From: an uncultured Acidobacteriaceae bacterium
Lineage (GTDB): Bacteria > Acidobacteriota > Terriglobia > Terriglobales > Acidobacteriaceae
Direction: 5' to 3'
Assembly: GCA_964246835.1 (NCBI GenBank)
Contig: CAXTRT010000019.1
Span: forward strand, 5,918-69,917
DNA: 64,000 nucleotides
Shown: positions 1 through 64,000 of the stretch, one piece after another
Position numbering within the stretch: the stretch's first letter is position 1
How the letters are laid out: the number at the start of each line of letters is the position of its first letter
The notes under the pieces: generated by a model
Database searches by the model: none
What the model was told of the DNA's origin: nothing
The model's input: the letters and a program-made list of their open reading frames with translations, nothing else
Made by a program: the position numbers and the translations under genes

Positions 1-298
1 CGGGCACCTTGATGGGTCGTCGGTACATGGACACAAACTCGTAGCTTTTATCGTCGAAGCTGTGCCACGGCAGGCGAATATTCGTGTGCGGGATGATCAC
101 CGGCGTGAAGCTCGAGTCGTCGAAGTCCACCGCGTGCGCGGCCTCCGTGACACTTGAGGAATATCGCCAGCCACGATTCATCGGAAGAACGAGTCGGCCC
201 GCGGGAGTTGGCGCAGGCTTCTGTGCCAGAGCCGCTGCGCTCAGCTTCGTTGCCGCCAGAGCGGTCCCGGATGTCTTAAGAAAATGCCTGCGGTCCAT
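1..298 (-). CDS. glycoside hydrolase family 2-like protein, N-terminal fragment (gene continues past window start)
   Basis: Own translation of the minus strand from ATG 298-296 (AGGAG 5 nt upstream): MDRRHFLKTSGTALAATKLSAAALAQ is a twin-arginine signal. It is followed by LPMNRGWRY...FDDSSFTPVIIPHTNIRLPW...YEFVSMYRR, the usual look of a GH2 sugar-binding N-domain. Absent from the ORF track because no stop falls inside the window. Confidence 0.55.
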   Translation of the reverse strand, partial: MDRRHFLKTSGTALAATKLSAAALAQKPAPTPAGRLVLPMNRGWRYSSSVTEAAHAVDFDDSSFTPVIIPHTNIRLPWHSFDDKSYEFVSMYRRPIKVP

Positions 299-424
299 GA
301 GGCTCCTGCGAAATAGAAAATCAGTGCGGTTCCATGTAACCACACTCCGGCAACTCTTCGCGACCGGACCCGCAGCATACGTTTCCGCTCGTGTCTACGT
401 TAGCTTAAAGGCCATGCGAGGCGC

Positions 425-3400
425 TTAGGAACGGCTTTTGCCGCGCGTCGATCGCGGCGTCTCCGCAACAGCAGATTTTGGCCGCCCACTGCGCTCTGAG
501 CTTCGCGCCGGCTCTGCAGCAACGCCTTTCTCCGAGGTGCGAGCAGGAGCTGTCTTCATGGTCTTATCCGGCTGTGAGGCCATCTTTTTACCTGTTAGCG
601 GTCCGCCATTCGTCGATCCACCTGTTGCAGGTGGCGGCGTCTTACGTGGTGTTGGCGCGGTCGCATCTTTCCACAGCAGAAGGAACCGATCCACATCGTA
701 GCCCGCCTTTTCTGCTATCGAGCTTCCGCGCGATACGACGTCTTCGATCGCCTGCAGCGAGTGTGCCGTCCTCTCATCCGCCAGGCCGAAGAGCGACGGC
801 AACTGCAGCCAACTCAGAACCTCTCCGAACTGCTCCCGATTCATATAGCGGATTCCATTCGAGTCGTTAGCCCCAGCAAGCCAGCGCACATCTCCGTCGT
901 TCCAGAACGCCGCAGAGCCGAAGAAGGTAGCCGGTTCATCGCTGCCCGGCGCAAGCAGCAGACGAACGCGCGCCGCGAACCGCCAGGCATCATCCCCATG
1001 CAGTTCAAGGGAGGAGAAGATCTCTGCAAGCGCGGCGCGAAGCTGCAGACCATCAAAGAGCTCCGGACTGACCAGCGTCTCCGACGCATGCAGGATCGCC
1101 CAAGCAAGCACCGGAGCCCACACCGATGTGCTCGCGCCCGCCGAGGTGCTTGGCAGCATGGTACGAACGGAGGGCGGCCACACTGGTGAGAACCTCTGCT
1201 CGATCGCGGGAAGTCCGGCTGCGGCATGAAGCAGATGCCGCAGCGTCGTCACGGAACTTGAGGAAGTTGCCGGCACAGAGGACGCAGATAAGCCTCCCTC
1301 CACTGCCGCGAAGTGCTGCAGTTGATCGAAGAAGAGCGTCGCTGCGCGCACGAGCGGATCAAAACGCGAATCGAGAGTCCGCGCCGCAGCCGGTGCTTCC
1401 GTGCTCGCCGACCTCCGCGAAGCCTTTACATCTGATGTGGACCCTTTCACTGGAGACAAAACCTGCTCCTGCGCGGCCTGCACCAGAGTCTGAATGTGCT
1501 CGCGGCTCAGCACCTGCCGGAGAGCTTCATGCAGGGGGCGAAGGCGCAGCTTTGAGAGGGCTTCGTCCAGATTGTGAACGCCCGCGCCTTGCAGCGCATC
1601 GCACAGCTGATCCCAAGGCTGCTCCGCAGTCGCCTGCAGCTCGCGGAAGTCCTGCAAGACAGCGTACTGATAGCCGCGCAGATCCATCGTGAGACCGTGA
1701 TAGTCCAAGTCGCGCGAGCGCCGCAGGAAGGAGAGCCCACGCGCGGCATCGTGATAGCCGATGATCGTTCCATCCTCGGATCGCAGATCCATCGCCTCAC
1801 GCAGCTGCCGCTGCCGCAGCTGCCCGGTGTACTTGTCCATCGAGGCCACGGAGGTGTGAATCGTTCCGCGCGTGCTGCCGTAGGTGTTGTTATAGAGGAT
1901 GAGCGCACGATCATTGCCGGACCGATTCGAATAGGCGAACACGTTCTCGTCGACACTTCCATGATCAGTCCAAAGGTCGTACATCACGAAGTTCGCGCTC
2001 TCCGCAAAGACGTGCCGGCGCTTCAGCAGCGGACCAATCTCCTGCTGGTGCCGCGATGCCAGACTTTCATTCGGCCACTCATCCATGCGCGCGCGCTTGT
2101 ACTCCATGCCATAGCGCTCGGTGTAGCCCTCAACCTGGCCATGGCCAAACATCGGCAGCCCCGGCAGCGTAGACATCAGTGTCGCCACGCCAAAGCACTT
2201 GTCGCCCGAGCCAAACTGGTCGATTGTTGTGCGCTCATCCGGGTTCGACATGAAGTTCACATAGCGCTTCAGAATGTCCGGGTCGAACTCGATCGTCTTC
2301 TTCAGGTACGAGCGATACTTCGCATTCTCCTCGTCGCGCAGCATGTTCATAAATGCCGAGTTGTACACGCGGTGCATGCCCAGCGTGCGCACAAAATATC
2401 CTTCAAGCATCCAGAAGGCCTCCGCCAGCAGCAGCGTTCCCGGCACCTCGGCCGCTACGCGGTCGACGACCTCACGCCAGAACTCCGCCGGCATCACCGC
2501 ATCGAACTCCTCCTGCGTCATCGCGGACTCTGCACGCGATGGAATGGAGCCGCCAACGCCTGGCAGAGGGAACCACAGCCGCTGCACATGCCGCTTCGCC
2601 AGCGTCATTGCGGCATCGAAGCGAATGATCGGGAACATCCGGGCCACATGCAGAATGGCCTGGATGACGTGCTCACGGACGTACGCCTTCGAGTAGTCGA
2701 GCTGCGCCGTATCGTTCCACGCGAAGGTGGTTCCATCGTTGCCGTGATACACGAAGCGCGTCTCGCCACTATTCTGCTGGCGCAGACGGAAGACCACCGC
2801 CGCATCAGTCTGGTCGAAGTAATGATCTTCAATCTTGATCTCAACCCGCGAGTCGCCTGAAAGATCAGGCCCCTCAAAGCTGTACGAGGGAAACGGACTC
2901 TCCGGCCGCGAGATAAACCAGTCCGGGTGCTCAATCACCCAGTTCGAGTCGATGCCCATGTGGTTCGGCACCATGTCGCTGGCCAGCCGAATACCAGCCG
3001 CGGCCGCGCGGTCGCGCAGGGTCTCGTACGCTCCCGGGCCACCAAGATCTTCGGCGATCTGATAGTCCTTCAACGAGTATGCGGACGCGACCGAGTCCTC
3101 CTGTCCGCGCAGGCGCTTGATCGTTCGTGACGCAATGCTGCGCTCCCACAGGCCAATCAGCCACAGACCTGTCATGCCGCGCTGCGCAAGCAGCCGCAGC
3201 TCTTCATCCGGAATCTGGTCCAGCCGATGGATGTGCCGCCCGTACTTCTTCGAGAGCTGCTCGAGCCACACATACGTGCTCTTTGCCATCAGCACGACCG
3301 TCGGCATCCACGCCTGGTCTTCGCTGAAGGCCTCATACTCATTCAGCGGTGCCTGATGGTCTGCGGCATAGCGCCGGCGTCTCGCCTCCGCCTCCGCGAA

Positions 3401-4261
3401 GCCGACGAACTCGTCTCCCACAAAGCCGGCAGCCCCAAAGTCCTGCCTACCCCTGCCCCCAAAGCGGCCCGGCACAGGCGGATGGAAGCGCATCCAGATC
3501 GCAATGTCCTCTTCGCGCAGCACATCGATCGCGAGCAGCGTGCGCCGCAGATCCTCTCCCAGGAAGGGAGCCCAGCGCTCACGAATAAAGTCGAGCTGGC
3601 CTGAGAGCGAATCGGGCGCGGCCAGCATCGGCGCGCGCAGCACATCGAGCAACGTGCCCGCATCGGCGCTCCACTCGGGACGCGTCGCGAAGTAGTGGTC
3701 AAGATCGTCCGTGACTTGCGTGTACGCGGTCTGGACGGCGAGTGGCTGATCGTCGAAGAGCTCGCGAAACGGCGCAAACGCCGGGTTAATATTCCCGAGC
3801 CAAAGCAGCAGCAGCTCTTCAAACGCCGCCTCCCGATGAGACATGGACCCGGTCGTCTGCGCCAGCCACTCGTCGACAGTCAGATCTCCACGAAAGACCG
3901 CCACGGTCGGAAACTGTTCTGAGAACTCCCGCAGCAGCGCCGCAATCTGTTCGGCTGGAAGCTGTGTACTGAACCAGCGTAGCGCCTCGGTCATCACCGC
4001 CGGATCGATCTCTTCGCGAAATCGCGCAACGATGGCATGGCTGAGCTCATCGATGAGACCCATGGCAAACAGCGCGCCCGCGTTGACTACATCCGAGGGC
4101 TGTCCCGCGTCCCCACGCGCAGCTTCGCGCAGCTCGTTCCATTGCGCCGCCAGCTTGCGGCTTGCAGCAACGTTGCCGAAGATCACATTGCCATCGAACT
4201 CGAAGAGAAGATCATCGAGGGCAAGTTTCTCTCGAAAGGCGCGGGAGATATGAAATTCCAT
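425..4261 (-). CDS. large alpha-amylase family (GH13-like) glycoside hydrolase with long N- and C-terminal extensions
   Basis: 1278-aa ORF. GH13 signature regions occur in canonical order: DMVPNHMG, IRFDAAMTLAKRH, LLLAEAFW, FMSNPDE. About 330 aa precede and about 480 aa follow the catalytic core. K/R/P/S-rich C-terminal tail; no signal peptide seen. Confidence 0.85.
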   Translation of the reverse strand: MEFHISRAFREKLALDDLLFEFDGNVIFGNVAASRKLAAQWNELREAARGDAGQPSDVVNAGALFAMGLIDELSHAIVARFREEIDPAVMTEALRWFSTQLPAEQIAALLREFSEQFPTVAVFRGDLTVDEWLAQTTGSMSHREAAFEELLLLWLGNINPAFAPFRELFDDQPLAVQTAYTQVTDDLDHYFATRPEWSADAGTLLDVLRAPMLAAPDSLSGQLDFIRERWAPFLGEDLRRTLLAIDVLREEDIAIWMRFHPPVPGRFGGRGRQDFGAAGFVGDEFVGFAEAEARRRRYAADHQAPLNEYEAFSEDQAWMPTVVLMAKSTYVWLEQLSKKYGRHIHRLDQIPDEELRLLAQRGMTGLWLIGLWERSIASRTIKRLRGQEDSVASAYSLKDYQIAEDLGGPGAYETLRDRAAAAGIRLASDMVPNHMGIDSNWVIEHPDWFISRPESPFPSYSFEGPDLSGDSRVEIKIEDHYFDQTDAAVVFRLRQQNSGETRFVYHGNDGTTFAWNDTAQLDYSKAYVREHVIQAILHVARMFPIIRFDAAMTLAKRHVQRLWFPLPGVGGSIPSRAESAMTQEEFDAVMPAEFWREVVDRVAAEVPGTLLLAEAFWMLEGYFVRTLGMHRVYNSAFMNMLRDEENAKYRSYLKKTIEFDPDILKRYVNFMSNPDERTTIDQFGSGDKCFGVATLMSTLPGLPMFGHGQVEGYTERYGMEYKRARMDEWPNESLASRHQQEIGPLLKRRHVFAESANFVMYDLWTDHGSVDENVFAYSNRSGNDRALILYNNTYGSTRGTIHTSVASMDKYTGQLRQRQLREAMDLRSEDGTIIGYHDAARGLSFLRRSRDLDYHGLTMDLRGYQYAVLQDFRELQATAEQPWDQLCDALQGAGVHNLDEALSKLRLRPLHEALRQVLSREHIQTLVQAAQEQVLSPVKGSTSDVKASRRSASTEAPAAARTLDSRFDPLVRAATLFFDQLQHFAAVEGGLSASSVPATSSSSVTTLRHLLHAAAGLPAIEQRFSPVWPPSVRTMLPSTSAGASTSVWAPVLAWAILHASETLVSPELFDGLQLRAALAEIFSSLELHGDDAWRFAARVRLLLAPGSDEPATFFGSAAFWNDGDVRWLAGANDSNGIRYMNREQFGEVLSWLQLPSLFGLADERTAHSLQAIEDVVSRGSSIAEKAGYDVDRFLLLWKDATAPTPRKTPPPATGGSTNGGPLTGKKMASQPDKTMKTAPARTSEKGVAAEPARSSERSGRPKSAVAETPRSTRGKSRS

Positions 4262-4422
4262 GCTCGGCTGTTCCTTCTGGATCTCTGGGGATGAGTGCTC
4301 TCTTTAGTGAAACACGAGTGCCGGATCGTGCGTTTGAGGGAAGGATCAAAACGGAGGCAGACAGCAGGCGCCTTCTTACGACTATTGCGCGACGCGAATC
4401 CGTCCTAACTTTGGATGCATCG

Positions 4423-4476
4423 CCCGCCCGCAGCTTTGCATGCTTCGGGCGGGACGCGGAAAACGTCTTTTCCGCG
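4423..4476 (-). terminator. tandem hairpins downstream of the cysteine desulfurase gene (possible operon terminator)
   Basis: Plus-strand CCCGCCCG-N15-CGGGCGGG (4423-4453) and CGCGGAAAA-cgtc-TTTTCCGCG (4455-4476) start 10 nt after the stop at 4486-4488. There is no clean U-tract after the second stem. Confidence 0.4.
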
Positions 4477-4485
4477 CGGATCGGT

Positions 4486-5640
4486 TCAGGGCGCGATGGC
4501 ATGGACAGCGGCGCACGCGTCCCGAACAGCGTGTATCACGGTCTGAATCTGCTCTCCAGTCGTCGCGTCGCCCAGCGTAAAGCGGACCGCGGTCTGTGCT
4601 ACATCGGGCGCCAAGCCCATGGCCAGCAGCACATGCGATGGCCGGTCGCTGCCCGCGGCGCATGCCGATCCGCTGGAGCAGAGAACGCCCCGCTCCTCCA
4701 GTTGCAGCAGCACCGATTCCCCGCTCGTTCCCGGAAAGCAGAACGATGCGCTGTTCGGGAGCCGGCCCGCTGAATCCCTGGCTGCGGCTCCGGTGAGCAG
4801 CGCATCGGGAACATCGGCTAGAACCCCGCGAATCAGCTCGTCGCGCAAGGTTTGCAGTCGTGCTGCACGCTCCGGCTGAGACTTCAACGCAAGTTCAAGC
4901 GCTAGCGCAAAACCCACAGCGCCGGCGACATTCTCGGTCCCGGATCGCCGACCGCGCTCCTGCCCGCCGCCGTGCAGCACCGGCTCAGCCGGTAACCGCC
5001 CTCGCAGGTAGAGCACGCCCGTCCCCTTCGGCGCGCCCAGCTTGTGCCCAGCAAGGCTCATCGCATCCACGTCCATTGCACGCACGTTCAGCGGCAGCGA
5101 TCCAGCCGCCTGCACAGCGTCCGTGTGCACCGGGACGCTCCATCCATGCGCCACGCTGACAATCTCACCCATCGGCTGGATCGTGCCGACCTCGTTGTTC
5201 GCCAGCATCACCGAGCAGAGCGTCGTCTCCGCGGTAATCGTCGTCTTGAGTTCTTCAAGATCGATCCGGCCTACGCCATCGACGGCTACCTGCGATATGC
5301 GAAACCCATGATGCCGCCGCAGGTAGTCGCACGACTCGAGCACCGCCTCATGCTCAATGGGCGTCGTCACAATGTGCCGCCCGCGCGGCGTTGCCAGCGC
5401 AATGCCCTTGATCGCCAGATTGTCCGCCTCGGTTCCGCCCGAGGTGAAGATCACCTCACTCGCGCGGCAGCCGAGACTCACCGCGACCCGCGCCCGTGCA
5501 TCGGCCAGCGCCCGCGCCGCCTGCTCGCCCAGCGAGTGATGGCTCGACGCGTTGCCAAACTCCCCCGTCAGATACGGCCACATCGCTTCGAGCACCTCGC
5601 GGCGCACCGGCGTCGTCGCGGCTGCATCGAGGTAAATCAC
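4486..5640 (-). CDS. cysteine desulfurase (NifS/IscS-like, class V aminotransferase)
   Basis: 384 aa. N-terminus MIYLDAAATTP, PLP-lysine context SLAGHKLGAPKG, active-site loop CSSGSACAAGS. Start overlaps the nadC stop by 4 nt. Confidence 0.9.
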   Translation of the reverse strand: MIYLDAAATTPVRREVLEAMWPYLTGEFGNASSHHSLGEQAARALADARARVAVSLGCRASEVIFTSGGTEADNLAIKGIALATPRGRHIVTTPIEHEAVLESCDYLRRHHGFRISQVAVDGVGRIDLEELKTTITAETTLCSVMLANNEVGTIQPMGEIVSVAHGWSVPVHTDAVQAAGSLPLNVRAMDVDAMSLAGHKLGAPKGTGVLYLRGRLPAEPVLHGGGQERGRRSGTENVAGAVGFALALELALKSQPERAARLQTLRDELIRGVLADVPDALLTGAAARDSAGRLPNSASFCFPGTSGESVLLQLEERGVLCSSGSACAAGSDRPSHVLLAMGLAPDVAQTAVRFTLGDATTGEQIQTVIHAVRDACAAVHAIAP

Positions 5641-6557
5641 GCAGTCGTCTCCCCATGCGTGTTCAAGCCCACATCTAAACCCAGATCAAGCGACCGCACA
5701 CTGTGCGTCAGCGCACCCACCGAGATGATATCGACGCCCGTCTCCGCAATCGCCCGCACCGTCTCCAGCCGCACCGTGCCGCTCGCCTCCACCAGCGCCC
5801 GGCCGCCCACCTGCTTCACCCCTGCTCGCAGATCGTCGACCGCAAAGTTGTCGAGCATGATGGTGTCCACACCAGCGGCAAGCACCGGCTCAATCTGCTC
5901 TGCGCGATCCACCTCCACCTCAAAGTGCGCCGTGTGCGGCAGCCTCGTTCGTACCGCGCGTAGAGCTTCGGACAGTGTTCTAGTTCCATCCGCCAGCAGG
6001 ATCGCCAAATGGTTATCCTTCGCCATCACCGCGTCCGAGAGTGAAAAGCGATGGTTGTAGCCGCCGCCGCAGCGCACCGCATAGCGCTCAAACAGTCGCA
6101 GACCCGGCGTCGTCTTGCGCGTATCCACGATGCGTGCGCGCGTGCCCTCAATCGCCGCGACAAACCTCGCCGTTGACGTCGCGATACCAGAAAGCCGCTG
6201 CACAAAGTTCAGCGCAATCCGTTCCGCCTGCAGCACAGCGCGCGCCGGCCCGCGAACCTGGGCGAGCACACTTCCCTGCTCAAAGCCCTGTCCGTCCGCG
6301 ATGAAAAAAGTCGTCCGGATCGACTCATCCGTGAGCGTCATCGCCGCGCTGAAGATCGCAGCCCCGCTCAGCACGCCGCTCTCCCGCGCCACCAGCTGCG
6401 CCGTTATCGTCGCCGCTTCGGGAATCAGCGTCTGTGAGGTCAGGTCGCCCCACGGTGCATCCTCCAGCAGAGCCATCCGCACCACGCGTTCGATGCTCTC
6501 GGCACTGAGCGGCATCAGCAGCGCCGGTGGTGTCAGCAGCGCTGGCGGCATCAACAT
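5637..6557 (-). CDS. nadC: nicotinate-nucleotide pyrophosphorylase (quinolinate phosphoribosyltransferase)
   Basis: 306 aa with LLEDAPWGDLTS, DTRKTTPGLR, GGGYNHRFSLSD, IMLDN, EASGTV. Three in-frame Met occur in the first 15 codons, so the exact start (6557, 6551 or 6515) is uncertain. Confidence 0.9.
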   Translation of the reverse strand: MLMPPALLTPPALLMPLSAESIERVVRMALLEDAPWGDLTSQTLIPEAATITAQLVARESGVLSGAAIFSAAMTLTDESIRTTFFIADGQGFEQGSVLAQVRGPARAVLQAERIALNFVQRLSGIATSTARFVAAIEGTRARIVDTRKTTPGLRLFERYAVRCGGGYNHRFSLSDAVMAKDNHLAILLADGTRTLSEALRAVRTRLPHTAHFEVEVDRAEQIEPVLAAGVDTIMLDNFAVDDLRAGVKQVGGRALVEASGTVRLETVRAIAETGVDIISVGALTHSVRSLDLGLDVGLNTHGETTA

Positions 6558-8095
6558 GGAACCGACACCGTGCGCGCGTACACCGATGCATGCTGCAATG
6601 CCGGCGAGAGATCCGGAAAGTCGACGCGATAGTGCGCCCCACGAGACTCCTCACGCGCCAACGCGGACGCGACCACCACCCGCGCGATCGTCAACAGATT
6701 CGCCGTCTCAAGCTCATACGCACCCGCACCCTCGCCAGACCATCGCGCCAGCTGCGCCGCCGCCGCACGAAGATCCGTCGCCTCCCGTTGGATCCCAGCT
6801 GCATTCCACATCAGCTGCTGCAGGTCGGTACGATCAATCGTCGCTTCCGTGATCTTCGCCTCACTCTCGGTCGGCTCCGTCTGCTCGGCCTTCGCATCCC
6901 ACACCGGCCAGTTCCCATTCACCGGCCATGCTGGCTCGTTGAGCAGATGCGCCGCGCGCCACGCAAACACGAGGCTCTCGAGCAGCGAGTTCGACGCCAG
7001 CCGGTTCGCCCCATGCACGCCCGTGCACGCCACCTCGCCCGCCGCGAACAGCCCCGGCAACGAGCTGCGCCCCCATGTATCCGTCCGCACACCGCCCATC
7101 CAGTAGTGCGCCGCGGGCGTCACCGGGATCGGCACCTCCGACCAGTCCAGCCCGTTGCGCCGGCAGGCCGCATCGATCGTCGGAAAGCGTTCGGCCAGGA
7201 ACTTTGCGCCCAGCGCTGTCGCATCGAGCAGCACCGGCCGGCCGCCCTGCTTCGCCATCTGCGATGCAATACCCCGCGCCACCACATCGCGCGGCGCCAG
7301 CTCCGCACCCGCGTGCACCGCCTGCATAAAGCGGTTGCCGTCGACATCCCGCAGCACCGCTCCGTCCCCGCGCACCGCCTCCGAGATCAGAAAGTTTCCC
7401 GGCACCGCCAGTGCTGTGGGATGAAACTGGTAAAACTCCAGGTTCGCAACCTCGGCCCCGGCCCGCAGCGCCAGCGCAACGCCATCGCCCGTCGCCACAC
7501 TCGGGTTCGTCGTATGCCGGTACAGCTGTCCCGCTCCGCCGCTCGCCAGAATCACCGCGTCTGCATCGAGCACGCGCCGCCGGCCGTCCTCGTCAAGCAC
7601 TTCAAGCCCTGCCACGCGATCCTCGCGCAGCACCAAGTCGCACGCAAACGTATGTTCGAGCACCGTAATCTTCTGCGCCGCCCGCACCGCCCGCACCAGC
7701 GCCATTTCGATCGCCAGCCCGGTCGCGTCGCCGCCGGCATGCAGCACCCGCGCGCGCGAGTGCGCCGCCTCCAACGCGCGCGCCAGCTCGCCGTTACGCT
7801 GGTCAAATACCACCCCCAGGTCGATCAGGTCCATCACGCGTTGCGGCCCCTCCGAGCACAGCACCTCCACCGCGCCTAGATCGCACAGCCCGGCCCCCGC
7901 TCGCAGCGTATCCGCAACGTGCTCCTCCACGCTGTCATCGCGGAACAGCGCCGCCGCGATGCCGCCCTGCGCATACCGCGTGTTGCTTTCCGCCAACTGC
8001 GCCTTGGTCACGAGCGTTACGGTATGCGCCCGGCTCGTCTCAAGCGCCGCAATCAATCCAGCAATTCCGCTGCCCACAACGATGACGTGCTTCAT
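6551..8095 (-). CDS. nadB: L-aspartate oxidase
   Basis: 514 aa. FAD-binding N-terminus VIVVGSGIAGL, plus YAQGGIAA and GANRLASNSLLE. ATGA-type 4-nt overlap with the nadA stop. Confidence 0.93.
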   Translation of the reverse strand: MKHVIVVGSGIAGLIAALETSRAHTVTLVTKAQLAESNTRYAQGGIAAALFRDDSVEEHVADTLRAGAGLCDLGAVEVLCSEGPQRVMDLIDLGVVFDQRNGELARALEAAHSRARVLHAGGDATGLAIEMALVRAVRAAQKITVLEHTFACDLVLREDRVAGLEVLDEDGRRRVLDADAVILASGGAGQLYRHTTNPSVATGDGVALALRAGAEVANLEFYQFHPTALAVPGNFLISEAVRGDGAVLRDVDGNRFMQAVHAGAELAPRDVVARGIASQMAKQGGRPVLLDATALGAKFLAERFPTIDAACRRNGLDWSEVPIPVTPAAHYWMGGVRTDTWGRSSLPGLFAAGEVACTGVHGANRLASNSLLESLVFAWRAAHLLNEPAWPVNGNWPVWDAKAEQTEPTESEAKITEATIDRTDLQQLMWNAAGIQREATDLRAAAAQLARWSGEGAGAYELETANLLTIARVVVASALAREESRGAHYRVDFPDLSPALQHASVYARTVSVPC

Positions 8096-9417
8096 CGCGC
8101 ACCTCCCGCGGCGTTTGCCGGCTTCAGGCTCAGCATGCGTTCAAGCGCCACCCGCGCCGGTGCCGCCGTCGCCTCATCCACTGTAATCCGGTTCAGCACC
8201 TCACCCCGCTCCAAAGCCTCGAGTACCCACGCCAGATACCCCGGATGAATCCGATACATCGTCGAACACGGGCAGATCACCGGATCCAGGCAGAAGATCG
8301 TGTGCTCCGGATGCTCGTTCGCCAACCGCTGCACCATATTGATCTCCGTACCAACCGCGAACACGCCGCCCGCCGCCGCCGCCTCGATCGCCTTCTTGAT
8401 GTAGTCCGTCGACCCGGCCTCGTCCGCCGCGTCCACCACCTCCATCGGGCACTCCGGATGCACGATCACGCGCACCCCCGGATACTCCTTGCGCGCCTTC
8501 GCAATCTGCTCCACCGTAAACCGCTTGTGCACTGAGCAGAACCCATGCCACAGCAGCACCCGCGCATCCTTCAGCGTCTCGGCTGAGCTCCCGCCCAGCG
8601 GCTTGCGTGGATCCCACACCGGCATCTGCGCCATCGGTACGCCCATCGCCTTCGCCGTGTTCCGTCCCAGATGCTGGTCCGGAAAGAACAGCACCCGCTG
8701 CCCGCGCTCAAACGCCCACGTCAGCACTGCCTTTGCGTTCGACGACGTGCACACAATCCCGCCATGCCGCCCGCAAAACCCCTTCAGCGCCGCCGACGAG
8801 TTCATATACGTCACCGGAACCACCGGCATCCGCCCGCTCGCATCCGGCTCCGTGCCGAAGATCTCCTCCAGCTGCTCCCAGCACTCCTCGACCGAGTCCA
8901 GGTCGGCCATATCCGCCATCGAGCAGCCCGCCGCCAGATTCGGCAGAATCACCGACTGGTGCGGCCCGGAGAGCATGTCCGCCGTCTCCGCCATAAAGTG
9001 CACGCCGCAGAAGACGATCGCCTCCGCCGCCGTCCGCGTCTTCGCCGCCTGCGCAAGTTGAAATGAATCCCCTACAAAATCCGCGTACTGCACCACCTCG
9101 TCACGCTGGTAGAAATGCCCCAGAATTACCACGCGCGCGCCCAGAGTATGCCGCGCGGCGCGGATCCGAAGATCCAGCTCCGCCGGCGTCGCCTTCCTGT
9201 ACTCCTCAGGCAGACCGCCCTGCCGCGGCGCGTTCGCCGGAATCGCGTCCAGCACCGAAGCGCCAGGACCATAGCTCGGCGGCAGCGCGTCAAACACCCA
9301 CGGCCCCTCCGCCAAACCCACGTCACAGGTGGTCAACGCCGGCGCCGCAGGTAGCGTTCCCGCGCCTGCAAGCTGCTGTATATGAACGAGTTGAATTGTG
9401 CTATCGACCGATGCCAA
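8092..9417 (-). CDS. nadA: quinolinate synthase (long form)
   Basis: 441 aa. TTG start with AGGAGA 5 nt upstream. Motifs ILGHFYQRDEV, GVHFMAETADML, AGCSMADMA, VTYMNSSA, VHPECP, ICPCSTM. Confidence 0.92.
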   Translation of the reverse strand: MASVDSTIQLVHIQQLAGAGTLPAAPALTTCDVGLAEGPWVFDALPPSYGPGASVLDAIPANAPRQGGLPEEYRKATPAELDLRIRAARHTLGARVVILGHFYQRDEVVQYADFVGDSFQLAQAAKTRTAAEAIVFCGVHFMAETADMLSGPHQSVILPNLAAGCSMADMADLDSVEECWEQLEEIFGTEPDASGRMPVVPVTYMNSSAALKGFCGRHGGIVCTSSNAKAVLTWAFERGQRVLFFPDQHLGRNTAKAMGVPMAQMPVWDPRKPLGGSSAETLKDARVLLWHGFCSVHKRFTVEQIAKARKEYPGVRVIVHPECPMEVVDAADEAGSTDYIKKAIEAAAAGGVFAVGTEINMVQRLANEHPEHTIFCLDPVICPCSTMYRIHPGYLAWVLEALERGEVLNRITVDEATAAPARVALERMLSLKPANAAGGAR

Positions 9418-9638
9418 GGCTCTCTCCTGCTGAGGCGTCAGACTTCGCTGTCATGCCCTGACCCTCATCGCAATCTCCCGTGCCGTCTGCCGCGGTCAAT
9501 TGTCCTGCTTAAAGTATGAGGGATAAGCCAAAAAGTCGCAGCATTCGCCACGCCGCCTCCATCCCTGGCAAAAAAACCGCCACGGACTGGAACCACAATC
9601 CCCTCTTTTCCGTTGCCCCCCTCCTTTGGTTGTCACTG

Positions 9639-11555
9639 CTATAGGGAATCCGCGTTCCTGCCCCCGCCAGTCCTACCCAACTCATCCCGCTCCGCCACAT
9701 ACGCCCGCCAGATCCCCTCAGCCACACTCTCCCCCTCCACTGCCGCCCCGCTCGTCGCTGCGGCAATCGCCTCGAGCGCCGCCTTCGGGCTCCGGTCCGC
9801 GTACAGCAGCCCATTTGCCTCCTGGTATGTATCCGTCAGCTGCGTGTAGCAGAAGCCCGCCAGCGCCGGCAGGTTCCGCACCACGCTCAGCAGCGCCCGG
9901 TAGCGCTCCAGCAGCTGCTCCGCCGTCTGTGAGCGCGAGTACCCCCACGTCGCCTGCTCCTTGCTCAGCGCGATGCCGCCAAACTCCGTCAGCACAATCG
10001 GGTGCGCCTGCTGCCCGTCGCCCCTGCCCAGCAGTAGCAGCCTCCCGCCCGGCCGCTCTCGCCGCAGCAGCTTGGCCTCAATGCCATCAATCCCGTACCG
10101 CTGCCCGATCCGCTCTGGCTCGTCATCGTAGTCATGGATGCCCAGCAGGTCAGTCGCTACGCTCTCCCATCCATCGTTGCCCACCACCGGCCGGCTCGGG
10201 TCCAGCGTCTTTGTCAGGTGGTAGAGCGCCTGCACATAGTGCCGCTGCGCCTGGCTCTCCGGCAAGTTCGGCACACCCCAGCTCTCGTTGAACGGCACCC
10301 ACGCCACAATGCAGGGATGGCTGCGATCCCGGTGCAGCACCTCCTGCCACTCCCGCGTCAGCCGCTGAATCGACCGTATCGTGTAGCGATACGCGCTCGG
10401 CATCTCCTCCCACACCAGCAGACCCAGCCGGTCCGCCCAGTAGAGGTACCGCGCGCTCTCGATCTTCTGGTGCTTGCGCACGCCATTGAATCCAAGCCGC
10501 TTGGTCAGCAGAATATCCGCCGCCAGCGCATCGTCGTCTGGAGCCGTCAGTCCTGTCTTCGGCCAATACCCCTGGTCCAACACCAGCCGCAGCGGAAACG
10601 GCCGCCCGTTCAGCACAAATCGGTCGCCCTGTACCGCTACATCGCGCAGCGCCGTGTAGCTCTCCACCCGGTCCAGCAGCGTGCCCGCTTCGTCGCGCAG
10701 CTCCATAACCACGTCAATCAGCGTCGGCGAGGCCGGCGACCATAACAGCGTGTTGCGAAAATCATCGATCCCCGGATCCGATAGCGCAATCTGCCGGTGC
10801 ACCTCATCCGCAATCACTTGGTACGTGTCGTTCGCCAGCAGCTGCCCGCCCGCTTGCAGCCTCACGTTCAGCTGTAAGCTTCCGCTAGTCGCCCGGTCAT
10901 GCCGCTGCTCGATATGCGCCTCGATGCCAATCTCCCACCGCTCCAGGCTCGCCGTCCATTGCACCGACCGGATATGCGTGCACGGCACCCTCTCCAGCCA
11001 CACCGTCTGCCAGATCCCCGTCGTCCGCGGATACCAGATCGAGTGCGGCTCGAGCAGCCAGTCCTGCTTGCCGCGCGGCTTCGCCAGGTCTGCCGCGTTA
11101 TCCTCCGCACGCACCACCAGTTCCTGCACCGCGCCCTCAATCAGCGCATGCGTGATGTCCATATGAAACGGCGTATACCCGCCATAGTGTGAGCCCACGT
11201 GCGTCCCGTTCACCCATACCGTCGTGGCAAAGTCCACCGCCTCAAAGTGCAGCAGCAACCGATCGTCGGACTCGGCACCGGAGCCGCCCGTCAGCGGTGT
11301 CTGCTCCCATGTGCGTCGATACCACACCGAACTGTAGAACCCTGTATCGTCAACTCCGCTCGCCTCCGTCTCCGGGCTGAACGGAACCTCGATCGTGCAC
11401 TCCCAAGTCACCTGCGTCGGGTGCTCGCAGACCGCCTCACGCCCCTTTGAAAACTGCCACGTCCCGTTCAGCGATCGCCACTGCTTACGCCGCATCTGCG
11501 GTCGCGGATACGCGTCCATACGCGGCAGCGTGGATCCCGGTTTCGATGCGGTCAT
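9639..11555 (-). CDS. glycoside hydrolase family 2 protein (beta-galactosidase/glucuronidase-like), cytoplasmic
   Basis: SLNGTWQF N-domain and a TIM barrel with the WVPFNESWG acid/base motif. ATG 11555 is preferred to the track start (TTG 11576) because GAGGAGAGGG lies 7 nt upstream of it. No signal peptide. Confidence 0.85.
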   Translation of the reverse strand: MTASKPGSTLPRMDAYPRPQMRRKQWRSLNGTWQFSKGREAVCEHPTQVTWECTIEVPFSPETEASGVDDTGFYSSVWYRRTWEQTPLTGGSGAESDDRLLLHFEAVDFATTVWVNGTHVGSHYGGYTPFHMDITHALIEGAVQELVVRAEDNAADLAKPRGKQDWLLEPHSIWYPRTTGIWQTVWLERVPCTHIRSVQWTASLERWEIGIEAHIEQRHDRATSGSLQLNVRLQAGGQLLANDTYQVIADEVHRQIALSDPGIDDFRNTLLWSPASPTLIDVVMELRDEAGTLLDRVESYTALRDVAVQGDRFVLNGRPFPLRLVLDQGYWPKTGLTAPDDDALAADILLTKRLGFNGVRKHQKIESARYLYWADRLGLLVWEEMPSAYRYTIRSIQRLTREWQEVLHRDRSHPCIVAWVPFNESWGVPNLPESQAQRHYVQALYHLTKTLDPSRPVVGNDGWESVATDLLGIHDYDDEPERIGQRYGIDGIEAKLLRRERPGGRLLLLGRGDGQQAHPIVLTEFGGIALSKEQATWGYSRSQTAEQLLERYRALLSVVRNLPALAGFCYTQLTDTYQEANGLLYADRSPKAALEAIAAATSGAAVEGESVAEGIWRAYVAERDELGRTGGGRNADSL

Positions 11556-11611
11556 TAGCAGGCCCTCTCCTCGCAATCAAGCACTGCCCCTATCGTAGCG
11601 GCTGCATGCCT

Positions 11612-13276
11612 CTACTGCGCAGCACCCTCAAAGCTGACTCTGTAGACGGCCGCGTACTTGCCCGGCTCCGCCGTCGGACCTTCCAGGTGCAAACCCGCCG
11701 CATCCTGCAGGAACCCGACCTTCGCCTCCGATCCCAGCAGCGTAACCCCACTCACGCGTCGCATTCCGGTCACTCCGTTCCCCAGCGCATAGATCACTGC
11801 CTTTCCGTCCGCCGGCCGAGCCATCTCAATCGCATACAGCACGCCCGCCTTCGTCGTAAACCGGAAGTCTTGCGCCGTGTACGGTACCGTATCCGTGTCA
11901 TGAAACGACCCCGCCTGCACCTGAGTTGGCCCTTCGCCAAAGCTCGTCCACGGCCGCGTTCCGTAGATCGCCTCCCCATTCACCTTCAGCCAGCCGCCGA
12001 CATCCAGCAGCACCTGCTGCACCCCCTGCGGAATCGTGCCGTCCGCCCGCGGCCCAATGTTCATCAACAGATTCCCGTTTTTGCTCACTACGTCCGCCAG
12101 CTGCTGCACAATAAACGCCGGCGTCTTATACGTCTCGTTCTCGATGTACCCCCAAGACTTGTTCCCCACGGAGGTATCCGTCTGCCAGGTTATCGGCAGG
12201 ATCCCCGGAGCCTGCCCGCGTTCGATGTCCAGCACGCCCGACCCTTTCTCCATGTCCATCAGCTTGTAGTTGATAATCCCGACCGGCCCGCGCTTCGAGC
12301 TCTCGTTGTAGTAGTACGCCGCAAACTGCGCCAGGTATGGCCGCACACTCGGCTGCCCGATCCACCAGTCGAAGAAGATCAGCTCCGGCTGGTACTTCCG
12401 CACAATCTCCGCATTCCGCGCTACCCAGTCCTCCGCATAGGCCTGACTCACATACGTCCCGTCGTCTGCCAGGCTGTCCGGTGCGCCCCGCTGCTCCAGG
12501 TGCGCCGGCCCATAAAACGCCGCATACTTCGGGTCGTTCACGTCCGAGTTCTGCTTTCGCCCGCCATCTAGAAACCAGTCATGCTCGATCCGGTGCGACG
12601 ACGCCCCAAGATGCAGCCCCTCCGCCCGTACCGCCTTCGCCAGATCGCCCGCAACATCCCGATGCGGTCCCATCTTCTTCGCCGTCCAGTCCGAAAGATC
12701 GCTGTCGTACATGGCAAACCCGTCATGGTGCTCGAACACCGGCACGATATACCGCGCGCCAGAGTCCTTGAACAGCCGCGCCCACGCCGCCGGATCAAAC
12801 TTCTCCGCCTTGAACATCGGCACGAAGTCTTTGTAACCAAACTTGGTCACTGGCCCGTACGTCGCAACATGGTGCTTGTTCATCTGCGATCCTTCGAGGT
12901 ACATCTCCCGTGGGTACCACTCGCTCCCGAACGCCGGCACCGAGTACACGCCCCAGTGAATGAAGATCCCGAACTTCGCGTCCTTGTACCACTCCGGCGT
13001 TTCATAGCCCGCCAGCGACTCCCAATCCGGCCGAAACGGCCCCGCGGACGAAACCTTCCGCACATCGGCCAAAATCTCCTTGCGCTTCGCGTCATACTTT
13101 GCGCTCGCGCTCCGCCAGGCCTCATCGATCGCCACCGGCGACTGCGTGTCACTACGCCGCTCCGCGGCCGCTCCCTGGGCCCCTGCGGAGACCGTAAACC
13201 AACCTGCGAGCAGGAATGCCACGGCCGCAGCTGCCAGACTGTCTCTGCGCCGTACGTAAAGCTTATCTCGTCGCAT
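11612..13276 (-). CDS. alpha-L-fucosidase (GH29), secreted
   Basis: Signal peptide AVAFLLAGWFTVSAGAQG and GH29 core FGIFIHWGVYSVPAFGSEWY...YIVPVFEHHDGFAMYDS. ATG 13276 (GGAG 6 nt upstream) or GTG 13279. Confidence 0.9.
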   Translation of the reverse strand: MRRDKLYVRRRDSLAAAAVAFLLAGWFTVSAGAQGAAAERRSDTQSPVAIDEAWRSASAKYDAKRKEILADVRKVSSAGPFRPDWESLAGYETPEWYKDAKFGIFIHWGVYSVPAFGSEWYPREMYLEGSQMNKHHVATYGPVTKFGYKDFVPMFKAEKFDPAAWARLFKDSGARYIVPVFEHHDGFAMYDSDLSDWTAKKMGPHRDVAGDLAKAVRAEGLHLGASSHRIEHDWFLDGGRKQNSDVNDPKYAAFYGPAHLEQRGAPDSLADDGTYVSQAYAEDWVARNAEIVRKYQPELIFFDWWIGQPSVRPYLAQFAAYYYNESSKRGPVGIINYKLMDMEKGSGVLDIERGQAPGILPITWQTDTSVGNKSWGYIENETYKTPAFIVQQLADVVSKNGNLLMNIGPRADGTIPQGVQQVLLDVGGWLKVNGEAIYGTRPWTSFGEGPTQVQAGSFHDTDTVPYTAQDFRFTTKAGVLYAIEMARPADGKAVIYALGNGVTGMRRVSGVTLLGSEAKVGFLQDAAGLHLEGPTAEPGKYAAVYRVSFEGAAQ

Positions 13277-13355
13277 CACTCACTCCGTCTCCTTAGCTGT
13301 CATTCCAACCCATGAGCTTGCCGACGGCGACGTACCTGCCATTGCCTTTCTTGGT

Positions 13356-13394
13356 TGTCATTCTGAGCGCAGCGAAGAACCTCCGTATTTCGCC
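13356..13394 (-). repeat. dispersed intergenic repeat, family 1 (core TTCGCTGCGCTCAGAATGACA), inverted copy
   Basis: Plus strand reads TGTCATTCTGAGCGCAGCGAAGAACCTCCGTATTTCGCC. This is the reverse complement of the motif at 56611-56648 and of the other copies. It lies in the divergent GH29/GH29 promoter region. Confidence 0.85.
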
Positions 13395-13639
13395 TTGAGT
13401 CGCGGACACCAAGTGTAGACGAACGGAGACGTTTTTCTGTCGTCGAAGCCCACGGCAATCGTCTCTGCGCGCTTGACTACACCGGTCCGGACCTGCCCTG
13501 TACAGTCAATCCCCGGAAGCAATCGCGCGCGCAAGCAGACGGATCGGCTCCCACAGGCGTGCTACCGTGGCTGAGCTTGCACCAGGAGCAACCAGCGTCT
13601 CGGCCGCACTCTCACCTATCGCCGCCTATAGGAGCCCCT

Positions 13640-15034
13640 ATGTTCACCCGCATCGCTACTCTCCTCCCGCTCGCCCTCGCGGCTACAGTCTCCTTAGCCC
13701 AGGCCGCGACGCACTACCAGCCCACCCTCGAGTCTCTCGACACCCATCCTCTCCCGGCCTGGTACGCCGACGCCAAGCTCGGCATCTTCGTCCATTGGGG
13801 TCTCTATTCCGTCCCCGGCTGGGCCCCGCTCCAGCACCCCGGCCATGACTTCACCAACGAGGATTACATCGTCAACAATCCCTACGCCGAGTGGTACCTG
13901 AACGTCATGCGCATCCCCGGCTCGCCCACCCAGGCCTACCAGCAGCAGCACTTCAACGGCGCCAACTACTACGACTTCACCGCCACCTTCGACGAGCAGT
14001 CCGCCAAGTGGTCGCCCGACGCCTGGGCCAAGACCTTCCACGACGCCGGCGCCCGCTACGTCGTTCTCACCACCAAGCATCACGACGGCTTCGCCCTCTG
14101 GCCCACGCAGGTCGTCAACCCTAACCAGAAACATCTCAGCGCCAAACGCGACATCGTCGGCGATCTCACTGCCAGCGTCCAGCGAGCCGGCCTGAAGATG
14201 GGCCTCTACTACTCCGGTGGCTACGACTGGACCTTCAATCGCGGCCCCATTGAGGTCTCCGCGGACTACGAGGCGGTCAAACCGCAGACCCACGCCTACG
14301 GCCTCTACGCCGACGCCCAGATCAAGGAGCTCATCGCCCGCTATCACCCCGCCATTCTTTGGAACGACATCGACTGGCCGAAGTCCGGCAACGCCCTGCA
14401 GGTCATGGCCGATTACTACAACGCCGTCCCCGATGGCGTCATCGACGATCGCTTCGGCATCAAGCACGCCGACTTCACCTCGCCCGAGTACGCCAAACTC
14501 GACCACATCAGCGAGAAGAAGTGGGAGGAGTGCCGCGGCCTCGGCAGATCCTTCGGCTACAACCGCGCCGAAGGCGAAGCCGAAACCATTGCCCCAGCCG
14601 AGCTCATCACGCTGCTCGTCGATATCGTCAGCAAAAACGGCAACCTCCTGCTTGATGTCGGCCCTGAAGCCGACGGCACCATTCCCGCCGTTCAGGTGAA
14701 TCGACTCAACAAGCTCGGTGCATGGCTCAAACAGAACGGCGACGCTATCTATGGCACGGCTCCCTGGACCCGCGCCGATGGCAAGACGGCCGACGGCATC
14801 GATCTTCGCTTCACCCGCAAGGGCTCAAAGCTCTATGCCATCCTGCTCGCCAAACCTGCCGGCCGCAGCGTCACCCTCGTCGACGTAGCCGCCCGCCCCG
14901 GCGCACCAGTTCGTCTCCTCGGCAGTAACGCCAAACTCCATGGCTCCGCCGTCGGCAAAGATCTTAAGGTCGATCTTCCAACATCGCTCCCCGGCAGCTA
15001 CGCCTTCGTCCTCGAACTTGAATCCACCTCCTGA
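13640..15034 (+). CDS. alpha-L-fucosidase (GH29), secreted
   Basis: ATG 13640 with GGAG 5 nt upstream gives MFTRIATLLPLALAATVSLAQA (signal peptide). GH29 core GIFVHWGLYSVPGWAP...YVVLTTKHHDGFALWPT. The upstream part of the track ORF (13559) lacks an RBS. Confidence 0.9.
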   Translation: MFTRIATLLPLALAATVSLAQAATHYQPTLESLDTHPLPAWYADAKLGIFVHWGLYSVPGWAPLQHPGHDFTNEDYIVNNPYAEWYLNVMRIPGSPTQAYQQQHFNGANYYDFTATFDEQSAKWSPDAWAKTFHDAGARYVVLTTKHHDGFALWPTQVVNPNQKHLSAKRDIVGDLTASVQRAGLKMGLYYSGGYDWTFNRGPIEVSADYEAVKPQTHAYGLYADAQIKELIARYHPAILWNDIDWPKSGNALQVMADYYNAVPDGVIDDRFGIKHADFTSPEYAKLDHISEKKWEECRGLGRSFGYNRAEGEAETIAPAELITLLVDIVSKNGNLLLDVGPEADGTIPAVQVNRLNKLGAWLKQNGDAIYGTAPWTRADGKTADGIDLRFTRKGSKLYAILLAKPAGRSVTLVDVAARPGAPVRLLGSNAKLHGSAVGKDLKVDLPTSLPGSYAFVLELESTS

Positions 15035-15214
15035 TCGTCCGACCACCTAACCTAATCCTCAAGTCGAAGCCTCGCCGACTTCCACTCGATGCCGACGAGA
15101 TCGCCTCTCTATGCATCTCATCACTATCACGTTCTTGTTTTCGTCTTTCCTCCGCGTACCTTGCGACCTCCGCGGTTCTGTCCTTCTTTTATCTTTCCAC
15201 CGCCAGGAGGCCCC

Positions 15215-16990
15215 GTGCCCGAAATCGCCGCAGAGCCGAGTCAAACCGCTGACCGCCGCACTCCTCCCACCGACCCCATTACCGCTGCTCAGCATTTTGC
15301 TGACGAGCTATCTTCCCGCCCTCCCACCATCGCCGCGCCGGTCGCCGAGCTCCAGCAACTTGGCCGTCTGGGCCTCCTCACAGCCCCGCTTCCCCGCGCA
15401 AACGGCGGCTTGGGCCTCGGCACTGAACCCGGCAACCACCTCACCCTCCTCCGCGTCCTCGCCCTCATCGGGGGCGCCAATCTCGCCCTTGGCCGCCTCT
15501 ACGAGGGCCACGTCAACGCCCTCATCCTCATCGCCGCCTTCGGCTCCACCGCGCAACTAGATCGCGCCGCAGAGGACGCACACGCCGGCCTCGTCTTTGG
15601 CGTCTGGAACACCGGCAGCACCGAGCTCCTCCGGCTCAGCCCGCAAGGCGCCCGCTTCCGCTTTACCGGAAACAAGACCTTCGCCACCGGAGCCGCCTTC
15701 GTCCAGCGGCCCATCATCACCGCAGAGCTCACCAACGCCGGCTGGCAGATGACCATGCCCCGCATGGAAACGCCCTCCGTCGCGAACGCCATTGTCCTCG
15801 ATCGCGACTCCTGGCATCCCCTCGGCATGGAGACCTCCGAAAGCTTTGGCATCGATCTCACCGGCGCTCTCATTGACCATGACGACCTCCTTGGCGCTCC
15901 CGGCGACTTCTATCGCGACCCGCTCTTTCGCGGTGGCGCCATCCGGTTTGCCGCCGTCCAGGCCGGAGCTATCCTCCGCCTCCACCATCTGTTCGTCGAA
16001 TGGTTACAATCCCGCAATCGAACCGACGATCCCTACCAGATCGCACGCCTCGGCGAGATAACCCTCGGCGCGCAAGAGGCCACACTCTGGATCGAACGTG
16101 CCGCCAACTTCGCCGAGTCCGGCCTCTCGCTTACAGCCGACAAGCTCGCAACCGAGCGCATGGTCGCCTGCGCCAACATGACCCGTCTCGCCATCGAGCG
16201 CATCGCCACCCCGCTCATGCAGCGCATCATCGCCGGCATCGGCGCTCACGGCCTGCTGCAGCCGCACCCCTTCGAGCGCATCCTTCGCAACCTCACCATG
16301 TACCTTCGCCAGCCCGCCCCCGACCAGACCCTCGCCGACGTCGGCCGCGCCTCCATCCGCAACAGCCATCTCCGCTCTACCAGCACCGAGAGCGACCTCT
16401 GGAGCCACACCGGCTCTAGTGGCTCCCTCCCACCCTCCTACTTCGACGACGTCTACGCCGCCTCACCCGACCCGTGGAACTTCGAGACCAGCGACTACGA
16501 GGCCCGCAAGTATCAGGACACCCTCGCCCATCTCCCGCGGCCCCGCTATCGCAACGTCCTTGAGATTGGCTGCTCCATCGGCGTCCTCACCCGCCAGCTC
16601 GCCGGCCGCTGCGATGCCCTTCTCAGCATTGATGTCTCCGAGCGTGCCCTCGAGATCGCACGCACCCGCTGCGCCGATCTTTCCCACGTCCACTTTTCCC
16701 AAATGCATATCCCCAAAGAGATGCCCGACGGCTGCTTCGATCTCATCGTCCTCTCCGAGGTCGGCTACTACTGGCAGCGCGAAGATCTCGAGCGCACCGC
16801 CAGCCTCCTCGCGGCACGCCAGCCAGCTGGCGGCCAGCTCCTCCTCGTCCACTACACACCCGTCGTTCCCGACTACCCACTCACCGGCGATCAGGTGCAC
16901 GCGATCCTGCTCGCGCGCGCCGAGTGGCGTTTCCTTGACCGCACTCGCACCGATCACTACCGCCTCGATCTTCTCGAGCGCTGTTACTAA
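15215..16990 (+). CDS. fusion protein: acyl-CoA dehydrogenase-like domain + NodS-like SAM-dependent methyltransferase
   Basis: GTG 15215 with AGGAGG 4 nt upstream. The N-terminal ~400 aa have ACAD-like alpha/beta/alpha organisation (LGRLYEGHVNA, VWNTGS, GNKTFATGA, RFAAVQAG). The C-terminal ~170 aa, DPWNFETSDYEARKY...VLEIGCSIGVLTRQLAGRC..LLSIDVS..A...FDLIVLSEVGYYW...GGQLLLVH, align by eye with NodS. Confidence 0.75.
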   Translation: MPEIAAEPSQTADRRTPPTDPITAAQHFADELSSRPPTIAAPVAELQQLGRLGLLTAPLPRANGGLGLGTEPGNHLTLLRVLALIGGANLALGRLYEGHVNALILIAAFGSTAQLDRAAEDAHAGLVFGVWNTGSTELLRLSPQGARFRFTGNKTFATGAAFVQRPIITAELTNAGWQMTMPRMETPSVANAIVLDRDSWHPLGMETSESFGIDLTGALIDHDDLLGAPGDFYRDPLFRGGAIRFAAVQAGAILRLHHLFVEWLQSRNRTDDPYQIARLGEITLGAQEATLWIERAANFAESGLSLTADKLATERMVACANMTRLAIERIATPLMQRIIAGIGAHGLLQPHPFERILRNLTMYLRQPAPDQTLADVGRASIRNSHLRSTSTESDLWSHTGSSGSLPPSYFDDVYAASPDPWNFETSDYEARKYQDTLAHLPRPRYRNVLEIGCSIGVLTRQLAGRCDALLSIDVSERALEIARTRCADLSHVHFSQMHIPKEMPDGCFDLIVLSEVGYYWQREDLERTASLLAARQPAGGQLLLVHYTPVVPDYPLTGDQVHAILLARAEWRFLDRTRTDHYRLDLLERCY

Positions 16991-16999
16991 ACAAGCCGG

Positions 17000-18205
17000 C
17001 TACTTGGTTGTCACCCCACAGGAATCTGCTGTTACCTCAACGTGTGGCGTCGCCGGCGCATCCGCGGTGTCCAAGCGCCTCGCCCGTTCCTTCGCAATCA
17101 TCACCGCAATTGACTCATTCACCTCTCTCACGCGTCCCTCGCGCTCTCCTCGAAACGACTCTCCGATCAGCCGGTCGCAGTCCACAGCAGCCAGAAATTC
17201 CCCCAGCCCTCCGGATTGGATTCGTTCCCCAAGCATCCTCGTCCGCCACTCCGTGGAGTACTTGAAGACATATGTAACATCGCCGGTAGCATAAAATGTT
17301 CGCAGCTGTCGCAGCGTTCGAAATCGGTGCCGCAACCACTCCGCCGAAAGCACCCGGTGCTCCATACCTTCCTCGTGCATCCGTTGCCAGCAGCGCAGCT
17401 GCCCTGCCAGCCCCGTCGCAATCCGTCCATCCAGCCGCGCCGACGTGTACACCACCACCGCCGGCTCATGCCGCAGCCGCGCATCGACTCGCCGCAATCG
17501 ATCCACAAACGCCACGTCCTCCAGCTCCGCCAGCGCCGGCATGCCACCGGCGCGCGCATACATCTCCGGTGTACACCCAAACGACGCCCCGAAGTGCTCC
17601 AGGTGCCTCGGCCACGCATCCCCAATCTGCGGATCGAAAAGATCCTCCATCTCTGCCACAAGATACTGATACTCCCGATCGCTCCGGTACGCCTTCCGCA
17701 CCGCATACGGAAGTGACTCGTAATCATTACAATTCAACCGGATCTCTCCGCCCACCGCATCCGCGCCTCTGTCCATCGCAGAAAGATTCTGCGCGATCCA
17801 GTCCGGAGTCGCATAGCTATCAGAGTCCGTCGAAAGAATCGCGCATGTCTCCAGACATGCTGCCAAGCGCGCCCACGCTGTATCCATCAGTAGCCGCCGC
17901 ACTGTGCCGATGTGCGCCGTCTCTTGCGGCAGCTCCCGCTCGCAGCAGAAGAGCCGCACCTCTGGATGCATCCGCTGCCACGCCTGCGCCACCGCCGCCG
18001 ACCCATCCGTACAGTTGTTCAGCAATAATAAAATCTCAAAGCTCGACCTCGCCAGCGGCCTTCCCGCGAGATCCACCTGCGCAGCCAACGCATCGAGCGT
18101 CGCCGCCAGCGAGGCTTCTTCGTTCCGTACAGGCAACGCCACCACCGCTCTGCATCGTGGATCCGCTGCGCCCCCTACCAGAACCTCCTCCGGCACAAAT
18201 CTCAT
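17000..18205 (-). CDS. glycosyltransferase family 2
   Basis: VVALPVRNEEASLAATLDAL, ILLLLNNCTDGS, DxD-like STDSDS. ATG 18205 forms an ATGA overlap with the PIG-L stop (18202-18204), so it is preferred to the track start 18244. Confidence 0.8.
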   Translation of the reverse strand: MRFVPEEVLVGGAADPRCRAVVALPVRNEEASLAATLDALAAQVDLAGRPLARSSFEILLLLNNCTDGSAAVAQAWQRMHPEVRLFCCERELPQETAHIGTVRRLLMDTAWARLAACLETCAILSTDSDSYATPDWIAQNLSAMDRGADAVGGEIRLNCNDYESLPYAVRKAYRSDREYQYLVAEMEDLFDPQIGDAWPRHLEHFGASFGCTPEMYARAGGMPALAELEDVAFVDRLRRVDARLRHEPAVVVYTSARLDGRIATGLAGQLRCWQRMHEEGMEHRVLSAEWLRHRFRTLRQLRTFYATGDVTYVFKYSTEWRTRMLGERIQSGGLGEFLAAVDCDRLIGESFRGEREGRVREVNESIAVMIAKERARRLDTADAPATPHVEVTADSCGVTTK

Positions 18206-19050
18206 CGCGGCCCACCGCCTGACTTCAAGTCCGACGCACACCACGCCGCGTTTCCCCAGAGCCGCTCCCGCCCCCCATACCGCACGCAGAACTCCGCTAT
18301 CTGATCGGCTACGTCATCCACGATCTGTGAGTCATAGCACAGCGCCAACCGCCGTTTCCGTGCCACTGCCGTCTCATCGGTGTCTTCACTGGTAACAAAT
18401 ATGGGCTGCAGCTGCTCGCCTACCGCGGCCGCCATTGCTTCTATCGTCTCCACAGTCCCGATCCGCGCCGCATACGGCAGATCCTCGTAGAACGCCATCG
18501 GCATCTCCGCCGGCTGCTCAGAGGTCAGCATCGCCTCACGTACGGTCCTGTGGTCCACATGCGATCCCATCGCCAACGGAAGGACCAGCGCATCTCCACC
18601 CAGTGCCGCGACCGCCTTCGGCACCTTCATCATCGCTTTGTCCTCAGGATTCACCCGCAGCGCGCAAATTTGCTCCAGCCCCACATGCAAACGCAGCGGC
18701 GCATCCTTCATGTTCAGATCGGTCATCCTTAGCGTGCGGGTGCCGTACATTTTCTGCCAGCTCTGGTCCTCCCGCAGCCGCAGCGCTGTCACACGCAGCA
18801 ATCGATCGTTTGAGTGAATAAACTCGAACTCCGCATGAGGGGCGTAGTCGCTCCGCGTAAAGCAGTTCACAACGTCCACGGTATGGCCCGCATCCAGCCA
18901 CGTACCGATACTTAGCCCCAGCGAAAAAGCCGCGTCATCCCGATGCGGTGACAGCACAACAATCTTCAAGCTGTATATCTCCAGAGGGCCCGCGATTCTT
19001 CTATCTGCATCGCGTAGCCCAGCTACATTGGAGTGCTGCATCGCGCGCAA
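18202..19050 (-). CDS. PIG-L/LmbE family N-acetylglucosaminyl deacetylase
   Basis: KIVVLSPHRDDAAFSLG and GSHVDHRTV, the metal-binding motifs of the family. Start uncertain: TTG 19050, ATG 19041, or TTG 18969 (MKIVVLSPH, GGAG 9 nt upstream). Confidence 0.8.
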   Translation of the reverse strand: MRAMQHSNVAGLRDADRRIAGPLEIYSLKIVVLSPHRDDAAFSLGLSIGTWLDAGHTVDVVNCFTRSDYAPHAEFEFIHSNDRLLRVTALRLREDQSWQKMYGTRTLRMTDLNMKDAPLRLHVGLEQICALRVNPEDKAMMKVPKAVAALGGDALVLPLAMGSHVDHRTVREAMLTSEQPAEMPMAFYEDLPYAARIGTVETIEAMAAAVGEQLQPIFVTSEDTDETAVARKRRLALCYDSQIVDDVADQIAEFCVRYGGRERLWGNAAWCASDLKSGGGPR

Positions 19051-19092
19051 GGTGGTATGTAGCTATAAACCAAACCTGCACGCTCTCTATAA

Positions 19093-21912
19093 CTAAAGCC
19101 CTTTACGTTCCGTCTTGATGCCGTGCATCTTCTCCAGGCACGTCGCGGTCAGCGCGGTCCACCCTGTCTGATGGCTCGCTCCGACACCTCGCCCCGTGTC
19201 GCCGTCAAAGTACTCGCTAAAGAGCACCAGATCGCGCCAGTGCGGATCATCGGCATAGCGCTGCTCGTCTCCATGTGCCGGCCGGCATCCTTTCCCGTCG
19301 CGTAAAAACAAGCCGACCAGTCTCCGCGCAATCTCCTCGGCCGCCTCCTGTAGCGTCATCATCGTTCCGCTACCCGTCGGACACTCCACCTTCAGATCTT
19401 TGCCATAAACCGCGTTGTAGCGCTCAAGCGCATTGAGCAGCAGGATGTTCATCGGAAACCATACCGGCCCGCGCCAGTTGCTGTTGCCGCCAAACATGCC
19501 GCTGTCACCCTCCGCCGGGACATACTTCACCGTCATTGATTTGCCCGCCAGATCGACCTGGTAGGGCTGCTCGTGGTGAACCCGGGAAAGCGCGCGTACT
19601 CCATGACCGGAGAGAAACTCGGTCTCATTGAGCACCCGCCGCAGAATTCGCAGAAGCCTCTCCTTCGGCACCAGCGCCACAAAGTGCGATCCCGCATACT
19701 CCGGGTCCGTCGTCTCCACCTTCGTGACATACCGCGCCAGATCCGGCTTATTTGCAAGAAACCATTTCAGCCGCTTCATAAAACCCGGCAGCTTCTCGAT
19801 CTCATCTTTATGCAGAAGACCCACGGCAAAGATCGGCACAACTCCCACAATGGAGTGCACGTTCAAAGACTTGGACGAGCCGCCCTCGAAGATCAGCTGG
19901 TCAAAGTAAAAGCCGTCCTCTTCATCCCACAACCCGCTGCCGCCAAGGTTGTTAATGGCATCGATAATCGCAACGAAGTGCTCGAAGAACTTGCTGGCAA
20001 CATCCTCATACGCCGGCCTTGTCTGCGCCAGTTCGATCGCGATCGTCAGCATCGCCGAGCAGTACAGCCCCATCCATGCCGTCCCATCTGCCTGGTTCAG
20101 CTGCGTGCCGTTGGGCAGCCGCATGGATCGATCAAAGACGCCGATGTTGTCGAGGCCGAGAAATCCACCGCCGAAGAGGTTATGGCCCTTCTCGTCGTTG
20201 CGATTCACCCACCACGTAAAGTTCAGCAGCAGCTTCTGGAAGGCGCGCTCCAGAAAATCGACATCCTTTACGCCGCCGTCCCGCTTCGCGGACATCTCGT
20301 ACACGTGCAGCACTGCCCATGCATGCACTGGCGGATTCACATCGCCGAACGCAAACTCATATGCCGGCATCTGCCCGTTCGGATGCATGTACCACTCACG
20401 CAGCAGCAGCAGCATCTGGTCTTTCGCATACCGTGGATCCACCTCGGCCATCGGAATCATGTGGAATGCCGTGTCCCACGCGGCAAACCACGGATACTCC
20501 CACTTGTCCGGCATGGACAGCACATCGCGGCAGAAGAGATGTCGCCACTCTTTATTCTCTGTCGTCTTACGCGACTCCGGTGGCGGCGGCTGTGCCGGAT
20601 CGCCCTCTAGCCAGCGCTCAGAGATGTAGTAGTAAAACTGCTTTGTCCAGAGCAGCCCCGCATACGCCTGTCGAGACACATTCCGCTCGTCTTCGTTGAG
20701 AACCTTTGGAATCCGCTCTGCGTAGAACGCATCTGCCTCTCGCTTTCGCAGCTCAAAGCATTGATCAAACATAGAAGCGTCGATCGCCTGCGGGCTCTCC
20801 TCGTCGACTCGCACCAGGCGAAGCCGGAGAACCACGGTCTGCCCCGGCTCCATGTCCAGGCGATAGACATAGGCGCTCTTCGTACCCACCTGCTCCGGAT
20901 TGATCGCTTCCTTGTCTCCATGCAGCAGGTAGCGATCAAATCCATCCTTGCTGTAACGTGTGTCGCCCCGGTAGTTCGGATCGAGACGATGAATGTTCGT
21001 ATCGTTTTCGGTGAAGAGAACTTCATCAGGCCTCAAGCCATCCTCCTCAACCGTCGCAAAACGAAACTGCCCAAGCGTCTTATGGCTCGCCAGTACGCCC
21101 GTCTCATCCAGCCACATCCCCGGCCGCGTCTGCTCGCCGTCCTCCAGGTTCCGCCACGACCAGTTATTCCGCAGCGTCAGCGTCGGCGCCACGGTCAGGC
21201 TCGCCGCCTCCGGCCCGCGATTTGAAAGTGTCAACCGAATGAGCGTGTCTTCAGGGGAGCTCTTCGCATACTCCACCTGCACATCGAAGTATCGCTCTTC
21301 GTCGAAGATATGCGTATCCAGCAGCTCATACTCCGGCTCGTCATAGCCTCGCTCACGGTTCACACGAACCAGATCGTCGTACGGAAATGCCCGCTGCGGA
21401 TACTTGTAAAGGGCCTTTGCATAGCTGTGCGTCGGCGTCGCATCCAGGTAGTAGTACTGCTCCTTTACATCCTCGCCATGGTTGCCTTCGGTGTTCCCCA
21501 ACCCGAACAGCCGCTCCTTTAGAATCGCATCGTTACCGTTCCACAACGACGTCGAAAAGCACAGTCGGCACTCGCGATCGGTCCATCCCAGCAGTCCATC
21601 TTCGCCCCACCGATACGCCCTGTATCGCGCCATGTCATGTGTGAAGTTCCACGCATTGCCGTCCGCGGAGTAGTCCTCGCGCACCGTGCCCCACTGCCGC
21701 TCCGGCAGATACGTCCCCCAGCGCTGCCAGTTCTCCTCCCGAGCCTCCGACTTCGCCAGCCGCTCGTCCTCTACAGTTAGAATGCGCGCGGCCTTACTCT
21801 GCCCGTCGCCCTCTGCACCCCCACCCGGCGATCTTCTCTTAGCACCACCCCCGGCGCCTGATTTCGTGCCACTGCTCTTGGAGCTTTCTTTTGGCGTACC
21901 CTGACCGTTCAT
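19093..21912 (-). CDS. GH63-like (alpha/alpha)6-barrel glycoside hydrolase (MGH1-like glucosidase family), cytoplasmic
   Basis: 939 aa with NWQRWGTYLPERQWGTVREDYS, RLFGLGNTEGNHGEDVKE, WEYPWFAAWDTAFH, NPPVHAWA. G/K/S-rich N-terminal ~45 aa; no signal peptide. Confidence 0.7.
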   Translation of the reverse strand: MNGQGTPKESSKSSGTKSGAGGGAKRRSPGGGAEGDGQSKAARILTVEDERLAKSEAREENWQRWGTYLPERQWGTVREDYSADGNAWNFTHDMARYRAYRWGEDGLLGWTDRECRLCFSTSLWNGNDAILKERLFGLGNTEGNHGEDVKEQYYYLDATPTHSYAKALYKYPQRAFPYDDLVRVNRERGYDEPEYELLDTHIFDEERYFDVQVEYAKSSPEDTLIRLTLSNRGPEAASLTVAPTLTLRNNWSWRNLEDGEQTRPGMWLDETGVLASHKTLGQFRFATVEEDGLRPDEVLFTENDTNIHRLDPNYRGDTRYSKDGFDRYLLHGDKEAINPEQVGTKSAYVYRLDMEPGQTVVLRLRLVRVDEESPQAIDASMFDQCFELRKREADAFYAERIPKVLNEDERNVSRQAYAGLLWTKQFYYYISERWLEGDPAQPPPPESRKTTENKEWRHLFCRDVLSMPDKWEYPWFAAWDTAFHMIPMAEVDPRYAKDQMLLLLREWYMHPNGQMPAYEFAFGDVNPPVHAWAVLHVYEMSAKRDGGVKDVDFLERAFQKLLLNFTWWVNRNDEKGHNLFGGGFLGLDNIGVFDRSMRLPNGTQLNQADGTAWMGLYCSAMLTIAIELAQTRPAYEDVASKFFEHFVAIIDAINNLGGSGLWDEEDGFYFDQLIFEGGSSKSLNVHSIVGVVPIFAVGLLHKDEIEKLPGFMKRLKWFLANKPDLARYVTKVETTDPEYAGSHFVALVPKERLLRILRRVLNETEFLSGHGVRALSRVHHEQPYQVDLAGKSMTVKYVPAEGDSGMFGGNSNWRGPVWFPMNILLLNALERYNAVYGKDLKVECPTGSGTMMTLQEAAEEIARRLVGLFLRDGKGCRPAHGDEQRYADDPHWRDLVLFSEYFDGDTGRGVGASHQTGWTALTATCLEKMHGIKTERKGL

Positions 21913-22071
21913 GCAACGTTAGATGCTCGGCAGCATAAATCTTTCATCAAAGTTGGCGCGTTCTCAGCTCGCGGAAATCCCCTTGCGAGACGTCAGCAAG
22001 AACGCGTGTTTCCTCGACTAAACCGGGCAAGAGAGACCTCTACCAGCGCAAAAACACACCTGTTGTGCAGC

Positions 22072-25000
22072 CTATCGGCTTAGGCGTATCGCAAATTGCA
22101 CCACGCGCTGCTCTGTCGTGGTGCTTGTGATGCTGCCAAACGCCGCCGCGCCAAACGTTCCATTCGGCTGCGCAAACGCCGGCGTATTCGTCACATTGAA
22201 GACCTCTCCGCGAAACTCTGCGTCCGTCTTCTCCGTAAAACGCGTGTGCTTCACAAGCGCCAGATCCAGATCCCGGTACGCCGGTCCTCGCACCGGATTG
22301 CGCGACGCATTCCCCAGCGTGAACTGCGGAGCCAGCGTAAACGCGCCTGTATTGAAGTACTTGACCGGCGTTCGATCTCCCGGCGCAAGGCCTGTATTCG
22401 CCACGACATTCGGCCGCTGCAGCGAAAGCCCGGCAAACGAGTTCGTATTCGTGGCCTGCGTCACCGTCACCGGCATCCCCGACTGCACCAGCCCTATCGC
22501 ATTGACGGCCCACCCGCCGATGAGCAGATTGGTCACTCCATGCGAAGCAAGCCGATGCCCGCGACCGACCGGAAGGTCATACGTTGCCGCGATTGACGTC
22601 ACATTTGGCATGTCGCCATTCGACGAATCCCGCTCAAGATAAGGTCGAAACGTATCGGCCGCAATCAAGCTGCTCGAGTTCGGCGACGACAACACAGTGG
22701 AAGAAAACACCGAGGAAGCATCATCAATCAGCTTGGAATGCGTGTACGCAAAGAGGAAATAGAGACCGTTTGAAACTCTCTGCTCCACCTTGGCTTCGAT
22801 CGCGTTGTAGTTCGTCGTTCCGCTATTGTTTCTATAAGTTGCAACATTCTGAAAGCGTGGATACGGCTTCAACAGTTGAGCCGCCGCCACCGTCTTGCCG
22901 CCGATCGTACTCGATCCGGGTATCTGGCCGAAGAACGGATTTGCGACAGCACCGGTCAACGAGCCGGGATTGGTCAATCCCTGAGCCAGCTGCGCCGCCG
23001 TCAGCTGATTCAGGTTTGAATCGGGAATACCGACATGCACGATGTGCGAGCCAACATACGCCACATCGACCGATAGATTGCTTGTAACCTGCCGCTGCAC
23101 TGCCAGATTCCATTGCTGCACATAGCCGGATCCGGCAGTACGATTTGCCGTGTAGACACTCTGCCCCAGACCTGCGTTGGGCGTCAGCGCAATCGGAGCG
23201 ACAGACGGTCCGCTAGAGAGCGTGAACGCCCCGTTTATACTGTCCTGCGTTCTCTGCTGCACGTTCTGAATGAATGGGAACTGCGGCAGCGTGAAGGGCG
23301 TTGTGATCCCGGACTGATCGATAAAAACAATGCCAAAGCCGGACCGCACCACGGTCTTTGGGGTAACCAGGTAAGTAAAGCCCACACGCGGAGCGACATT
23401 GCCATAATGCAGCTCGCGCGCGCTCTTTGAATTTCCGTTCTGGCCGGCGTAGTCCAACTGCTGCGTTGCAAGATTGAATACCGCGCCTTGATTATTTTTT
23501 TCGGTCGAGGGCGAGTGCAGAGTCCAGCGCGCGCCAAGGTTCAGCGTCAGGCGGTCCGAGGCTCGCCAGTCATCCTGCAGAAAATATTCTTGGATGTGAT
23601 CCCTCGGCCTGATCTTACTTTGCTGCAGATCGATCGAGAACGTATCGACCTGCCCCAGCAGAAAACTCGCAATAGCATTTCCGTTTCCACGCTTATCCGT
23701 GGCCGGCACGACCAGACCCTGCTGGTTTGTTCCAGTCGTAGTAAACGCGAAAGAGCCGGTCGGGTTTGGTGGAGAGACCGCATTTAGCTGATAAAAGCGT
23801 ATGTCCCCACCCGCCTTAATCGTGTGCCGACCACGGGTATACACGACGCTATCCTCCAGCTGCCAGACTGCGGTTTGATACTGCGAGAACGTGCTTGCGG
23901 ATGGTCCAAGCTGCTGAAACCCTGCAAAGGTAAAGAGCGGCAGGGCATTGTTGAACTCTGCATTCGTAGGAATACCCGGAATGTTGAGCGCCGCGGAGGC
24001 GGTAGTACCCAGAGTTGGTCCAGTTATGGTATTTCCCCGACGCGTATAGCCGACACGCACATCGTTGATCAGGTGATCCGTAAAGGTATGCGTCTCTCCG
24101 AAGACAGCCTGTTGGCCTAGAACATGCGACAGGCCCACGACGCCCCCTGTACCGATCACCGATCCGGTCACGGCGCCACTTCCATCCGGCAGCGGAGTCA
24201 CAGGCTGCTCTATATCGCTGAAGTAGGAGTAGCGTCCGAATGCCCGATCCTTTCCCCGCAGCGCACCATCGACGCGAAAATCAAATTGATTCTGATGATC
24301 CGCATCGTTCGCAGTCCGCGTGTAGTTGTTTGCAGCCGCGGTCAGATTTGTCGGTATGGGAAAGCGCGCCAATAAAGCCTTGGCGACTGGATCGAGCGGA
24401 GTTGTAATGACGTCATTCGCAAACTCCTGACGAACAAACTTGCCCCCGGCCGATGTCGTTGTCGCAGGATTGTAGACATGCGACACGCCGGTAAAGATTC
24501 CTTGCCGCTCCGCCAGAGTCGGAAGTGTGGAGATAACTGTACGGCCGATCAGCGCCTTGATTCCCTGGTAATCGCCGAAGAAGAACAGCCGGTCGCGCAA
24601 CACAGGGCCGCCAAGCGTGCCGCCATAAAGATTACGACGATACTCAGGTTTTGCCCCCGTGCTCGCAAAATAGTTACGGGCATTCAGAGCTTCGTTCCGG
24701 AAGAACTCAAACAGGCTGCCATGGAAATTATTAGACCCGGAGCGTGTGGCAACATTGACGACGCCGCCGTTAAAGCGGCCAAACTCCGCCGGCACGTTAT
24801 CCGCTTCAATCGTGAACTCCTGAATGTCGTCAATGATGGGAAAGAACGCGACCTGGCCGGGCTCCGGCTGCAACGCGGAGATGCCGTCGTATAGGTACTC
24901 GTTCGTGCGAGGTCTCCCCCCGTTGATGCGCGGCAGAACCGTTCCCGGCGGCAATGATACGCCCGGTGCAAGCGACGCAAGATTGATAAAGTTGCGGCTG

Positions 25001-25440
25001 TTGAGCGGAATCGCCACGACGGTTGCTCCCGGAATGTGCGTTTCTATATCGCTCTCTGCCGCCTGCAGAAGCGGCGCATCTGCGTCAACTGAGACCGACT
25101 GCTGCTCTGCACCGATCGTTAGAGTCAGATCGACGCTGGCGGTCTGCCCGACGGTCGCAGTCACTCCAGTGCGGCTCAGCCGTTCGAAACCGGAAGCGGT
25201 CACTTCCAGACGATAGCTTCCTGGATTTAGCTGGCTGAACCCGTAGTCGCCAGATGCAGAGCTGGTCGTCTGCTGCCGAAAGCTGGTCGAGTCCTCCGTG
25301 AGCACGACCGTGGCGCGAGCAACGCCGGCGCCTGAGCCATCAGCTACCCGTCCCTGCACGCCGGCCGCGATCTGCGCCATGGCCGCAGACGTGGCGAAGA
25401 CAGCGAAGAGCGAGGCGGACAGACTGCGATAGAACGTCAT
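22072..25440 (-). CDS. TonB-dependent receptor with carboxypeptidase-regulatory-like N-domain
   Basis: ATG 25440 gives MTFYRSLSASLFAVFATSAAMAQ (signal peptide). It is followed by GRVADGSGAGVARATVVL...GDYGFSQLNPGSYRLEVTASGFE, a plug, and a long G/N/T/Y-rich barrel. Confidence 0.9.
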   Translation of the reverse strand: MTFYRSLSASLFAVFATSAAMAQIAAGVQGRVADGSGAGVARATVVLTEDSTSFRQQTTSSASGDYGFSQLNPGSYRLEVTASGFERLSRTGVTATVGQTASVDLTLTIGAEQQSVSVDADAPLLQAAESDIETHIPGATVVAIPLNSRNFINLASLAPGVSLPPGTVLPRINGGRPRTNEYLYDGISALQPEPGQVAFFPIIDDIQEFTIEADNVPAEFGRFNGGVVNVATRSGSNNFHGSLFEFFRNEALNARNYFASTGAKPEYRRNLYGGTLGGPVLRDRLFFFGDYQGIKALIGRTVISTLPTLAERQGIFTGVSHVYNPATTTSAGGKFVRQEFANDVITTPLDPVAKALLARFPIPTNLTAAANNYTRTANDADHQNQFDFRVDGALRGKDRAFGRYSYFSDIEQPVTPLPDGSGAVTGSVIGTGGVVGLSHVLGQQAVFGETHTFTDHLINDVRVGYTRRGNTITGPTLGTTASAALNIPGIPTNAEFNNALPLFTFAGFQQLGPSASTFSQYQTAVWQLEDSVVYTRGRHTIKAGGDIRFYQLNAVSPPNPTGSFAFTTTGTNQQGLVVPATDKRGNGNAIASFLLGQVDTFSIDLQQSKIRPRDHIQEYFLQDDWRASDRLTLNLGARWTLHSPSTEKNNQGAVFNLATQQLDYAGQNGNSKSARELHYGNVAPRVGFTYLVTPKTVVRSGFGIVFIDQSGITTPFTLPQFPFIQNVQQRTQDSINGAFTLSSGPSVAPIALTPNAGLGQSVYTANRTAGSGYVQQWNLAVQRQVTSNLSVDVAYVGSHIVHVGIPDSNLNQLTAAQLAQGLTNPGSLTGAVANPFFGQIPGSSTIGGKTVAAAQLLKPYPRFQNVATYRNNSGTTNYNAIEAKVEQRVSNGLYFLFAYTHSKLIDDASSVFSSTVLSSPNSSSLIAADTFRPYLERDSSNGDMPNVTSIAATYDLPVGRGHRLASHGVTNLLIGGWAVNAIGLVQSGMPVTVTQATNTNSFAGLSLQRPNVVANTGLAPGDRTPVKYFNTGAFTLAPQFTLGNASRNPVRGPAYRDLDLALVKHTRFTEKTDAEFRGEVFNVTNTPAFAQPNGTFGAAAFGSITSTTTEQRVVQFAIRLSR

Positions 25441-25557
25441 GCAGGTGCTCCTGGCAGCACAGATCTGCGCCACATTAGGCCAAGGCCAAGGAATTCGCGA
25501 AAGCTGCATGGGATTTGGGAAGAGGCGTGCTTAAATCAACATCAGTCGCGTTGCTCG

Positions 25558-25586
25558 AATTTAGATGAATAAAATCGTATGGTCAA
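25558..25586 (-). promoter_or_regulatory. sigma70-like promoter candidate for the TonB-dependent receptor
   Basis: Minus strand reads TTGACC-N17-TAAATT, about 115 nt upstream of ATG 25440, in a locally AT-rich stretch. Confidence 0.35.
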
Positions 25587-25653
25587 CCCGAGATGCACTT
25601 TGCTTCAACGAAGAACGCTGCTTGGTCCGCCTTGAAACGATCTGCTCTGGATC

Positions 25654-26085
25654 TCACTCCGGATCATCGTCCAGGCGCTCAATCATGACATCTGTGGATT
25701 TGATCAGCGCGGCTGCAGTGTCGCCCTTCTTAAGGCGTAGCTCGCGGACAGCATTCGCCGTAATGATGGCGGTCACGTGCGTCTCGCCGACGGCTAATAC
25801 GACCTCCGCGAGGAGTCCTTCTATCCGTAAGCTCACCACCTTACCGGCAAGCTGGTTTCTGCCACTCACGCGGCGGTAGCGCTCTCGCGACTGCTTACTC
25901 GGTTTCTCGCGGTCCCGTGCCAGAAAAGGTTTGAGCGCGGTCTCCGCAATGCGGTGATGGCCGCCCGGAGTTTTCACCGTCCGGAGCTTACCGTTCAGGA
26001 TCCACTGCTTGATGGTTGGATAGCTGATTCCGAGCAAGCGTGCGGCTTCTCGTGGCGTGAGCATGGACGTGTTTGCGATGGACAT
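25654..26085 (-). CDS. excisionase/MerR-type HTH + single TOBE (Mop) domain regulator, molybdate/tungstate-responsive by context
   Basis: LTPREAARLLGISYPTIKQWILNGKL..VKTPGGHHRI (HTH_17-like), then SGRNQLAGKVVSLRIEGLLAEVVLAVGETHVTAIITANAVRELRLKKGDTAAALIKSTDVMI (TOBE). Last gene of the transporter operon. Confidence 0.75.
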   Translation of the reverse strand: MSIANTSMLTPREAARLLGISYPTIKQWILNGKLRTVKTPGGHHRIAETALKPFLARDREKPSKQSRERYRRVSGRNQLAGKVVSLRIEGLLAEVVLAVGETHVTAIITANAVRELRLKKGDTAAALIKSTDVMIERLDDDPE

Positions 26086-26124
26086 GAAGTACGTGTAGCA
26101 GAAAATACGCTCGCAGGCTGCTGT

Positions 26125-26832
26125 TTAGAGCGGCATCAAGAGCGATTGCAGCAGTGTCGTCGCAGGCTTGTTATACAACTCGTTCCACGAGCCCTGCTGG
26201 ATGATGCGTCCCGCTTCGATCGCAATGACGTGGTCAGGGCAGAGTCTTTTGAGAACCTCCACCTGGTGATCGACCGCAATCATGCTGAATCCGAGGGTCT
26301 GGTTCCAAAACCTGAGATCCTCGATCAGCTCACGAACGAGCTGCCGATCGAGTCCCGAAAAAGGCTCATCAAGAAGAACCAGCTTCGGCCTGCGGGCCAA
26401 CATGCGGGCGAGCGCGACACGGCGGGCCTGCCCACCGGAGATCGACCTTGCCGGCGCGCTCCACACGGAGTGGAGCTGCAAACGATCGCGAAGTGTACGG
26501 ATCCAGACAGCGTGCTCGGAGCTGCGTCTCTCCGCAGCAGCAATGCCGAAGAGAACATTCTCATCCACACGCAGATGTGGAAACAGCCCCGGCTCCTGCG
26601 TCAGATAACCGATGCGACGTGTGTGCACTGGCAGCGATGGAGGATAGAACATCACCTCGTCGAACACCACATGTCCGCCATCCGGTGGCTCAATACCCGC
26701 GATGCAGGCGAGGATCGTGCTCTTGCCCGCGCCGGATGCACCTAAGAGTGCAGTCGAGCAACCCGGCTGCAGCTCCAGTGAGGCATCGATGCGCATCTCG
26801 CGCCGCGCCTTGATGATATGGGCTTTAAGCAT
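26125..26832 (-). CDS. ABC transporter ATP-binding protein (ModC/WtpC-like, no C-terminal TOBE domain)
   Basis: Walker A GASGAGKST, signature ISGGQARRVALAR, Walker B LVLLDEP. Only 235 aa. Confidence 0.85.
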   Translation of the reverse strand: MLKAHIIKARREMRIDASLELQPGCSTALLGASGAGKSTILACIAGIEPPDGGHVVFDEVMFYPPSLPVHTRRIGYLTQEPGLFPHLRVDENVLFGIAAAERRSSEHAVWIRTLRDRLQLHSVWSAPARSISGGQARRVALARMLARRPKLVLLDEPFSGLDRQLVRELIEDLRFWNQTLGFSMIAVDHQVEVLKRLCPDHVIAIEAGRIIQQGSWNELYNKPATTLLQSLLMPL

Positions 26833-27598
26833 GGCGTCGGCGCTGCGCGAGCAGATGCATCAACCATGGCAGCGGCAGCGCAATCGCAAGAAAAATAATC
26901 AGCAGCGGAAGTACCGCGGGAAGACCGAAGCTTTGCAGATTAATCCACAGCTGGACGGGCATTCCGGAAGGATAATAGGCCGTCACCATCACCGCGCCAA
27001 ACTCACTGATGGTCCGGATCCAGGTAATGCTAATGGCCACAGCCAGCCCAAGCCGGGCAAGTGGCAAAGTGACGCGCCAGAAGGTCTGCCAGGGTGTAAG
27101 GCCAAGTAACGCCGCCTGCTGCTCAAGCGCACGGGGCACGCCGTCGATCGCCGCCACCGCCCCCAGGATGAAGTAACCAATGCCCACATACACCTGCGTG
27201 GCGATGTACGCCGTGACACTATTTGTCATGATCACGCCGAAGCGTTGCAGCCAGGCACCCACAGCACCTTGAGGACCGAAGGCGAGTGACAATAGAATTC
27301 CTAACGCGAGCGGCGGCAGCAGCACCGGGATGAGCAGAGCTGCCTGCCAGGCGAGTCGCTCGCGGGATCCGCAGCGAACGATGTACAGCGCCATAGGCGT
27401 GCCGATCGCAAGAATCAGCACCATGGCCCATCCTGTCAGCACCAGCGAAACACGCACGGCGGCAATGGCCGGTTCGCGTATGTCCTCATTCCATTGCCAG
27501 CGCCCAATGGGAACGAAGAAAGCCGTAAGCGGATAGAGGAGAGCCGCAGCAAACAGCAGGGCGCCTGTGCGAGCGAGCCATTGTGGAGGAGAGTTCAT
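26825..27598 (-). CDS. ABC transporter permease (ModB/WtpB-like)
   Basis: 257 aa, polytopic. EAA-like loop ALEQQAALLGLTPWQTFWRVTLP. Overlaps both neighbouring genes. Confidence 0.8.
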   Translation of the reverse strand: MNSPPQWLARTGALLFAAALLYPLTAFFVPIGRWQWNEDIREPAIAAVRVSLVLTGWAMVLILAIGTPMALYIVRCGSRERLAWQAALLIPVLLPPLALGILLSLAFGPQGAVGAWLQRFGVIMTNSVTAYIATQVYVGIGYFILGAVAAIDGVPRALEQQAALLGLTPWQTFWRVTLPLARLGLAVAISITWIRTISEFGAVMVTAYYPSGMPVQLWINLQSFGLPAVLPLLIIFLAIALPLPWLMHLLAQRRRHA

Positions 27599-28569
27599 AT
27601 GCGCAGAGCGGAGGCGTCGCCCGGCGGATCGTACGCACCCTGGCGAAGCAGCGTCTGCGCCTCAGTTCCCCTAAGCCAGTGCACAAAAGCAGCGGCGCCC
27701 ACTGCGTTGCGTGCAGTGCTGAGAGCTGCCGCATAGTAGATCAGCGGCTCTGGAACATACGTCTTTTCGCCAAGCAGCAGATGAATCTCAGGGTTCTTCC
27801 CGTGGACCCCTTCCCCGCTTAGATTGATCTCTGCAGGAAGACGGATGTACGGCAGATTGAATGGACCAGGCTGAATTTTGTACGCTGCCGCGGCGTCCAG
27901 TTCGCCGCTCTGCATACGCGATTGCAAGCTAGCCTCCATGCTGATCTGCTGCTTGTTCAACGTGGATCCCAGCACCTTGTCCACAAGGTCAGGCTGCCCG
28001 TATAGCTTGGCCGCGAGCATCATCGTAAAGATGATGTTGCGGCCCTGGGGATCCGCAGCGGGATCGCTCCTTCCGAAGCGCAGTCCAGGCTCCTGCAGCA
28101 CCTTCCACCATGGTTCTTTTCCGCGTGCGGCGGCGTCCAGTCTAGCTGCAAAACGGCTTTTGGGGTTGTAGGCGATCACCATCTCGGTTCGGGCGATCGG
28201 CTCGGCACTTAAGGCTTTCCCGACTTGGAAAACCGTTCGCATGGGACTGGCTGTGATCGGGAGAAAGACGTCCGGGGTTATGCTTCCACCAGCAATCAAT
28301 TGTGCAAGTGCGCTGGCGCCTTGACCCCGGCCGCGCACATTCAGCTTCAGGTTGGCAGCGGCTGCCCGCTTCAGCGGTCCTTCCATCAGTGAGCCCATAG
28401 AGCCTGCATAGGCCACATCGAGAACAGCAAGCGTCTCGGCAAATAACGGCGAGCTAACGCCTGCTATCGCGCTGGCTGCTACAAGGCAGCCACGCTCCAA
28501 AAAAGTTCGCCGGCTATGTTGATGTGAGTCACTACGGCCATGCGAAATCTTCGGTGGAAGAATGCTCAT
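27595..28569 (-). CDS. periplasmic molybdate/tungstate-binding protein (WtpA/ModA-like), Tat signal
   Basis: Twin-arginine signal SRRTFLERG...SSPLFA. RSDPAADPQGRN resembles the DPxxDPxG(Y)R oxyanion motif that I associate with WtpA-type binders. Operon context with a TOBE regulator. Confidence 0.65.
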   Translation of the reverse strand: MSILPPKISHGRSDSHQHSRRTFLERGCLVAASAIAGVSSPLFAETLAVLDVAYAGSMGSLMEGPLKRAAAANLKLNVRGRGQGASALAQLIAGGSITPDVFLPITASPMRTVFQVGKALSAEPIARTEMVIAYNPKSRFAARLDAAARGKEPWWKVLQEPGLRFGRSDPAADPQGRNIIFTMMLAAKLYGQPDLVDKVLGSTLNKQQISMEASLQSRMQSGELDAAAAYKIQPGPFNLPYIRLPAEINLSGEGVHGKNPEIHLLLGEKTYVPEPLIYYAAALSTARNAVGAAAFVHWLRGTEAQTLLRQGAYDPPGDASALRI

Positions 28570-28575
28570 ACGCGG

Positions 28576-28581
28576 ATTATA
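28576..28581 (-). promoter_or_regulatory. perfect TATAAT -10 box 6 nt upstream of the binding-protein ATG (possible leaderless transcript)
   Basis: Minus strand reads TATAAT-CCGCGT-ATG. No Shine-Dalgarno is present and the -35 is weak. Confidence 0.3.
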
Positions 28582-28659
28582 GGGACTCTCTTCGCGAACT
28601 GAAGCATCTTCGCCTGTGCACTCGAGCCTGCATCCTCCAACGGAGATTTCGGTTGAGAC

Positions 28660-29244
28660 CTAAGCCAGCGCTCGAGGGATGGCTTCCGCCCATCGGCCTT
28701 GCGCTTTGAGAATGAGTTCAATGACCTCGCGCGCTGTGCCGCGCCCTGCCATCCGCTGCGTTACATAGTGGCAGACCGCCTTTAGTTCGGGAACGCCATC
28801 CGCCACACACACCCCCAAGCCGGCACGTCGCGCCAGCGGAATATCCGGCAGATCATCTCCCATGTAGGCAATCTCCTCTTCGGTAACACCGGCCTGTTTC
28901 ATGCAGTCTTCAAAGGCCTCCGTCTTCGTTGCCTGACCGAGACATACGAAGCTTACCTTCAGCTCCTTTGCACGTTGCGCCACCGCGGGCGATCGGCGGC
29001 CCGTAATAAAGCCTGTTTGAATACCCATAGTGTGGGCAAGCGAGAGGCCCTGGCCATCCTGCGCATTAAACACCTTCATCTCAGAGACCGCAGAAGCCGC
29101 ATCGCTATCGGACGACACCGAGGAGATCAGGCATACTCCACCGTCCGTGAGGGTTCCATCAACGTCCATAAGGAAGAGCTTGATCTTGCGTGCGCGTGTC
29201 AGGACATCGGGAGAGACAGGCAGATTAACCGAGAGATCCGTCAT
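28660..29244 (-). CDS. kdsC: 3-deoxy-D-manno-octulosonate 8-phosphate phosphatase (HAD-IIIA)
   Basis: 194 aa with KLFLMDVDGTLTDGG, GIQTGFITGR, YMGDDLPD. Confidence 0.8.
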   Translation of the reverse strand: MTDLSVNLPVSPDVLTRARKIKLFLMDVDGTLTDGGVCLISSVSSDSDAASAVSEMKVFNAQDGQGLSLAHTMGIQTGFITGRRSPAVAQRAKELKVSFVCLGQATKTEAFEDCMKQAGVTEEEIAYMGDDLPDIPLARRAGLGVCVADGVPELKAVCHYVTQRMAGRGTAREVIELILKAQGRWAEAIPRALA

Positions 29245-29309
29245 ACAGTGATGCTACCGGATCAATCGTCCGGCTCTGATCTGCGATGCTGAACATTGAC
29301 TTGCAGAAG

Positions 29310-29528
29310 TCAGTGGACAGCTTCTACGGTTTCCTGCTGACCGCGACACACCTCACAGGAATCTTTGTGACGCCTGAGATCTGTCTCCAGTTTGAGGATC
29401 TTCTCTTGCCTCTGATGGAGGCGGTTGCGGATACCGGCCTCGGTCAAGCCAAGCAGCAGAGCAGGAGAGCCCTCATTGTGCGCCGATTGCAGAAAGCGTT
29501 CCAGTTCGATACATGTGCGACATGACAT
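29310..29528 (-). CDS. small hypothetical protein with two CxxC pairs
   Basis: 72 aa. CRTC at residues 3-6 and CEVC at 58-61, flanking a charged helical stretch. Purine-rich GAGGGAAGGG precedes the ATG. No family recognised. Confidence 0.4.
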   Translation of the reverse strand: MSCRTCIELERFLQSAHNEGSPALLLGLTEAGIRNRLHQRQEKILKLETDLRRHKDSCEVCRGQQETVEAVH

Positions 29529-29614
29529 AAACCCTTCCCTCTTCGCCTAAGCATAGGCCACATTCTCTTTCCCTCACAGCTACGGTGAAGACGGACCGCT
29601 GCTACTCTGATGTC

Positions 29615-30106
29615 ATGTCGTGGTTTGCGCTCTTTTTTCTTTCCTTATCGGTAGCTGGCCAGGACGTTACGATCCCGACAGGCGCGTCTATCCTGCGTTC
29701 GGTTAATGGGCGGGGGGTACAGATCTATCGCTGTACGCGAAAGGCAGATCAGAGTCTTTGGATCTTGGAGGCTCCTGAAGCCATGCTGTTCGAATCGGGT
29801 AACACTGCCGTCGGCAGCCACGGCGCAGGTCCTGTGTGGACATGGAAGGACGGCAGTTCGATTTTGGGAACCGTTATGCAGAAGGTGCCTGCGCCGGACG
29901 CCGGCAGCATTCCGTGGCTGCTGCTCTCTGCTCAGCCGCGGTCAAATGCTCCTGGCGTGCTCGCCTCCGTTCGCTGGGTTCGCCGCTTTGACACGCAAGG
30001 CGGTGTTGCTCCTCAGACTGGATGCGATGCTGGCCACGAGCGCGCTCTGACCCGTGTTCCCTACTCGGCGACCTACACGTTCTACACCGGTGATGCACAG
30101 CCCTAG
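29615..30106 (+). CDS. secreted DUF3455-like protein
   Basis: ATG 29615 gives MSWFALFFLSLSVAGQ (signal peptide). GVQIYRC...GSHGAGPVWTWKDGS...IPWLLL matches my recollection of DUF3455. Confidence 0.5.
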   Translation: MSWFALFFLSLSVAGQDVTIPTGASILRSVNGRGVQIYRCTRKADQSLWILEAPEAMLFESGNTAVGSHGAGPVWTWKDGSSILGTVMQKVPAPDAGSIPWLLLSAQPRSNAPGVLASVRWVRRFDTQGGVAPQTGCDAGHERALTRVPYSATYTFYTGDAQP

Positions 30107-30125
30107 GCAACCATCCAGCCTCATC

Positions 30126-32597
30126 TCAGTTTCGCGACGGTCCACTGCGAGGCCACGTCCAATCGCGAGCATCCTCTCGATCAATGCCATTCTCGTGCGC
30201 ATAGTTGATGCTGTCGATGATTTGATCCTGCAGCCATGCCTTCGTATGCGCGGCCGAAGCCCGAAGCATCGGAACCCGATCGATAACATCCATAGCCAGC
30301 GTGAAACGATCCACTCCATTTAGGATCGCCAGTTCCAGTGGCGTGTTGATGTTGCCCTTCTCCTTGTAACCATGAACGTGGAAATTTGCGTGATTGGACC
30401 GCTTGTACGTCAGCTTATGGATTAGCGACGAATAGGCATGGAAGTTGAAGATGACCGGCTTATCCCTGGTGAACAGACCGTCGAACTCGCGTTCGGTTAG
30501 ACCATGTGGATGCTCCCGGTCAGACATGAGCCGGAAAAGATCCACGACGTTGATGAACCGTATCTTTACGCTCGCGCACCGCTCACGCAAAATCGCCACT
30601 GCCGCGAGCGACTCGGATGTAGGAATATCGCCGGCGCAGGCCATCACCACATCCGGCTCATGGCCCGCATCGTTCGACGCGAAGTCCCAGATTCCGATGC
30701 CCTTCGTGCAGTGGCGGATCGCCGTATCCATATCGAGGTACTGCAGATGCAATGCCTTGTCAGCAACTATTACGTTAACGTAGTCCGTGCTGCGCAGGCA
30801 GTGATCCGCAACGGACAGCAGGCAGTTCGCATCCGGCGGCAGATAGATGCGCGTAATCTCGGGGCTTTTGTTCGTTACGATGTCGAGAAAGCCCGGATCC
30901 TGATGCGTAAAGCCGTTGTGATCCTGCCGCCATACCAGTGAGCTGATTAGGAGATTGATCGATGAGATCGGTGCACGCCAGCGCAGCTCGAGCTTACTCT
31001 TCTCAAGCCACTTCGCATGCTGATTGAACATCGAGTCGATGATGTGGACGAAAGCCTCATAGCTGTTCAGCAGGCCATGACGTCCAGTCAGCACGTAGCC
31101 CTCAAACCAGCCCTCAAGCGTGTGCTCGCTGAGCATCTCCATCACGCGGCCGCTGGGCGAAAGATAGCCGCCATCGTCGTCCAACGGAAGGCGCTCCTCC
31201 ATCCAGGTCTTGCCACTCGCCTCATACATCAACTGCAGCTTATTCGAGGCCGTCTCATCCGGGCCGAAGACGCGAAAGCTCTTCATGTTGCGGCGAATCG
31301 TATCGCGCAGAAATCCGCCCAGCGTCTCCGTTGAGGAGACCATGACCTGACCCGGTTGATCGAGCTTGATGGCGTAGTCGCGGAAGTCAGGCAGCTCTAA
31401 TGGTTTGCGCAGTGAGCCGCCGTTCGCATGTGGATTCGCACTGATTCGGCGAGTTCCCACCGGCGGCACTGCCTTAAGCTCCGGAATGAGCGCGCCGGCC
31501 TCGTCAAAGAGCTCCTCCGGCTTATAGCTCCGCAGCCATGTCTCCAGATCATGCAGCTGATCCGGTTTCGTTACAGGATCGAGTATCGGAATCTGGTGAG
31601 CGCGCCATGAGCCCTCCACCTGATGGCCCGCGACGACCTTTGGCCCAGTCCATCCCTTCGGCGAGCGCAGTACGATCATCGGCCAGTGCGGGCGTGGTGG
31701 TATCGCATCGGCCGGAGCGCTCCGCGCCTCCTGCTGAATCCGGCGAATCTCCAGAACGCACTGCTCCATCGTCTCCGCCATCAGTTGATGCATCGTCATG
31801 GGGTCATCGCCTTCGACCACAAAGGGCTTCCATCCCAGTCCGTGAAAGAGGCTGCTTAGTTCGTCGGGAGAAATCCGAGCCAGAACCGTAGGATTTGCGA
31901 TTTTGTAACCATTCAGGTGAAGTATCGGAAGCACTGCGCCGTCATGCACTGGATTCAGGAACTTGTTCGAGTGCCACGATGTCGCGAGGGGTCCGGTCTC
32001 GGACTCACCATCACCAACCATGACCGCTACGATCAGCTCCGGATTATCGAATGCCGCGCCAAAGCCATGCGAGAGGCTGTAGCCGAGCTCGCCGCCCTCG
32101 TGAATCGATCCCGGCGTTTCGGGCGTGCAATGACTGCCGATTCCGCCGGGAAACGAAAACTGCTTCATAAACTTCTGCAGGCCCGCGAGATCCTGGCTTT
32201 TGTCCGGATAAACCTCGGAGTACACGCCTTCAAGATAGCTGTTCGACAACGTTGCCGGCGCTCCATGTCCCGGTCCGGAGATGTACATCAGATCAAGATC
32301 GTACTTCTTGATCATGCGATTCAGGTGAACCCACGTAAACGTCTGGCCCGGATCTGATCCCCAGTGACCCAGCAGACGATTCTTGATGTGCTCAGGCTTT
32401 AGCGGCTCGCGCAGCAGAGGGTTCGCGCGCAGATACAACATACCCGCACAGAGATAGTTACATGCGCGCCAGTAGGCGTCCGTGAGCCGCAGCTCTTCGG
32501 CAGAGAGTGCTGCCGAAGAGGACTGTATCGATTGTGTGCTGATCGCGGAGCTGCTCATTGTAAGGACCTCGTGCTGCCGCAACCGCGGCTGAGTCAA
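30126..32597 (-). CDS. xfp: xylulose-5-phosphate/fructose-6-phosphate phosphoketolase
   Basis: [43 protein letters not shown] 32597 overlaps the ackA stop (TTGA); the alternative start is ATG 32558. Confidence 0.93.
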
Positions 32598-33823
32598 TCG
32601 TTGGAGTTACCGTCGGTGTTCGCCATGCGTGCGACATGCATGGCAATCATGAGATCTTCCTGCGCTGGAGCGATGAGGATGCGCGTCAGTGATTCAGATG
32701 CACTCATTCCTCGCACATCGCGGCCTTTCGCCGCATTGAGTTCCTCATCAACACGAATACCAAGCGAATCGAGCCCGCTGAGGCTCTCGCTCCGTGTCGC
32801 CTCATCATGCTCGCCAATGCCGCCGGTGAAGACGATCGCGTCCAGGCCGCCCAGCAACCAGACAAAGCTGCCAATCGTCTTTTTAATACAGCGCGTGAAG
32901 ACCTTTAGGGCCAGAACCGCTTCCGCACTGCCGTCCTTCGCCGCGTGCCGCACGGTCTGCATGTTGTTCTCAAGTCCCGAGAGCGCAACCATGCCGGAGC
33001 TATGATTTAGCAGCTTTACCACAGCCGACACGGCCTCCATACCTACCTCCTTCTGTTGCCGCAGCAGGTACAAAACAAGCCCAGGATCGAGATCGCCCGG
33101 CCGCGTTCCCATCACCACGCCGCCATCCGGCGTGAGGCCCATGGACGTATCGATCGAGCAGCCATCTTGCAGTGCCGTCACGCTACATCCGCTGCCAAGA
33201 TGAGCAATCACCATCCGCTGCGGCATCGGCTCTTCGCATTTTCGCAGCTGATAGACAACCGACTCGCAACTCAAACCGTGAAACCCGTACCGCTGCACAC
33301 CGATGTCTCGAAAGCTCTTCGGGATCGCGTAGATCGAGGCTTCCTCCGGCATGGTGCGATGAAACTCCGTGTCGAAGCAGGCATAGTGACCCAACTCGGG
33401 AAAGCGCTCCATCGATGCGCGAATCACCTCGATCACAGCCGGATCGTGTAGCGGCGCGAAGTCGATGGCCTGTTCAAGCTCGCGGAACACGGCGGGCGTA
33501 ATACGCTGGTGGCCGCTCAGCCTCGCACCCGGATGAACGACGCGGTAGCCTACCGCATCGAATGCCGGCATGCCGGGCCTAGTCACTAGGTCAAGGACAG
33601 CTCGCGCAGCCTCCGCCGGTGTGCCTGCAGTGGGCGCCACATGCTGCTCCATGTCCTGAGCCTCGCCGGTGCGCTCCAGCTTCAACACCGTATGCGCGCC
33701 ACCAATCCCGCTAAGCTCTCCGTCAAGAAGCGGCTTTGGCTCCCCGCCTGCACCAGCGAAGACCGTCTCATAAACCGAAAACTTCAGCGAAGAAGAGCCA
33801 CTATTGATGACGAGAATGCGCAT
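32594..33823 (-). CDS. ackA: acetate kinase
   Basis: [15 protein letters not shown] from ATG 33823 (AAGGAA 6 nt upstream); also RYGFHGLS and TGGIGEH. The track start 33844 lacks an RBS. Confidence 0.92.
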
Positions 33824-33962
33824 CGGGGTTCCTTGACGGTACATCCTGTGAGATGCATCTGTATGAAACGCTGCTTACAAAGACCAATTCTTCAGCAACG
33901 ACCACCTGTTCGCCGCTAAGGATCTCCTCACACGTTGTGTCAGCAACAGCATCTTAGATCCA

Positions 33963-34508
33963 ATGACCTTTGCAGCGACGGCTCCGTCGAAGACAACCAA
34001 TGTGCTGACTTTGCGGCTTGATGCAGAGTCTCATACGCACTTCGATCAGCTGCGCCGGCGTCATTTTCCTCCTGAGCGCAACCTCATCGCCGCGCACGTC
34101 ACCCTCTTTCACACACTGCCGGACGAGCCCTGGATCGACGAGAGGCTTACATCCATCGCCGCTGCGCAGCTTTCTTTTATAGTCGCTGTCACGGGCGTTC
34201 GCTCGCTTGGCAAGGGAGTCGCCTACCGGCTTGCCGCAACGGAACTGCACAGCTTGCATGTGGTGCTGACGCATACCTTCGCCGAAGAACTTACGCCACA
34301 GGACAGGCAGCGATTTCAGCCGCACGTCGTGGTGCAAAATAAGGTGACGCCGGCCGCGGCTCGCGATCTGCTGACGACCCTTGAAGGTCAGTTTGCGCCA
34401 TGGAGCGTCCAGGCGGAGGGCCTGGATCTCTGGCACTACCACGGTGGCCCATGGCAGCATGCACGCACCTTTCCCTTCGCGTCGGCCTCTTCTACGAGAG
34501 CTCGATAG
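33963..34508 (+). CDS. 2H phosphoesterase superfamily protein (2'-5' RNA ligase-like)
   Basis: 181 aa. First HxTx motif is HVTLFHTL; the second is degenerate (HVVVQNK). The 3' end overlaps the convergent hemY stop by 17 nt. Confidence 0.55.
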   Translation: MTFAATAPSKTTNVLTLRLDAESHTHFDQLRRRHFPPERNLIAAHVTLFHTLPDEPWIDERLTSIAAAQLSFIVAVTGVRSLGKGVAYRLAATELHSLHVVLTHTFAEELTPQDRQRFQPHVVVQNKVTPAAARDLLTTLEGQFAPWSVQAEGLDLWHYHGGPWQHARTFPFASASSTRAR

Positions 34509-35988
34509 CGAGTGTTCGCGCTTCGCGAATCAGATCGGGAAGTCCGACGCCGCGCAGTCCGTTGCCCAACAGATGCAGGCCGGCGATGCCAGCTATCTGA
34601 CGACTCAGCGCAGCGATCCGCTCCAGGTGCCCGACCGAGTACTGCGGCAGGCTGAGCGGCCAGCGACGCACCTCCGCAAACGCGGGCTCGGGCAGCATAC
34701 CGCCATTCGCCGGCCCTAGAATGCTGTTCAGTTCGCGCAGCGCCAGCTCAGCTAAGTGCGCGTCGGATCGATTAGCCGCAAGCAGTTCACGGGCGGAGTC
34801 TGCTCCGAAGAAGGCGCGCAGCAGCTGCCCGCCGGCGGGCACACGCCCGGCGAACTTCTGGTCTACGAATGTGGTTGCCAGCAGCTGCGAACCGGCGGGC
34901 TGCCCGTCCCGCGGCGGCGGAACGAGGAAACCGAAGCCCTGCGGCATGTGCAGAGTCGCGCCGGTCCACGCCAGCGCGACCATGATGGCCGAACTGGCCT
35001 CGAGCGGCAGCAGATGCGCGAGGCCGCGGTCGATCGGCTTGAGCAACTCTGCCGTCAGAGGCGAGGGTGTCGCAAGGATGATCTCGTCGAAGGTCTCTTC
35101 GCGGGTCGCGCCGCGCGGTACGTTGCCCGCGCTGTGCGGCTCGTTGTCCACAGCCTTGTGAGCGCGATGCTGCACCAGCCAGCCGGTGTGCCTCTCCGGG
35201 TCTGCACGGCGAAGGCTGACGACCTGCCGGCCCAGGTGAAGAACTCCCGGTGGAAGCTGCGCCGTCAGTCGGTCGGTCAGAGTGCCGAGACCGGGTCGCA
35301 GCGAGGTAAAGATCGGCTGTCCCGGCTGGCCAGTGGCGCGACGCTCGGCCTCCCGTTCCTCAAGCGCCGCGATGAGCGATCCGCGCTCGCGCTCCATGGC
35401 GACGAACGGCGCCATGACGGCGCGCACACTCAGTGTTCCAACATCACCGCCGAAGACGCCGGAGAGCAGCGGCGCGGCCAACCGGTCCAGCACCTCGCGG
35501 CCGAAGTGACGCTCCGTGAAGCTGGCTATCGATTCATCCTCGATCGGCGCGGATCGCTGCAGCTCCGGCCCACGCTCCACCTCATCGTGAAATGCCTGGA
35601 GCATCGCCGTCGAGAGCAGCGGAGAGGCCTTCATAGCAGCCAGAGCCGCGCGTGATGTCGGCACCATCATGCGCAGGCCATCCGGCATCGTCTCAAGGCT
35701 GCCGTTCAGCAGCAGATGTGTCTTGCGCGTGTCATCCTTCGACGCGATCAGCTCCTGCGCCAAGCCGAGTTCGTTCACCAGATCGCGCGCGGCCGGCTTT
35801 TCACTTACCCAGGAGTCAGGCCCCAGTTCGACGATGAAGCCGTCTCGCCGCACCGTCTCGACGATGCCGCCGGTTCGTTCGCTGGCTTCAAAGAGCGTCA
35901 CGTCGGCGGGTGGGGTGCCCGGCCGCGTCAGCTGCCATGCCGCAGTCAGCCCACTAATGCCCGCGCCGACGATGGCGATGCGCTTCAT
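34492..35988 (-). CDS. hemY: protoporphyrinogen/coproporphyrinogen III oxidase (HemY family, FAD)
   Basis: MKRIAIVGAGISGLTAAWQL dinucleotide-binding N-terminus, 498 aa, GVGLPDLI near the C-terminus. Operon context with hemH and hemE. Confidence 0.88.
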   Translation of the reverse strand: MKRIAIVGAGISGLTAAWQLTRPGTPPADVTLFEASERTGGIVETVRRDGFIVELGPDSWVSEKPAARDLVNELGLAQELIASKDDTRKTHLLLNGSLETMPDGLRMMVPTSRAALAAMKASPLLSTAMLQAFHDEVERGPELQRSAPIEDESIASFTERHFGREVLDRLAAPLLSGVFGGDVGTLSVRAVMAPFVAMERERGSLIAALEEREAERRATGQPGQPIFTSLRPGLGTLTDRLTAQLPPGVLHLGRQVVSLRRADPERHTGWLVQHRAHKAVDNEPHSAGNVPRGATREETFDEIILATPSPLTAELLKPIDRGLAHLLPLEASSAIMVALAWTGATLHMPQGFGFLVPPPRDGQPAGSQLLATTFVDQKFAGRVPAGGQLLRAFFGADSARELLAANRSDAHLAELALRELNSILGPANGGMLPEPAFAEVRRWPLSLPQYSVGHLERIAALSRQIAGIAGLHLLGNGLRGVGLPDLIREARTLAIELS

Positions 35989-35995
35989 GGTCCGG

Positions 35996-37237
35996 TCAGG
36001 CGGGAACGGCGGCAGGCTGCGGCTCGGCTACCGGAGCCGCGACGGACGGAGTCTCAGGGTGCGGCGCACCCGGCTGCGGCAGTTCGTCGATGTCGGCGGC
36101 GAAGCGGCCTGTCGCCACGTCCACCAGTGCGCGGATCAGCGTTGCCGAGTCGTTCAGGCTCTCGGCGCGCCACAGCTCCATGCCGAGCTCGCGCGCCGTC
36201 TCCTTGAAGGCGATGTCGATGTCGTAGAGGATCTCAACGTGGTCGCAGAGGAAGCCGACAGGCTGCAGGACTACGCCTTTGTGGCCCTCGGCGGCGAGCG
36301 CCTTCAGGGTGTCCTCGACCGAGGGGCCGATCCACGGCGCGCCGGCGACTCCCTGGCTCTGGAAGGCGAAGAACCAGTCGCGCTCGGTGAGCCCTAGCGG
36401 CCTGAGCCGGGCCGCGATGGCAGCGGCGGTGTTCTTGCACTCGACCGGATAGGGATCGGGCTCGATGCGCGCGTCGTAGGCCTGGATGCCGTCTGCCGGC
36501 GCGGGCGCGTCCCTGCGTACCGGCGCGTTGGCGGTGCCTGCGAGGATGGTGCGGCACGGAACCGAGTGGGCGGTGAAGAGGATGGGGACGCGGCGCTGCT
36601 GGATGGCGCAGGCCTCCGCCCAGACCGGCCACATGCGCTCGGCAAAGGCGAGAGAGAGCAGCGGGTTCGCGGCCCAGCCGGCGACGAACTCTACCTCCAT
36701 CGCGGGCTCGGTTGCGGTGGCCGCCGCGGCCGCAAGCACGGCGCGGCGGTAGAGGCCGACCGAGGTTCGGGAGTTCTGCGGGGCGAGGCAGATGGCCTTG
36801 CAGCGCGTGATGCCGTCGCGGCGCATCTCGGCGACTACGTCCGCGATGAAGGGATGCCAGTTGCGCATGCCGACGTAGACGCGCGGCTGGCGGCCGTCGT
36901 TTGGCGCGTAGCGCGGGTAGGAGCCTTCAAGCCGGCTGGCCTGGATGACGGTCCAGCGGGTGAGCGGTGGCGGCTCCTCGCCGGGCGTCTCGGCGAGGCC
37001 GATCTCGGCGTAGCGGTGCTGCAGCTCCTCGACCACACTTTCGGGCAGCGCGCGGCCGCTGGTGACGTGCTTGAGGTACTCGGCCATCTCGCCGAGGACA
37101 TCGGGCGTGCCGTGGGCGAGAAGGAGGATGGCGGTCTGCTGCGCCGCGGCGCCCCTCCCTGGGTGTACTTCCGGTCTAAAGTCTTCCATCGGCATGGCTT
37201 GGGTCCTGAGTCTGGGGCGGTGTTGCAGTAAGTTCAA
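35996..37237 (-). CDS. hemH: ferrochelatase (proto- or coproporphyrin)
   Basis: ILLLAHGTP, FTAHSVP, GFLCDHVEILYDIDI. TTG start; Pro/Ala-rich C-terminal tail. Confidence 0.9.
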   Translation of the reverse strand: MNLLQHRPRLRTQAMPMEDFRPEVHPGRGAAAQQTAILLLAHGTPDVLGEMAEYLKHVTSGRALPESVVEELQHRYAEIGLAETPGEEPPPLTRWTVIQASRLEGSYPRYAPNDGRQPRVYVGMRNWHPFIADVVAEMRRDGITRCKAICLAPQNSRTSVGLYRRAVLAAAAATATEPAMEVEFVAGWAANPLLSLAFAERMWPVWAEACAIQQRRVPILFTAHSVPCRTILAGTANAPVRRDAPAPADGIQAYDARIEPDPYPVECKNTAAAIAARLRPLGLTERDWFFAFQSQGVAGAPWIGPSVEDTLKALAAEGHKGVVLQPVGFLCDHVEILYDIDIAFKETARELGMELWRAESLNDSATLIRALVDVATGRFAADIDELPQPGAPHPETPSVAAPVAEPQPAAVPA

Positions 37238-37264
37238 GTCTGTAGCTCTTAGTGGGTCCGAACG

Positions 37265-37305
37265 AAAAGCAGGTTCCTCGCGTTGCTCGGAATGGAAGAA
37301 AGAAA
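37265..37305 (+). repeat. dispersed intergenic repeat, family 1 subfamily b
   Basis: AAAAGCAGGTTCCTCGCGTTGCTCGGAATGGAAGAAAGAAA is identical over 41/41 nt to 52327-52367. It lies between hemE and hemH. Confidence 0.9.
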
Positions 37306-37412
37306 GGCAAGAACGTACTCAGAGCTTCTACACGGATCGTGATGGTTCAGGTCTGACCTGAAGCTGTATCTCCATTTTAGGCTGGCGGGGAGAGTGTCTG
37401 CGCCAATCGGTT

Positions 37413-38531
37413 TCAGCGGGTGAAGTCGCGGACCCAGCGGGCGACGGCGATCACATTTTCGACCGGGGTTCCGGGCACAATGCCGTGGCCGAGGTTGAAG
37501 ATGTGGCCGGGGCGGCGGGCGGCGGCGCGGAGGATTGCTTCGGTTCGCGTGCGAAGCAGGTCCTGCGAGGCAAAGAGCGCGATGGGATCGAGGTTGCCCT
37601 GAACGCCGACGGCGTAGTCCAGGCCGCGCCAGGCCTGATCCAGGTCGACGCGCCAGTCGAGGCCGAGCACGTCGGCTCCGGTGCGGCGCATGGTGGGGAG
37701 CAGCGACGCGGTATCGACGCCGAAGTAGATCACCGGAACGCCGAGCGCCTGAACGCGGCGGACCAGCTCGGTCGTAGAGGGAAGGCAGAACTGTGTGTAG
37801 TCGGGGATCGAGAGCGAACCGGCCCAGGAGTCGAAGATCTGGATCACATCCGCGCCGGCCTCCACCTGCTGGGCGGCGTAGGCGACCAGGACTGTGAGCA
37901 GCTTTTCCTGCAGGAGCGGCCAGGCAGCGGCGTCCGGGTGCCCGGGCTGGGCGCTCGCGTACATGAGCCGCTTGCTCTCGATGTAGTTGCGTGACGACCC
38001 GCCTTCGATCATGTACGAGGCTAGCGTGAAGGGCGCGCCGATGAAGCCGATGATGCCCAGTTGATCGCCATCAGCGCGCGGCGGACTGAAGTGCGCGGCT
38101 ACCCTCTCAATGGCGCGGGCGACGTACGAAAGCTCTTCCGCGCGGTCGGTTACAAGCGCCTGCACCTGGGTGAGCGAGCGGATGGGCTGGTGGACGACCG
38201 GGCCCTCGCCGGCCACGAACTCGAAGTCCAGGCCCATGGGAGTGAAGGGGAGCAGCAGATCGGCGAAGATGATGGCCGCATCCACGCCCAGCCGCTCGGC
38301 CGCCGTGATGGTGACCTCGGCCGCGATCTCCGGCGTGCGGCAGATGTCGAGCAGGGTATGGTGCTTGCGCACGGCCATGTACTCCGGCATATAGCGCCCG
38401 GCCTGGCGGAGGAACCAGACCGGCGTGCGATCCACGGGACGGCGCAGACAGGCGCGGACGAAGCGGCTGCCTTGCGGGGTGATCTCTGCCCCGGGAACGG
38501 TCGCGGGCGCTTCGCTGATGGCGTGGTTCAC
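37413..38531 (-). CDS. hemE: uroporphyrinogen decarboxylase
   Basis: RTPVWFLRQAGRYMPEY, IIFADLL, IQIFDSWAG. Confidence 0.93.
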   Translation of the reverse strand: MNHAISEAPATVPGAEITPQGSRFVRACLRRPVDRTPVWFLRQAGRYMPEYMAVRKHHTLLDICRTPEIAAEVTITAAERLGVDAAIIFADLLLPFTPMGLDFEFVAGEGPVVHQPIRSLTQVQALVTDRAEELSYVARAIERVAAHFSPPRADGDQLGIIGFIGAPFTLASYMIEGGSSRNYIESKRLMYASAQPGHPDAAAWPLLQEKLLTVLVAYAAQQVEAGADVIQIFDSWAGSLSIPDYTQFCLPSTTELVRRVQALGVPVIYFGVDTASLLPTMRRTGADVLGLDWRVDLDQAWRGLDYAVGVQGNLDPIALFASQDLLRTRTEAILRAAARRPGHIFNLGHGIVPGTPVENVIAVARWVRDFTR

Positions 38532-38664
38532 AGGGGCTCTCTCCCTTATGAGCCTAGCACCGCGCTTGCGCCATGGCCCAGAGAGGAGAAGCGGGTCTGC
38601 ACGGAATGGAAGACGCAGACGATCTTGCGTCCCAGGTCGCTCTGCTCAGGGTTTGTCGATGACG

Positions 38665-38940
38665 GTGTATGTGCGTCGCTTCGCGCCATCAATGAAGAGT
38701 GAATTGGCGGGGTTTCGCTGCACTCAGAATCGCAAAGCAAAGGGCTACATTTTGTAATGGCATGTGAGTGCGTGTACGTCGCTGCGCTCCGTCGTTAAAA
38801 GCAAGTGCGGGGATTCTTCGCTGCGCTCAGAATGACAAACATACAACAGAAGCGAAAGCAGGTTCTTCGCTACGCTCAGAATGACAAGGCAAGGGCAAAG
38901 GCGAGAAGCAGGTTCTTCGCTGCGCTCAGAATGACAAACA
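38665..38940 (+). repeat. cluster of about six head-to-tail family-1 repeat units (about 50-nt period)
   Basis: The three best units are GGATTCTTCGCTGCGCTCAGAATGACAAAC (38811-38840), GGTTCTTCGCTACGCTCAGAATGACAAGG (38861-38889) and GGTTCTTCGCTGCGCTCAGAATGACAAAC (38911-38939). Degenerate units lie upstream (GTCGCTTCGCGCC..., GGTTTCGCTGCACTCAGAATCGCAAAG, GTCGCTGCGCTCCGTCG). Confidence 0.85.
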
Positions 38941-39013
38941 AGAAAAGCAAAGGCGAGAGGACGGGCTAGTGCGTAGTGCTAGCTTCCGCTACCGCGTAGT
39001 GCGAGGGCTTCCT

Positions 39014-39259
39014 TTATGGCTCGAGATGGAAGCTGTACTCCTCGATCACGGGGTTGGTGAGGACCTCGCGGGCGATGCGATCGACCTCCGCTTGCGCCTC
39101 GGTTTCGGTCAGGGACGATGCCAGCGTGAGCACGAAGTACTTGCCCTGCCGCACGTCGTCAACGCCTTTGTAGGACATGCGAGCGAGCGCTTCGGCGACC
39201 GTCTTTCCCTGCGCATCGAGTACCGTACGTTTCAATGTGACATAGACATGAGCCTTCAT
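39014..39259 (-). CDS. purS: phosphoribosylformylglycinamidine synthase subunit PurS
   Basis: 81 aa, MKAHVYVTLKRTVLDAQGKTVAEAL...VLTNPVIEEY. Confidence 0.85.
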   Translation of the reverse strand: MKAHVYVTLKRTVLDAQGKTVAEALARMSYKGVDDVRQGKYFVLTLASSLTETEAQAEVDRIAREVLTNPVIEEYSFHLEP

Positions 39260-39426
39260 CGTGACTGATTATAGAGGCGTGGGCTGGTTCCTACCCGCAC
39301 CGGGCGTACGGTTTACCTGCCTGTTGACGATAGGGCCGCGGCAGGTTTTCCCTGTTTCAGGTGCATGCCGCGCCGGCGATCGCCAGGCTTACATACCTCA
39401 GCAAAGAGAGACGAGACTCCAAAACG

Positions 39427-39972
39427 ATGCCGAACTACCTTGAGCTTCCAATTGGGCCGAAATCGCCCGACGTGATCAATGCTGTGATTGAAATTCCGCT
39501 CGAAGGGATCAACAAGTACGAGTACGACAAGGAGCTGGGGGTCTTCCGGCTGGACCGCAACCTGTACTCGCCGGTGCACTACCCGGGCGACTATGGCTTT
39601 ATCCCAAGCACGCTGGGCGAGGACGGCGACCCGCTGGACGTGCTGGTGCTAGTGGATGCCGGCAGCTTTCCCGGGTGCGTGATGGAGGCGCGGCCAATCG
39701 GCGTGCTCGACATGCTCGACCAGGGGTTGGGCGATGAGAAGGTGCTTTGCGTCGGCAAGGGCAACCCGCGGTATCACGATGTGAACGACTACTCGCAGAT
39801 CTACCCGCACATGCTGAAGGAGATCACGCACTTTTTTGCCATCTATAAAGATCTTGAGGGCAAGCGGGTCGAGGTTAAAGGGTGGCGTGACGCCTCGGTT
39901 GCCAAGCAGAAGGTGCGTGAGGCGCAGCAGCGGTATATTGACAGCCTTGCCGGGAAGACTGGCGCGAAGTAG
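39427..39972 (+). CDS. ppa: inorganic pyrophosphatase (family I)
   Basis: ATG 39427. VIEIPLEGINKYEYDKE, YPGDYGFIPSTLGEDGDPLDVLVL. Confidence 0.92.
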   Translation: MPNYLELPIGPKSPDVINAVIEIPLEGINKYEYDKELGVFRLDRNLYSPVHYPGDYGFIPSTLGEDGDPLDVLVLVDAGSFPGCVMEARPIGVLDMLDQGLGDEKVLCVGKGNPRYHDVNDYSQIYPHMLKEITHFFAIYKDLEGKRVEVKGWRDASVAKQKVREAQQRYIDSLAGKTGAK

Positions 39973-40030
39973 GGTTTGCTAGTGAAGCGCGTCCTAGTGT
40001 GCCGCTTCGAAAGCAAGAGCAATACAACGA

Positions 40031-40099
40031 CGAAATACAGAGATCTCTCCGCGGCGACGTGCGATGAAACTGCACGCCTCCGGTCGATATGACGGCTTT
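40031..40099 (+). repeat. dispersed intergenic repeat, family 2 (CGAAATAC.GAGATCTCTCC ... CGGTCGA.ATGACGGCTTT)
   Basis: Shares both end blocks with 53978-54045; the middle section diverges. It lies between the convergent ppa and permease genes. Confidence 0.7.
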
Positions 40100-40131
40100 A
40101 CCAGAGGATGGTCTCGGTCTGGAGGTTGGTC

Positions 40132-41511
40132 TCAGCCTGCTGGCCGCTTCGCTTTGCCCCTGCCCGCAGCCCAGAAGACCGCCGGGCCGGCAAGCGCGAC
40201 CAGGGCCGCGAAGCCGAGTGCGGGGAGACCCGCCACGCGCTCTCCGCGAGCCGCCCACAGGGCAAACGCCACGAGCGCAACCGGACCTGCCGCGACCAGC
40301 CATGCGCCCGGCCAGCCGCCGGGAACGCGAAAGGGCCGTGCCATCCCCGGCTCACGGCGGCGCAGGAGCAGCAGGGCGAGGAACTCCAACAGCAACGCCC
40401 CGCCGTAGAGCACGAGATCGATTGAGATCAGCCGCTCAAAGCTGAAGGTCAGCGCCAACGCCCAGGCACCACTGCATACAAGCACGCTGACCCACGGAAC
40501 GCCGTTTGCCAGACGACGCGCGAACAGCCGCGGCAGCAGGCCGTCTTCCGCCATGGCGAAGGGCACACGCGTGAGCGAGAGCACCAGTGCGTTGAAGGTG
40601 CCCAGGCCGTCAAGCGACCCGGCCAGAACGACGGCCAGCGCCAGCACCCCGCCACCCAGCAGACCTGCCGCATCCACCCAGGCGCCGGTCGAGAAGCGCG
40701 CAGCCGGTATGCCCACGCGCCACACCGCGATGAGCGGCAGCAGGTAGACGCAGCTCACCAGCGCGGTCGCGGACAGCATCGCGCGCGGGTAGTTGCGCTG
40801 GGGATTGTCTACCTCCTGCGCGATGGTCGACGCGTTGTCCCAGCCCATGTAGTTCCACAGCGCGACCAGCAGCGCGGCGGGGAGATCCGGATGCAACGGC
40901 GCGGCGGCCGACGCGGCGGAGACAGTGTGGCCCGCGATGCGCCACGCGGCCAGTCCAAGCAGCACGATGAAAGGTGACAGCGAGAGCGCCATGAGGCGCA
41001 GCGATCCGCTTCCGACCGATACCGCACCGCGCAGGTTCCACAGACAGGCGATGCCGACGATGGCGAACTTCAGCAGCAGGCCGCGGTGTCCGGCGGTGAG
41101 CACGGGGGCCACTCGCGACAGATAGAGCACAAAGGTTGTGGGGTAGATGGCCATGTCAAAGATGCTGGCGGCGAGCGACAGCCAGCCCTCCTGAAAGCCC
41201 CAGAACGGACCCATGGCGCGGGCGACCCAGTGATAGAAGCCGCCCTCTTCGGGCATGGCCGTCGCCAGCTCGCCGATCATGAGCGAGACTGGCAGGCTCC
41301 AGAAGACCGGCACCAGCAGCAACAGGAGGATGGCGCGGCCGTAGCCCGCTGAGCCGATGATGTCCTCCAGGCCATATGGGCCGCCCGAGACCATGAAGTA
41401 AGTCGCCGCGATGAGCGGCAGCAGACGCAGCTTGCCGGGACGTAGCTTCGTTCCAGACCGGCCCACCGTGTGCTGGTTCCCCTCTCGTGCCACGAAAGTC
41501 GTCGCAGACAT
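40132..41511 (-). CDS. APC superfamily amino acid/polyamine permease
   Basis: 459 aa with about 12 hydrophobic segments. N-terminal FMVSGGPYGLED pattern typical of APC transporters. Confidence 0.8.
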   Translation of the reverse strand: MSATTFVAREGNQHTVGRSGTKLRPGKLRLLPLIAATYFMVSGGPYGLEDIIGSAGYGRAILLLLLVPVFWSLPVSLMIGELATAMPEEGGFYHWVARAMGPFWGFQEGWLSLAASIFDMAIYPTTFVLYLSRVAPVLTAGHRGLLLKFAIVGIACLWNLRGAVSVGSGSLRLMALSLSPFIVLLGLAAWRIAGHTVSAASAAAPLHPDLPAALLVALWNYMGWDNASTIAQEVDNPQRNYPRAMLSATALVSCVYLLPLIAVWRVGIPAARFSTGAWVDAAGLLGGGVLALAVVLAGSLDGLGTFNALVLSLTRVPFAMAEDGLLPRLFARRLANGVPWVSVLVCSGAWALALTFSFERLISIDLVLYGGALLLEFLALLLLRRREPGMARPFRVPGGWPGAWLVAAGPVALVAFALWAARGERVAGLPALGFAALVALAGPAVFWAAGRGKAKRPAG

Positions 41512-41583
41512 AAATCTACGCGTTCCGGGACAAGCGCGCGGAGGTCCAAGCTATAATCAGCGCAGCCGAAGCAGGACCCGCGT

Positions 41584-41676
41584 GGAGAGTTGGCCGAGTG
41601 GCTGAAGGCGGCGGTTTGCTAAACCGTTATAGGACCAAAAGTTCTATCGGGGGTTCGAATCCCCCACTCTCCGCCA
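41584..41676 (+). tRNA. tRNA-Ser (anticodon GCU), CCA encoded
   Basis: Hand-folded. Acceptor GGAGAGT/ACTCTCC, anticodon stem GCGGT/ACCGT with loop TTGCTAA, long variable arm ATAGGAC-caaaa-GTTCTAT, T-arm GGGGG-TTCGAAT-CCCCC, discriminator G, then CCA. Confidence 0.9.
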
Positions 41677-41862
41677 TTGCACGATCGGCTGGTGAAGGGA
41701 CCGAGGCTCGCGGGCGTGGAAGCCGGGATGGCCTTCCTGCCTACGTTCGTGGAGCGCTTCAACGAACGCTTCGCGATTATGCCGGTGAAGCCCGACAACC
41801 TTGATCGCACCCTAAACGTACCGGCATCAGATGTCGCGGTTCTACCTTTATCCGTGACTTGA
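41677..41862 (+). pseudogene. transposase remnant (C-terminal ~60 codons; ISNCY/IS1202-group-like by motif recall)
   Basis: DRLVKGPRLAGVEAGMAFLPTFVERFNERFAIMP resembles the RLVKELRLxGI...FLPxFxxxFNxRFA block after the rve domain of ISNCY-type transposases. It begins on the nucleotide after the tRNA CCA and has no catalytic domain. Confidence 0.45.
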
Positions 41863-41920
41863 TTAACCGCTATCCTCTTTTTTGAGAGCTGATCCGGATC
41901 TGTCTTTCATGTGCGCCGAC

Positions 41921-43858
41921 TTACGCCAGCTTCCAGTACACCGAATAGCGATCGCGCGTGATCTTCGCCAGCGGCAGAAACCGTATCTTGCCCGCGCTTG
42001 ATTCCAGGGTAAATTCGAGCGGTCCCGTCTGGGTCGTCCTATCCGCGCCCAAACGCGCGAGTGTTGGCACCGCCGGGTCAGGCACATTTGCATACTGAAG
42101 CTGGTCGCCGGCAGCATATGGGGTAGAGGACGGCAGATCGTTGCGGCCAAGCAAGCCGGCCAGCACAATGGGGCCATACAGCACCGCCTGAAGCGAGGGG
42201 TCGTCTCGCATGGGCTCGAGCGACAGCCGCATCGGCAGCTCCGCGGTCACGGTATCCCCTGTGCGCCACATACGATCCAGCTTCACGTACGATCCCGGCT
42301 TGCTGCTGCCCGCGCCCTTGCCATTCACCTTGACCGCAAACCCGCTTCCCGCCCATTGCGGATGCCGAAGCAGAAGTGTTGCCCGCACCGGGCGATCGCA
42401 CGTCACCTGCCAGCGACTCCGCGGCTCCTCCGGAAAGCGGGTTGTCTGCAGCACCCGCATTCGTTTGCTATCCCACACCACCTCAGACGCTACGAACTGA
42501 TTGATCCACAACACGTCATCCGATTGGAAGTAGAGACTCTCGCCATACTTGGCGTGATTCTCCATGCCCGTGCCAACGCAACACCAGAACGAGTCAAAAG
42601 GCTTGCTGAACGTCTTGAAGTGACCCGGCTTCAGCGACATATAGTACGTCATGCCGGGCGAGACGGTGTCCAGTGAGGCAAGCAGGTCGTTCCACAGCAC
42701 TCGTTCGCCATACGCCGCCAGCACCTCACGCGGCTCGCCGGCAAATAAGCGGTCTGTCAGTTTGAGCATGTTGTAGCTGTTGCAAGTCTCGGCCGTTGCT
42801 GGCGAAAGATTCTGCGCCATCTGCCCAATTGGGTAGAAGTGCTCCTTGTCGCTGTCACCACCGATCACGTAGGACCGTCGCTCGGTCACAGTCTTCCAGA
42901 AGAACTCGCCACCCCGCTGCGCCGCCTTGTCCCCGCTCACCTCATACTGCCTATACAGTCCCAGCACCGTCGGAATCTGTGTGTTCGCGTGCAGACCGTC
43001 TAACCTGTCCTGCTCCCGCGTTAGCGGCTGCAGCACCACGCGATGGTTGAACCGCCGGGAGAGCGTCAGGTAGCGCTCATGCCCCGTAAACCCGTACATA
43101 TCAGCAAAGATTTCATTGACGCCACCGTGCTCATCCTCCAGCATTCTCTGCATCTCGGCGTCGCTGAGTCGGTCAGTCAGAGCGTAGCTCCAGTCACTGA
43201 ACCCGGTCAGCACCACCAGCGCCTCCGGATTGCCCGCATACACATACGCATCCCGGAGCCCCGCCATCATTTTGTGCAGCATGTACCACGGCGCATGAAT
43301 CCCGTTCAGCTGTCCCCTTACAAAATAGATCTTTCCTTTGCCGATCTCTCCGAAGATGCGCTTCGCGTCAGCAACTCCGCCTACATAGCCGTCGCCATTC
43401 GCACGCTGGCACTCCGCAAGTTGGCTGACCATGTAGCTCTGTCGCTGATAAAAGGTCGTCTCGCCCGTCGCTCGAGCGTACATGGAACAGGCTGAAAGAT
43501 AGTGGCCCAGCATCCGTCCTACCCTCTCCTCCCATCCGCCATAGGGTTCTGCCTTTGCCTTCAAACCCGCTGTCGTGCGGTAGTAGTACAGGAAGCGGTC
43601 CGGATCGAGCGATACGAGGTACGCTCGATTCCGTTCCATGCAATCGCGAAACGGTCCGTCCTGAAGCCGCACCTTATCCAGCGTCAACAGCTGTGCCACC
43701 CGCTGATTGCTTCCCGGCCTCTCAGCATGCGGATTGATCGCTGTGCCCTGTGCCAGACTCGCCATTGAAGGCGAGAAGATCGTCATTCCGGCTGCCACGT
43801 TGGCCGACTGGACCAGCAGCTGCCTCCGGGTCAACTCAAGCTTCTCCTTCATGCTCAT
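41921..43858 (-). CDS. glycoside hydrolase family 127 (beta-L-arabinofuranosidase-like), Tat signal
   Basis: ATG 43858 (GGAGAG 6 nt upstream) gives MSMKEKLELTRRQLL. AETCNSYNMLKL and FWCCVGTGMEN match the Glu/Cys Zn site and Cys nucleophile context of HypBA1-type GH127. Confidence 0.85.
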   Translation of the reverse strand: MSMKEKLELTRRQLLVQSANVAAGMTIFSPSMASLAQGTAINPHAERPGSNQRVAQLLTLDKVRLQDGPFRDCMERNRAYLVSLDPDRFLYYYRTTAGLKAKAEPYGGWEERVGRMLGHYLSACSMYARATGETTFYQRQSYMVSQLAECQRANGDGYVGGVADAKRIFGEIGKGKIYFVRGQLNGIHAPWYMLHKMMAGLRDAYVYAGNPEALVVLTGFSDWSYALTDRLSDAEMQRMLEDEHGGVNEIFADMYGFTGHERYLTLSRRFNHRVVLQPLTREQDRLDGLHANTQIPTVLGLYRQYEVSGDKAAQRGGEFFWKTVTERRSYVIGGDSDKEHFYPIGQMAQNLSPATAETCNSYNMLKLTDRLFAGEPREVLAAYGERVLWNDLLASLDTVSPGMTYYMSLKPGHFKTFSKPFDSFWCCVGTGMENHAKYGESLYFQSDDVLWINQFVASEVVWDSKRMRVLQTTRFPEEPRSRWQVTCDRPVRATLLLRHPQWAGSGFAVKVNGKGAGSSKPGSYVKLDRMWRTGDTVTAELPMRLSLEPMRDDPSLQAVLYGPIVLAGLLGRNDLPSSTPYAAGDQLQYANVPDPAVPTLARLGADRTTQTGPLEFTLESSAGKIRFLPLAKITRDRYSVYWKLA

Positions 43859-43896
43859 ATACACTCTCCGCACTCCAGTACGCCGAAGGAGCGCGC

Positions 43897-45549
43897 ATGC
43901 GCTACCATGCGCAGCAGACCTTATCAACGCTCATATCTGTACACGGCAGACTGGAGTTTGTGAAGCGAAACCTTTTTATGCAGGATCTCTGGCCCGTTTT
44001 ACGCTTCATCGCCCAAACTATCGCGTGCTTCCCAGATGAAGTCAGCACCTCGCTTCCTCTCGCGAAAAAAGCATTTCGACACCCTCCTGGTCTTCGTCTG
44101 TCGGGCGCCCTGCTCATCTCCTCGCTCGTCGCGCTCTGCTCGGCGTCCTCTCGCGCGGTCCTGGCGCAGTCCGCCTCCGCCCTCTCCGCCGCAGTCGAGC
44201 AGCTGCACGCCGGACACCCCGAGCAAGCAGTCGCCACGCTTGACACCGCGCTCCGGGCTGATCCGCGCAACCTAAAGGCGGCTACGCTGAAAGGCATTAT
44301 CCTTGATCAGGAAGCCCGACCGCAGGAAGCGCTTCGCACACTGAACCAGGCGCTCGCTATCGAACCCGACTACATCCCCGCACTCCAGGCTTCGGCGCAG
44401 ATTCGCTACCGGACCCATGATCCTCAGGTAAACGCAGTGCTGCAACATCTCGTCGATCTTCAGCCTGGCGACAAAACGGCCCATGCGATGCTGGGAAGTC
44501 TCGCCGCTCAGCAGCGGAACTGTGCCATCGCCGTTCAGGACTTCCGCCTCGCCGAAGCTGCTTCCTCCTCCGACCCAATCCTGCTCCAGCAAGACGCAGC
44601 CTGCCTCGCCGATCAGAAGCTTTATCGCGAGGCCCTCCCGATTCTCGACAAGCTGCTCGTTCTTAAGCCCGACGACACGGAGCGTCGCTACAACCTCGCT
44701 CTTGCTCAATTCCTTACCGGCGATCCATCGTCCGCCGCCGCCACTCTGGCACCGCTCTGCACCGCGCAAAGCTGCCCGGCCGACCTGCTCGGTCTGGCCG
44801 TCGATACGGCCCAGGCCTCCGGGCAGACCCCATCTGCCATAGCGCTGCTGCAGGGCGCGATCCGTCGCGCGCCTGACGACCGTGAAAACTACCTTCGCTT
44901 CGCCTCTGTGGCAAACGATAATGCCTCCTTCCGCGCCGGCATCACCATGCTTGATCTCGGTCTGTCCCGGCTTCCTCGCGCGGCTTCGCTCTACCTCGCG
45001 CGTGGCGTTCTTTACAGCCAGTTAGCAGACTACGATCGCGCCATTCGGGACTTTGCTCAGGCGAACAGCCTCGATCCACAGCTTGGCCCGGTAAGTGCGG
45101 CCCGCGGGGTGCTCGAGTCGCAGCAGCACCATGACGCCGCCGCCATCGAAACCCTGCGCAGCTCCGTGCGGCTGCATCCCGATGATGCCCTCGCGCCCTT
45201 TCTGCTGGCCGAGGCTCTCTCGGAGACGGACTTTAGCCAGAACCGCGCAGAGGCAATCGCCGCCGCAACGCGTGCGATCACCCTCGATCCAACCCTGCTT
45301 CCAGCGCGCGATCTGCTTACCGGCCTCTATCTGCAACAGCAGAATCTCCCGTTGGCGCAGCAGCAGGCGGAGCTTGCTCTGCAGCAGGATCCGACCGATC
45401 AGCAGGCCGTCTACCACCTCATTCTTGCGCTCCGCCGGACTAATCGCAAAGCCGAAGTACCCGCCCTGGCGAAACGCCTCGCCGAGCTGCGGGAAGCCGA
45501 TGCAAACTCCCACCCTCGCTACAGTCTCTCTATTCCATCTCCGGAGTAG
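43897..45549 (+). CDS. tetratricopeptide repeat protein, membrane-anchored or secreted
   Basis: Multiple TPR units (LKGIILDQEARPQEALRTLNQALAIEPDY and others) and a hydrophobic segment LSGALLISSLVALCSA. ATG 43897 has AAGGAG 5 nt upstream; the alternative start is ATG 43978. Confidence 0.7.
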   Translation: MRYHAQQTLSTLISVHGRLEFVKRNLFMQDLWPVLRFIAQTIACFPDEVSTSLPLAKKAFRHPPGLRLSGALLISSLVALCSASSRAVLAQSASALSAAVEQLHAGHPEQAVATLDTALRADPRNLKAATLKGIILDQEARPQEALRTLNQALAIEPDYIPALQASAQIRYRTHDPQVNAVLQHLVDLQPGDKTAHAMLGSLAAQQRNCAIAVQDFRLAEAASSSDPILLQQDAACLADQKLYREALPILDKLLVLKPDDTERRYNLALAQFLTGDPSSAAATLAPLCTAQSCPADLLGLAVDTAQASGQTPSAIALLQGAIRRAPDDRENYLRFASVANDNASFRAGITMLDLGLSRLPRAASLYLARGVLYSQLADYDRAIRDFAQANSLDPQLGPVSAARGVLESQQHHDAAAIETLRSSVRLHPDDALAPFLLAEALSETDFSQNRAEAIAAATRAITLDPTLLPARDLLTGLYLQQQNLPLAQQQAELALQQDPTDQQAVYHLILALRRTNRKAEVPALAKRLAELREADANSHPRYSLSIPSPE

Positions 45550-45655
45550 ATCTGCCGGGTCAGCGGCTGGAACTCCACCGTCGCTTACAGCCCGGGGCCT
45601 TCTGCCGCTTCCCAAGCTCCGCCAGAGGCATTGCAACTTCATAAAAACATTTTTC

Positions 45656-45684
45656 TTGACAGATCCTGTCAGCGCCTTCTAAAT
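45656..45684 (+). promoter_or_regulatory. sigma70-like promoter candidate with overlapping 6-3-6 inverted repeat
   Basis: TTGACA-N17-CTAAAT about 100 nt upstream of ATG 45785. TGACAG-atc-CTGTCA (45657-45671) overlaps the -35. Confidence 0.4.
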
Positions 45685-45733
45685 TCCGTGGGCGTTCCCA
45701 ACGAGAGCGTGTGTTGCTCCGAACTCATGTTTC

Positions 45734-45743
45734 AAAACGTTTT
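45734..45743 (+). promoter_or_regulatory. AAAACGTTTT palindrome with central CG (LacI/GalR-type operator candidate)
   Basis: Perfect 10-bp palindrome between the promoter candidate and the receptor start codon. A LacI-family gene follows the receptor. Confidence 0.35.
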
Positions 45744-45784
45744 TCTGTAGCCTGCGCCTGCAATCGAAGGTCTCGAGGTCTCTG

Positions 45785-48700
45785 ATGGTTCATTCGTTTC
45801 GTGCTCTCGTCGTCAGCGTCAGCAGCGCTCTGCTTCTGCTTGCTATGACAGCCTCCGCCCAGTTCGGCGCTAATGTCCAGGGCACCACACAGGATGTCGC
45901 CGGCGCTACCCTGCCTGGAGCAACGGTCTCCCTGCTGAACAAAGACACCTCGGTGTCGCAAACGACCTCCTCCAACAGCGATGGCGCCTTCCGCATCAAC
46001 AGCCTCGCGCCGGGCAACTACGCCATTACTGCCACTGCCGCCGGCTTCGCTACCCAGACCATCAACTTCATCCTGCAGACCAACGAGCAACGCAACGTGC
46101 CCTTTGCCCTTGCCGTCGGTCAGGTCGCCACCACGGTTGACGTGACCTCGCAGGCGCCACTGCTCGACACCTCCGATAGCCGCAACCAGCAGACGCTCAA
46201 CCCCAAAGCTCTTGAAGAGCTCCCTGTTGGCGCCCGCAATCCAACCTCCCTGCTTACGCTCACGCCCGGAGTTGTTGGAAAGGGCGCCAGCAATGGCTCC
46301 GTCAATGGTCCCGCCGTTAACTTCAACTCCGAAAACTACGTCGACGCCAGCGCGAACGGGCGCGGCGCGAACGGCAACCAGTACGTCGTCGATGGCCTGG
46401 ACGCCACCAGCAACGCGCGAGCCGGCGTGCTCAATCTCACACCCAACGTCGACTCGCTGTCCGAAATCACCGTTCAGGTCAACCGCTACGATGTGGACTA
46501 CGCTCGAACCAGTTCCATCCAGACCGTGATGACCACCCGAAGTGGATCGCAAGACTTCCACGGCTTCGCCAGCGCCTACTACACCTGGCAGGCGCTTTGG
46601 GCAAAGCCCGACTTCGCCGCCGTCAAGTATCCCCCCTTTCACATCCTCAATACCTCGTTTGGAGTCGGCGGTCCCATCCTCCGCAAGCACAAGCTCTTCT
46701 TTTTTGCCTCCATTGAGCCTTACCGTGCCATCACCACCAACACCGCCGCCGTGCAGAGCTTTGAGGATCCCGCCTTCGTCAGCTTCGCCCAGCAAACCAT
46801 GCCGAACAGCTTTGGCACAACCGTGCTGACGAAGTACCCCGTCTCCAAGGTCACGGTGACCGGTGTCTCAAAGACCGCCGCTCAGCTCTTCGGTGCAAAC
46901 GTCTGCGGCACGCCCGCCGCCGACAACATCCCCTGCGGTCTGCCCGTCATCGACAGCGGCACCTTCGGCGCTTTGAACTACACGCACGCCAAACAGTACA
47001 GCGGCCGCATCGACAAGTACTTCACCAAGGACCGGCTCTACGGTACGATCTTTCGCAACACCCTGCTGAACAGCACCGCAGCTGCCCGTTCCGCGTTTAC
47101 CGGCACGAACCCCTCTTATGGCCTCGCCGGCCAGGTAAATGAAACCCATGACTTCTCCGCGAAGACGCTCAACGAGGCAGGCTTCGCCGCGCTTCGCGTC
47201 GAAGGGGTCAACAATCAGACTGGCACCTTCACCGTCCCCGTCATCAACATTACCGGTCTCGGCACCGGCTTTGGCCAAGGCAGCCCACTCCAGGACTTCG
47301 TCCAGCACAGCTATCACTGGCGCGATGTGCTCAGCCGCGTCGTCTCGACCCATAGCTTCAAATTTGGTTACGAAGGCCTGCACGGTAAGCAGGAGAGCTT
47401 CTTCGCTCCGGTCGGCGCGCAACCCTCAATCACGTACACCAACCTGATCAACTTCATCAACGACAATCCTTACAGTGAGACCAACCTCTCCTACGACTCG
47501 CTCACCGCGCAACCCTCTCCCTCGCAGAACTTCTACGCCATCTCCTCCTGGGGGCTGTTCGCCGAGGACACTTGGCAGGCGACGCGCCGGCTCACGCTCA
47601 ACTACGGCATCCGCTACGATAACTTCGGCAACGCCGAACCTATTGAAGGCACCAAGTTCTCGAACTTCTACCTAGGCTCCGGCTCGTCCCTCACCGAGCG
47701 CGTCACCGACGGTGTTCTTAAGTCGCAAAGCCACTACTTTCAGCACGATCTGAACTGGATCTTCAGCCCTCGTGTGGGTGCCGCCTTCGATCCCTTTGGC
47801 AATGCTCAATACGTTGTCCGCGGTGGCTTCGGTCTTTATCACGACTACTTCAACATCAACAACGCTGTCGGCGGCGCGAAGACCAACCCGCCCAGCTACG
47901 TCGTGCCCACCTTCTTCAACGATGGCTCGACCGCGCCGCCCATTCTTGGCTTTGGCACCTCGAACACCTACCCCTTCGGCTTTCAATACCCGAAGTTCGT
48001 CGGTCAGACTCTGGATAGTAAAGGCGGCATCGTCGGCTCGCAGATCGGCATCGGCGGCTCCTACCAGGACCTGAAGCCGCAGACCTCGATGATCTACTCC
48101 ATCGGGATCGAGCGGCAGCTCGGTCGCAACATGGTCGCCAGCGCAACCTACTCCGGATCGCACTCCTATAATCTCTGGACCGCCGGCATCAGCCCCACCT
48201 CCACCTTCTATGGGCAGGATGTTAACGTCTATGCCGGAGATCTCATTCAGCACATTAACTGCAAGGTCACTCCGGCAAGCGGAACCACAGCTGCGACCAG
48301 CAGCTGCACCGGCAAGCTCACCCGGCCCAACACCAGCTTCGGTGCGATCACCTATACGCTGAACGGCGCGCGGCAGAACTACGATGCCTTCATCGTTGCT
48401 GTAAAGGGCCGCTTCGCCCAACGAGCCTTCCTGACTGCATCCTATACACGCTCGCGCGATCAGGACAACGCCTCCGCGTATCCCACAACGCAGACCGATC
48501 TCTACTACGGCCCGTCGAACTACGACGTTCCGAATCGGTTCTCGCTTGGAGCGACCTACTCTCTGCCCGGTTTTCATAATGACGCCGGCCTGCTCGGCCG
48601 CCTCACCGGCGGGTACACCCTCTCGGCGATCGTCGCCCTGCAGTCAGGGCAGCCCTTCACCGTCATCACCACCACACCGTTCTCCGCTACGCTCAAGGAT

Positions 48701-49168
48701 CCCGCGCAACCGGCCACCAGCAGTAACCTCCAGTACACCGGTTCCAGCGGCGACTTCAACGCCGACGGCCGCAACTACGATTTCCCGAACGTCTCCTCCT
48801 ACGCTCAGAAGACTGATCGCGCCTCCTACAAAAAAGGCCTCTTTCCTACCGCAAGCTCTGGCTCCTGCCCCGCAGGTCAGCTGAATGGCTGCGGTCCGTT
48901 TACCCTGCCCGACTTCGGAGGCGAGGGCAACGAGAAATCCAACGGCTTCCGCAATCCCGGCTACGCTCAGACCGATCTCACCCTGGAAAAGATCACCAAA
49001 ATACGCGAAGGCATCGACTTCCGCCTTCGCGTAGACGCCTTCAACATCCTGAACCGGCCGAACCTGGGAAACGTCGATGCTACCGCCGGCGATAGCACCT
49101 TTGGTCAGGTAACCAATCTCTCCGGCCCGGCCCGGAATCTTCTGCTCGGTGCTCGGGTCAACTTCTGA
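45785..49168 (+). CDS. TonB-dependent receptor with carboxypeptidase-regulatory-like N-domain
   Basis: Signal peptide MVHSFRALVVSVSSALLLLAMTASAQ. GTTQDVAGATLPGATVSLLNKDT...GAFRINSLAPGNYAITATAAGF. Barrel ends in the canonical ...LLLGARVNF. Confidence 0.9.
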   Translation: MVHSFRALVVSVSSALLLLAMTASAQFGANVQGTTQDVAGATLPGATVSLLNKDTSVSQTTSSNSDGAFRINSLAPGNYAITATAAGFATQTINFILQTNEQRNVPFALAVGQVATTVDVTSQAPLLDTSDSRNQQTLNPKALEELPVGARNPTSLLTLTPGVVGKGASNGSVNGPAVNFNSENYVDASANGRGANGNQYVVDGLDATSNARAGVLNLTPNVDSLSEITVQVNRYDVDYARTSSIQTVMTTRSGSQDFHGFASAYYTWQALWAKPDFAAVKYPPFHILNTSFGVGGPILRKHKLFFFASIEPYRAITTNTAAVQSFEDPAFVSFAQQTMPNSFGTTVLTKYPVSKVTVTGVSKTAAQLFGANVCGTPAADNIPCGLPVIDSGTFGALNYTHAKQYSGRIDKYFTKDRLYGTIFRNTLLNSTAAARSAFTGTNPSYGLAGQVNETHDFSAKTLNEAGFAALRVEGVNNQTGTFTVPVINITGLGTGFGQGSPLQDFVQHSYHWRDVLSRVVSTHSFKFGYEGLHGKQESFFAPVGAQPSITYTNLINFINDNPYSETNLSYDSLTAQPSPSQNFYAISSWGLFAEDTWQATRRLTLNYGIRYDNFGNAEPIEGTKFSNFYLGSGSSLTERVTDGVLKSQSHYFQHDLNWIFSPRVGAAFDPFGNAQYVVRGGFGLYHDYFNINNAVGGAKTNPPSYVVPTFFNDGSTAPPILGFGTSNTYPFGFQYPKFVGQTLDSKGGIVGSQIGIGGSYQDLKPQTSMIYSIGIERQLGRNMVASATYSGSHSYNLWTAGISPTSTFYGQDVNVYAGDLIQHINCKVTPASGTTAATSSCTGKLTRPNTSFGAITYTLNGARQNYDAFIVAVKGRFAQRAFLTASYTRSRDQDNASAYPTTQTDLYYGPSNYDVPNRFSLGATYSLPGFHNDAGLLGRLTGGYTLSAIVALQSGQPFTVITTTPFSATLKDPAQPATSSNLQYTGSSGDFNADGRNYDFPNVSSYAQKTDRASYKKGLFPTASSGSCPAGQLNGCGPFTLPDFGGEGNEKSNGFRNPGYAQTDLTLEKITKIREGIDFRLRVDAFNILNRPNLGNVDATAGDSTFGQVTNLSGPARNLLLGARVNF

Positions 49169-49353
49169 GGCCGGCGTTCCTCGACCGCGATCGCGTGTGC
49201 CTCATTGAGATCCTCTACGACCACCGTTCCTAGCGCTCCAACTACAATAAAAGAGCCTGGTAGATATCTCATCCCCTGAGCTTCGATCGGGCATACTCAA
49301 GGTTTGGGTCTATCCACTCTGACGATCTGGCCCGGAGCACACGAGATCTGCAA

Positions 49354-50424
49354 ATGCGTGGGAAGACCTCTCTAAAACCGGACAACCGACGATCTCCCGT
49401 CAAAATTCAGGATGTGGCGCGGCTGGCTCAGGTCTCACTTAGCACCGTCTCTGGCGTCCTGAATGAAAAAGCGAATGTTCGTCCCGAGACACGTCAGCGC
49501 GTTCTCGATGTGATCGCTCAGGTCGGTTACTCGCCAAACATCTTCGCCAGTAATCTGGCGCGCCGCCGAACCAAAATCATCGGCATCATCGTCTCGGACC
49601 TCCTGAACCCTTTCTTTGCGGAGATCGCCAAGGCGCTCGATACAGAGGCCCGTCTACGTGGCTACGAAACCTCCCTCACCTCTACAGACTTCTCCGCCGA
49701 TCAGCAATGCGCCACCGTCCGCCAGATGCTTGCCCACCGTGTCGCCGGCGTAGCCATGATGACCTCCGAGAACGATCCCGAGGCTTTCTCTCTGCTCAAG
49801 ACCAGCGGCACCCCTTCCGTCTACCTCGACAACATCCACGTGGGGGCGTACACCGGAACCGTCCGCGTCGATAAGCGTCGAGGCATGTTCGTCGCTGTCG
49901 AGCATCTGCTAGCGCTTGGGCATCGCAAAATTCTCCTTATCAAGAACTCGCAGCAGTCCGCGTCGGACCCTCCTATGCTGTCGCATCTCGAGCGGCAACT
50001 CGGCTTCGAGGATGCTGTGCACCGTTTCGGCCCACAAGAGGTCGACGTCCACATCATGGATGAGCCCGGGTCCAGTGCCGCAGCTGGTCTGCGCGCTATC
50101 GAGAAGGCTATTGCAACCTACAGGTTCACCGCGGTCGTTGCCATCAACGATCTCGTCGCCCTCGGTGTGTTTCGCGGGCTTCAGGCAGCCGGTCTGCGTA
50201 TCCCCGACGACGTCTCCGTCGTAGGCTTTGACAACACCTACCTCTGCGACTTCCTGCACCCGCCCCTTACAACTGTCGCAACACCGCGTGCGGAGTTGGC
50301 AAGCAGCGTCATCGACATGCTTCTTGCCTCGATCGAGCATGAGGAGCATACCCACGAGCGTGTCTTGGAAGCTCGGCTGGTTGTTCGCGCCTCAACGGCG
50401 GCTCCTTCGATTCGTTGCTTATAG
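49354..50424 (+). CDS. LacI family transcriptional regulator
   Basis: HTH VKIQDVARLAQVSLSTVSGVLN followed by a periplasmic-binding-protein-like sugar-binding core (IGIIVSDLLNPFF, VVGFDN). Confidence 0.9.
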   Translation: MRGKTSLKPDNRRSPVKIQDVARLAQVSLSTVSGVLNEKANVRPETRQRVLDVIAQVGYSPNIFASNLARRRTKIIGIIVSDLLNPFFAEIAKALDTEARLRGYETSLTSTDFSADQQCATVRQMLAHRVAGVAMMTSENDPEAFSLLKTSGTPSVYLDNIHVGAYTGTVRVDKRRGMFVAVEHLLALGHRKILLIKNSQQSASDPPMLSHLERQLGFEDAVHRFGPQEVDVHIMDEPGSSAAAGLRAIEKAIATYRFTAVVAINDLVALGVFRGLQAAGLRIPDDVSVVGFDNTYLCDFLHPPLTTVATPRAELASSVIDMLLASIEHEEHTHERVLEARLVVRASTAAPSIRCL

Positions 50425-50714
50425 CGCTGCGGCCTGACCGGGTCATCCTTAAGCACCTCATCACTCCATTTGCTTGTGGCGCATCGGTATGAAGGCGACA
50501 GTAGCACCCCGGTTCTCAACCGAGCTGCTAGCTTTACCGGATTGATCACTAAGTCGCTTCGAGCCGATCTCAGCATTAACACGCAATCAGCTCTTTTCGT
50601 TCTCAGCTTCAGTCTTGAAGACGACGCGAAATCGGCATTCAGAACAAGGTCATTCTTGACGCACTTGGCATGGAGTTGGTCAATTAGAGGCGTATTTTCC
50701 GACGCATCCGACAC

Positions 50715-51098
50715 TTATTCCTCCGCTGACAGAGTAGACCGCTTCTGACTCGCCTCACCCTTTCTCCGCTCTGCCATCTGTATGTTGTGTGCATTCGCAA
50801 TGGCCGCGAGCATTCCGGGGTAGCGTGCATCTATCTCAGCACAGCGGGAGATATTGTGCATCTCCACGCCGCGACGCTCGCTGCGGATCAGTCCTGCCTC
50901 GCGCAGAAGCTTAAAATGATGCGAGAGCGTGGATTTGGGGATCGTCTTCTGGCCCACGGTCAGAAAGCTCGAACACGTCTGTGAGCAATCCTGCTTAACG
51001 ATGTCGGCGAATATGGCTACGCGCACAGGATCGGCTAGTGCATGGAGAATCATCTCCAGCGGCACATCAGGGATCTCGGGATGTATGAGCGGTCTCAT
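50715..51098 (-). CDS. ArsR/SmtB family transcriptional regulator
   Basis: 127 aa with ILHALADPVRVAIFADI....KSTLSHHFKLLREAGLIRSERRG. Divergent from an SDR gene. Confidence 0.8.
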   Translation of the reverse strand: MRPLIHPEIPDVPLEMILHALADPVRVAIFADIVKQDCSQTCSSFLTVGQKTIPKSTLSHHFKLLREAGLIRSERRGVEMHNISRCAEIDARYPGMLAAIANAHNIQMAERRKGEASQKRSTLSAEE

Positions 51099-51263
51099 GG
51101 TTCCACCTGATCGAATCGCGCGGCATCGATCTCGATCTTAGAGGATTAGACCCGCGTCGCAATCATTAGTTGCAATGTTCTGAACTATTGAATCTTTCGA
51201 TTATCTCTCGCCATCTCTTGTCCTGAACCCGGCCAAGGCCTGCGGGACAGAAGGAGCTTCACT

Positions 51264-51998
51264 ATGGGTAAGCTTGAAGGAAAAGTGGCCGTCATCACGG
51301 CCGCGACATCAGGAATGGCTTTGGCCACCGCGAAGCTGTTTGTTCAGGAAGGCGCATACGTATTCATCACCGGTCGAAGCGAGGACAGGCTTGACGCCGC
51401 AGTCAGGGCAATCGGCAAGAATGTCACCGGCGTGCAGGGCGACGTTTCCAACCTTGCCGACCTTGACCGTTTGTACGAGACTGTCAAGAAAGAGAAGGGC
51501 GGGATAGACATCCTCTTCGCCAGCGCCGGTTTTGGGGAGTTTGCTCCCATTGGAAGCATCACCGAGAAGCACTTTGACGATACTTTTAATACAATCGTGC
51601 GGGGCACGCTCTTCACCGTACAGAAGGCATTGCCGCTCTTCAAGAATGACGGCGCGATAGTGATGAACGGCTCCGCGGCCGGCATCAAGGGGACGCCCGC
51701 CTTCGGTGTTTACGCGGCGAGTAAGGCAGCCGTTCGGTCCTTCGCGCGCACTTGGGTCAACGACCTAAAAGACCGCAATATCCGAGTTAACGTCTTGAGC
51801 CCCGGACCGATTGACACGCCAGGACTCGATCCGTTTGGAGGAGATGCTTTCAAAGAAGTGATGAAAAGCCAGATTCCGCGCGGCGAGATGGGCCGTCCCG
51901 AAGAGATCGCGGCTGTAGCCCTCTTTCTCGCGTCCAGCGATGCCAGCTTCGTTAACGGCATTGAATTGTTCGTTGACGGCGGCTCAGCTCAGATCTAA
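51264..51998 (+). CDS. short-chain dehydrogenase/reductase (classical SDR), atypical glycine motif
   Basis: AAGGAG RBS. VAVITAATSGMALA stands in place of TGxxxGxG. NGSAAG...YAASKAAV has the intact Ser/Tyr/Lys; also SPGPIDTP. Confidence 0.88.
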   Translation: MGKLEGKVAVITAATSGMALATAKLFVQEGAYVFITGRSEDRLDAAVRAIGKNVTGVQGDVSNLADLDRLYETVKKEKGGIDILFASAGFGEFAPIGSITEKHFDDTFNTIVRGTLFTVQKALPLFKNDGAIVMNGSAAGIKGTPAFGVYAASKAAVRSFARTWVNDLKDRNIRVNVLSPGPIDTPGLDPFGGDAFKEVMKSQIPRGEMGRPEEIAAVALFLASSDASFVNGIELFVDGGSAQI

Positions 51999-52326
51999 AG
52001 CTTGGAGCGAAACATGCATTACGGAGGAAAGGGGGCCTCGCCTCAGGAACAAGGAACTCTCCTCTGCCAAACAGCCGCTGACATCTCGACTAAAGCCTTT
52101 TGTGAGGCGGAACCCACCAGCAGCTAGACGGGGGGTGGGCGATACCCGGTCCCTGTCTAACTGTTGGTGCAAATCAAATGCGAGTGACGGCGTAGAAGGA
52201 ATCACCACACTCAAGGTTAGAACTTATACGCGAGTGTGCCCAAGGATGAGCGCAGCCAATCCCGCCAGTGCGTATTAAGGAATGTCTGATCAAGTTGAAG
52301 AAGTAGAAGTATTAACTGACCCGAAC

Positions 52327-52367
52327 AAAAGCAGGTTCCTCGCGTTGCTCGGAATGGAAGAAAGAAA
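52327..52367 (+). repeat. dispersed intergenic repeat, family 1 subfamily b
   Basis: 41/41 nt identical to 37265-37305, and the flanks also match (CCGAAC upstream). It lies between the convergent SDR and TetR genes. Confidence 0.9.
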
Positions 52368-52446
52368 AGCAAAGGGCTTTGTTCAAGGGCTCCTTAAGGA
52401 CGTATGCTCCGACATCTCGAGCAGATGCATTTATCCGAGGCGCAGA

Positions 52447-52468
52447 GATGCCGTCTCTCGACGGCATC
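52447..52468. terminator. perfect 9-bp hairpin between convergent genes
   Basis: GATGCCGTC-tctc-GACGGCATC, 27 nt beyond the TetR stop codon. No U-tract. Confidence 0.35.
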
Positions 52469-52494
52469 CTCAGGCCATTTCGGGCAGCCGCATC

Positions 52495-53088
52495 TTATGA
52501 CCGGGCGGACGCCAGTTGATGGGCAGCGCTTACGACACAAGCCCGACGACGGCTTCGCTCCCTAAGAGAAGTGCCATCCTTGCCTGTGACCATGCGCGAC
52601 AACTGGGGTACAGCAAACCACCATGCAGCGAGACCGATCAGGAGAAAGACGAGCTTCGCTGGATCGAGATCGTCCTTCAGTATGCCGTTCCGTTGTGCTT
52701 CGGCGAACATGTCCACCGTGCGCTGGTAGTGAGCGGTACGGGCCGCCTCGTTTACGGCTGGACCATCGGACAGGCCCTCCCAGAGCAAGAGCCGGACGAG
52801 ATGCGGATTTTCCGCGTGATAGTCGAAGATGCACCCTGTGTATTCACCGATATAGTCCAGACCGGGAGCATTCCTGCCTAAGGAAACAGCAAGCTTTTCG
52901 AGCTCCTCGATGAGCACCGTCTCGAACAATTGTCGTTTATCGCCGAAGTAGTTGTAGAGCCGCTCCTTGTTGATCCCCGCGAGAGCTGCGATCCGCGCCA
53001 TGGTCGTACCGTCCGGACCATGCGCAATGAACTCTACACACGCCGCTTGCTGAAGTCGACGGCGTGTTTCCTGCGTATCCCAAGCCAT
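52495..53088 (-). CDS. TetR/AcrR family transcriptional regulator
   Basis: 197 aa with RRRLQQAACVEFIAHGPDGTTMARIAALAGINKERLYNYFGDKRQLF. Confidence 0.88.
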   Translation of the reverse strand: MAWDTQETRRRLQQAACVEFIAHGPDGTTMARIAALAGINKERLYNYFGDKRQLFETVLIEELEKLAVSLGRNAPGLDYIGEYTGCIFDYHAENPHLVRLLLWEGLSDGPAVNEAARTAHYQRTVDMFAEAQRNGILKDDLDPAKLVFLLIGLAAWWFAVPQLSRMVTGKDGTSLRERSRRRACVVSAAHQLASARS

Positions 53089-53109
53089 GCCCTCATTCTA
53101 TTTGCATCT

Positions 53110-53157
53110 CCAACGTCTCAGTTGGAATCACAATCATAGGTCCAACCAAAACGTTGG
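53110..53157. promoter_or_regulatory. pair of identical-arm palindromes CCAAC-N6-GTTGGAAT (TetR operator candidates)
   Basis: Site 1 is 53110-53125 (CCAACgtctcaGTTGG) and site 2 is 53142-53157 (CCAACcaaaacGTTGG). Both are followed by AAT and their centres are 32 bp apart, inside the 110-nt TetR/SDR divergent region. Confidence 0.5.
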
Positions 53158-53198
53158 AATTGAGCTGAAAGATTATCGGCTTTGAGGAGAGCGTGAAC

Positions 53199-53951
53199 AT
53201 GCCGGGAAGAGTTGAAGAAAAGATTGCGGTGGTGACAGGCGGAACCAGTGGAATTGGCTTGGCGACGGCGAAATTGCTCGCAGCGGAAGGGGCCAAGGTC
53301 TTTGTCACAGGGCGAAGGGGCCCGGAACTCGCATCGGCGGTCGAGCAGATCGGTCATGGCGCCGTGGGTGTGCAAGGCGATGTTTCCAAACTGGAGGATC
53401 TCGACCGGCTGTTCACAGCGGTGCGAGAGCAAGAAGGGCGGCTGGATATCCTGTTCGCGAACGCCGGCACGGCGGAACACGTCACACTGGAGCAGACCAC
53501 AGAGAATCAGTTTGAAGACGGGTTCTCCACGAACGTCAAGGGTGTTTTCTTCTGCATGCAGAAGGCGCTGCCGCTGATGCCCGATGGGGCAGCCGTTGTC
53601 CTCAATGCATCCATGTGGACGATCAAGGGCATACCTGGATTTGGCGTGTTGAGCGCGAGCAAAGCCGCGGTGCGGAGCTTCGCGCGGACATGGGTAAATG
53701 AACTCAGGGCGCGGCGCATACGCGTAAACGTCGTCAGCCCGGGCCCAGTCCATACTCCTGCCATTGAGAAGGCGACAGGCGGCCGGGAGAATGCCGAGCG
53801 GCTCTTGTCGGAGTTGGCGAAAGACATCCCTCTGGGTCGCGCTGGAGATCCGGACGAGATTGCAAAGGCGGTTTTATTTCTCGCTTCCGACGATGCAAGC
53901 TACGTGAATGGCGCTGAACTCTTCGTCGACGGGGGAATGGTTCAGATCTAG
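53199..53951 (+). CDS. short-chain dehydrogenase/reductase paralog lacking the catalytic Tyr
   Basis: ATG 53199 (GAGGAG about 9 nt upstream). Canonical VTGGTSGIGLA. The YxxxK position reads LSASKAAV (Leu for Tyr). Long identical runs with 51264-51998, for example ASKAAVRSFARTWVN. Confidence 0.85.
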   Translation: MPGRVEEKIAVVTGGTSGIGLATAKLLAAEGAKVFVTGRRGPELASAVEQIGHGAVGVQGDVSKLEDLDRLFTAVREQEGRLDILFANAGTAEHVTLEQTTENQFEDGFSTNVKGVFFCMQKALPLMPDGAAVVLNASMWTIKGIPGFGVLSASKAAVRSFARTWVNELRARRIRVNVVSPGPVHTPAIEKATGGRENAERLLSELAKDIPLGRAGDPDEIAKAVLFLASDDASYVNGAELFVDGGMVQI

Positions 53952-53977
53952 ATCTCAGTCTTGTTTTTGGCTTAGGA

Positions 53978-54045
53978 CGAATACCGAGATCTCTCCACTG
54001 CGCGAGACGATACGGCCGTCACGCTTCGGTCGAGATGACGGCTTT
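53978..54045 (+). repeat. dispersed intergenic repeat, family 2
   Basis: CGAATACCGAGATCTCTCC...CGGTCGAGATGACGGCTTT with internal hairpin GCCGTCA-N14-TGACGGC (54015-54042). It lies between the convergent SDR and kinase genes. Confidence 0.7.
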
Positions 54046-54075
54046 TTCGTTGGTTAAGCAGGCTGGATTGTGTGG

Positions 54076-56556
54076 TTAGAGCGCGGCGGTATTGACGGGC
54101 TCTGTGCTGCTGATAGGGGAGGGGTCTGCGGTGGTAGGGGCGGGGCGGAGTTCGACGAGGAAGAGGGCTCCGGCGGGTTCGTTGTTTTCGGCTCGGATGG
54201 TGCCGCCGTGCTCCTGGATGATTTTGGCGGCGATGGCCAGGCCGAGGCCGGTGCCGCGCTGCTTGGTGGAGAAGTAGGGGAGAAAGAGGCGCTCGCGCAT
54301 GTCGTCGGTGAGGCCGGAGCCGGTGTCGGCGAGGGTGAGCTCGATCGCGCCGGTGTCGGCGAGGGCGGTGGTGATGCGGAGCTCGCGGAGGAGGGCGTGC
54401 TGCATGGCTTCGGCGGCGTTGTCGATGAGGTTGGAGAGGGCGCGCTTGAGGGCTTCGGGGTCGGCGAGGACGAGCGGGAGGTTGGGCGTGAGGGCGCGGA
54501 CGATGCGGATCTTCTGGAGGCGGCCGGCGAAGAGGGCGAGGGCGTTTTCGACGATGGTGTTAAGGTCGGCGGGGCGGGGCTGGGCGGTGGGGAACTCGGC
54601 GAGGGCGGAGAACTGGTCGACGAGGGACCTCATGGAGTCGACCGAAGAGGATGTGATCTCTGTGCAGCGGCGGATGATGGCGATCGAGGGCGAGTCGAGG
54701 CTGTTGGCGGCGAGGGTGTCGGCGAGGCGATCGATGTGGCGGCGGGTCTGCTCGGCGGAGAGGGCGATGGGGGTGAGGGGATTTTTGATCTCGTGGGCGA
54801 CGCGGCGCGCGACCTCTTTCCAGGCCGATTGCTTCTGGGCGCGGAGGAGCTCGGTGGCGTTTTCGAGGACGACGACGTAGCCGTGGTGCTCGCGGCCGCG
54901 CTCGGTCTGGGTTTCAAGCAGGGCGACGGTGGCGAGGAGGTTTGAGAGGGTGCCGTTGACGGTGAGCTCGAGCTCGGAGGAGGCGGAGCCCATGCGGTGG
55001 GAGCGGCCGATGAGACGGTCGAGGACTTCGTTGACCTCGGCGGGAAGGACGGCGTCGATGGCGGCGCCGAGGAAGTGGCGCTGGCCGCCGGGATCCATCA
55101 TCTCGGAGAGGGCGCGGTTGGCGAGGACGATGCGGCGATCGGGGGAGAGGGTGGCGACGCCGTTGGGGATGGTTTCAAGCATGGTTTCGAGCTCGGAGCG
55201 GCGAGCCTCGAGGGCGGCGTTGGCGGCGGAGATCTGCACGGTGGACTCGAGGACGGCGCGGCGGCTCGAGTCGAGGTCGGCGGCCATGCGATTGAAGGAG
55301 CGCGAGAGCTCAGAGAGCTCGTCGGTGGCGGAGGTTTCGACGCGGTGGGCGTAGTCGCCGGCGGCGATGAGATCCATGGCGTCGGCGAGCGACTCGACGG
55401 GGCGGGTGACCTGTTTCGCGAGATGGAGGGCGAGCCAGCAGCAGGCGAAGAGAGCGAGCGCGGTGATCATGAGCAGAAGCAGGGTGTAGAGGTTGCGGAC
55501 CTGGCGGCGCGAGCGGAAGAGGGTCCAGTAGGCGTCGGCGGCGGTATGCAGGCGGTTCATGGTGGCGGCCATGCCGAAGGGAACGGGCAGGCCGACGACG
55601 ACGGTGCCGCCGCCATTGACGGCCGCGGTGCCGAGGGCGAAGTCCATGTCGCCGGCGGAGAAGATGGGTTGATCGTTGCGCTGGGCGGCGTTGAGGATGG
55701 TGGTGTCGAAGGGTTGGCTAACGGGATGCGGGGCAGGCTGGAGTCTAGGCTGCGATCCGGATTGGGATGTGGCAGCGGGAAGGTCCTCGGGCGACTCGTC
55801 GGCTACCTCGGGGATCCAGGTCTTGAGCTGGGCGGGGGCGTTGCCTGCAGCCGGTAGCTGGAAGCCGGCGATGGCGCGGCCTTCGCGATAGATGACGGCG
55901 AAGCCATTCTGCAGCGTGACCTCGTGGCGGCTGAGGACGCGGGTGAGGAGATCGCGCTGGGAGGGCGGGTTTTGGTGTTGTTCCGGTAGCTTGCGCGAGG
56001 GCTTGATGTGGGTTCCGTGGCGGGCTGGCACGAGACGCGTTGCGGACGCTGGTGCGCGAGTGGGTGCGGCGGCTGGTTGCGGGAGCTCGGCGACGATGGA
56101 TTCGGCTTCGACGCGGGCGTTGGCGGCGGTGTACTGGGCGAGCTGGAGCGCGATGCGGTTGGAGTCGTCGCGCATCTGGGTGACGGGCTGCGAGAACCAG
56201 CGGTCGACGGCGCGGTTCATTAGCAGATAGCTGAAGGCGAACATGAAGACGATGGGGACGAGCGAGACGAGGACGGCGCCCCAGACCATGCGGGTGCGGA
56301 GGCGCGCGCCGAGCAGGCGGGTGCGCTGGTCGGCGTAGAGCTTGAGGACGTTGCGGACGAGAAGGACGAGGACGGCGACGAAGAGGAGGAAGGCGACGGC
56401 GGAGAGGGCCGTGTAGACGAAGATCTCGGGCGTGGTGGCGGGGTTGAGGAAGCTGAGATGGAAGGCGTTGAGGGTGGCGAGAGCGGCGAAGAGGACGAGC
56501 ACCAGCGCGGCGAGGGCGATGGAGAGGACTTTACGCCGCCGCTGGCTGATGGTCAT
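54076..56556 (-). CDS. NtrY-like sensor histidine kinase (TM-HAMP-PAS-HisKA-HATPase)
   Basis: 826 aa. N-terminal TM segments, HAMP (TRPVESLADAMDLIAAGDY), H-box VAHEIKNPLTPIALSAEQ, N/G boxes NLIDNAAEA and DTGSGL...GTGLGLAI. Confidence 0.85.
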   Translation of the reverse strand: MTISQRRRKVLSIALAALVLVLFAALATLNAFHLSFLNPATTPEIFVYTALSAVAFLLFVAVLVLLVRNVLKLYADQRTRLLGARLRTRMVWGAVLVSLVPIVFMFAFSYLLMNRAVDRWFSQPVTQMRDDSNRIALQLAQYTAANARVEAESIVAELPQPAAAPTRAPASATRLVPARHGTHIKPSRKLPEQHQNPPSQRDLLTRVLSRHEVTLQNGFAVIYREGRAIAGFQLPAAGNAPAQLKTWIPEVADESPEDLPAATSQSGSQPRLQPAPHPVSQPFDTTILNAAQRNDQPIFSAGDMDFALGTAAVNGGGTVVVGLPVPFGMAATMNRLHTAADAYWTLFRSRRQVRNLYTLLLLMITALALFACCWLALHLAKQVTRPVESLADAMDLIAAGDYAHRVETSATDELSELSRSFNRMAADLDSSRRAVLESTVQISAANAALEARRSELETMLETIPNGVATLSPDRRIVLANRALSEMMDPGGQRHFLGAAIDAVLPAEVNEVLDRLIGRSHRMGSASSELELTVNGTLSNLLATVALLETQTERGREHHGYVVVLENATELLRAQKQSAWKEVARRVAHEIKNPLTPIALSAEQTRRHIDRLADTLAANSLDSPSIAIIRRCTEITSSSVDSMRSLVDQFSALAEFPTAQPRPADLNTIVENALALFAGRLQKIRIVRALTPNLPLVLADPEALKRALSNLIDNAAEAMQHALLRELRITTALADTGAIELTLADTGSGLTDDMRERLFLPYFSTKQRGTGLGLAIAAKIIQEHGGTIRAENNEPAGALFLVELRPAPTTADPSPISSTEPVNTAAL

Positions 56557-56610
56557 GGGGTGGAGTGCTTTCTGGTGCTGAGGGTATTCCCTGCTTTCGC
56601 GCCGGCCGAA

Positions 56611-56648
56611 GCGAAATACGGGGATTCTTCGCTCCGCTCAGAATGACA
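56611..56648 (+). repeat. dispersed intergenic repeat, family 1
   Basis: GCGAAATACGGGGATTCTTCGCTCCGCTCAGAATGACA, between ald and the kinase gene. Confidence 0.85.
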
Positions 56649-56674
56649 ACTCTAGTTTAGTAGGAGCAAGTGTC

Positions 56675-57787
56675 TTACAAGACGGCTGCGATGGGCTTCC
56701 AGTTTCGTTGCTGCGCCTCGGCGACGGCGGCGTAGGTGAGGTGGCCGGCGTAGGTGTTGACGCCTTCGGCGATGCCGGGGTCGGCCTGGATGGCCTGCTT
56801 TGCACCGTGGTTGGCGAGGCGGAGGACGTAGGGGAAGGTGGCGTTGGTGAGGGCGAGGGTGCTGGTGTTGGGGACGGCGGCGGGCATGTTGGTGACGCAG
56901 TAGTGGATGACGCCTGAGACCTCGAAGGAGGGATCGGTGTGGGTGGTGGGGCGGGCGGTCTCGATGCAGCCGCCCTGGTCGATGGCGACGTCAACGACGA
57001 CCGCGCCGCGCTTCATCTTATCGACCATGGCGCGGGTGACGATCTTGGGTGCGGCGGCGCCGGGGATGAGCACGCCGCCGATGACGAGGTCGGCTTCGGC
57101 GGTGGCGGCGGCGACGTTGTAGGAGTTCGAGGCGACGGTGAAGACGCGGCCGGAGAAGATGTCGTCGAGCTCGCGCAGGCGATTGAGGTTGTTGTCGAGC
57201 AGGGTCACCTTGGCGCCCATGCCGAGGGCGATCTTGGCGGCGTTGGTGCCAACGATGCCGCCGCCGATCACGCAGACATTGGCCGGGGCGACGCCGGGGA
57301 CGCCGCCGAGCAGGAGGCCGCGGCCGCCGTGCTCCTTCGTCAGGTACTGCGCGCCGATCTGCACGGAGAGACGGCCGGCGACCTCGCTCATGGGGGTGAG
57401 GAGCGGGAGGGTGTTGGCGCGGTCGCGGACGGTTTCGTAGGCGATGCCGGTGACTTTGCTGTCGACGAGGGCGCTGGTGAGATCGGTGAGCGGCGCGAGG
57501 TGCAGGTAGGTGAAGAGGAGGAGGTCGGGGCGGAAGTATCGGTACTCCTTCTCGGTGGGCTCCTTGACCTTAACGATCATGCCGGCGAGCCTCCAGATGT
57601 CGGGTGCGCCGCCGACGATCTCGGCTCCGGCCGACTGGAAGAGGTCGTCGGGCATGGCCGAGAGCTCGCCGGCGTTGTGCTCGACGAGGACAGTGTGGCC
57701 GGCCTCGGTGAGTGCCTTGACGCCCGCGGGTGTAACGCCTACGCGACTTTCGTGATCCTTCACTTCCCTGGGGACGCCGATAACCAT
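56675..57787 (-). CDS. ald: alanine dehydrogenase
   Basis: ATG 57787 (AAGGAGA upstream) gives [26 protein letters not shown] site [12 protein letters not shown]. The upstream 122 codons of the track ORF are not Ald-like. Confidence 0.92.
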
Positions 57788-57920
57788 GTGTGCCGAATCT
57801 CCTTGCTCACTTGATTGTAGCGAGGGCGAGTGGATTGATGCGAGGGTGGCGACTGCCGGGGATAGTGTGCATGGCGGAAGCGGCTTGGGGTAGGCTCGGA
57901 GGCAGGCGGAAGGGGCTCGA

Positions 57921-59252
57921 TTGAAGACAGCGGAACGAGAGGGGATGAGCGCGCGGGCGGCAACGCGGAAGACGTTTCTGCTGTATCTGGCGGTGAGTGT
58001 TGCGGTCTCGCTGGCGGCGATGCTGGCGTTCAACTGGGGGTCACGCCACAACTCTGTGTTTACGCTCTCGAACTTTGTCGGGCCGACGGCGCTGACGCTG
58101 CTGCACGGGCAGGGGCTGACGGTGTGCTCGGTGGGCCTGGGGACGGTGGGCAACCCGATCTGCTTTCATGCGGCACGGATGCCGGTGCCGTCGGCAGTGG
58201 TGGCGCTGGGCGCGGGGCTGGCGGGCGATCGCCTGCTGTGGGTTGGGCTGCTCAAGCTGCTGCTGTTGCTGGCTCCGCTCGAGGCGGCGGCGTTGCTGGC
58301 GATCGCGGCGCTGCCGGCGGCGGGATGGCGGCGAGTGGCGGGTTTGGCGATGCTGCTGCTGCCCTTTGTGATGACGGCGTTTCTGGCAGATGTGGTGAAC
58401 CTGCAGGTGGAGGAGGGCTACTCGTACAGCCTGCTGGCGCTGGCGACGGCGTTGGTGCTGTTTCGTCCGGTAGGTGCGGTGAGTTGGCGACGGGTGGTGG
58501 TGTTTGCGGTGTCGGCGGCGGGGCTGTATCTGGCGAAGAGCTCTATGGCGCCGGCCGTGGCGGTGCTGACGATTGCGTTTTTGTGGCCACTGCGGGGGCG
58601 GTCTGCGATGGTCGCGGCGACGCTGGGAGTTGTGCTGCTGGCGGCGGGCGGATGGGCGGCGTGGCAGCACCATGCGGCGGGGCGGTACACGCTGGGAACC
58701 AGTATTGACGGCGTGAACCTGCACAAGGGCAACGATGAGCTATTTCTGGCGCACTATCCGCCAGCGGCGGGCGAGACGCTTGACAGCTACGACCCGGCAC
58801 TGAATCGCGGGCTGTACTTTCCGAATGAGTGGAGCTTCAACGACTACCATCAGCGGGCGGCGATTCGGTTTATCAAGACGCATCCGCGTGCGACCGCGGA
58901 GGGCGACTGGCGGAAGCTGGAGGTGGTGCTGTTTTCCGTGCGCAAGCTGGGATCGAGGCCGCGCGCGGGAGTGATGGAGGCGTTTGAGGTGGGTGGCAAC
59001 GTGCTGTTCCGGCTGCTGTTCTGGGCGGCGCTGCTGGTTGCCGTGCGAGTGCTGTTCCGGGACGCGCAAGACGGCTTGCGAGCTGCGGCGGCTGCCTTTC
59101 TGCTGCTGGTGGGGGCGGTAGCGCTGCCGTATGTGGTGGGTTTCGCGTATACGCGCCATGTGAGCGTACTGATCTATCCCTCGGCTCTGCTGCTGTGCCG
59201 GGTGCTGGCTGCCACCTCGCAAACAAGAGCTGAGCTTAGGGATTACACTTAG
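57921..59252 (+). CDS. polytopic membrane protein of unknown function
   Basis: 443-aa ORF with about 10 hydrophobic segments and one soluble loop ([17 protein letters not shown]...[17 protein letters not shown]). Start is TTG 57921 or ATG 57945. Any GT-C-like glycosyltransferase role is only a guess. Confidence 0.55.
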
Positions 59253-59337
59253 GCGAACTCCCCTTTCTGCAAGCGAGGATTGCTCCACTTTCATGTCTTC
59301 CAATGGATTTCAGACCCGCTACAGCCGCATCCACAAC

Positions 59338-60357
59338 ATGCGGTCGCTCTTCAGCCTCTTTTCCAGCGACCTGGCGATTGACCTGGGGACAGCGAACACG
59401 CTCGTCTTCGCGGCCGGCAAAGGCATCATCGTCAACGAGCCCTCAATCATTGCGGTGAACCGCAATACGAACGAGGTGGAGGCGGTGGGCAAGGAGGCTA
59501 AGGACATGCTGGGGCGGACGCCTGGCAACATCATCGCCATCAAGCCGATGAAGGATGGTGTGATCGCCGACTTCAAGCACACCGAGAAGATGCTGAACTA
59601 CTTCATCCACAAGGCGCATAACCGCAAGATGATGGTGCATCCGCGGATCGTGATTGGGGTGCCGAGCGAGATTACGCAGGTAGAAAAGCGGGCGGTGATG
59701 GACTCGGCCTACCGAGCCAAGGCGAGCGAGGTGCATCTGGTGGAGCAGGCGATGGTCGCGGCGATCGGCGCGGGTCTGCCGATCACCGAGGCCGGCGGCA
59801 ACATGGTCGTGGACATCGGCGGCGGAACGACGGATATTGCGGTGATCTCGCTGGCGGGTATTGTGTATTCGCGGTCGGTGCGGATGGCCGGCAACCAGAT
59901 GGATGAGGCGGTCTCAACGTATCTGAAGCGCAAGTACAACTTGCTCATCGGCGAGCGGACGGCGGAGCAGATCAAGATCGAGCTGGGGAGCGCGTATCCG
60001 CTGGACCGGCCGCTGACGATGGAGGTCAAGGGTCGCAACCTGATCGAGGGAGTGCCGAAGACGATCACGATTGAAGACTCGGAGATTCGCGAGGCGTTGG
60101 GCGAGTCGATCGCGACGATCATCAATGCGATTCGGGTGGCGCTGGAGCGGACGCCGCCGGAGCTTTCGGCGGATATCTCTGACCGCGGCATTGTGCTGAC
60201 GGGCGGTGGGGCGCTGATCAAGAATCTGGATAAGCGGATTCGCGAAGAGACCGGGCTGCCGGTGTCGATTGCGGATGATCCGCTGGCGAGCGTGGTGCTG
60301 GGGACGGGGCAGATGCTGAATAATTTTAAGCTGCTGCGGAAGATTTCGATCGATTAG
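59338..60357 (+). CDS. mreB: rod shape-determining protein MreB
   Basis: ATG 59338 gives MRSLFSLFSSDLAIDLGTANTLVF. Also VVDIGGGTTDIAV and GIVLTGGGALI. Confidence 0.93.
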   Translation: MRSLFSLFSSDLAIDLGTANTLVFAAGKGIIVNEPSIIAVNRNTNEVEAVGKEAKDMLGRTPGNIIAIKPMKDGVIADFKHTEKMLNYFIHKAHNRKMMVHPRIVIGVPSEITQVEKRAVMDSAYRAKASEVHLVEQAMVAAIGAGLPITEAGGNMVVDIGGGTTDIAVISLAGIVYSRSVRMAGNQMDEAVSTYLKRKYNLLIGERTAEQIKIELGSAYPLDRPLTMEVKGRNLIEGVPKTITIEDSEIREALGESIATIINAIRVALERTPPELSADISDRGIVLTGGGALIKNLDKRIREETGLPVSIADDPLASVVLGTGQMLNNFKLLRKISID

Positions 60358-60369
60358 GGTGTGCTTTGG

Positions 60370-60433
60370 GTACGTCGCTTCGCTCCGTCGTGAAAGGCAA
60401 GTGCGGGGATTCTTCGCTGCGCTCAGAATGACA
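60370..60433 (+). repeat. composite family-1 repeat (two units)
   Basis: GTACGTCGCTTCGCTCCGTCGTGAAAGGCAAGTGCGGGGATTCTTCGCTGCGCTCAGAATGACA is 61/64 identical to 38774-38837. It lies between the convergent mreB and corC genes. Confidence 0.9.
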
Positions 60434-60492
60434 ATTCTGAGTATTTATGACACCTCAAGCGTTCGCGACAATTTGAGTGTTCCTGCTTAGTT

Positions 60493-61947
60493 CTACTCGG
60501 CTTCGGAGATTTCGGCGAGCGTGATGCGGATACGGTCGATGCGGCGTTCGGTGGCGGCCAGGACCTGGAAGCGGAGGCCGTGCTCTTCGACGACCTCACC
60601 TGGGTGCGGGATGTGGCCGGCCATCTCGGAGACGAGGCCGCCCAACGTGGTTGCTTCGTAGCCGTCGCCGAGGCGCTGGATGACGTCTTCGCGCGGGTCG
60701 TCGGATGAGAGCACTTCGTCCTCGTTTGGAAGCTCGGAGGATGAGTCCGCGTCCGGCGAGAACTCTGTTTTGCGAGACGGGCTGGTCTGATCGGAGGTTG
60801 CCTGCTCCGATCGCGGCGCGGAGGCTCGCACTTGCTCGAGCAGCAGATCGCGCAGGCGTGGAATCTCAAAGGTGCCGCTGACGACGACCGAGCCATCCTG
60901 CGCCACTGTGGCCAGGTCTTGATCCTCGGGTGTGTCGTGCTCGTCGTCGATCTCGCCGACGATGGCTTCGAGCAGATCTTCGATGGTGACGAGGCCGGCG
61001 ATGCCGCCGTACTCATCGATGACGAGCCGCATGTGCTGCTTCTCGCGCTGCATCTCGCGCAGCAGCTGGGCGACGTTCTTGGTCTCGGGCACGAAGGCGG
61101 CGGGCCGCTCGATCTCGGCGACGGTGCGGCTGCTGGCGTCGGTGTCGAGCACCTGCAGGAGATCGTGCGCGAAGGCGATGCCGGTGATCTCGTCGAGGGC
61201 TTCGGCGTAGACCGGAACGCGGGAGAAGGGGTGATCCTCGATGGCGGCGGTGAACTGCTGCAGGGTAAGCGAGCCGGGGACGGCGAAGATCTCAGGCCGT
61301 GGGGTCATGACCTCGCGGACGAGCTTGTCGCCGAACTCGACGACCGAGCGGACGAGCTCGCGGTCGGACTCTTCGAGGATGCCCTCTTCCTCGCCGGCCT
61401 CAAGCAGGGCGTCCATCGCTTCCGAGGGGTGCTCGGCTTCGGTGTGATCTTCGGGTTCGGCGAGCGCGGCGATCGAGAGCAGCAGGCCCAGCGCGAGGAC
61501 GACAGGCTGCACCAGGTAGAAGAGCGCGAACAGCAGGTAGCGCAGGCGCACCACCCATGTGCCCACGGTGCGGGTGAAGAGGATCTGCGGAATGAGGCGA
61601 TCAAATACGAGCAGCAGCAGGATGAGCTCGGCGGAGGTGCGAGCGATCTGCGCGAAGCCGGGCGCGTGAAGGATTGTGTGCTGCGCGGGATCGTGCGTGT
61701 AGAGGTTGAAGCCGAAGAGCAGGGCGATGCCGGCGAGCGAGAGCTGGCGCAGGATGGAGGCGGAGAGCGCGGTCGCCTCGCGGCCGAGGCGCAGGCGTGG
61801 CTCCAGCAGCTGCTCCCAAGAGTCGATGTTGTCCTGGTACTCGCGGGCGAGAAACTTGCCCATCTCGGAGTAGATGCGATCGACGTAGGCGGCGAGGGTG
61901 AGGATGCAGAGCAGCGCGGCGACTGAAAGCAGATAGGGAAGGCTCAT
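60493..61947 (-). CDS. CNNM/HlyC-CorC family transporter (DUF21 + CBS pair + CorC_HlyC)
   Basis: N-terminal 4-TM DUF21, CBS pair (VREVMTPR...LLREMQREKQHMRLVIDEYGG), and a C-terminal CorC_HlyC domain interrupted by a Ser/Asp/Glu-rich stretch. Confidence 0.85.
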   Translation of the reverse strand: MSLPYLLSVAALLCILTLAAYVDRIYSEMGKFLAREYQDNIDSWEQLLEPRLRLGREATALSASILRQLSLAGIALLFGFNLYTHDPAQHTILHAPGFAQIARTSAELILLLLVFDRLIPQILFTRTVGTWVVRLRYLLFALFYLVQPVVLALGLLLSIAALAEPEDHTEAEHPSEAMDALLEAGEEEGILEESDRELVRSVVEFGDKLVREVMTPRPEIFAVPGSLTLQQFTAAIEDHPFSRVPVYAEALDEITGIAFAHDLLQVLDTDASSRTVAEIERPAAFVPETKNVAQLLREMQREKQHMRLVIDEYGGIAGLVTIEDLLEAIVGEIDDEHDTPEDQDLATVAQDGSVVVSGTFEIPRLRDLLLEQVRASAPRSEQATSDQTSPSRKTEFSPDADSSSELPNEDEVLSSDDPREDVIQRLGDGYEATTLGGLVSEMAGHIPHPGEVVEEHGLRFQVLAATERRIDRIRITLAEISEAE

Positions 61948-62495
61948 CGGGCCGACCGGCCTGTCGTGAGCGCGACGGCTGGCTTTTGGGAGAGTTTTCT
62001 TATGGGTGCGGATTTCACCGCGCGAGACTTCGCGGGTGTGCCGAGCGTGCGGCCGAATGTGCGATCGATAAGGCCATTTGGAAGGCGAAGCTGGGTGCGC
62101 AGGGTGAGCTCGCGCGCGGCCATCTCGCCTGTGTCGGTCTCGTGGTCGAGGCCAGAGAGATGCAGCAGGCCATGCAGGATGAGGATTTTGATCTCCTGCT
62201 GGAGGTCGTAGCCGAAGTGCCCGGCCTGGCGGGCGGCGGTCTCAAGCGAGATGGCGAGATCGCCCCCGTGCTGCCGGGCGGCGGGCAGGCCGGGGATGGG
62301 ATCGGCGGGAAAGCTGAGGACGTCGGTCGGCTGATTTTTTCCGCGGAAGGTGCGATTGAAGCGCTTGAGTTCGGCGTCGGTGGTGAGCAGCACGGAGATG
62401 GGGGCGGTGAGGCCGATGAGGGTGCGTGCGCGGTTTAGGAAGCGCGTCAGGGAGGGCCTGGAGAGCGAACTACTAGGAGGGTCGATGGTGATCAT
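61944..62495 (-). CDS. ybeY: rRNA maturation endoribonuclease YbeY
   Basis: TDVLSFP and the Zn motif HGLLHLSGLDHE. 4-nt overlap with the downstream corC-like gene. Confidence 0.9.
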   Translation of the reverse strand: MITIDPPSSSLSRPSLTRFLNRARTLIGLTAPISVLLTTDAELKRFNRTFRGKNQPTDVLSFPADPIPGLPAARQHGGDLAISLETAARQAGHFGYDLQQEIKILILHGLLHLSGLDHETDTGEMAARELTLRTQLRLPNGLIDRTFGRTLGTPAKSRAVKSAPIRKLSQKPAVALTTGRSAR

Positions 62496-62601
62496 CGGAG
62501 AGGCGGGTGGCTCCTACTACAAAGTGCTGGAACATAAGGGCTAGAACAGAAATGCTAAAGATGAAGTATTGAGAGATAAGTAGTGGAGGTTGCCATGGCG
62601 G

Positions 62602-62862
62602 TCAGCTCTTCTGGCTGCCGAAGTAGAAGCCCAGCACGGTTCCAAGCACTGAGGTGACGGCCGGCAGAATGGCTTGCATGGCGTCCTTGACACGGACCCA
62701 GGTGGTATCGATCGAGCTCGCGGCGAAGCTGAGGTAGGCGATGACGACGGCGAGAAACATGACGATTGCGATGATGGCAACGGTTCCCCGAACTCCTTCG
62801 CGCGCCCGATCCGGATCATAGCTGCCGGTGTGAAAGGGGTTGGGAGAAAAGGGATCGGACAT
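62602..62862 (-). CDS. small two-TM membrane protein, unknown family
   Basis: 86 aa. TM1 GTVAIIAIVMFLAVVIAYLSFAA, TM2 AILPAVTSVLGTVLGFYFG. Its ATG shares one nucleotide with the upstream stop (TGATG). Confidence 0.55.
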   Translation of the reverse strand: MSDPFSPNPFHTGSYDPDRAREGVRGTVAIIAIVMFLAVVIAYLSFAASSIDTTWVRVKDAMQAILPAVTSVLGTVLGFYFGSQKS

Positions 62863-63062
62863 CAGGCGATTTCCTTGAGCTCCGTAAACTTGCCGTCGCG
62901 TTCGACGAGGAGTTTGCTGCCCTGATCGTGAACCGTATCCGCGACGAAGTTTGCGATGTTCAGGCTCTTCGTCAGAGCGGCGTCGAGATCGTCGGCACCT
63001 AGCTTTTGTTGAAGAATCTGGAGCTTAGAGATGACCTCGGGTGAAAAGTGCGTGGCGCTCAT
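62862..63062 (-). CDS. small soluble protein, unknown family (possible ribbon-helix-helix-like)
   Basis: 66 aa from ATG 63062 (GAGG 6 nt upstream): MSATHFSPEVISKLQILQQKLGADDLDAALTKSLNIANFVA... This could be a short strand followed by two helices; the fold call is a guess. Confidence 0.5.
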   Translation of the reverse strand: MSATHFSPEVISKLQILQQKLGADDLDAALTKSLNIANFVADTVHDQGSKLLVERDGKFTELKEIA

Positions 63063-63094
63063 ACGAGACCTCACTGACGGCAGCTTAGCATTTC

Positions 63095-63104
63095 TCTCCG
63101 GAGA
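63095..63104. promoter_or_regulatory. TCTCCGGAGA palindrome with an extra adjacent GGAGA half-site
   Basis: Perfect 10-bp palindrome 33-42 nt upstream of ATG 63062. The plus-strand context is TTCTCTCCGGAGATGGAGAA, so TTCTC/GAGAA form outer arms. Confidence 0.3.
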
Positions 63105-63200
63105 TGGAGAACAGACTCTGCCCGCTCGCGCCCGCTTCTCCCGCGCACATCGCTTTCGCTGCTGTTGAAGAACACCTCCGTGTGCAGGAGAAGATCTGCC

Positions 63201-63226
63201 GAGGCGTCCGAGGGTGAGGACGCCTC
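63201..63226 (-). terminator. perfect 9-bp hairpin just after the phoH stop
   Basis: GAGGCGTCC-N8-GGACGCCTC, 12 nt downstream of TAA (63241-63239). No U-tract. Confidence 0.35.
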
Positions 63227-63238
63227 CGCAGGGCGGCT

Positions 63239-64000
63239 TTACTGCGGCTTGGCAGCGGGCACGAGAGCAGGCTTGGGGCCGAGAACGGAGTCGTGCGGAG
63301 CTCCGTCCAGAGCGAGGGGAAGCTCCTGCTGGTGGGCGCGGCTGTAGTTATCGTAGGCGCGGACGATGCGCTGCACGAGGTGGTGACGGACGACGTCCAC
63401 ATCTTCAAAGTGGCAGAAGTGGATACCTTCGACGCCATCGAGGACGCGCAGGGCGTCGAGCAGGCCGGACTTTTTCGGGTTGGGAAGATCGGTCTGGGTG
63501 AGGTCGCCGGTGATGACGGCCTTGGAGTTATTGCCGAGGCGGGTGACGAACATCTTCATCTGCTCGATGGTGGTGTTCTGTGCTTCGTCCATGATGATGA
63601 AGGCGTCGGAGAGGGTACGGCCGCGCATGAAGGCGAGCGGGGCGACCTCGATGACGTTGCGCTCGAGGAGTTTGTCGACCTTCTCCTGATCGAGCAGATC
63701 GTAGAGGGCGTCGTAGAGCGGGCGGAGGTAGGGGTCGACCTTCTCCTGGAGTGAGCCGGGAAGGAAGCCGAGGCGCTCGCCGGCTTCGACAGCCGGGCGG
63801 ACGAGGATGATGCGCGAGACTTTTTTGGCCATCAGCGCGGAGACGCCCATGGCGACGGCAAGGTAGGTCTTGCCGGTGCCGGCGGGGCCGAGACCGAAGG
63901 TCATGTCCGAGGACTCGATGGCTTCGACGTACTTGCGCTGATTGGGGCTGCGCGGCTGGACCATGCGTTTGACGCCGGCGGAGCGCTGCTTGCCGGAGTC
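63239..64000 (-). CDS. phoH: PhoH-like ATPase (YbeZ), N-terminus beyond window end
   Basis: Walker [33 protein letters not shown]. The frame stays open from 63964 to 64000 ([12 protein letters not shown]). Confidence 0.9.

Follow-up and report, generated by a model that had tools for sequence, protein, structure and literature searches.

An acidobacterial form of a widespread bacterial gene cassette that may build a tailored aminosugar conjugate

The window, i.e. the whole 64-kb stretch of DNA analysed, contains three genes encoding four domains (Table 1). All of the open reading frames are present and look intact, and Pfam supports the four assignments made in the first-pass annotation (NodS, Acyl-CoA_dh, Glycos_transf_2 and PIG-L). 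An acyl-CoA dehydrogenase (ACAD)-fold domain and a methyltransferase (MT) domain share one gene, which converges on a glycosyltransferase (GT) gene preceded by a deacetylase gene.

Table 1. Features of the cassette and its junctions (positions are those of the window)
Feature	Position	Strand	Basis
Fusion gene (Gene A)	15215 (GTG)-16990	+	ORF; database gene call P0001, 591 aa
Shine-Dalgarno-like AGGAGG	15205-15210	+	Sequence; 4 nt 5' of the fusion-gene GTG
ACAD-fold domain, residues ~20-386	15272-16372	+	Sequence matches to DszC, MsuC, DnmZ, SfnB
NodS-like SAM-dependent methyltransferase domain, residues ~405-591	16427-16987	+	Pfam NodS, Methyltransf_25
Gap between convergent stops, 9 nt	16991-16999		Stops TAA 16988-16990 and CTA 17000-17002
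GT2 glycosyltransferase gene	17000-18205	-	ORF, 401 aa
ATGA, PIG-L stop (TGA) overlapping GT2 start (ATG)	18202-18205	-	Read from sequence
PIG-L/LmbE-family zinc deacetylase gene, "type 1" acidobacterial subfamily	18202-18969 (longest ORF to 19050)	-	ORF and homologue lengths

Both junctions proved to be as first described. The deacetylase and GT genes are coupled by the ATGA overlap, and the same 4-nt overlap is found in two other loci (L002 and L088). The 9-nt spacing of the convergent genes is borne out by the stop positions, and so is the absence of a hairpin between them: no terminator-like site lies within the gap, and no unusual RNA structure was found at this junction on either strand (z = -0.22 and +0.43). 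The deacetylase probably starts at TTG 18969, which is preceded by GGAG, or at ATG 19041 rather than at TTG 19050, because its homologues are about 250 aa long and begin with MKIVV.

The catalytic motifs of the GT and the deacetylase are intact, and decay is not indicated. The GT (Glycos_transf_2, 2e-9) conserves a DxD-type TDxD motif and an ED pair; the deacetylase (PIG-L, 1e-9) carries SPHRDD and HVDH, with H36, D39, H164, D166 and H167 invariant in the family alignment. The AlphaFold2 model of the GT (mean pLDDT 91.3) predicts a GT-A fold with a C-terminal all-helical domain, for which a fold search of the PDB returned generic GT-A matches only (TM ~0.44). With the GT of a Deinococcus cassette it shares 39% identity (E 1e-46). 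No TM-like segment was found in the GT, and neither signal peptides nor TM segments occur in any of the cassette proteins, all of which are soluble.

The MT half of the fusion protein matches Pfam NodS (3e-17) and Methyltransf_25 (8e-11). The proposed likeness to NodS holds at this level, but the domain belongs to a sister family and is not NodS itself: its score in the NodS family model is 66 bits (cut-off 300), with only the SAM-binding half of the model matched, and true nodS genes match it only over residues 416-519 with 33-39% identity. In the PDB, entry 4ISC matches over the whole domain (1.3e-32), compared with 2.4e-12 for NodS (3ofj). 4ISC is thus a solved structure for this MT family; it is a stand-alone protein of 164 aa entered as "Methyltransferase" without a function, whereas the MT here is fused to the ACAD-fold domain. 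Because only the SAM-binding half of the NodS model is matched, N-methylation would be an analogy with NodS, and either N- or O-methylation is possible. The model of the 591-aa fusion protein (mean pLDDT 88.4, pTM 0.80) falls below pLDDT 50 only at residues 1-13 and in the segments 390-394 and 396-402 of the flexible linker that joins the two domains. The fusion is kept in all of the at least 120 relatives listed (90%-identity clusters), which are near full length (532-648 aa).

With the GT alone as the anchor, 80 loci were collected, 60 of them flanked by 5 kb or more on either side. An ACAD-like gene and an MT gene accompany the GT in 51 of the 60 (85%), and PIG-L is present in addition in 46. 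The loci and plasmid matches fall in Cyanobacteriota, Bacteroidota, Rhodothermota, Deinococcota, Chloroflexota, Verrucomicrobiota, Acidobacteriota, Actinomycetota and Pseudomonadota, so that the cassette is spread over at least nine bacterial phyla, with Acinetobacter baumannii among its carriers. The usual order is ACAD, PIG-L and MT, meeting the GT tail-to-tail. MT and GT are convergent in 65 of 76 loci, with overlapping 3' ends in 31 of those 65, and the 9-nt gap of the window is the local form of this family-wide junction. In principle, such convergence might lead to antisense interference instead of joint expression. Start/stop codon overlaps between adjacent cassette genes are common, and 4-nt overlaps of this kind link ACAD, PIG-L and MT in Deinococcus and Bradyrhizobium. 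No other gene family was consistently linked to the cassette in the neighbourhood survey of the GT-anchored loci.

The four domains form a single conserved unit, as first proposed, with a co-occurrence far beyond chance in independently sampled loci. Adjacency by accident, or decaying genes without a shared function, could be read from the loci in which the GT stands alone (11 of 80, 5 of these with full flanks) and from D. radiodurans, where the genes are scattered and the GT lies about 175 kb from ACAD, PIG-L and MT. This explanation is effectively refuted by the co-occurrence over nine phyla, together with the persistence of the fusion and the invariant catalytic motifs. A homologous A. baumannii operon, its homology to the cassette verified, is moreover co-regulated 31-62-fold as one unit (PMC5660220).

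Elsewhere the set is annotated gene by gene as "acyl-CoA dehydrogenase family protein", "PIG-L family deacetylase", "SAM-dependent methyltransferase" and "glycosyltransferase". Examples of the unnamed four-gene cassette are found in Deinococcus sp. NW-56 (C3K08_RS14500-14515), on Bradyrhizobium japonicum pS11L-1 (QIH95_RS49775-49790) and in A. baumannii (ACICU_02432-02435). The ACAD-like, MT and GT sequences of the window are orthologous to those of the three loci by phmmer (3e-78 to 7e-20, 9e-64 to 9e-41 and 5e-72 to 8e-30, respectively), and the tail-to-tail MT/GT junction is common to all. The statement in the first-pass annotation that such genes are widely annotated but unstudied was right in substance for the gene set. 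The PIG-L::MT fusions it mentioned did not appear in the 80 GT-anchored loci, which have adjacent, overlapping PIG-L and MT genes instead. Neither the family databases nor the literature yielded a characterised pathway or a curated family, in agreement with what had been stated; no functional study of the cassette was found in the literature, in which it appears unstudied.

Unlike the usual cassette, the window lacks PIG-L between ACAD and MT, has these two fused, and carries another PIG-L subfamily 5' of the GT. Judged from sequence, it is a rearranged, derived cassette whose PIG-L has been replaced by a paralogue akin to teicoplanin-type deacetylases, a layout that the first-pass annotation missed. 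With the original PIG-L lost, ACAD and MT became direct neighbours and are now a fusion. The surroundings of this derived form could also be read as catabolic, the genes being part of a polysaccharide-utilisation cluster that processes imported GlcNAc-containing oligosaccharides. The window and its close relatives keep a TonB-type outer-membrane protein, a GH63/MGH1-like gene, PIG-L and GT2 in this order, followed by the fusion gene in convergent orientation and a GH29 fucosidase, and the type-2 PIG-Ls of other cassettes are nearest to diacetylchitobiose deacetylases. However, this synteny is limited to close relatives (73-78% GT identity), with other neighbours in the Granulicella loci (54-57% identity) and in other phyla; the cassette also occurs on plasmids in unrelated contexts, and GT2 and SAM methyltransferase activities are biosynthetic. 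A salvage role is therefore very unlikely.

Three non-orthologous deacetylases occupy the same slot of the cassette. The type-2 PIG-L is nearest to diacetylchitobiose deacetylases and BshB, the type-1 PIG-L has only Dbv21/Orf2* as near solved structures and shares just 21% identity with type 2 in a profile-profile comparison, and the Rubrobacter cassette has a CE4 deacetylase in place of PIG-L. The cassette appears to need deacetylation as such, because the slot is refilled by non-orthologous enzymes such as the Rubrobacter CE4. In 9 of the 80 GT-anchored loci, ACAD, MT and GT are present with no deacetylase detectable within 10 kb. Orf2* and Dbv21 of the teicoplanin and A40926 pathways (profile 1.2e-13, single sequence 3e-8) act on the GlcNAc glycoside of a small molecule. 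They are about 270 aa long and belong to glycopeptide clusters that also encode GT1 glycosyltransferases and an acyltransferase, whereas the window has no NRPS or glycopeptide context.

The products of Dbv21/Orf2* are then N-acylated in teicoplanin biosynthesis. By analogy with these pathways or with Nod factor, the ACAD-fold domain might desaturate a fatty acyl chain or deliver it from acyl-CoA or acyl-ACP onto the amine freed by PIG-L, giving an N-acylated glucosaminide or glycolipid. The fold itself would fit such a role: isovaleryl- and butyryl-CoA dehydrogenases rank with the best structural matches of the ACAD half and also match it weakly in sequence, and in Foldseek DszC/TdsC and true ACADs score alike. 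The first-pass annotation had proposed to check whether the catalytic base is kept, and both canonical positions have lost it. Among 74 orthologues for which residues were tabulated, 65 have Pro where MCAD has Glu376 and none has Asp or Glu there, while 68 have Ile, Val, Leu or Ala where IVD has Glu254. With neither position acidic, the domain is no conventional dehydrogenase.

The nearest sequence relatives of the ACAD half are flavin monooxygenases of the DszC/SfnB/MsuC/DnmZ type. Pfam matches are modest (Acyl-CoA_dh_2 1.6e-6, Acyl-CoA_dh_N 4e-4); PDB sequence matches are led by DszC (2e-12), followed by MsuC (4e-7), DnmZ (3e-5) and IVD (7e-5). The group D ACAD-fold monooxygenases (DszC/TdsC, SfnB, MsuC and DnmZ/KijD3) are the best relatives in sequence and structure together; like the ACAD half, they lack the catalytic Glu of ACADs, and DszC has a C-terminal F(D/E)R..RN...ADVG pattern in common with it. 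The distance is nevertheless large: identity is about 20%, the NCBIfam matches (SfnB 6e-19, DszC 2e-12) are far under cut-off (68 against 431 and 47 against 850), H92, Y96 and H391 of DszC correspond to R94, G98 and Q366, and the domain has a family motif of its own, R(D/N)LTxYLRQPAPD. No partner flavin reductase occurs within the window. The Rubrobacter cassette includes a Pyr_redox_2 reductase, and in one verrucomicrobial locus the cassette is immediately followed by a Rieske-Pyr_redox_2 reductase; both are candidate flavin/electron donors. The N-acylated product suggested at first is undercut by the lost catalytic bases and the closeness to flavin monooxygenases. The cassette, whose proteins are soluble, has no acyltransferase, acyl carrier protein or acyl-activating enzyme as a conserved neighbour, and N-acylation is accordingly considered unlikely.

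Several known aminosugar pathways resemble the cassette in part. Mycothiol (MshA/MshB) and bacillithiol (BshA/BshB) synthesis follow the same logic, in which a GT makes a GlcNAc conjugate and PIG-L frees the amine, and type-2 cassette PIG-Ls match BshB1 at 1.4e-17 (PDB 1.7e-15), although far under the equivalog cut-off (64 against 182). These pathways, however, use GT4 rather than GT2 followed by a Cys ligase (MshC/BshC), and have no methyltransferase or flavoprotein; no Cys ligase is linked to the cassette. The thiol-like cofactor suggested at first, and glucosamine as its sugar, would be candidates. Nod-factor tailoring (NodC, NodB, NodS and NodA) shares the set of GT2, deacetylase and NodS-like MT, and the CE4 deacetylase of Rubrobacter is of the NodB family. 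The cassette GT, however, does not resemble NodC and has no membrane domain; NodA is missing, and Nod-factor synthesis has nothing that corresponds to the ACAD-fold protein.

Tailoring of a cell-surface polysaccharide or glycoconjugate, in which GT2 adds HexNAc that is then partly deacetylated and methylated alongside galactofuranose enzymes, is suggested by a module of GLF (UDP-galactopyranose mutase), GT1_4 and a conserved hypothetical gene adjoining the same GT family in 13 loci of Acidobacteria, Burkholderiales and Chloroflexota. In two of these 13 (L036 and L074), ACAD, MT and PIG-L are all missing, and in L002 the trio adjoins Wzz, Poly_export and Bac_transf genes. The module is, however, missing from the window and from the loci of Cyanobacteria, Bacteroidota and Deinococcus; the cassette has no exporter, flippase or polymerase as a conserved companion, its proteins have no signal peptides or TM segments, and in most phyla it is self-contained. 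A role at the cell surface is thus also improbable.

We give an even chance to the following reading: the locus is the acidobacterial version, still intact, of a widespread and self-contained cassette whose four cytoplasmic enzymes together make a tailored aminosugar conjugate. The GT-A/GT2 enzyme would put an N-acetylhexosamine, most simply GlcNAc from UDP-GlcNAc, on a commonly available acceptor, and the PIG-L zinc hydrolase would strip the N-acetyl group to leave a free amine. The NodS-like SAM methyltransferase may then methylate the product, presumably at nitrogen. The ACAD-fold domain, resembling DszC, SfnB, MsuC and nitrososynthases and having lost the catalytic base, may oxidise it, the amine nitrogen being a plausible target; in NDP-aminosugars, it is the amine that nitrososynthases oxidise. 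These enzymes and the known sugar N-methyltransferases act on the nucleotide-sugar before transfer. The steps could also run in another order, and tailoring could equally precede transfer, on the nucleotide-sugar. In Acidobacteriaceae, the MT and ACAD-fold activities would reside in one polypeptide, with GT and PIG-L coupled via ATGA. On the best reading, this soluble pathway would yield a hexosamine conjugate that is N-deacetylated, methylated and probably also oxygenated.

Three long ORFs lie between 15.2 and 19.05 kb of the window. Gene A encodes a fusion of an acyl-CoA dehydrogenase (ACAD)-like fold with a methyltransferase (MT), Pfam placing Acyl-CoA_dh_N/_2 over the N-terminal two thirds and NodS/Methyltransf_25 at the C-terminus; its likely start is preceded at 4 nt by AGGAGG, and the database gene call has 591 amino acids. 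Gene B is a GT2 glycosyltransferase (GT) and gene C a PIG-L deacetylase. The first-pass annotation, made from the sequence alone, was borne out in its observations with one correction, the start of gene C. The stop codon of gene C and the start codon of gene B share ATGA, as claimed for their coupling, and both motifs named for the deacetylase (SPHRDD and HVDH) are present. Genes A and B converge with their stop codons 9 nt apart, also as described; no terminator-like site was found in this gap, and the junction folded no better than shuffled sequence (z = -0.22 and +0.43 for the two strands). Homologues of gene C are about 250 amino acids long and begin with MKIVV, which places its real start probably at TTG 18969, with GGAG ahead of it. 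No sigma-70-like promoter was found, terminator-like sites occurred at no more than chance frequency, and no Rfam family or riboswitch was detected in 14500-22500. A transmembrane-like segment is absent from all three proteins. Other long ORFs of 270-374 amino acids (16419-17294, 17296-18222 and 11447-12571 on the plus strand, 13694-14506 on the minus strand) overlap the real genes on the opposite strand or in another frame and encode low-complexity products rich in Pro, Arg, Ser and Ala, which is typical of high-GC shadow ORFs and not of genes.

Coordinates of the cassette genes and associated features in the window and in homologous loci from other genomes or plasmids (L-numbers, each with its own coordinates)
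Feature	Locus	Position	Strand	Remarks
Gene A, ACAD-MT fusion	window	15089-16990	+	longest ORF; likely start GTG 15215
Gene B, GT2	window	17000-18205	-	Pfam Glycos_transf_2
Gene C, PIG-L	window	18202-19050	-	stop end 18202, longest ORF from 19050; Pfam PIG-L
GH2	window	9639-11576		
GH29 fucosidase	window	11612-13279		
GH29 fucosidase	window	13559-15034		
GH63/MGH1-like protein	window	19093-21912		939 aa
GH127	window	41921-43927		
TonB-dependent outer-membrane protein	window	22072-25509		CarboxypepD_reg type
TonB-dependent outer-membrane protein	window	45785-49168		CarboxypepD_reg type
LacI regulator	window	49354-50424		
GLF module	L048	6461-9989		
GLF module	L001	12324-14618		
GLF module	L002	11972-14323		
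GLF module	L052, L055, L036, L071, L074, L059			
egtB/egtD	L048	12862-15072		beside cassette
egtB/egtD	L052	11702-13917		beside cassette
egtB/egtD	L055	10927-13137		beside cassette
egtB/egtD	L036	11165-13480		beside cassette
Cassette of Rubrobacter indicoceani	L007	5012-9663		plasmid; genes co-directional
PIG-L-GT2 gene call	L090	1027-3027		666 aa

Similar sets of an ACAD-like protein, a deacetylase, an MT and a GT (here termed the cassette) occur at conserved loci in many bacteria, and the window, with all four components present, carries one of them. Co-occurrence was scanned in one genome per GTDB species with the GT as the only anchor (four-sequence alignment). The 80 loci returned were searched with a profile of each domain, and counts were made on the 60 flanked by 5 kb or more on each side. 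ACAD-like protein and MT were both present in 51 of these 60 loci and the complete set in 46; the GT stood alone in only five. The first-pass annotation had assigned the four domains to one pathway and made this depend on their co-occurrence beyond chance, which the 46 complete loci support. It can be said with high confidence that the four genes form one pathway, and a chance adjacency is hardly credible against these counts.

The scan detected the cassette in Cyanobacteriota, Rhodothermales, Deinococcota, Chloroflexota, Verrucomicrobiota, three Acidobacteriota orders, Burkholderiales, Caulobacteraceae and, within Bacteroidota, in Hymenobacter, Chitinophagaceae, Mucilaginibacter and Dyadobacter. 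A tblastn search of plasmids with the fusion protein gave many records in which its halves matched separate genes, annotated as acyl-CoA dehydrogenase family protein, PIG-L family deacetylase, SAM-dependent methyltransferase and glycosyltransferase. The plasmid hosts include Deinococcus, Bradyrhizobium, Novosphingobium, Sphingobium, Paracoccus, Sulfitobacter, Komagataeibacter, Roseomonas, Nostoc and Methylobacterium, and the plasmid matches added Rubrobacter and further Proteobacteria. The cassette thus occurs in nine phyla or more and is carried by many plasmids. No other gene family was consistently linked to it, so that it looks self-contained. On the 412-kb replicon of D. radiodurans (L091, L093), the components are scattered: a 779-aa ACAD-family protein adjoins the PIG-L gene, the MT gene lies about 2.8 kb away, separated by the insertion of a DEAD/DEAH helicase gene, and the GT gene about 175 kb away beside pxpB.

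The common gene order is ACAD, PIG-L and MT with 4-nt overlaps, converging on the GT. In ten Acidobacteriaceae loci (the window, L001, L002, L069, L070, L076, L077, L081, L088 and L089), no PIG-L gene stands between ACAD and MT, which are fused, and the PIG-L gene is upstream of the GT. The window version is a rearranged acidobacterial derivative of the cassette. Bryobacterales loci look intermediate between the common order and this fusion: ACAD and MT are neighbouring but separate genes without an intervening PIG-L, and in L052 and L055 a PIG-L of the window's acidobacterial subfamily (type 1) precedes the GT.

Gene C scored 39.2 bits against PF02585 (cut-off 28.2, E 1.2e-9), and H36, D39, H164, D166 and H167 of its H-x-D-D and H-x-D-H motifs are invariant across 19 PIG-L homologues. 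It had no match in NCBIfam and is not a BshB or MshB equivalog; a profile search of solved structures retrieved only Dbv21/Orf2*, deacetylases of teicoplanin/A40926, and neither BshB nor MshB. No cassette PIG-L was retrieved from plasmids by tblastn with the window protein, which reflects a subfamily different from the usual cassette PIG-L (type 2) and not the absence of the cassette. Identity to the Deinococcus PIG-L is 27%, and profile-profile comparison of type 1 with type 2 gave only 21%. The nearest relatives of the type-2 enzymes are archaeal diacetylchitobiose deacetylases, TT1542 and BshB. In Rubrobacter indicoceani, a NodB-family CE4 polysaccharide deacetylase occupies the PIG-L slot, followed by the ACAD-like, MT, inserted Pyr_redox_2 FAD oxidoreductase and GT-A genes. 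Three unrelated or distantly related deacetylases filling the same slot argue that deacetylation is an obligatory step of the cassette. One gene call in L090, beside an ACAD-MT fusion, joins a type-1 PIG-L to the GT2; were this fusion true, the whole pathway would be held in two polypeptides. It was set aside as strong evidence, since its only source is a single long-read contig, in which one wrong base at an ATGA overlap would give the same fusion.

The AF2 model of the fusion protein has a pLDDT of 88 and a pTM of 0.80, with pLDDT below 50 only at the first 13 residues and in linker segments within 390-402. All 120 matches listed (90%-identity clusters) were near-full-length relatives of the fusion, the named ones from Granulicella and Acidobacteriaceae. 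The reading of its first half as an ACAD-like fold was borne out. Acyl-CoA_dh_2 scored 28.9 against a cut-off of 22.7, and Foldseek gave target-normalised TM scores of 0.79-0.83 to DszC, IVD, SCAD and MCAD, which corresponds to the three-domain ACAD fold. With the fusion model, Foldseek did not separate DszC/TdsC from true ACADs; as it had no power to split oxygenase from dehydrogenase, residue-level analysis was needed. Ranked by sequence, DszC (2e-12), TdsC, MsuC and DnmZ came before isovaleryl-CoA dehydrogenase (7e-5), and the best NCBIfam matches of the window, Nostoc and Deinococcus ACAD-like proteins were SfnB and DszC, all far below cut-off. DszC, SfnB, MsuC and the nitrososynthases belong to the group D flavin monooxygenases of ACAD fold.

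Residues were mapped by alignment to DszC and by well-known catalytic motifs and were tabulated for 74 orthologues; the YEGT motif of MCAD (Glu376) and the LDLER motif of IVD (Glu254) were taken to be the reference positions of the catalytic glutamate. The equivalent of MCAD-E376 is Pro367, within the family motif R(D/N)LTxYLRQPAPD, and 72 of the 74 orthologues have P, S, A or G there. I243 corresponds to IVD-E254, and 68 of 74 have I, V, L or A at this site. Neither position showed Asp or Glu among the tabulated residues of the 74 orthologues; acyl-CoA dehydrogenases possess this catalytic base, whereas the cassette domain is without it. A C-terminal F(D/E)R..RN...ADVG pattern is common to the ACAD half and DszC. 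Ser or Thr at position 158, examined as the residue near flavin N5, was kept in 72 of 72 sequences and is present in true ACADs too. The conclusion drawn is that the ACAD half does not represent a conventional acyl-CoA dehydrogenase, an oxygenase being more likely. Besides the reductase inside the Rubrobacter cassette, a Rieske-Pyr_redox_2 reductase directly follows the cassette in one verrucomicrobial locus, and a reductase was found within about 5 kb in three further loci; these would suit a two-component monooxygenase. No partner flavin reductase was found in the window.

The C-terminal half of gene A is a class I SAM methyltransferase (Methyltransf_25 42.9 against a cut-off of 27, with Methyltransf_11, _12 and _31 also above cut-off). 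Strands and helices alternate in the AF2 model of this region, and the whole domain matches PDB 4ISC (1.3e-32). The NodS likeness noted in the first-pass annotation was retained in part, as NodS itself was not recovered: NF041650 gave 66.2 bits against a cut-off of 300, the match spanning model positions 9-118 of 190. With true nodS genes, the alignment extends over MT residues 416-519 only (33-39% identity), and the resemblance is confined to the SAM-binding half. No nodABC genes are present. The half-model match, the low score and the partial nodS alignment therefore make the MT, at the sequence level, a sister family of NodS and not NodS. Its proposed N-methylation of the freed amine is no more than an analogy, if a reasonable one.

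Gene B belongs to the GT2/GT-A glycosyltransferases (PF00535, 37.8 bits against a cut-off of 23.3). Its residues T126-D127-x-D129 and E229-D230 are invariant, and the AF2 model (pLDDT 91) shows a helical C-terminal domain after a GT-A core. Since the fold search with this model gave generic GT-A matches only (PcManGT, RmlT, AvpGT, K4CP and ArnC, TM about 0.4), no acceptor type could be inferred. The GT family comprises 379 clusters at 50% identity (E <= 1e-30).

Of the 76 loci holding both MT and GT (L001-L087 and the window), 65 have the two genes in convergent orientation, and this arrangement is kept across phyla. Their 3' coding ends overlap in 31 of the 65 convergent loci, often by 4 nt, and the median gap is 7 nt, so the 9-nt gap of the window is the local form of a family-wide convergence. 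The genes are co-directional in Verrucomicrobia, Vicinamibacteria, Rubrobacter and A. baumannii; convergence is therefore common, not obligatory. Overlapping 3' UTRs or antisense coupling are possibilities that it may reflect.

In the window, the cassette sits in glycan-utilisation territory (9639-25509 and 41921-50424). The relatives L088 and L089 share its gene order: outer-membrane protein, GH63-like protein, PIG-L and GT2, followed by the convergent fusion gene and a fucosidase. A role in this surrounding cluster is very unlikely, as the cluster is conserved only among close relatives. Tailoring of a cell-surface glycan is also rather improbable. It would accord with a module of UDP-galactopyranose mutase (GLF), a GT1_4 protein that is frequently a fusion with GLF, and a conserved protein of about 370 amino acids with no Pfam match, which lies beside the same GT family in 13 loci of Acidobacteria, Burkholderiales and Chloroflexota, but is nowhere in the window. 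This module is present in L036 and L074, where ACAD, MT and PIG-L are all absent. Ergothioneine genes egtB (DinB_2 and FGE-sulfatase) and egtD (Methyltransf_33) adjoin Bryobacterales-type loci: in L048, L052 and L055 they are directly upstream of and co-directional with (ACAD-)MT, the ACAD gene being missing from L052 and L055, and in L036 they flank the GT alone. An ergothioneine link as the function was rejected as too narrow, being confined to these four loci. GC skew in the window is very strong, regional and independent of gene strand, at about -0.20 to -0.28 in 6-22 kb and 43-50 kb, near 0 in 22-42 kb, a stretch of lower GC (0.57-0.59), and +0.2 to +0.38 in 54-64 kb. Its sign flips in a lower-GC stretch at 50.5-54 kb with small regulator and SDR genes; neither DnaA-box enrichment nor dnaA was seen.

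A profile search of an A. baumannii chromosome detected ACAD (3.5e-57), type-2 PIG-L (2e-48), MT (7e-57) and GT (1.3e-39), all overlapping and co-directional. The corresponding ACICU_02432-02435 (glycosyltransferase, SAM-dependent methyltransferase, LmbE protein and acyl-CoA dehydrogenase-related protein) are marked as one operon, are well expressed in the wild type, at about 540-2670 RPKM, and are down 31-62-fold together in lpxC-disrupted, colistin-dependent mutants (PMC5660220). They flank the blue-light sensor gene blsA (PMC6240043). Both papers only list these genes and give no function for them. A full-text literature search found no functional study of the cassette, and no NCBIfam equivalog covers any of its four proteins, which agrees with the first-pass view that no characterised pathway with this domain set is known in Acidobacteriota. 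The literature on P. aeruginosa DnpA was rejected as a match, DnpA being an unrelated PIG-L. In L004 and L005, catalase, Ku/LigD and HWE kinase genes are near the cassette. Membership in the alphaproteobacterial general stress response was dropped: the GGAAC-N15-18-CGTT promoter is absent upstream of the cassette in these two loci, and the cassette is not listed in the S. melonis EcfG regulon paper.

Mycothiol, bacillithiol, GPI-anchor, aminoglycoside and glycopeptide biosynthesis all have a GT paired with a PIG-L deacetylase at their core. The GT-then-PIG-L logic of the mycothiol, bacillithiol, aminoglycoside and teicoplanin pathways resembles the cassette scheme, as do the NodC/NodB/NodS steps of Nod-factor synthesis, yet the cassette belongs to none of these systems. 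Mycothiol and bacillithiol synthesis uses a GT4 and a Cys ligase, whereas the cassette has a GT2 and no Cys ligase; no conserved GT4 (BshA/MshA) or Cys ligase was found near it. Nod-factor synthesis has NodS and NodA, whereas the cassette MT is not NodS and NodA is absent. An N-acyl glucosaminide, suggested in the first-pass annotation as a possible product, seems fairly unlikely.

A soluble four-step pathway is the best-supported model and can be proposed with moderate confidence. The GT2 would attach an N-acetylhexosamine to a common acceptor, the deacetylase would then free the amine, and the MT and the putative flavoprotein, fused in this lineage, would modify the product; alternatively, tailoring may take place on the nucleotide sugar before transfer. 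Confidence in the specific chemistry is low. As a tentative proposal, the product may be an undescribed, widespread small molecule, a hexosamine glycoside with its freed amine methylated and N-oxygenated (a head group of the hydroxylamine, nitrone or N-oxide type), with a role as cofactor or protective metabolite in organisms as diverse as Acidobacteria, desiccation-tolerant cyanobacteria, Deinococcus and Acinetobacter baumannii, and with the MT/GT overlap acting as a built-in antisense control of synthesis.

The cassette is a combination of known enzyme families that is unstudied and widely conserved, in which the GT/PIG-L core is joined to a NodS-like MT and a putative DszC-like flavoprotein in a compact unit. 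Its small size of three or four genes makes heterologous expression easy. Which steps cannot be dispensed with and which ones work together can be read from the recurrent exchange of the deacetylase for non-orthologous enzymes and from the acidobacterial fusion. Once the product is identified, the several hundred protein families (50%-identity clusters) that underlie the cassette would gain an annotation, and a new class of aminosugar metabolites could come to light.
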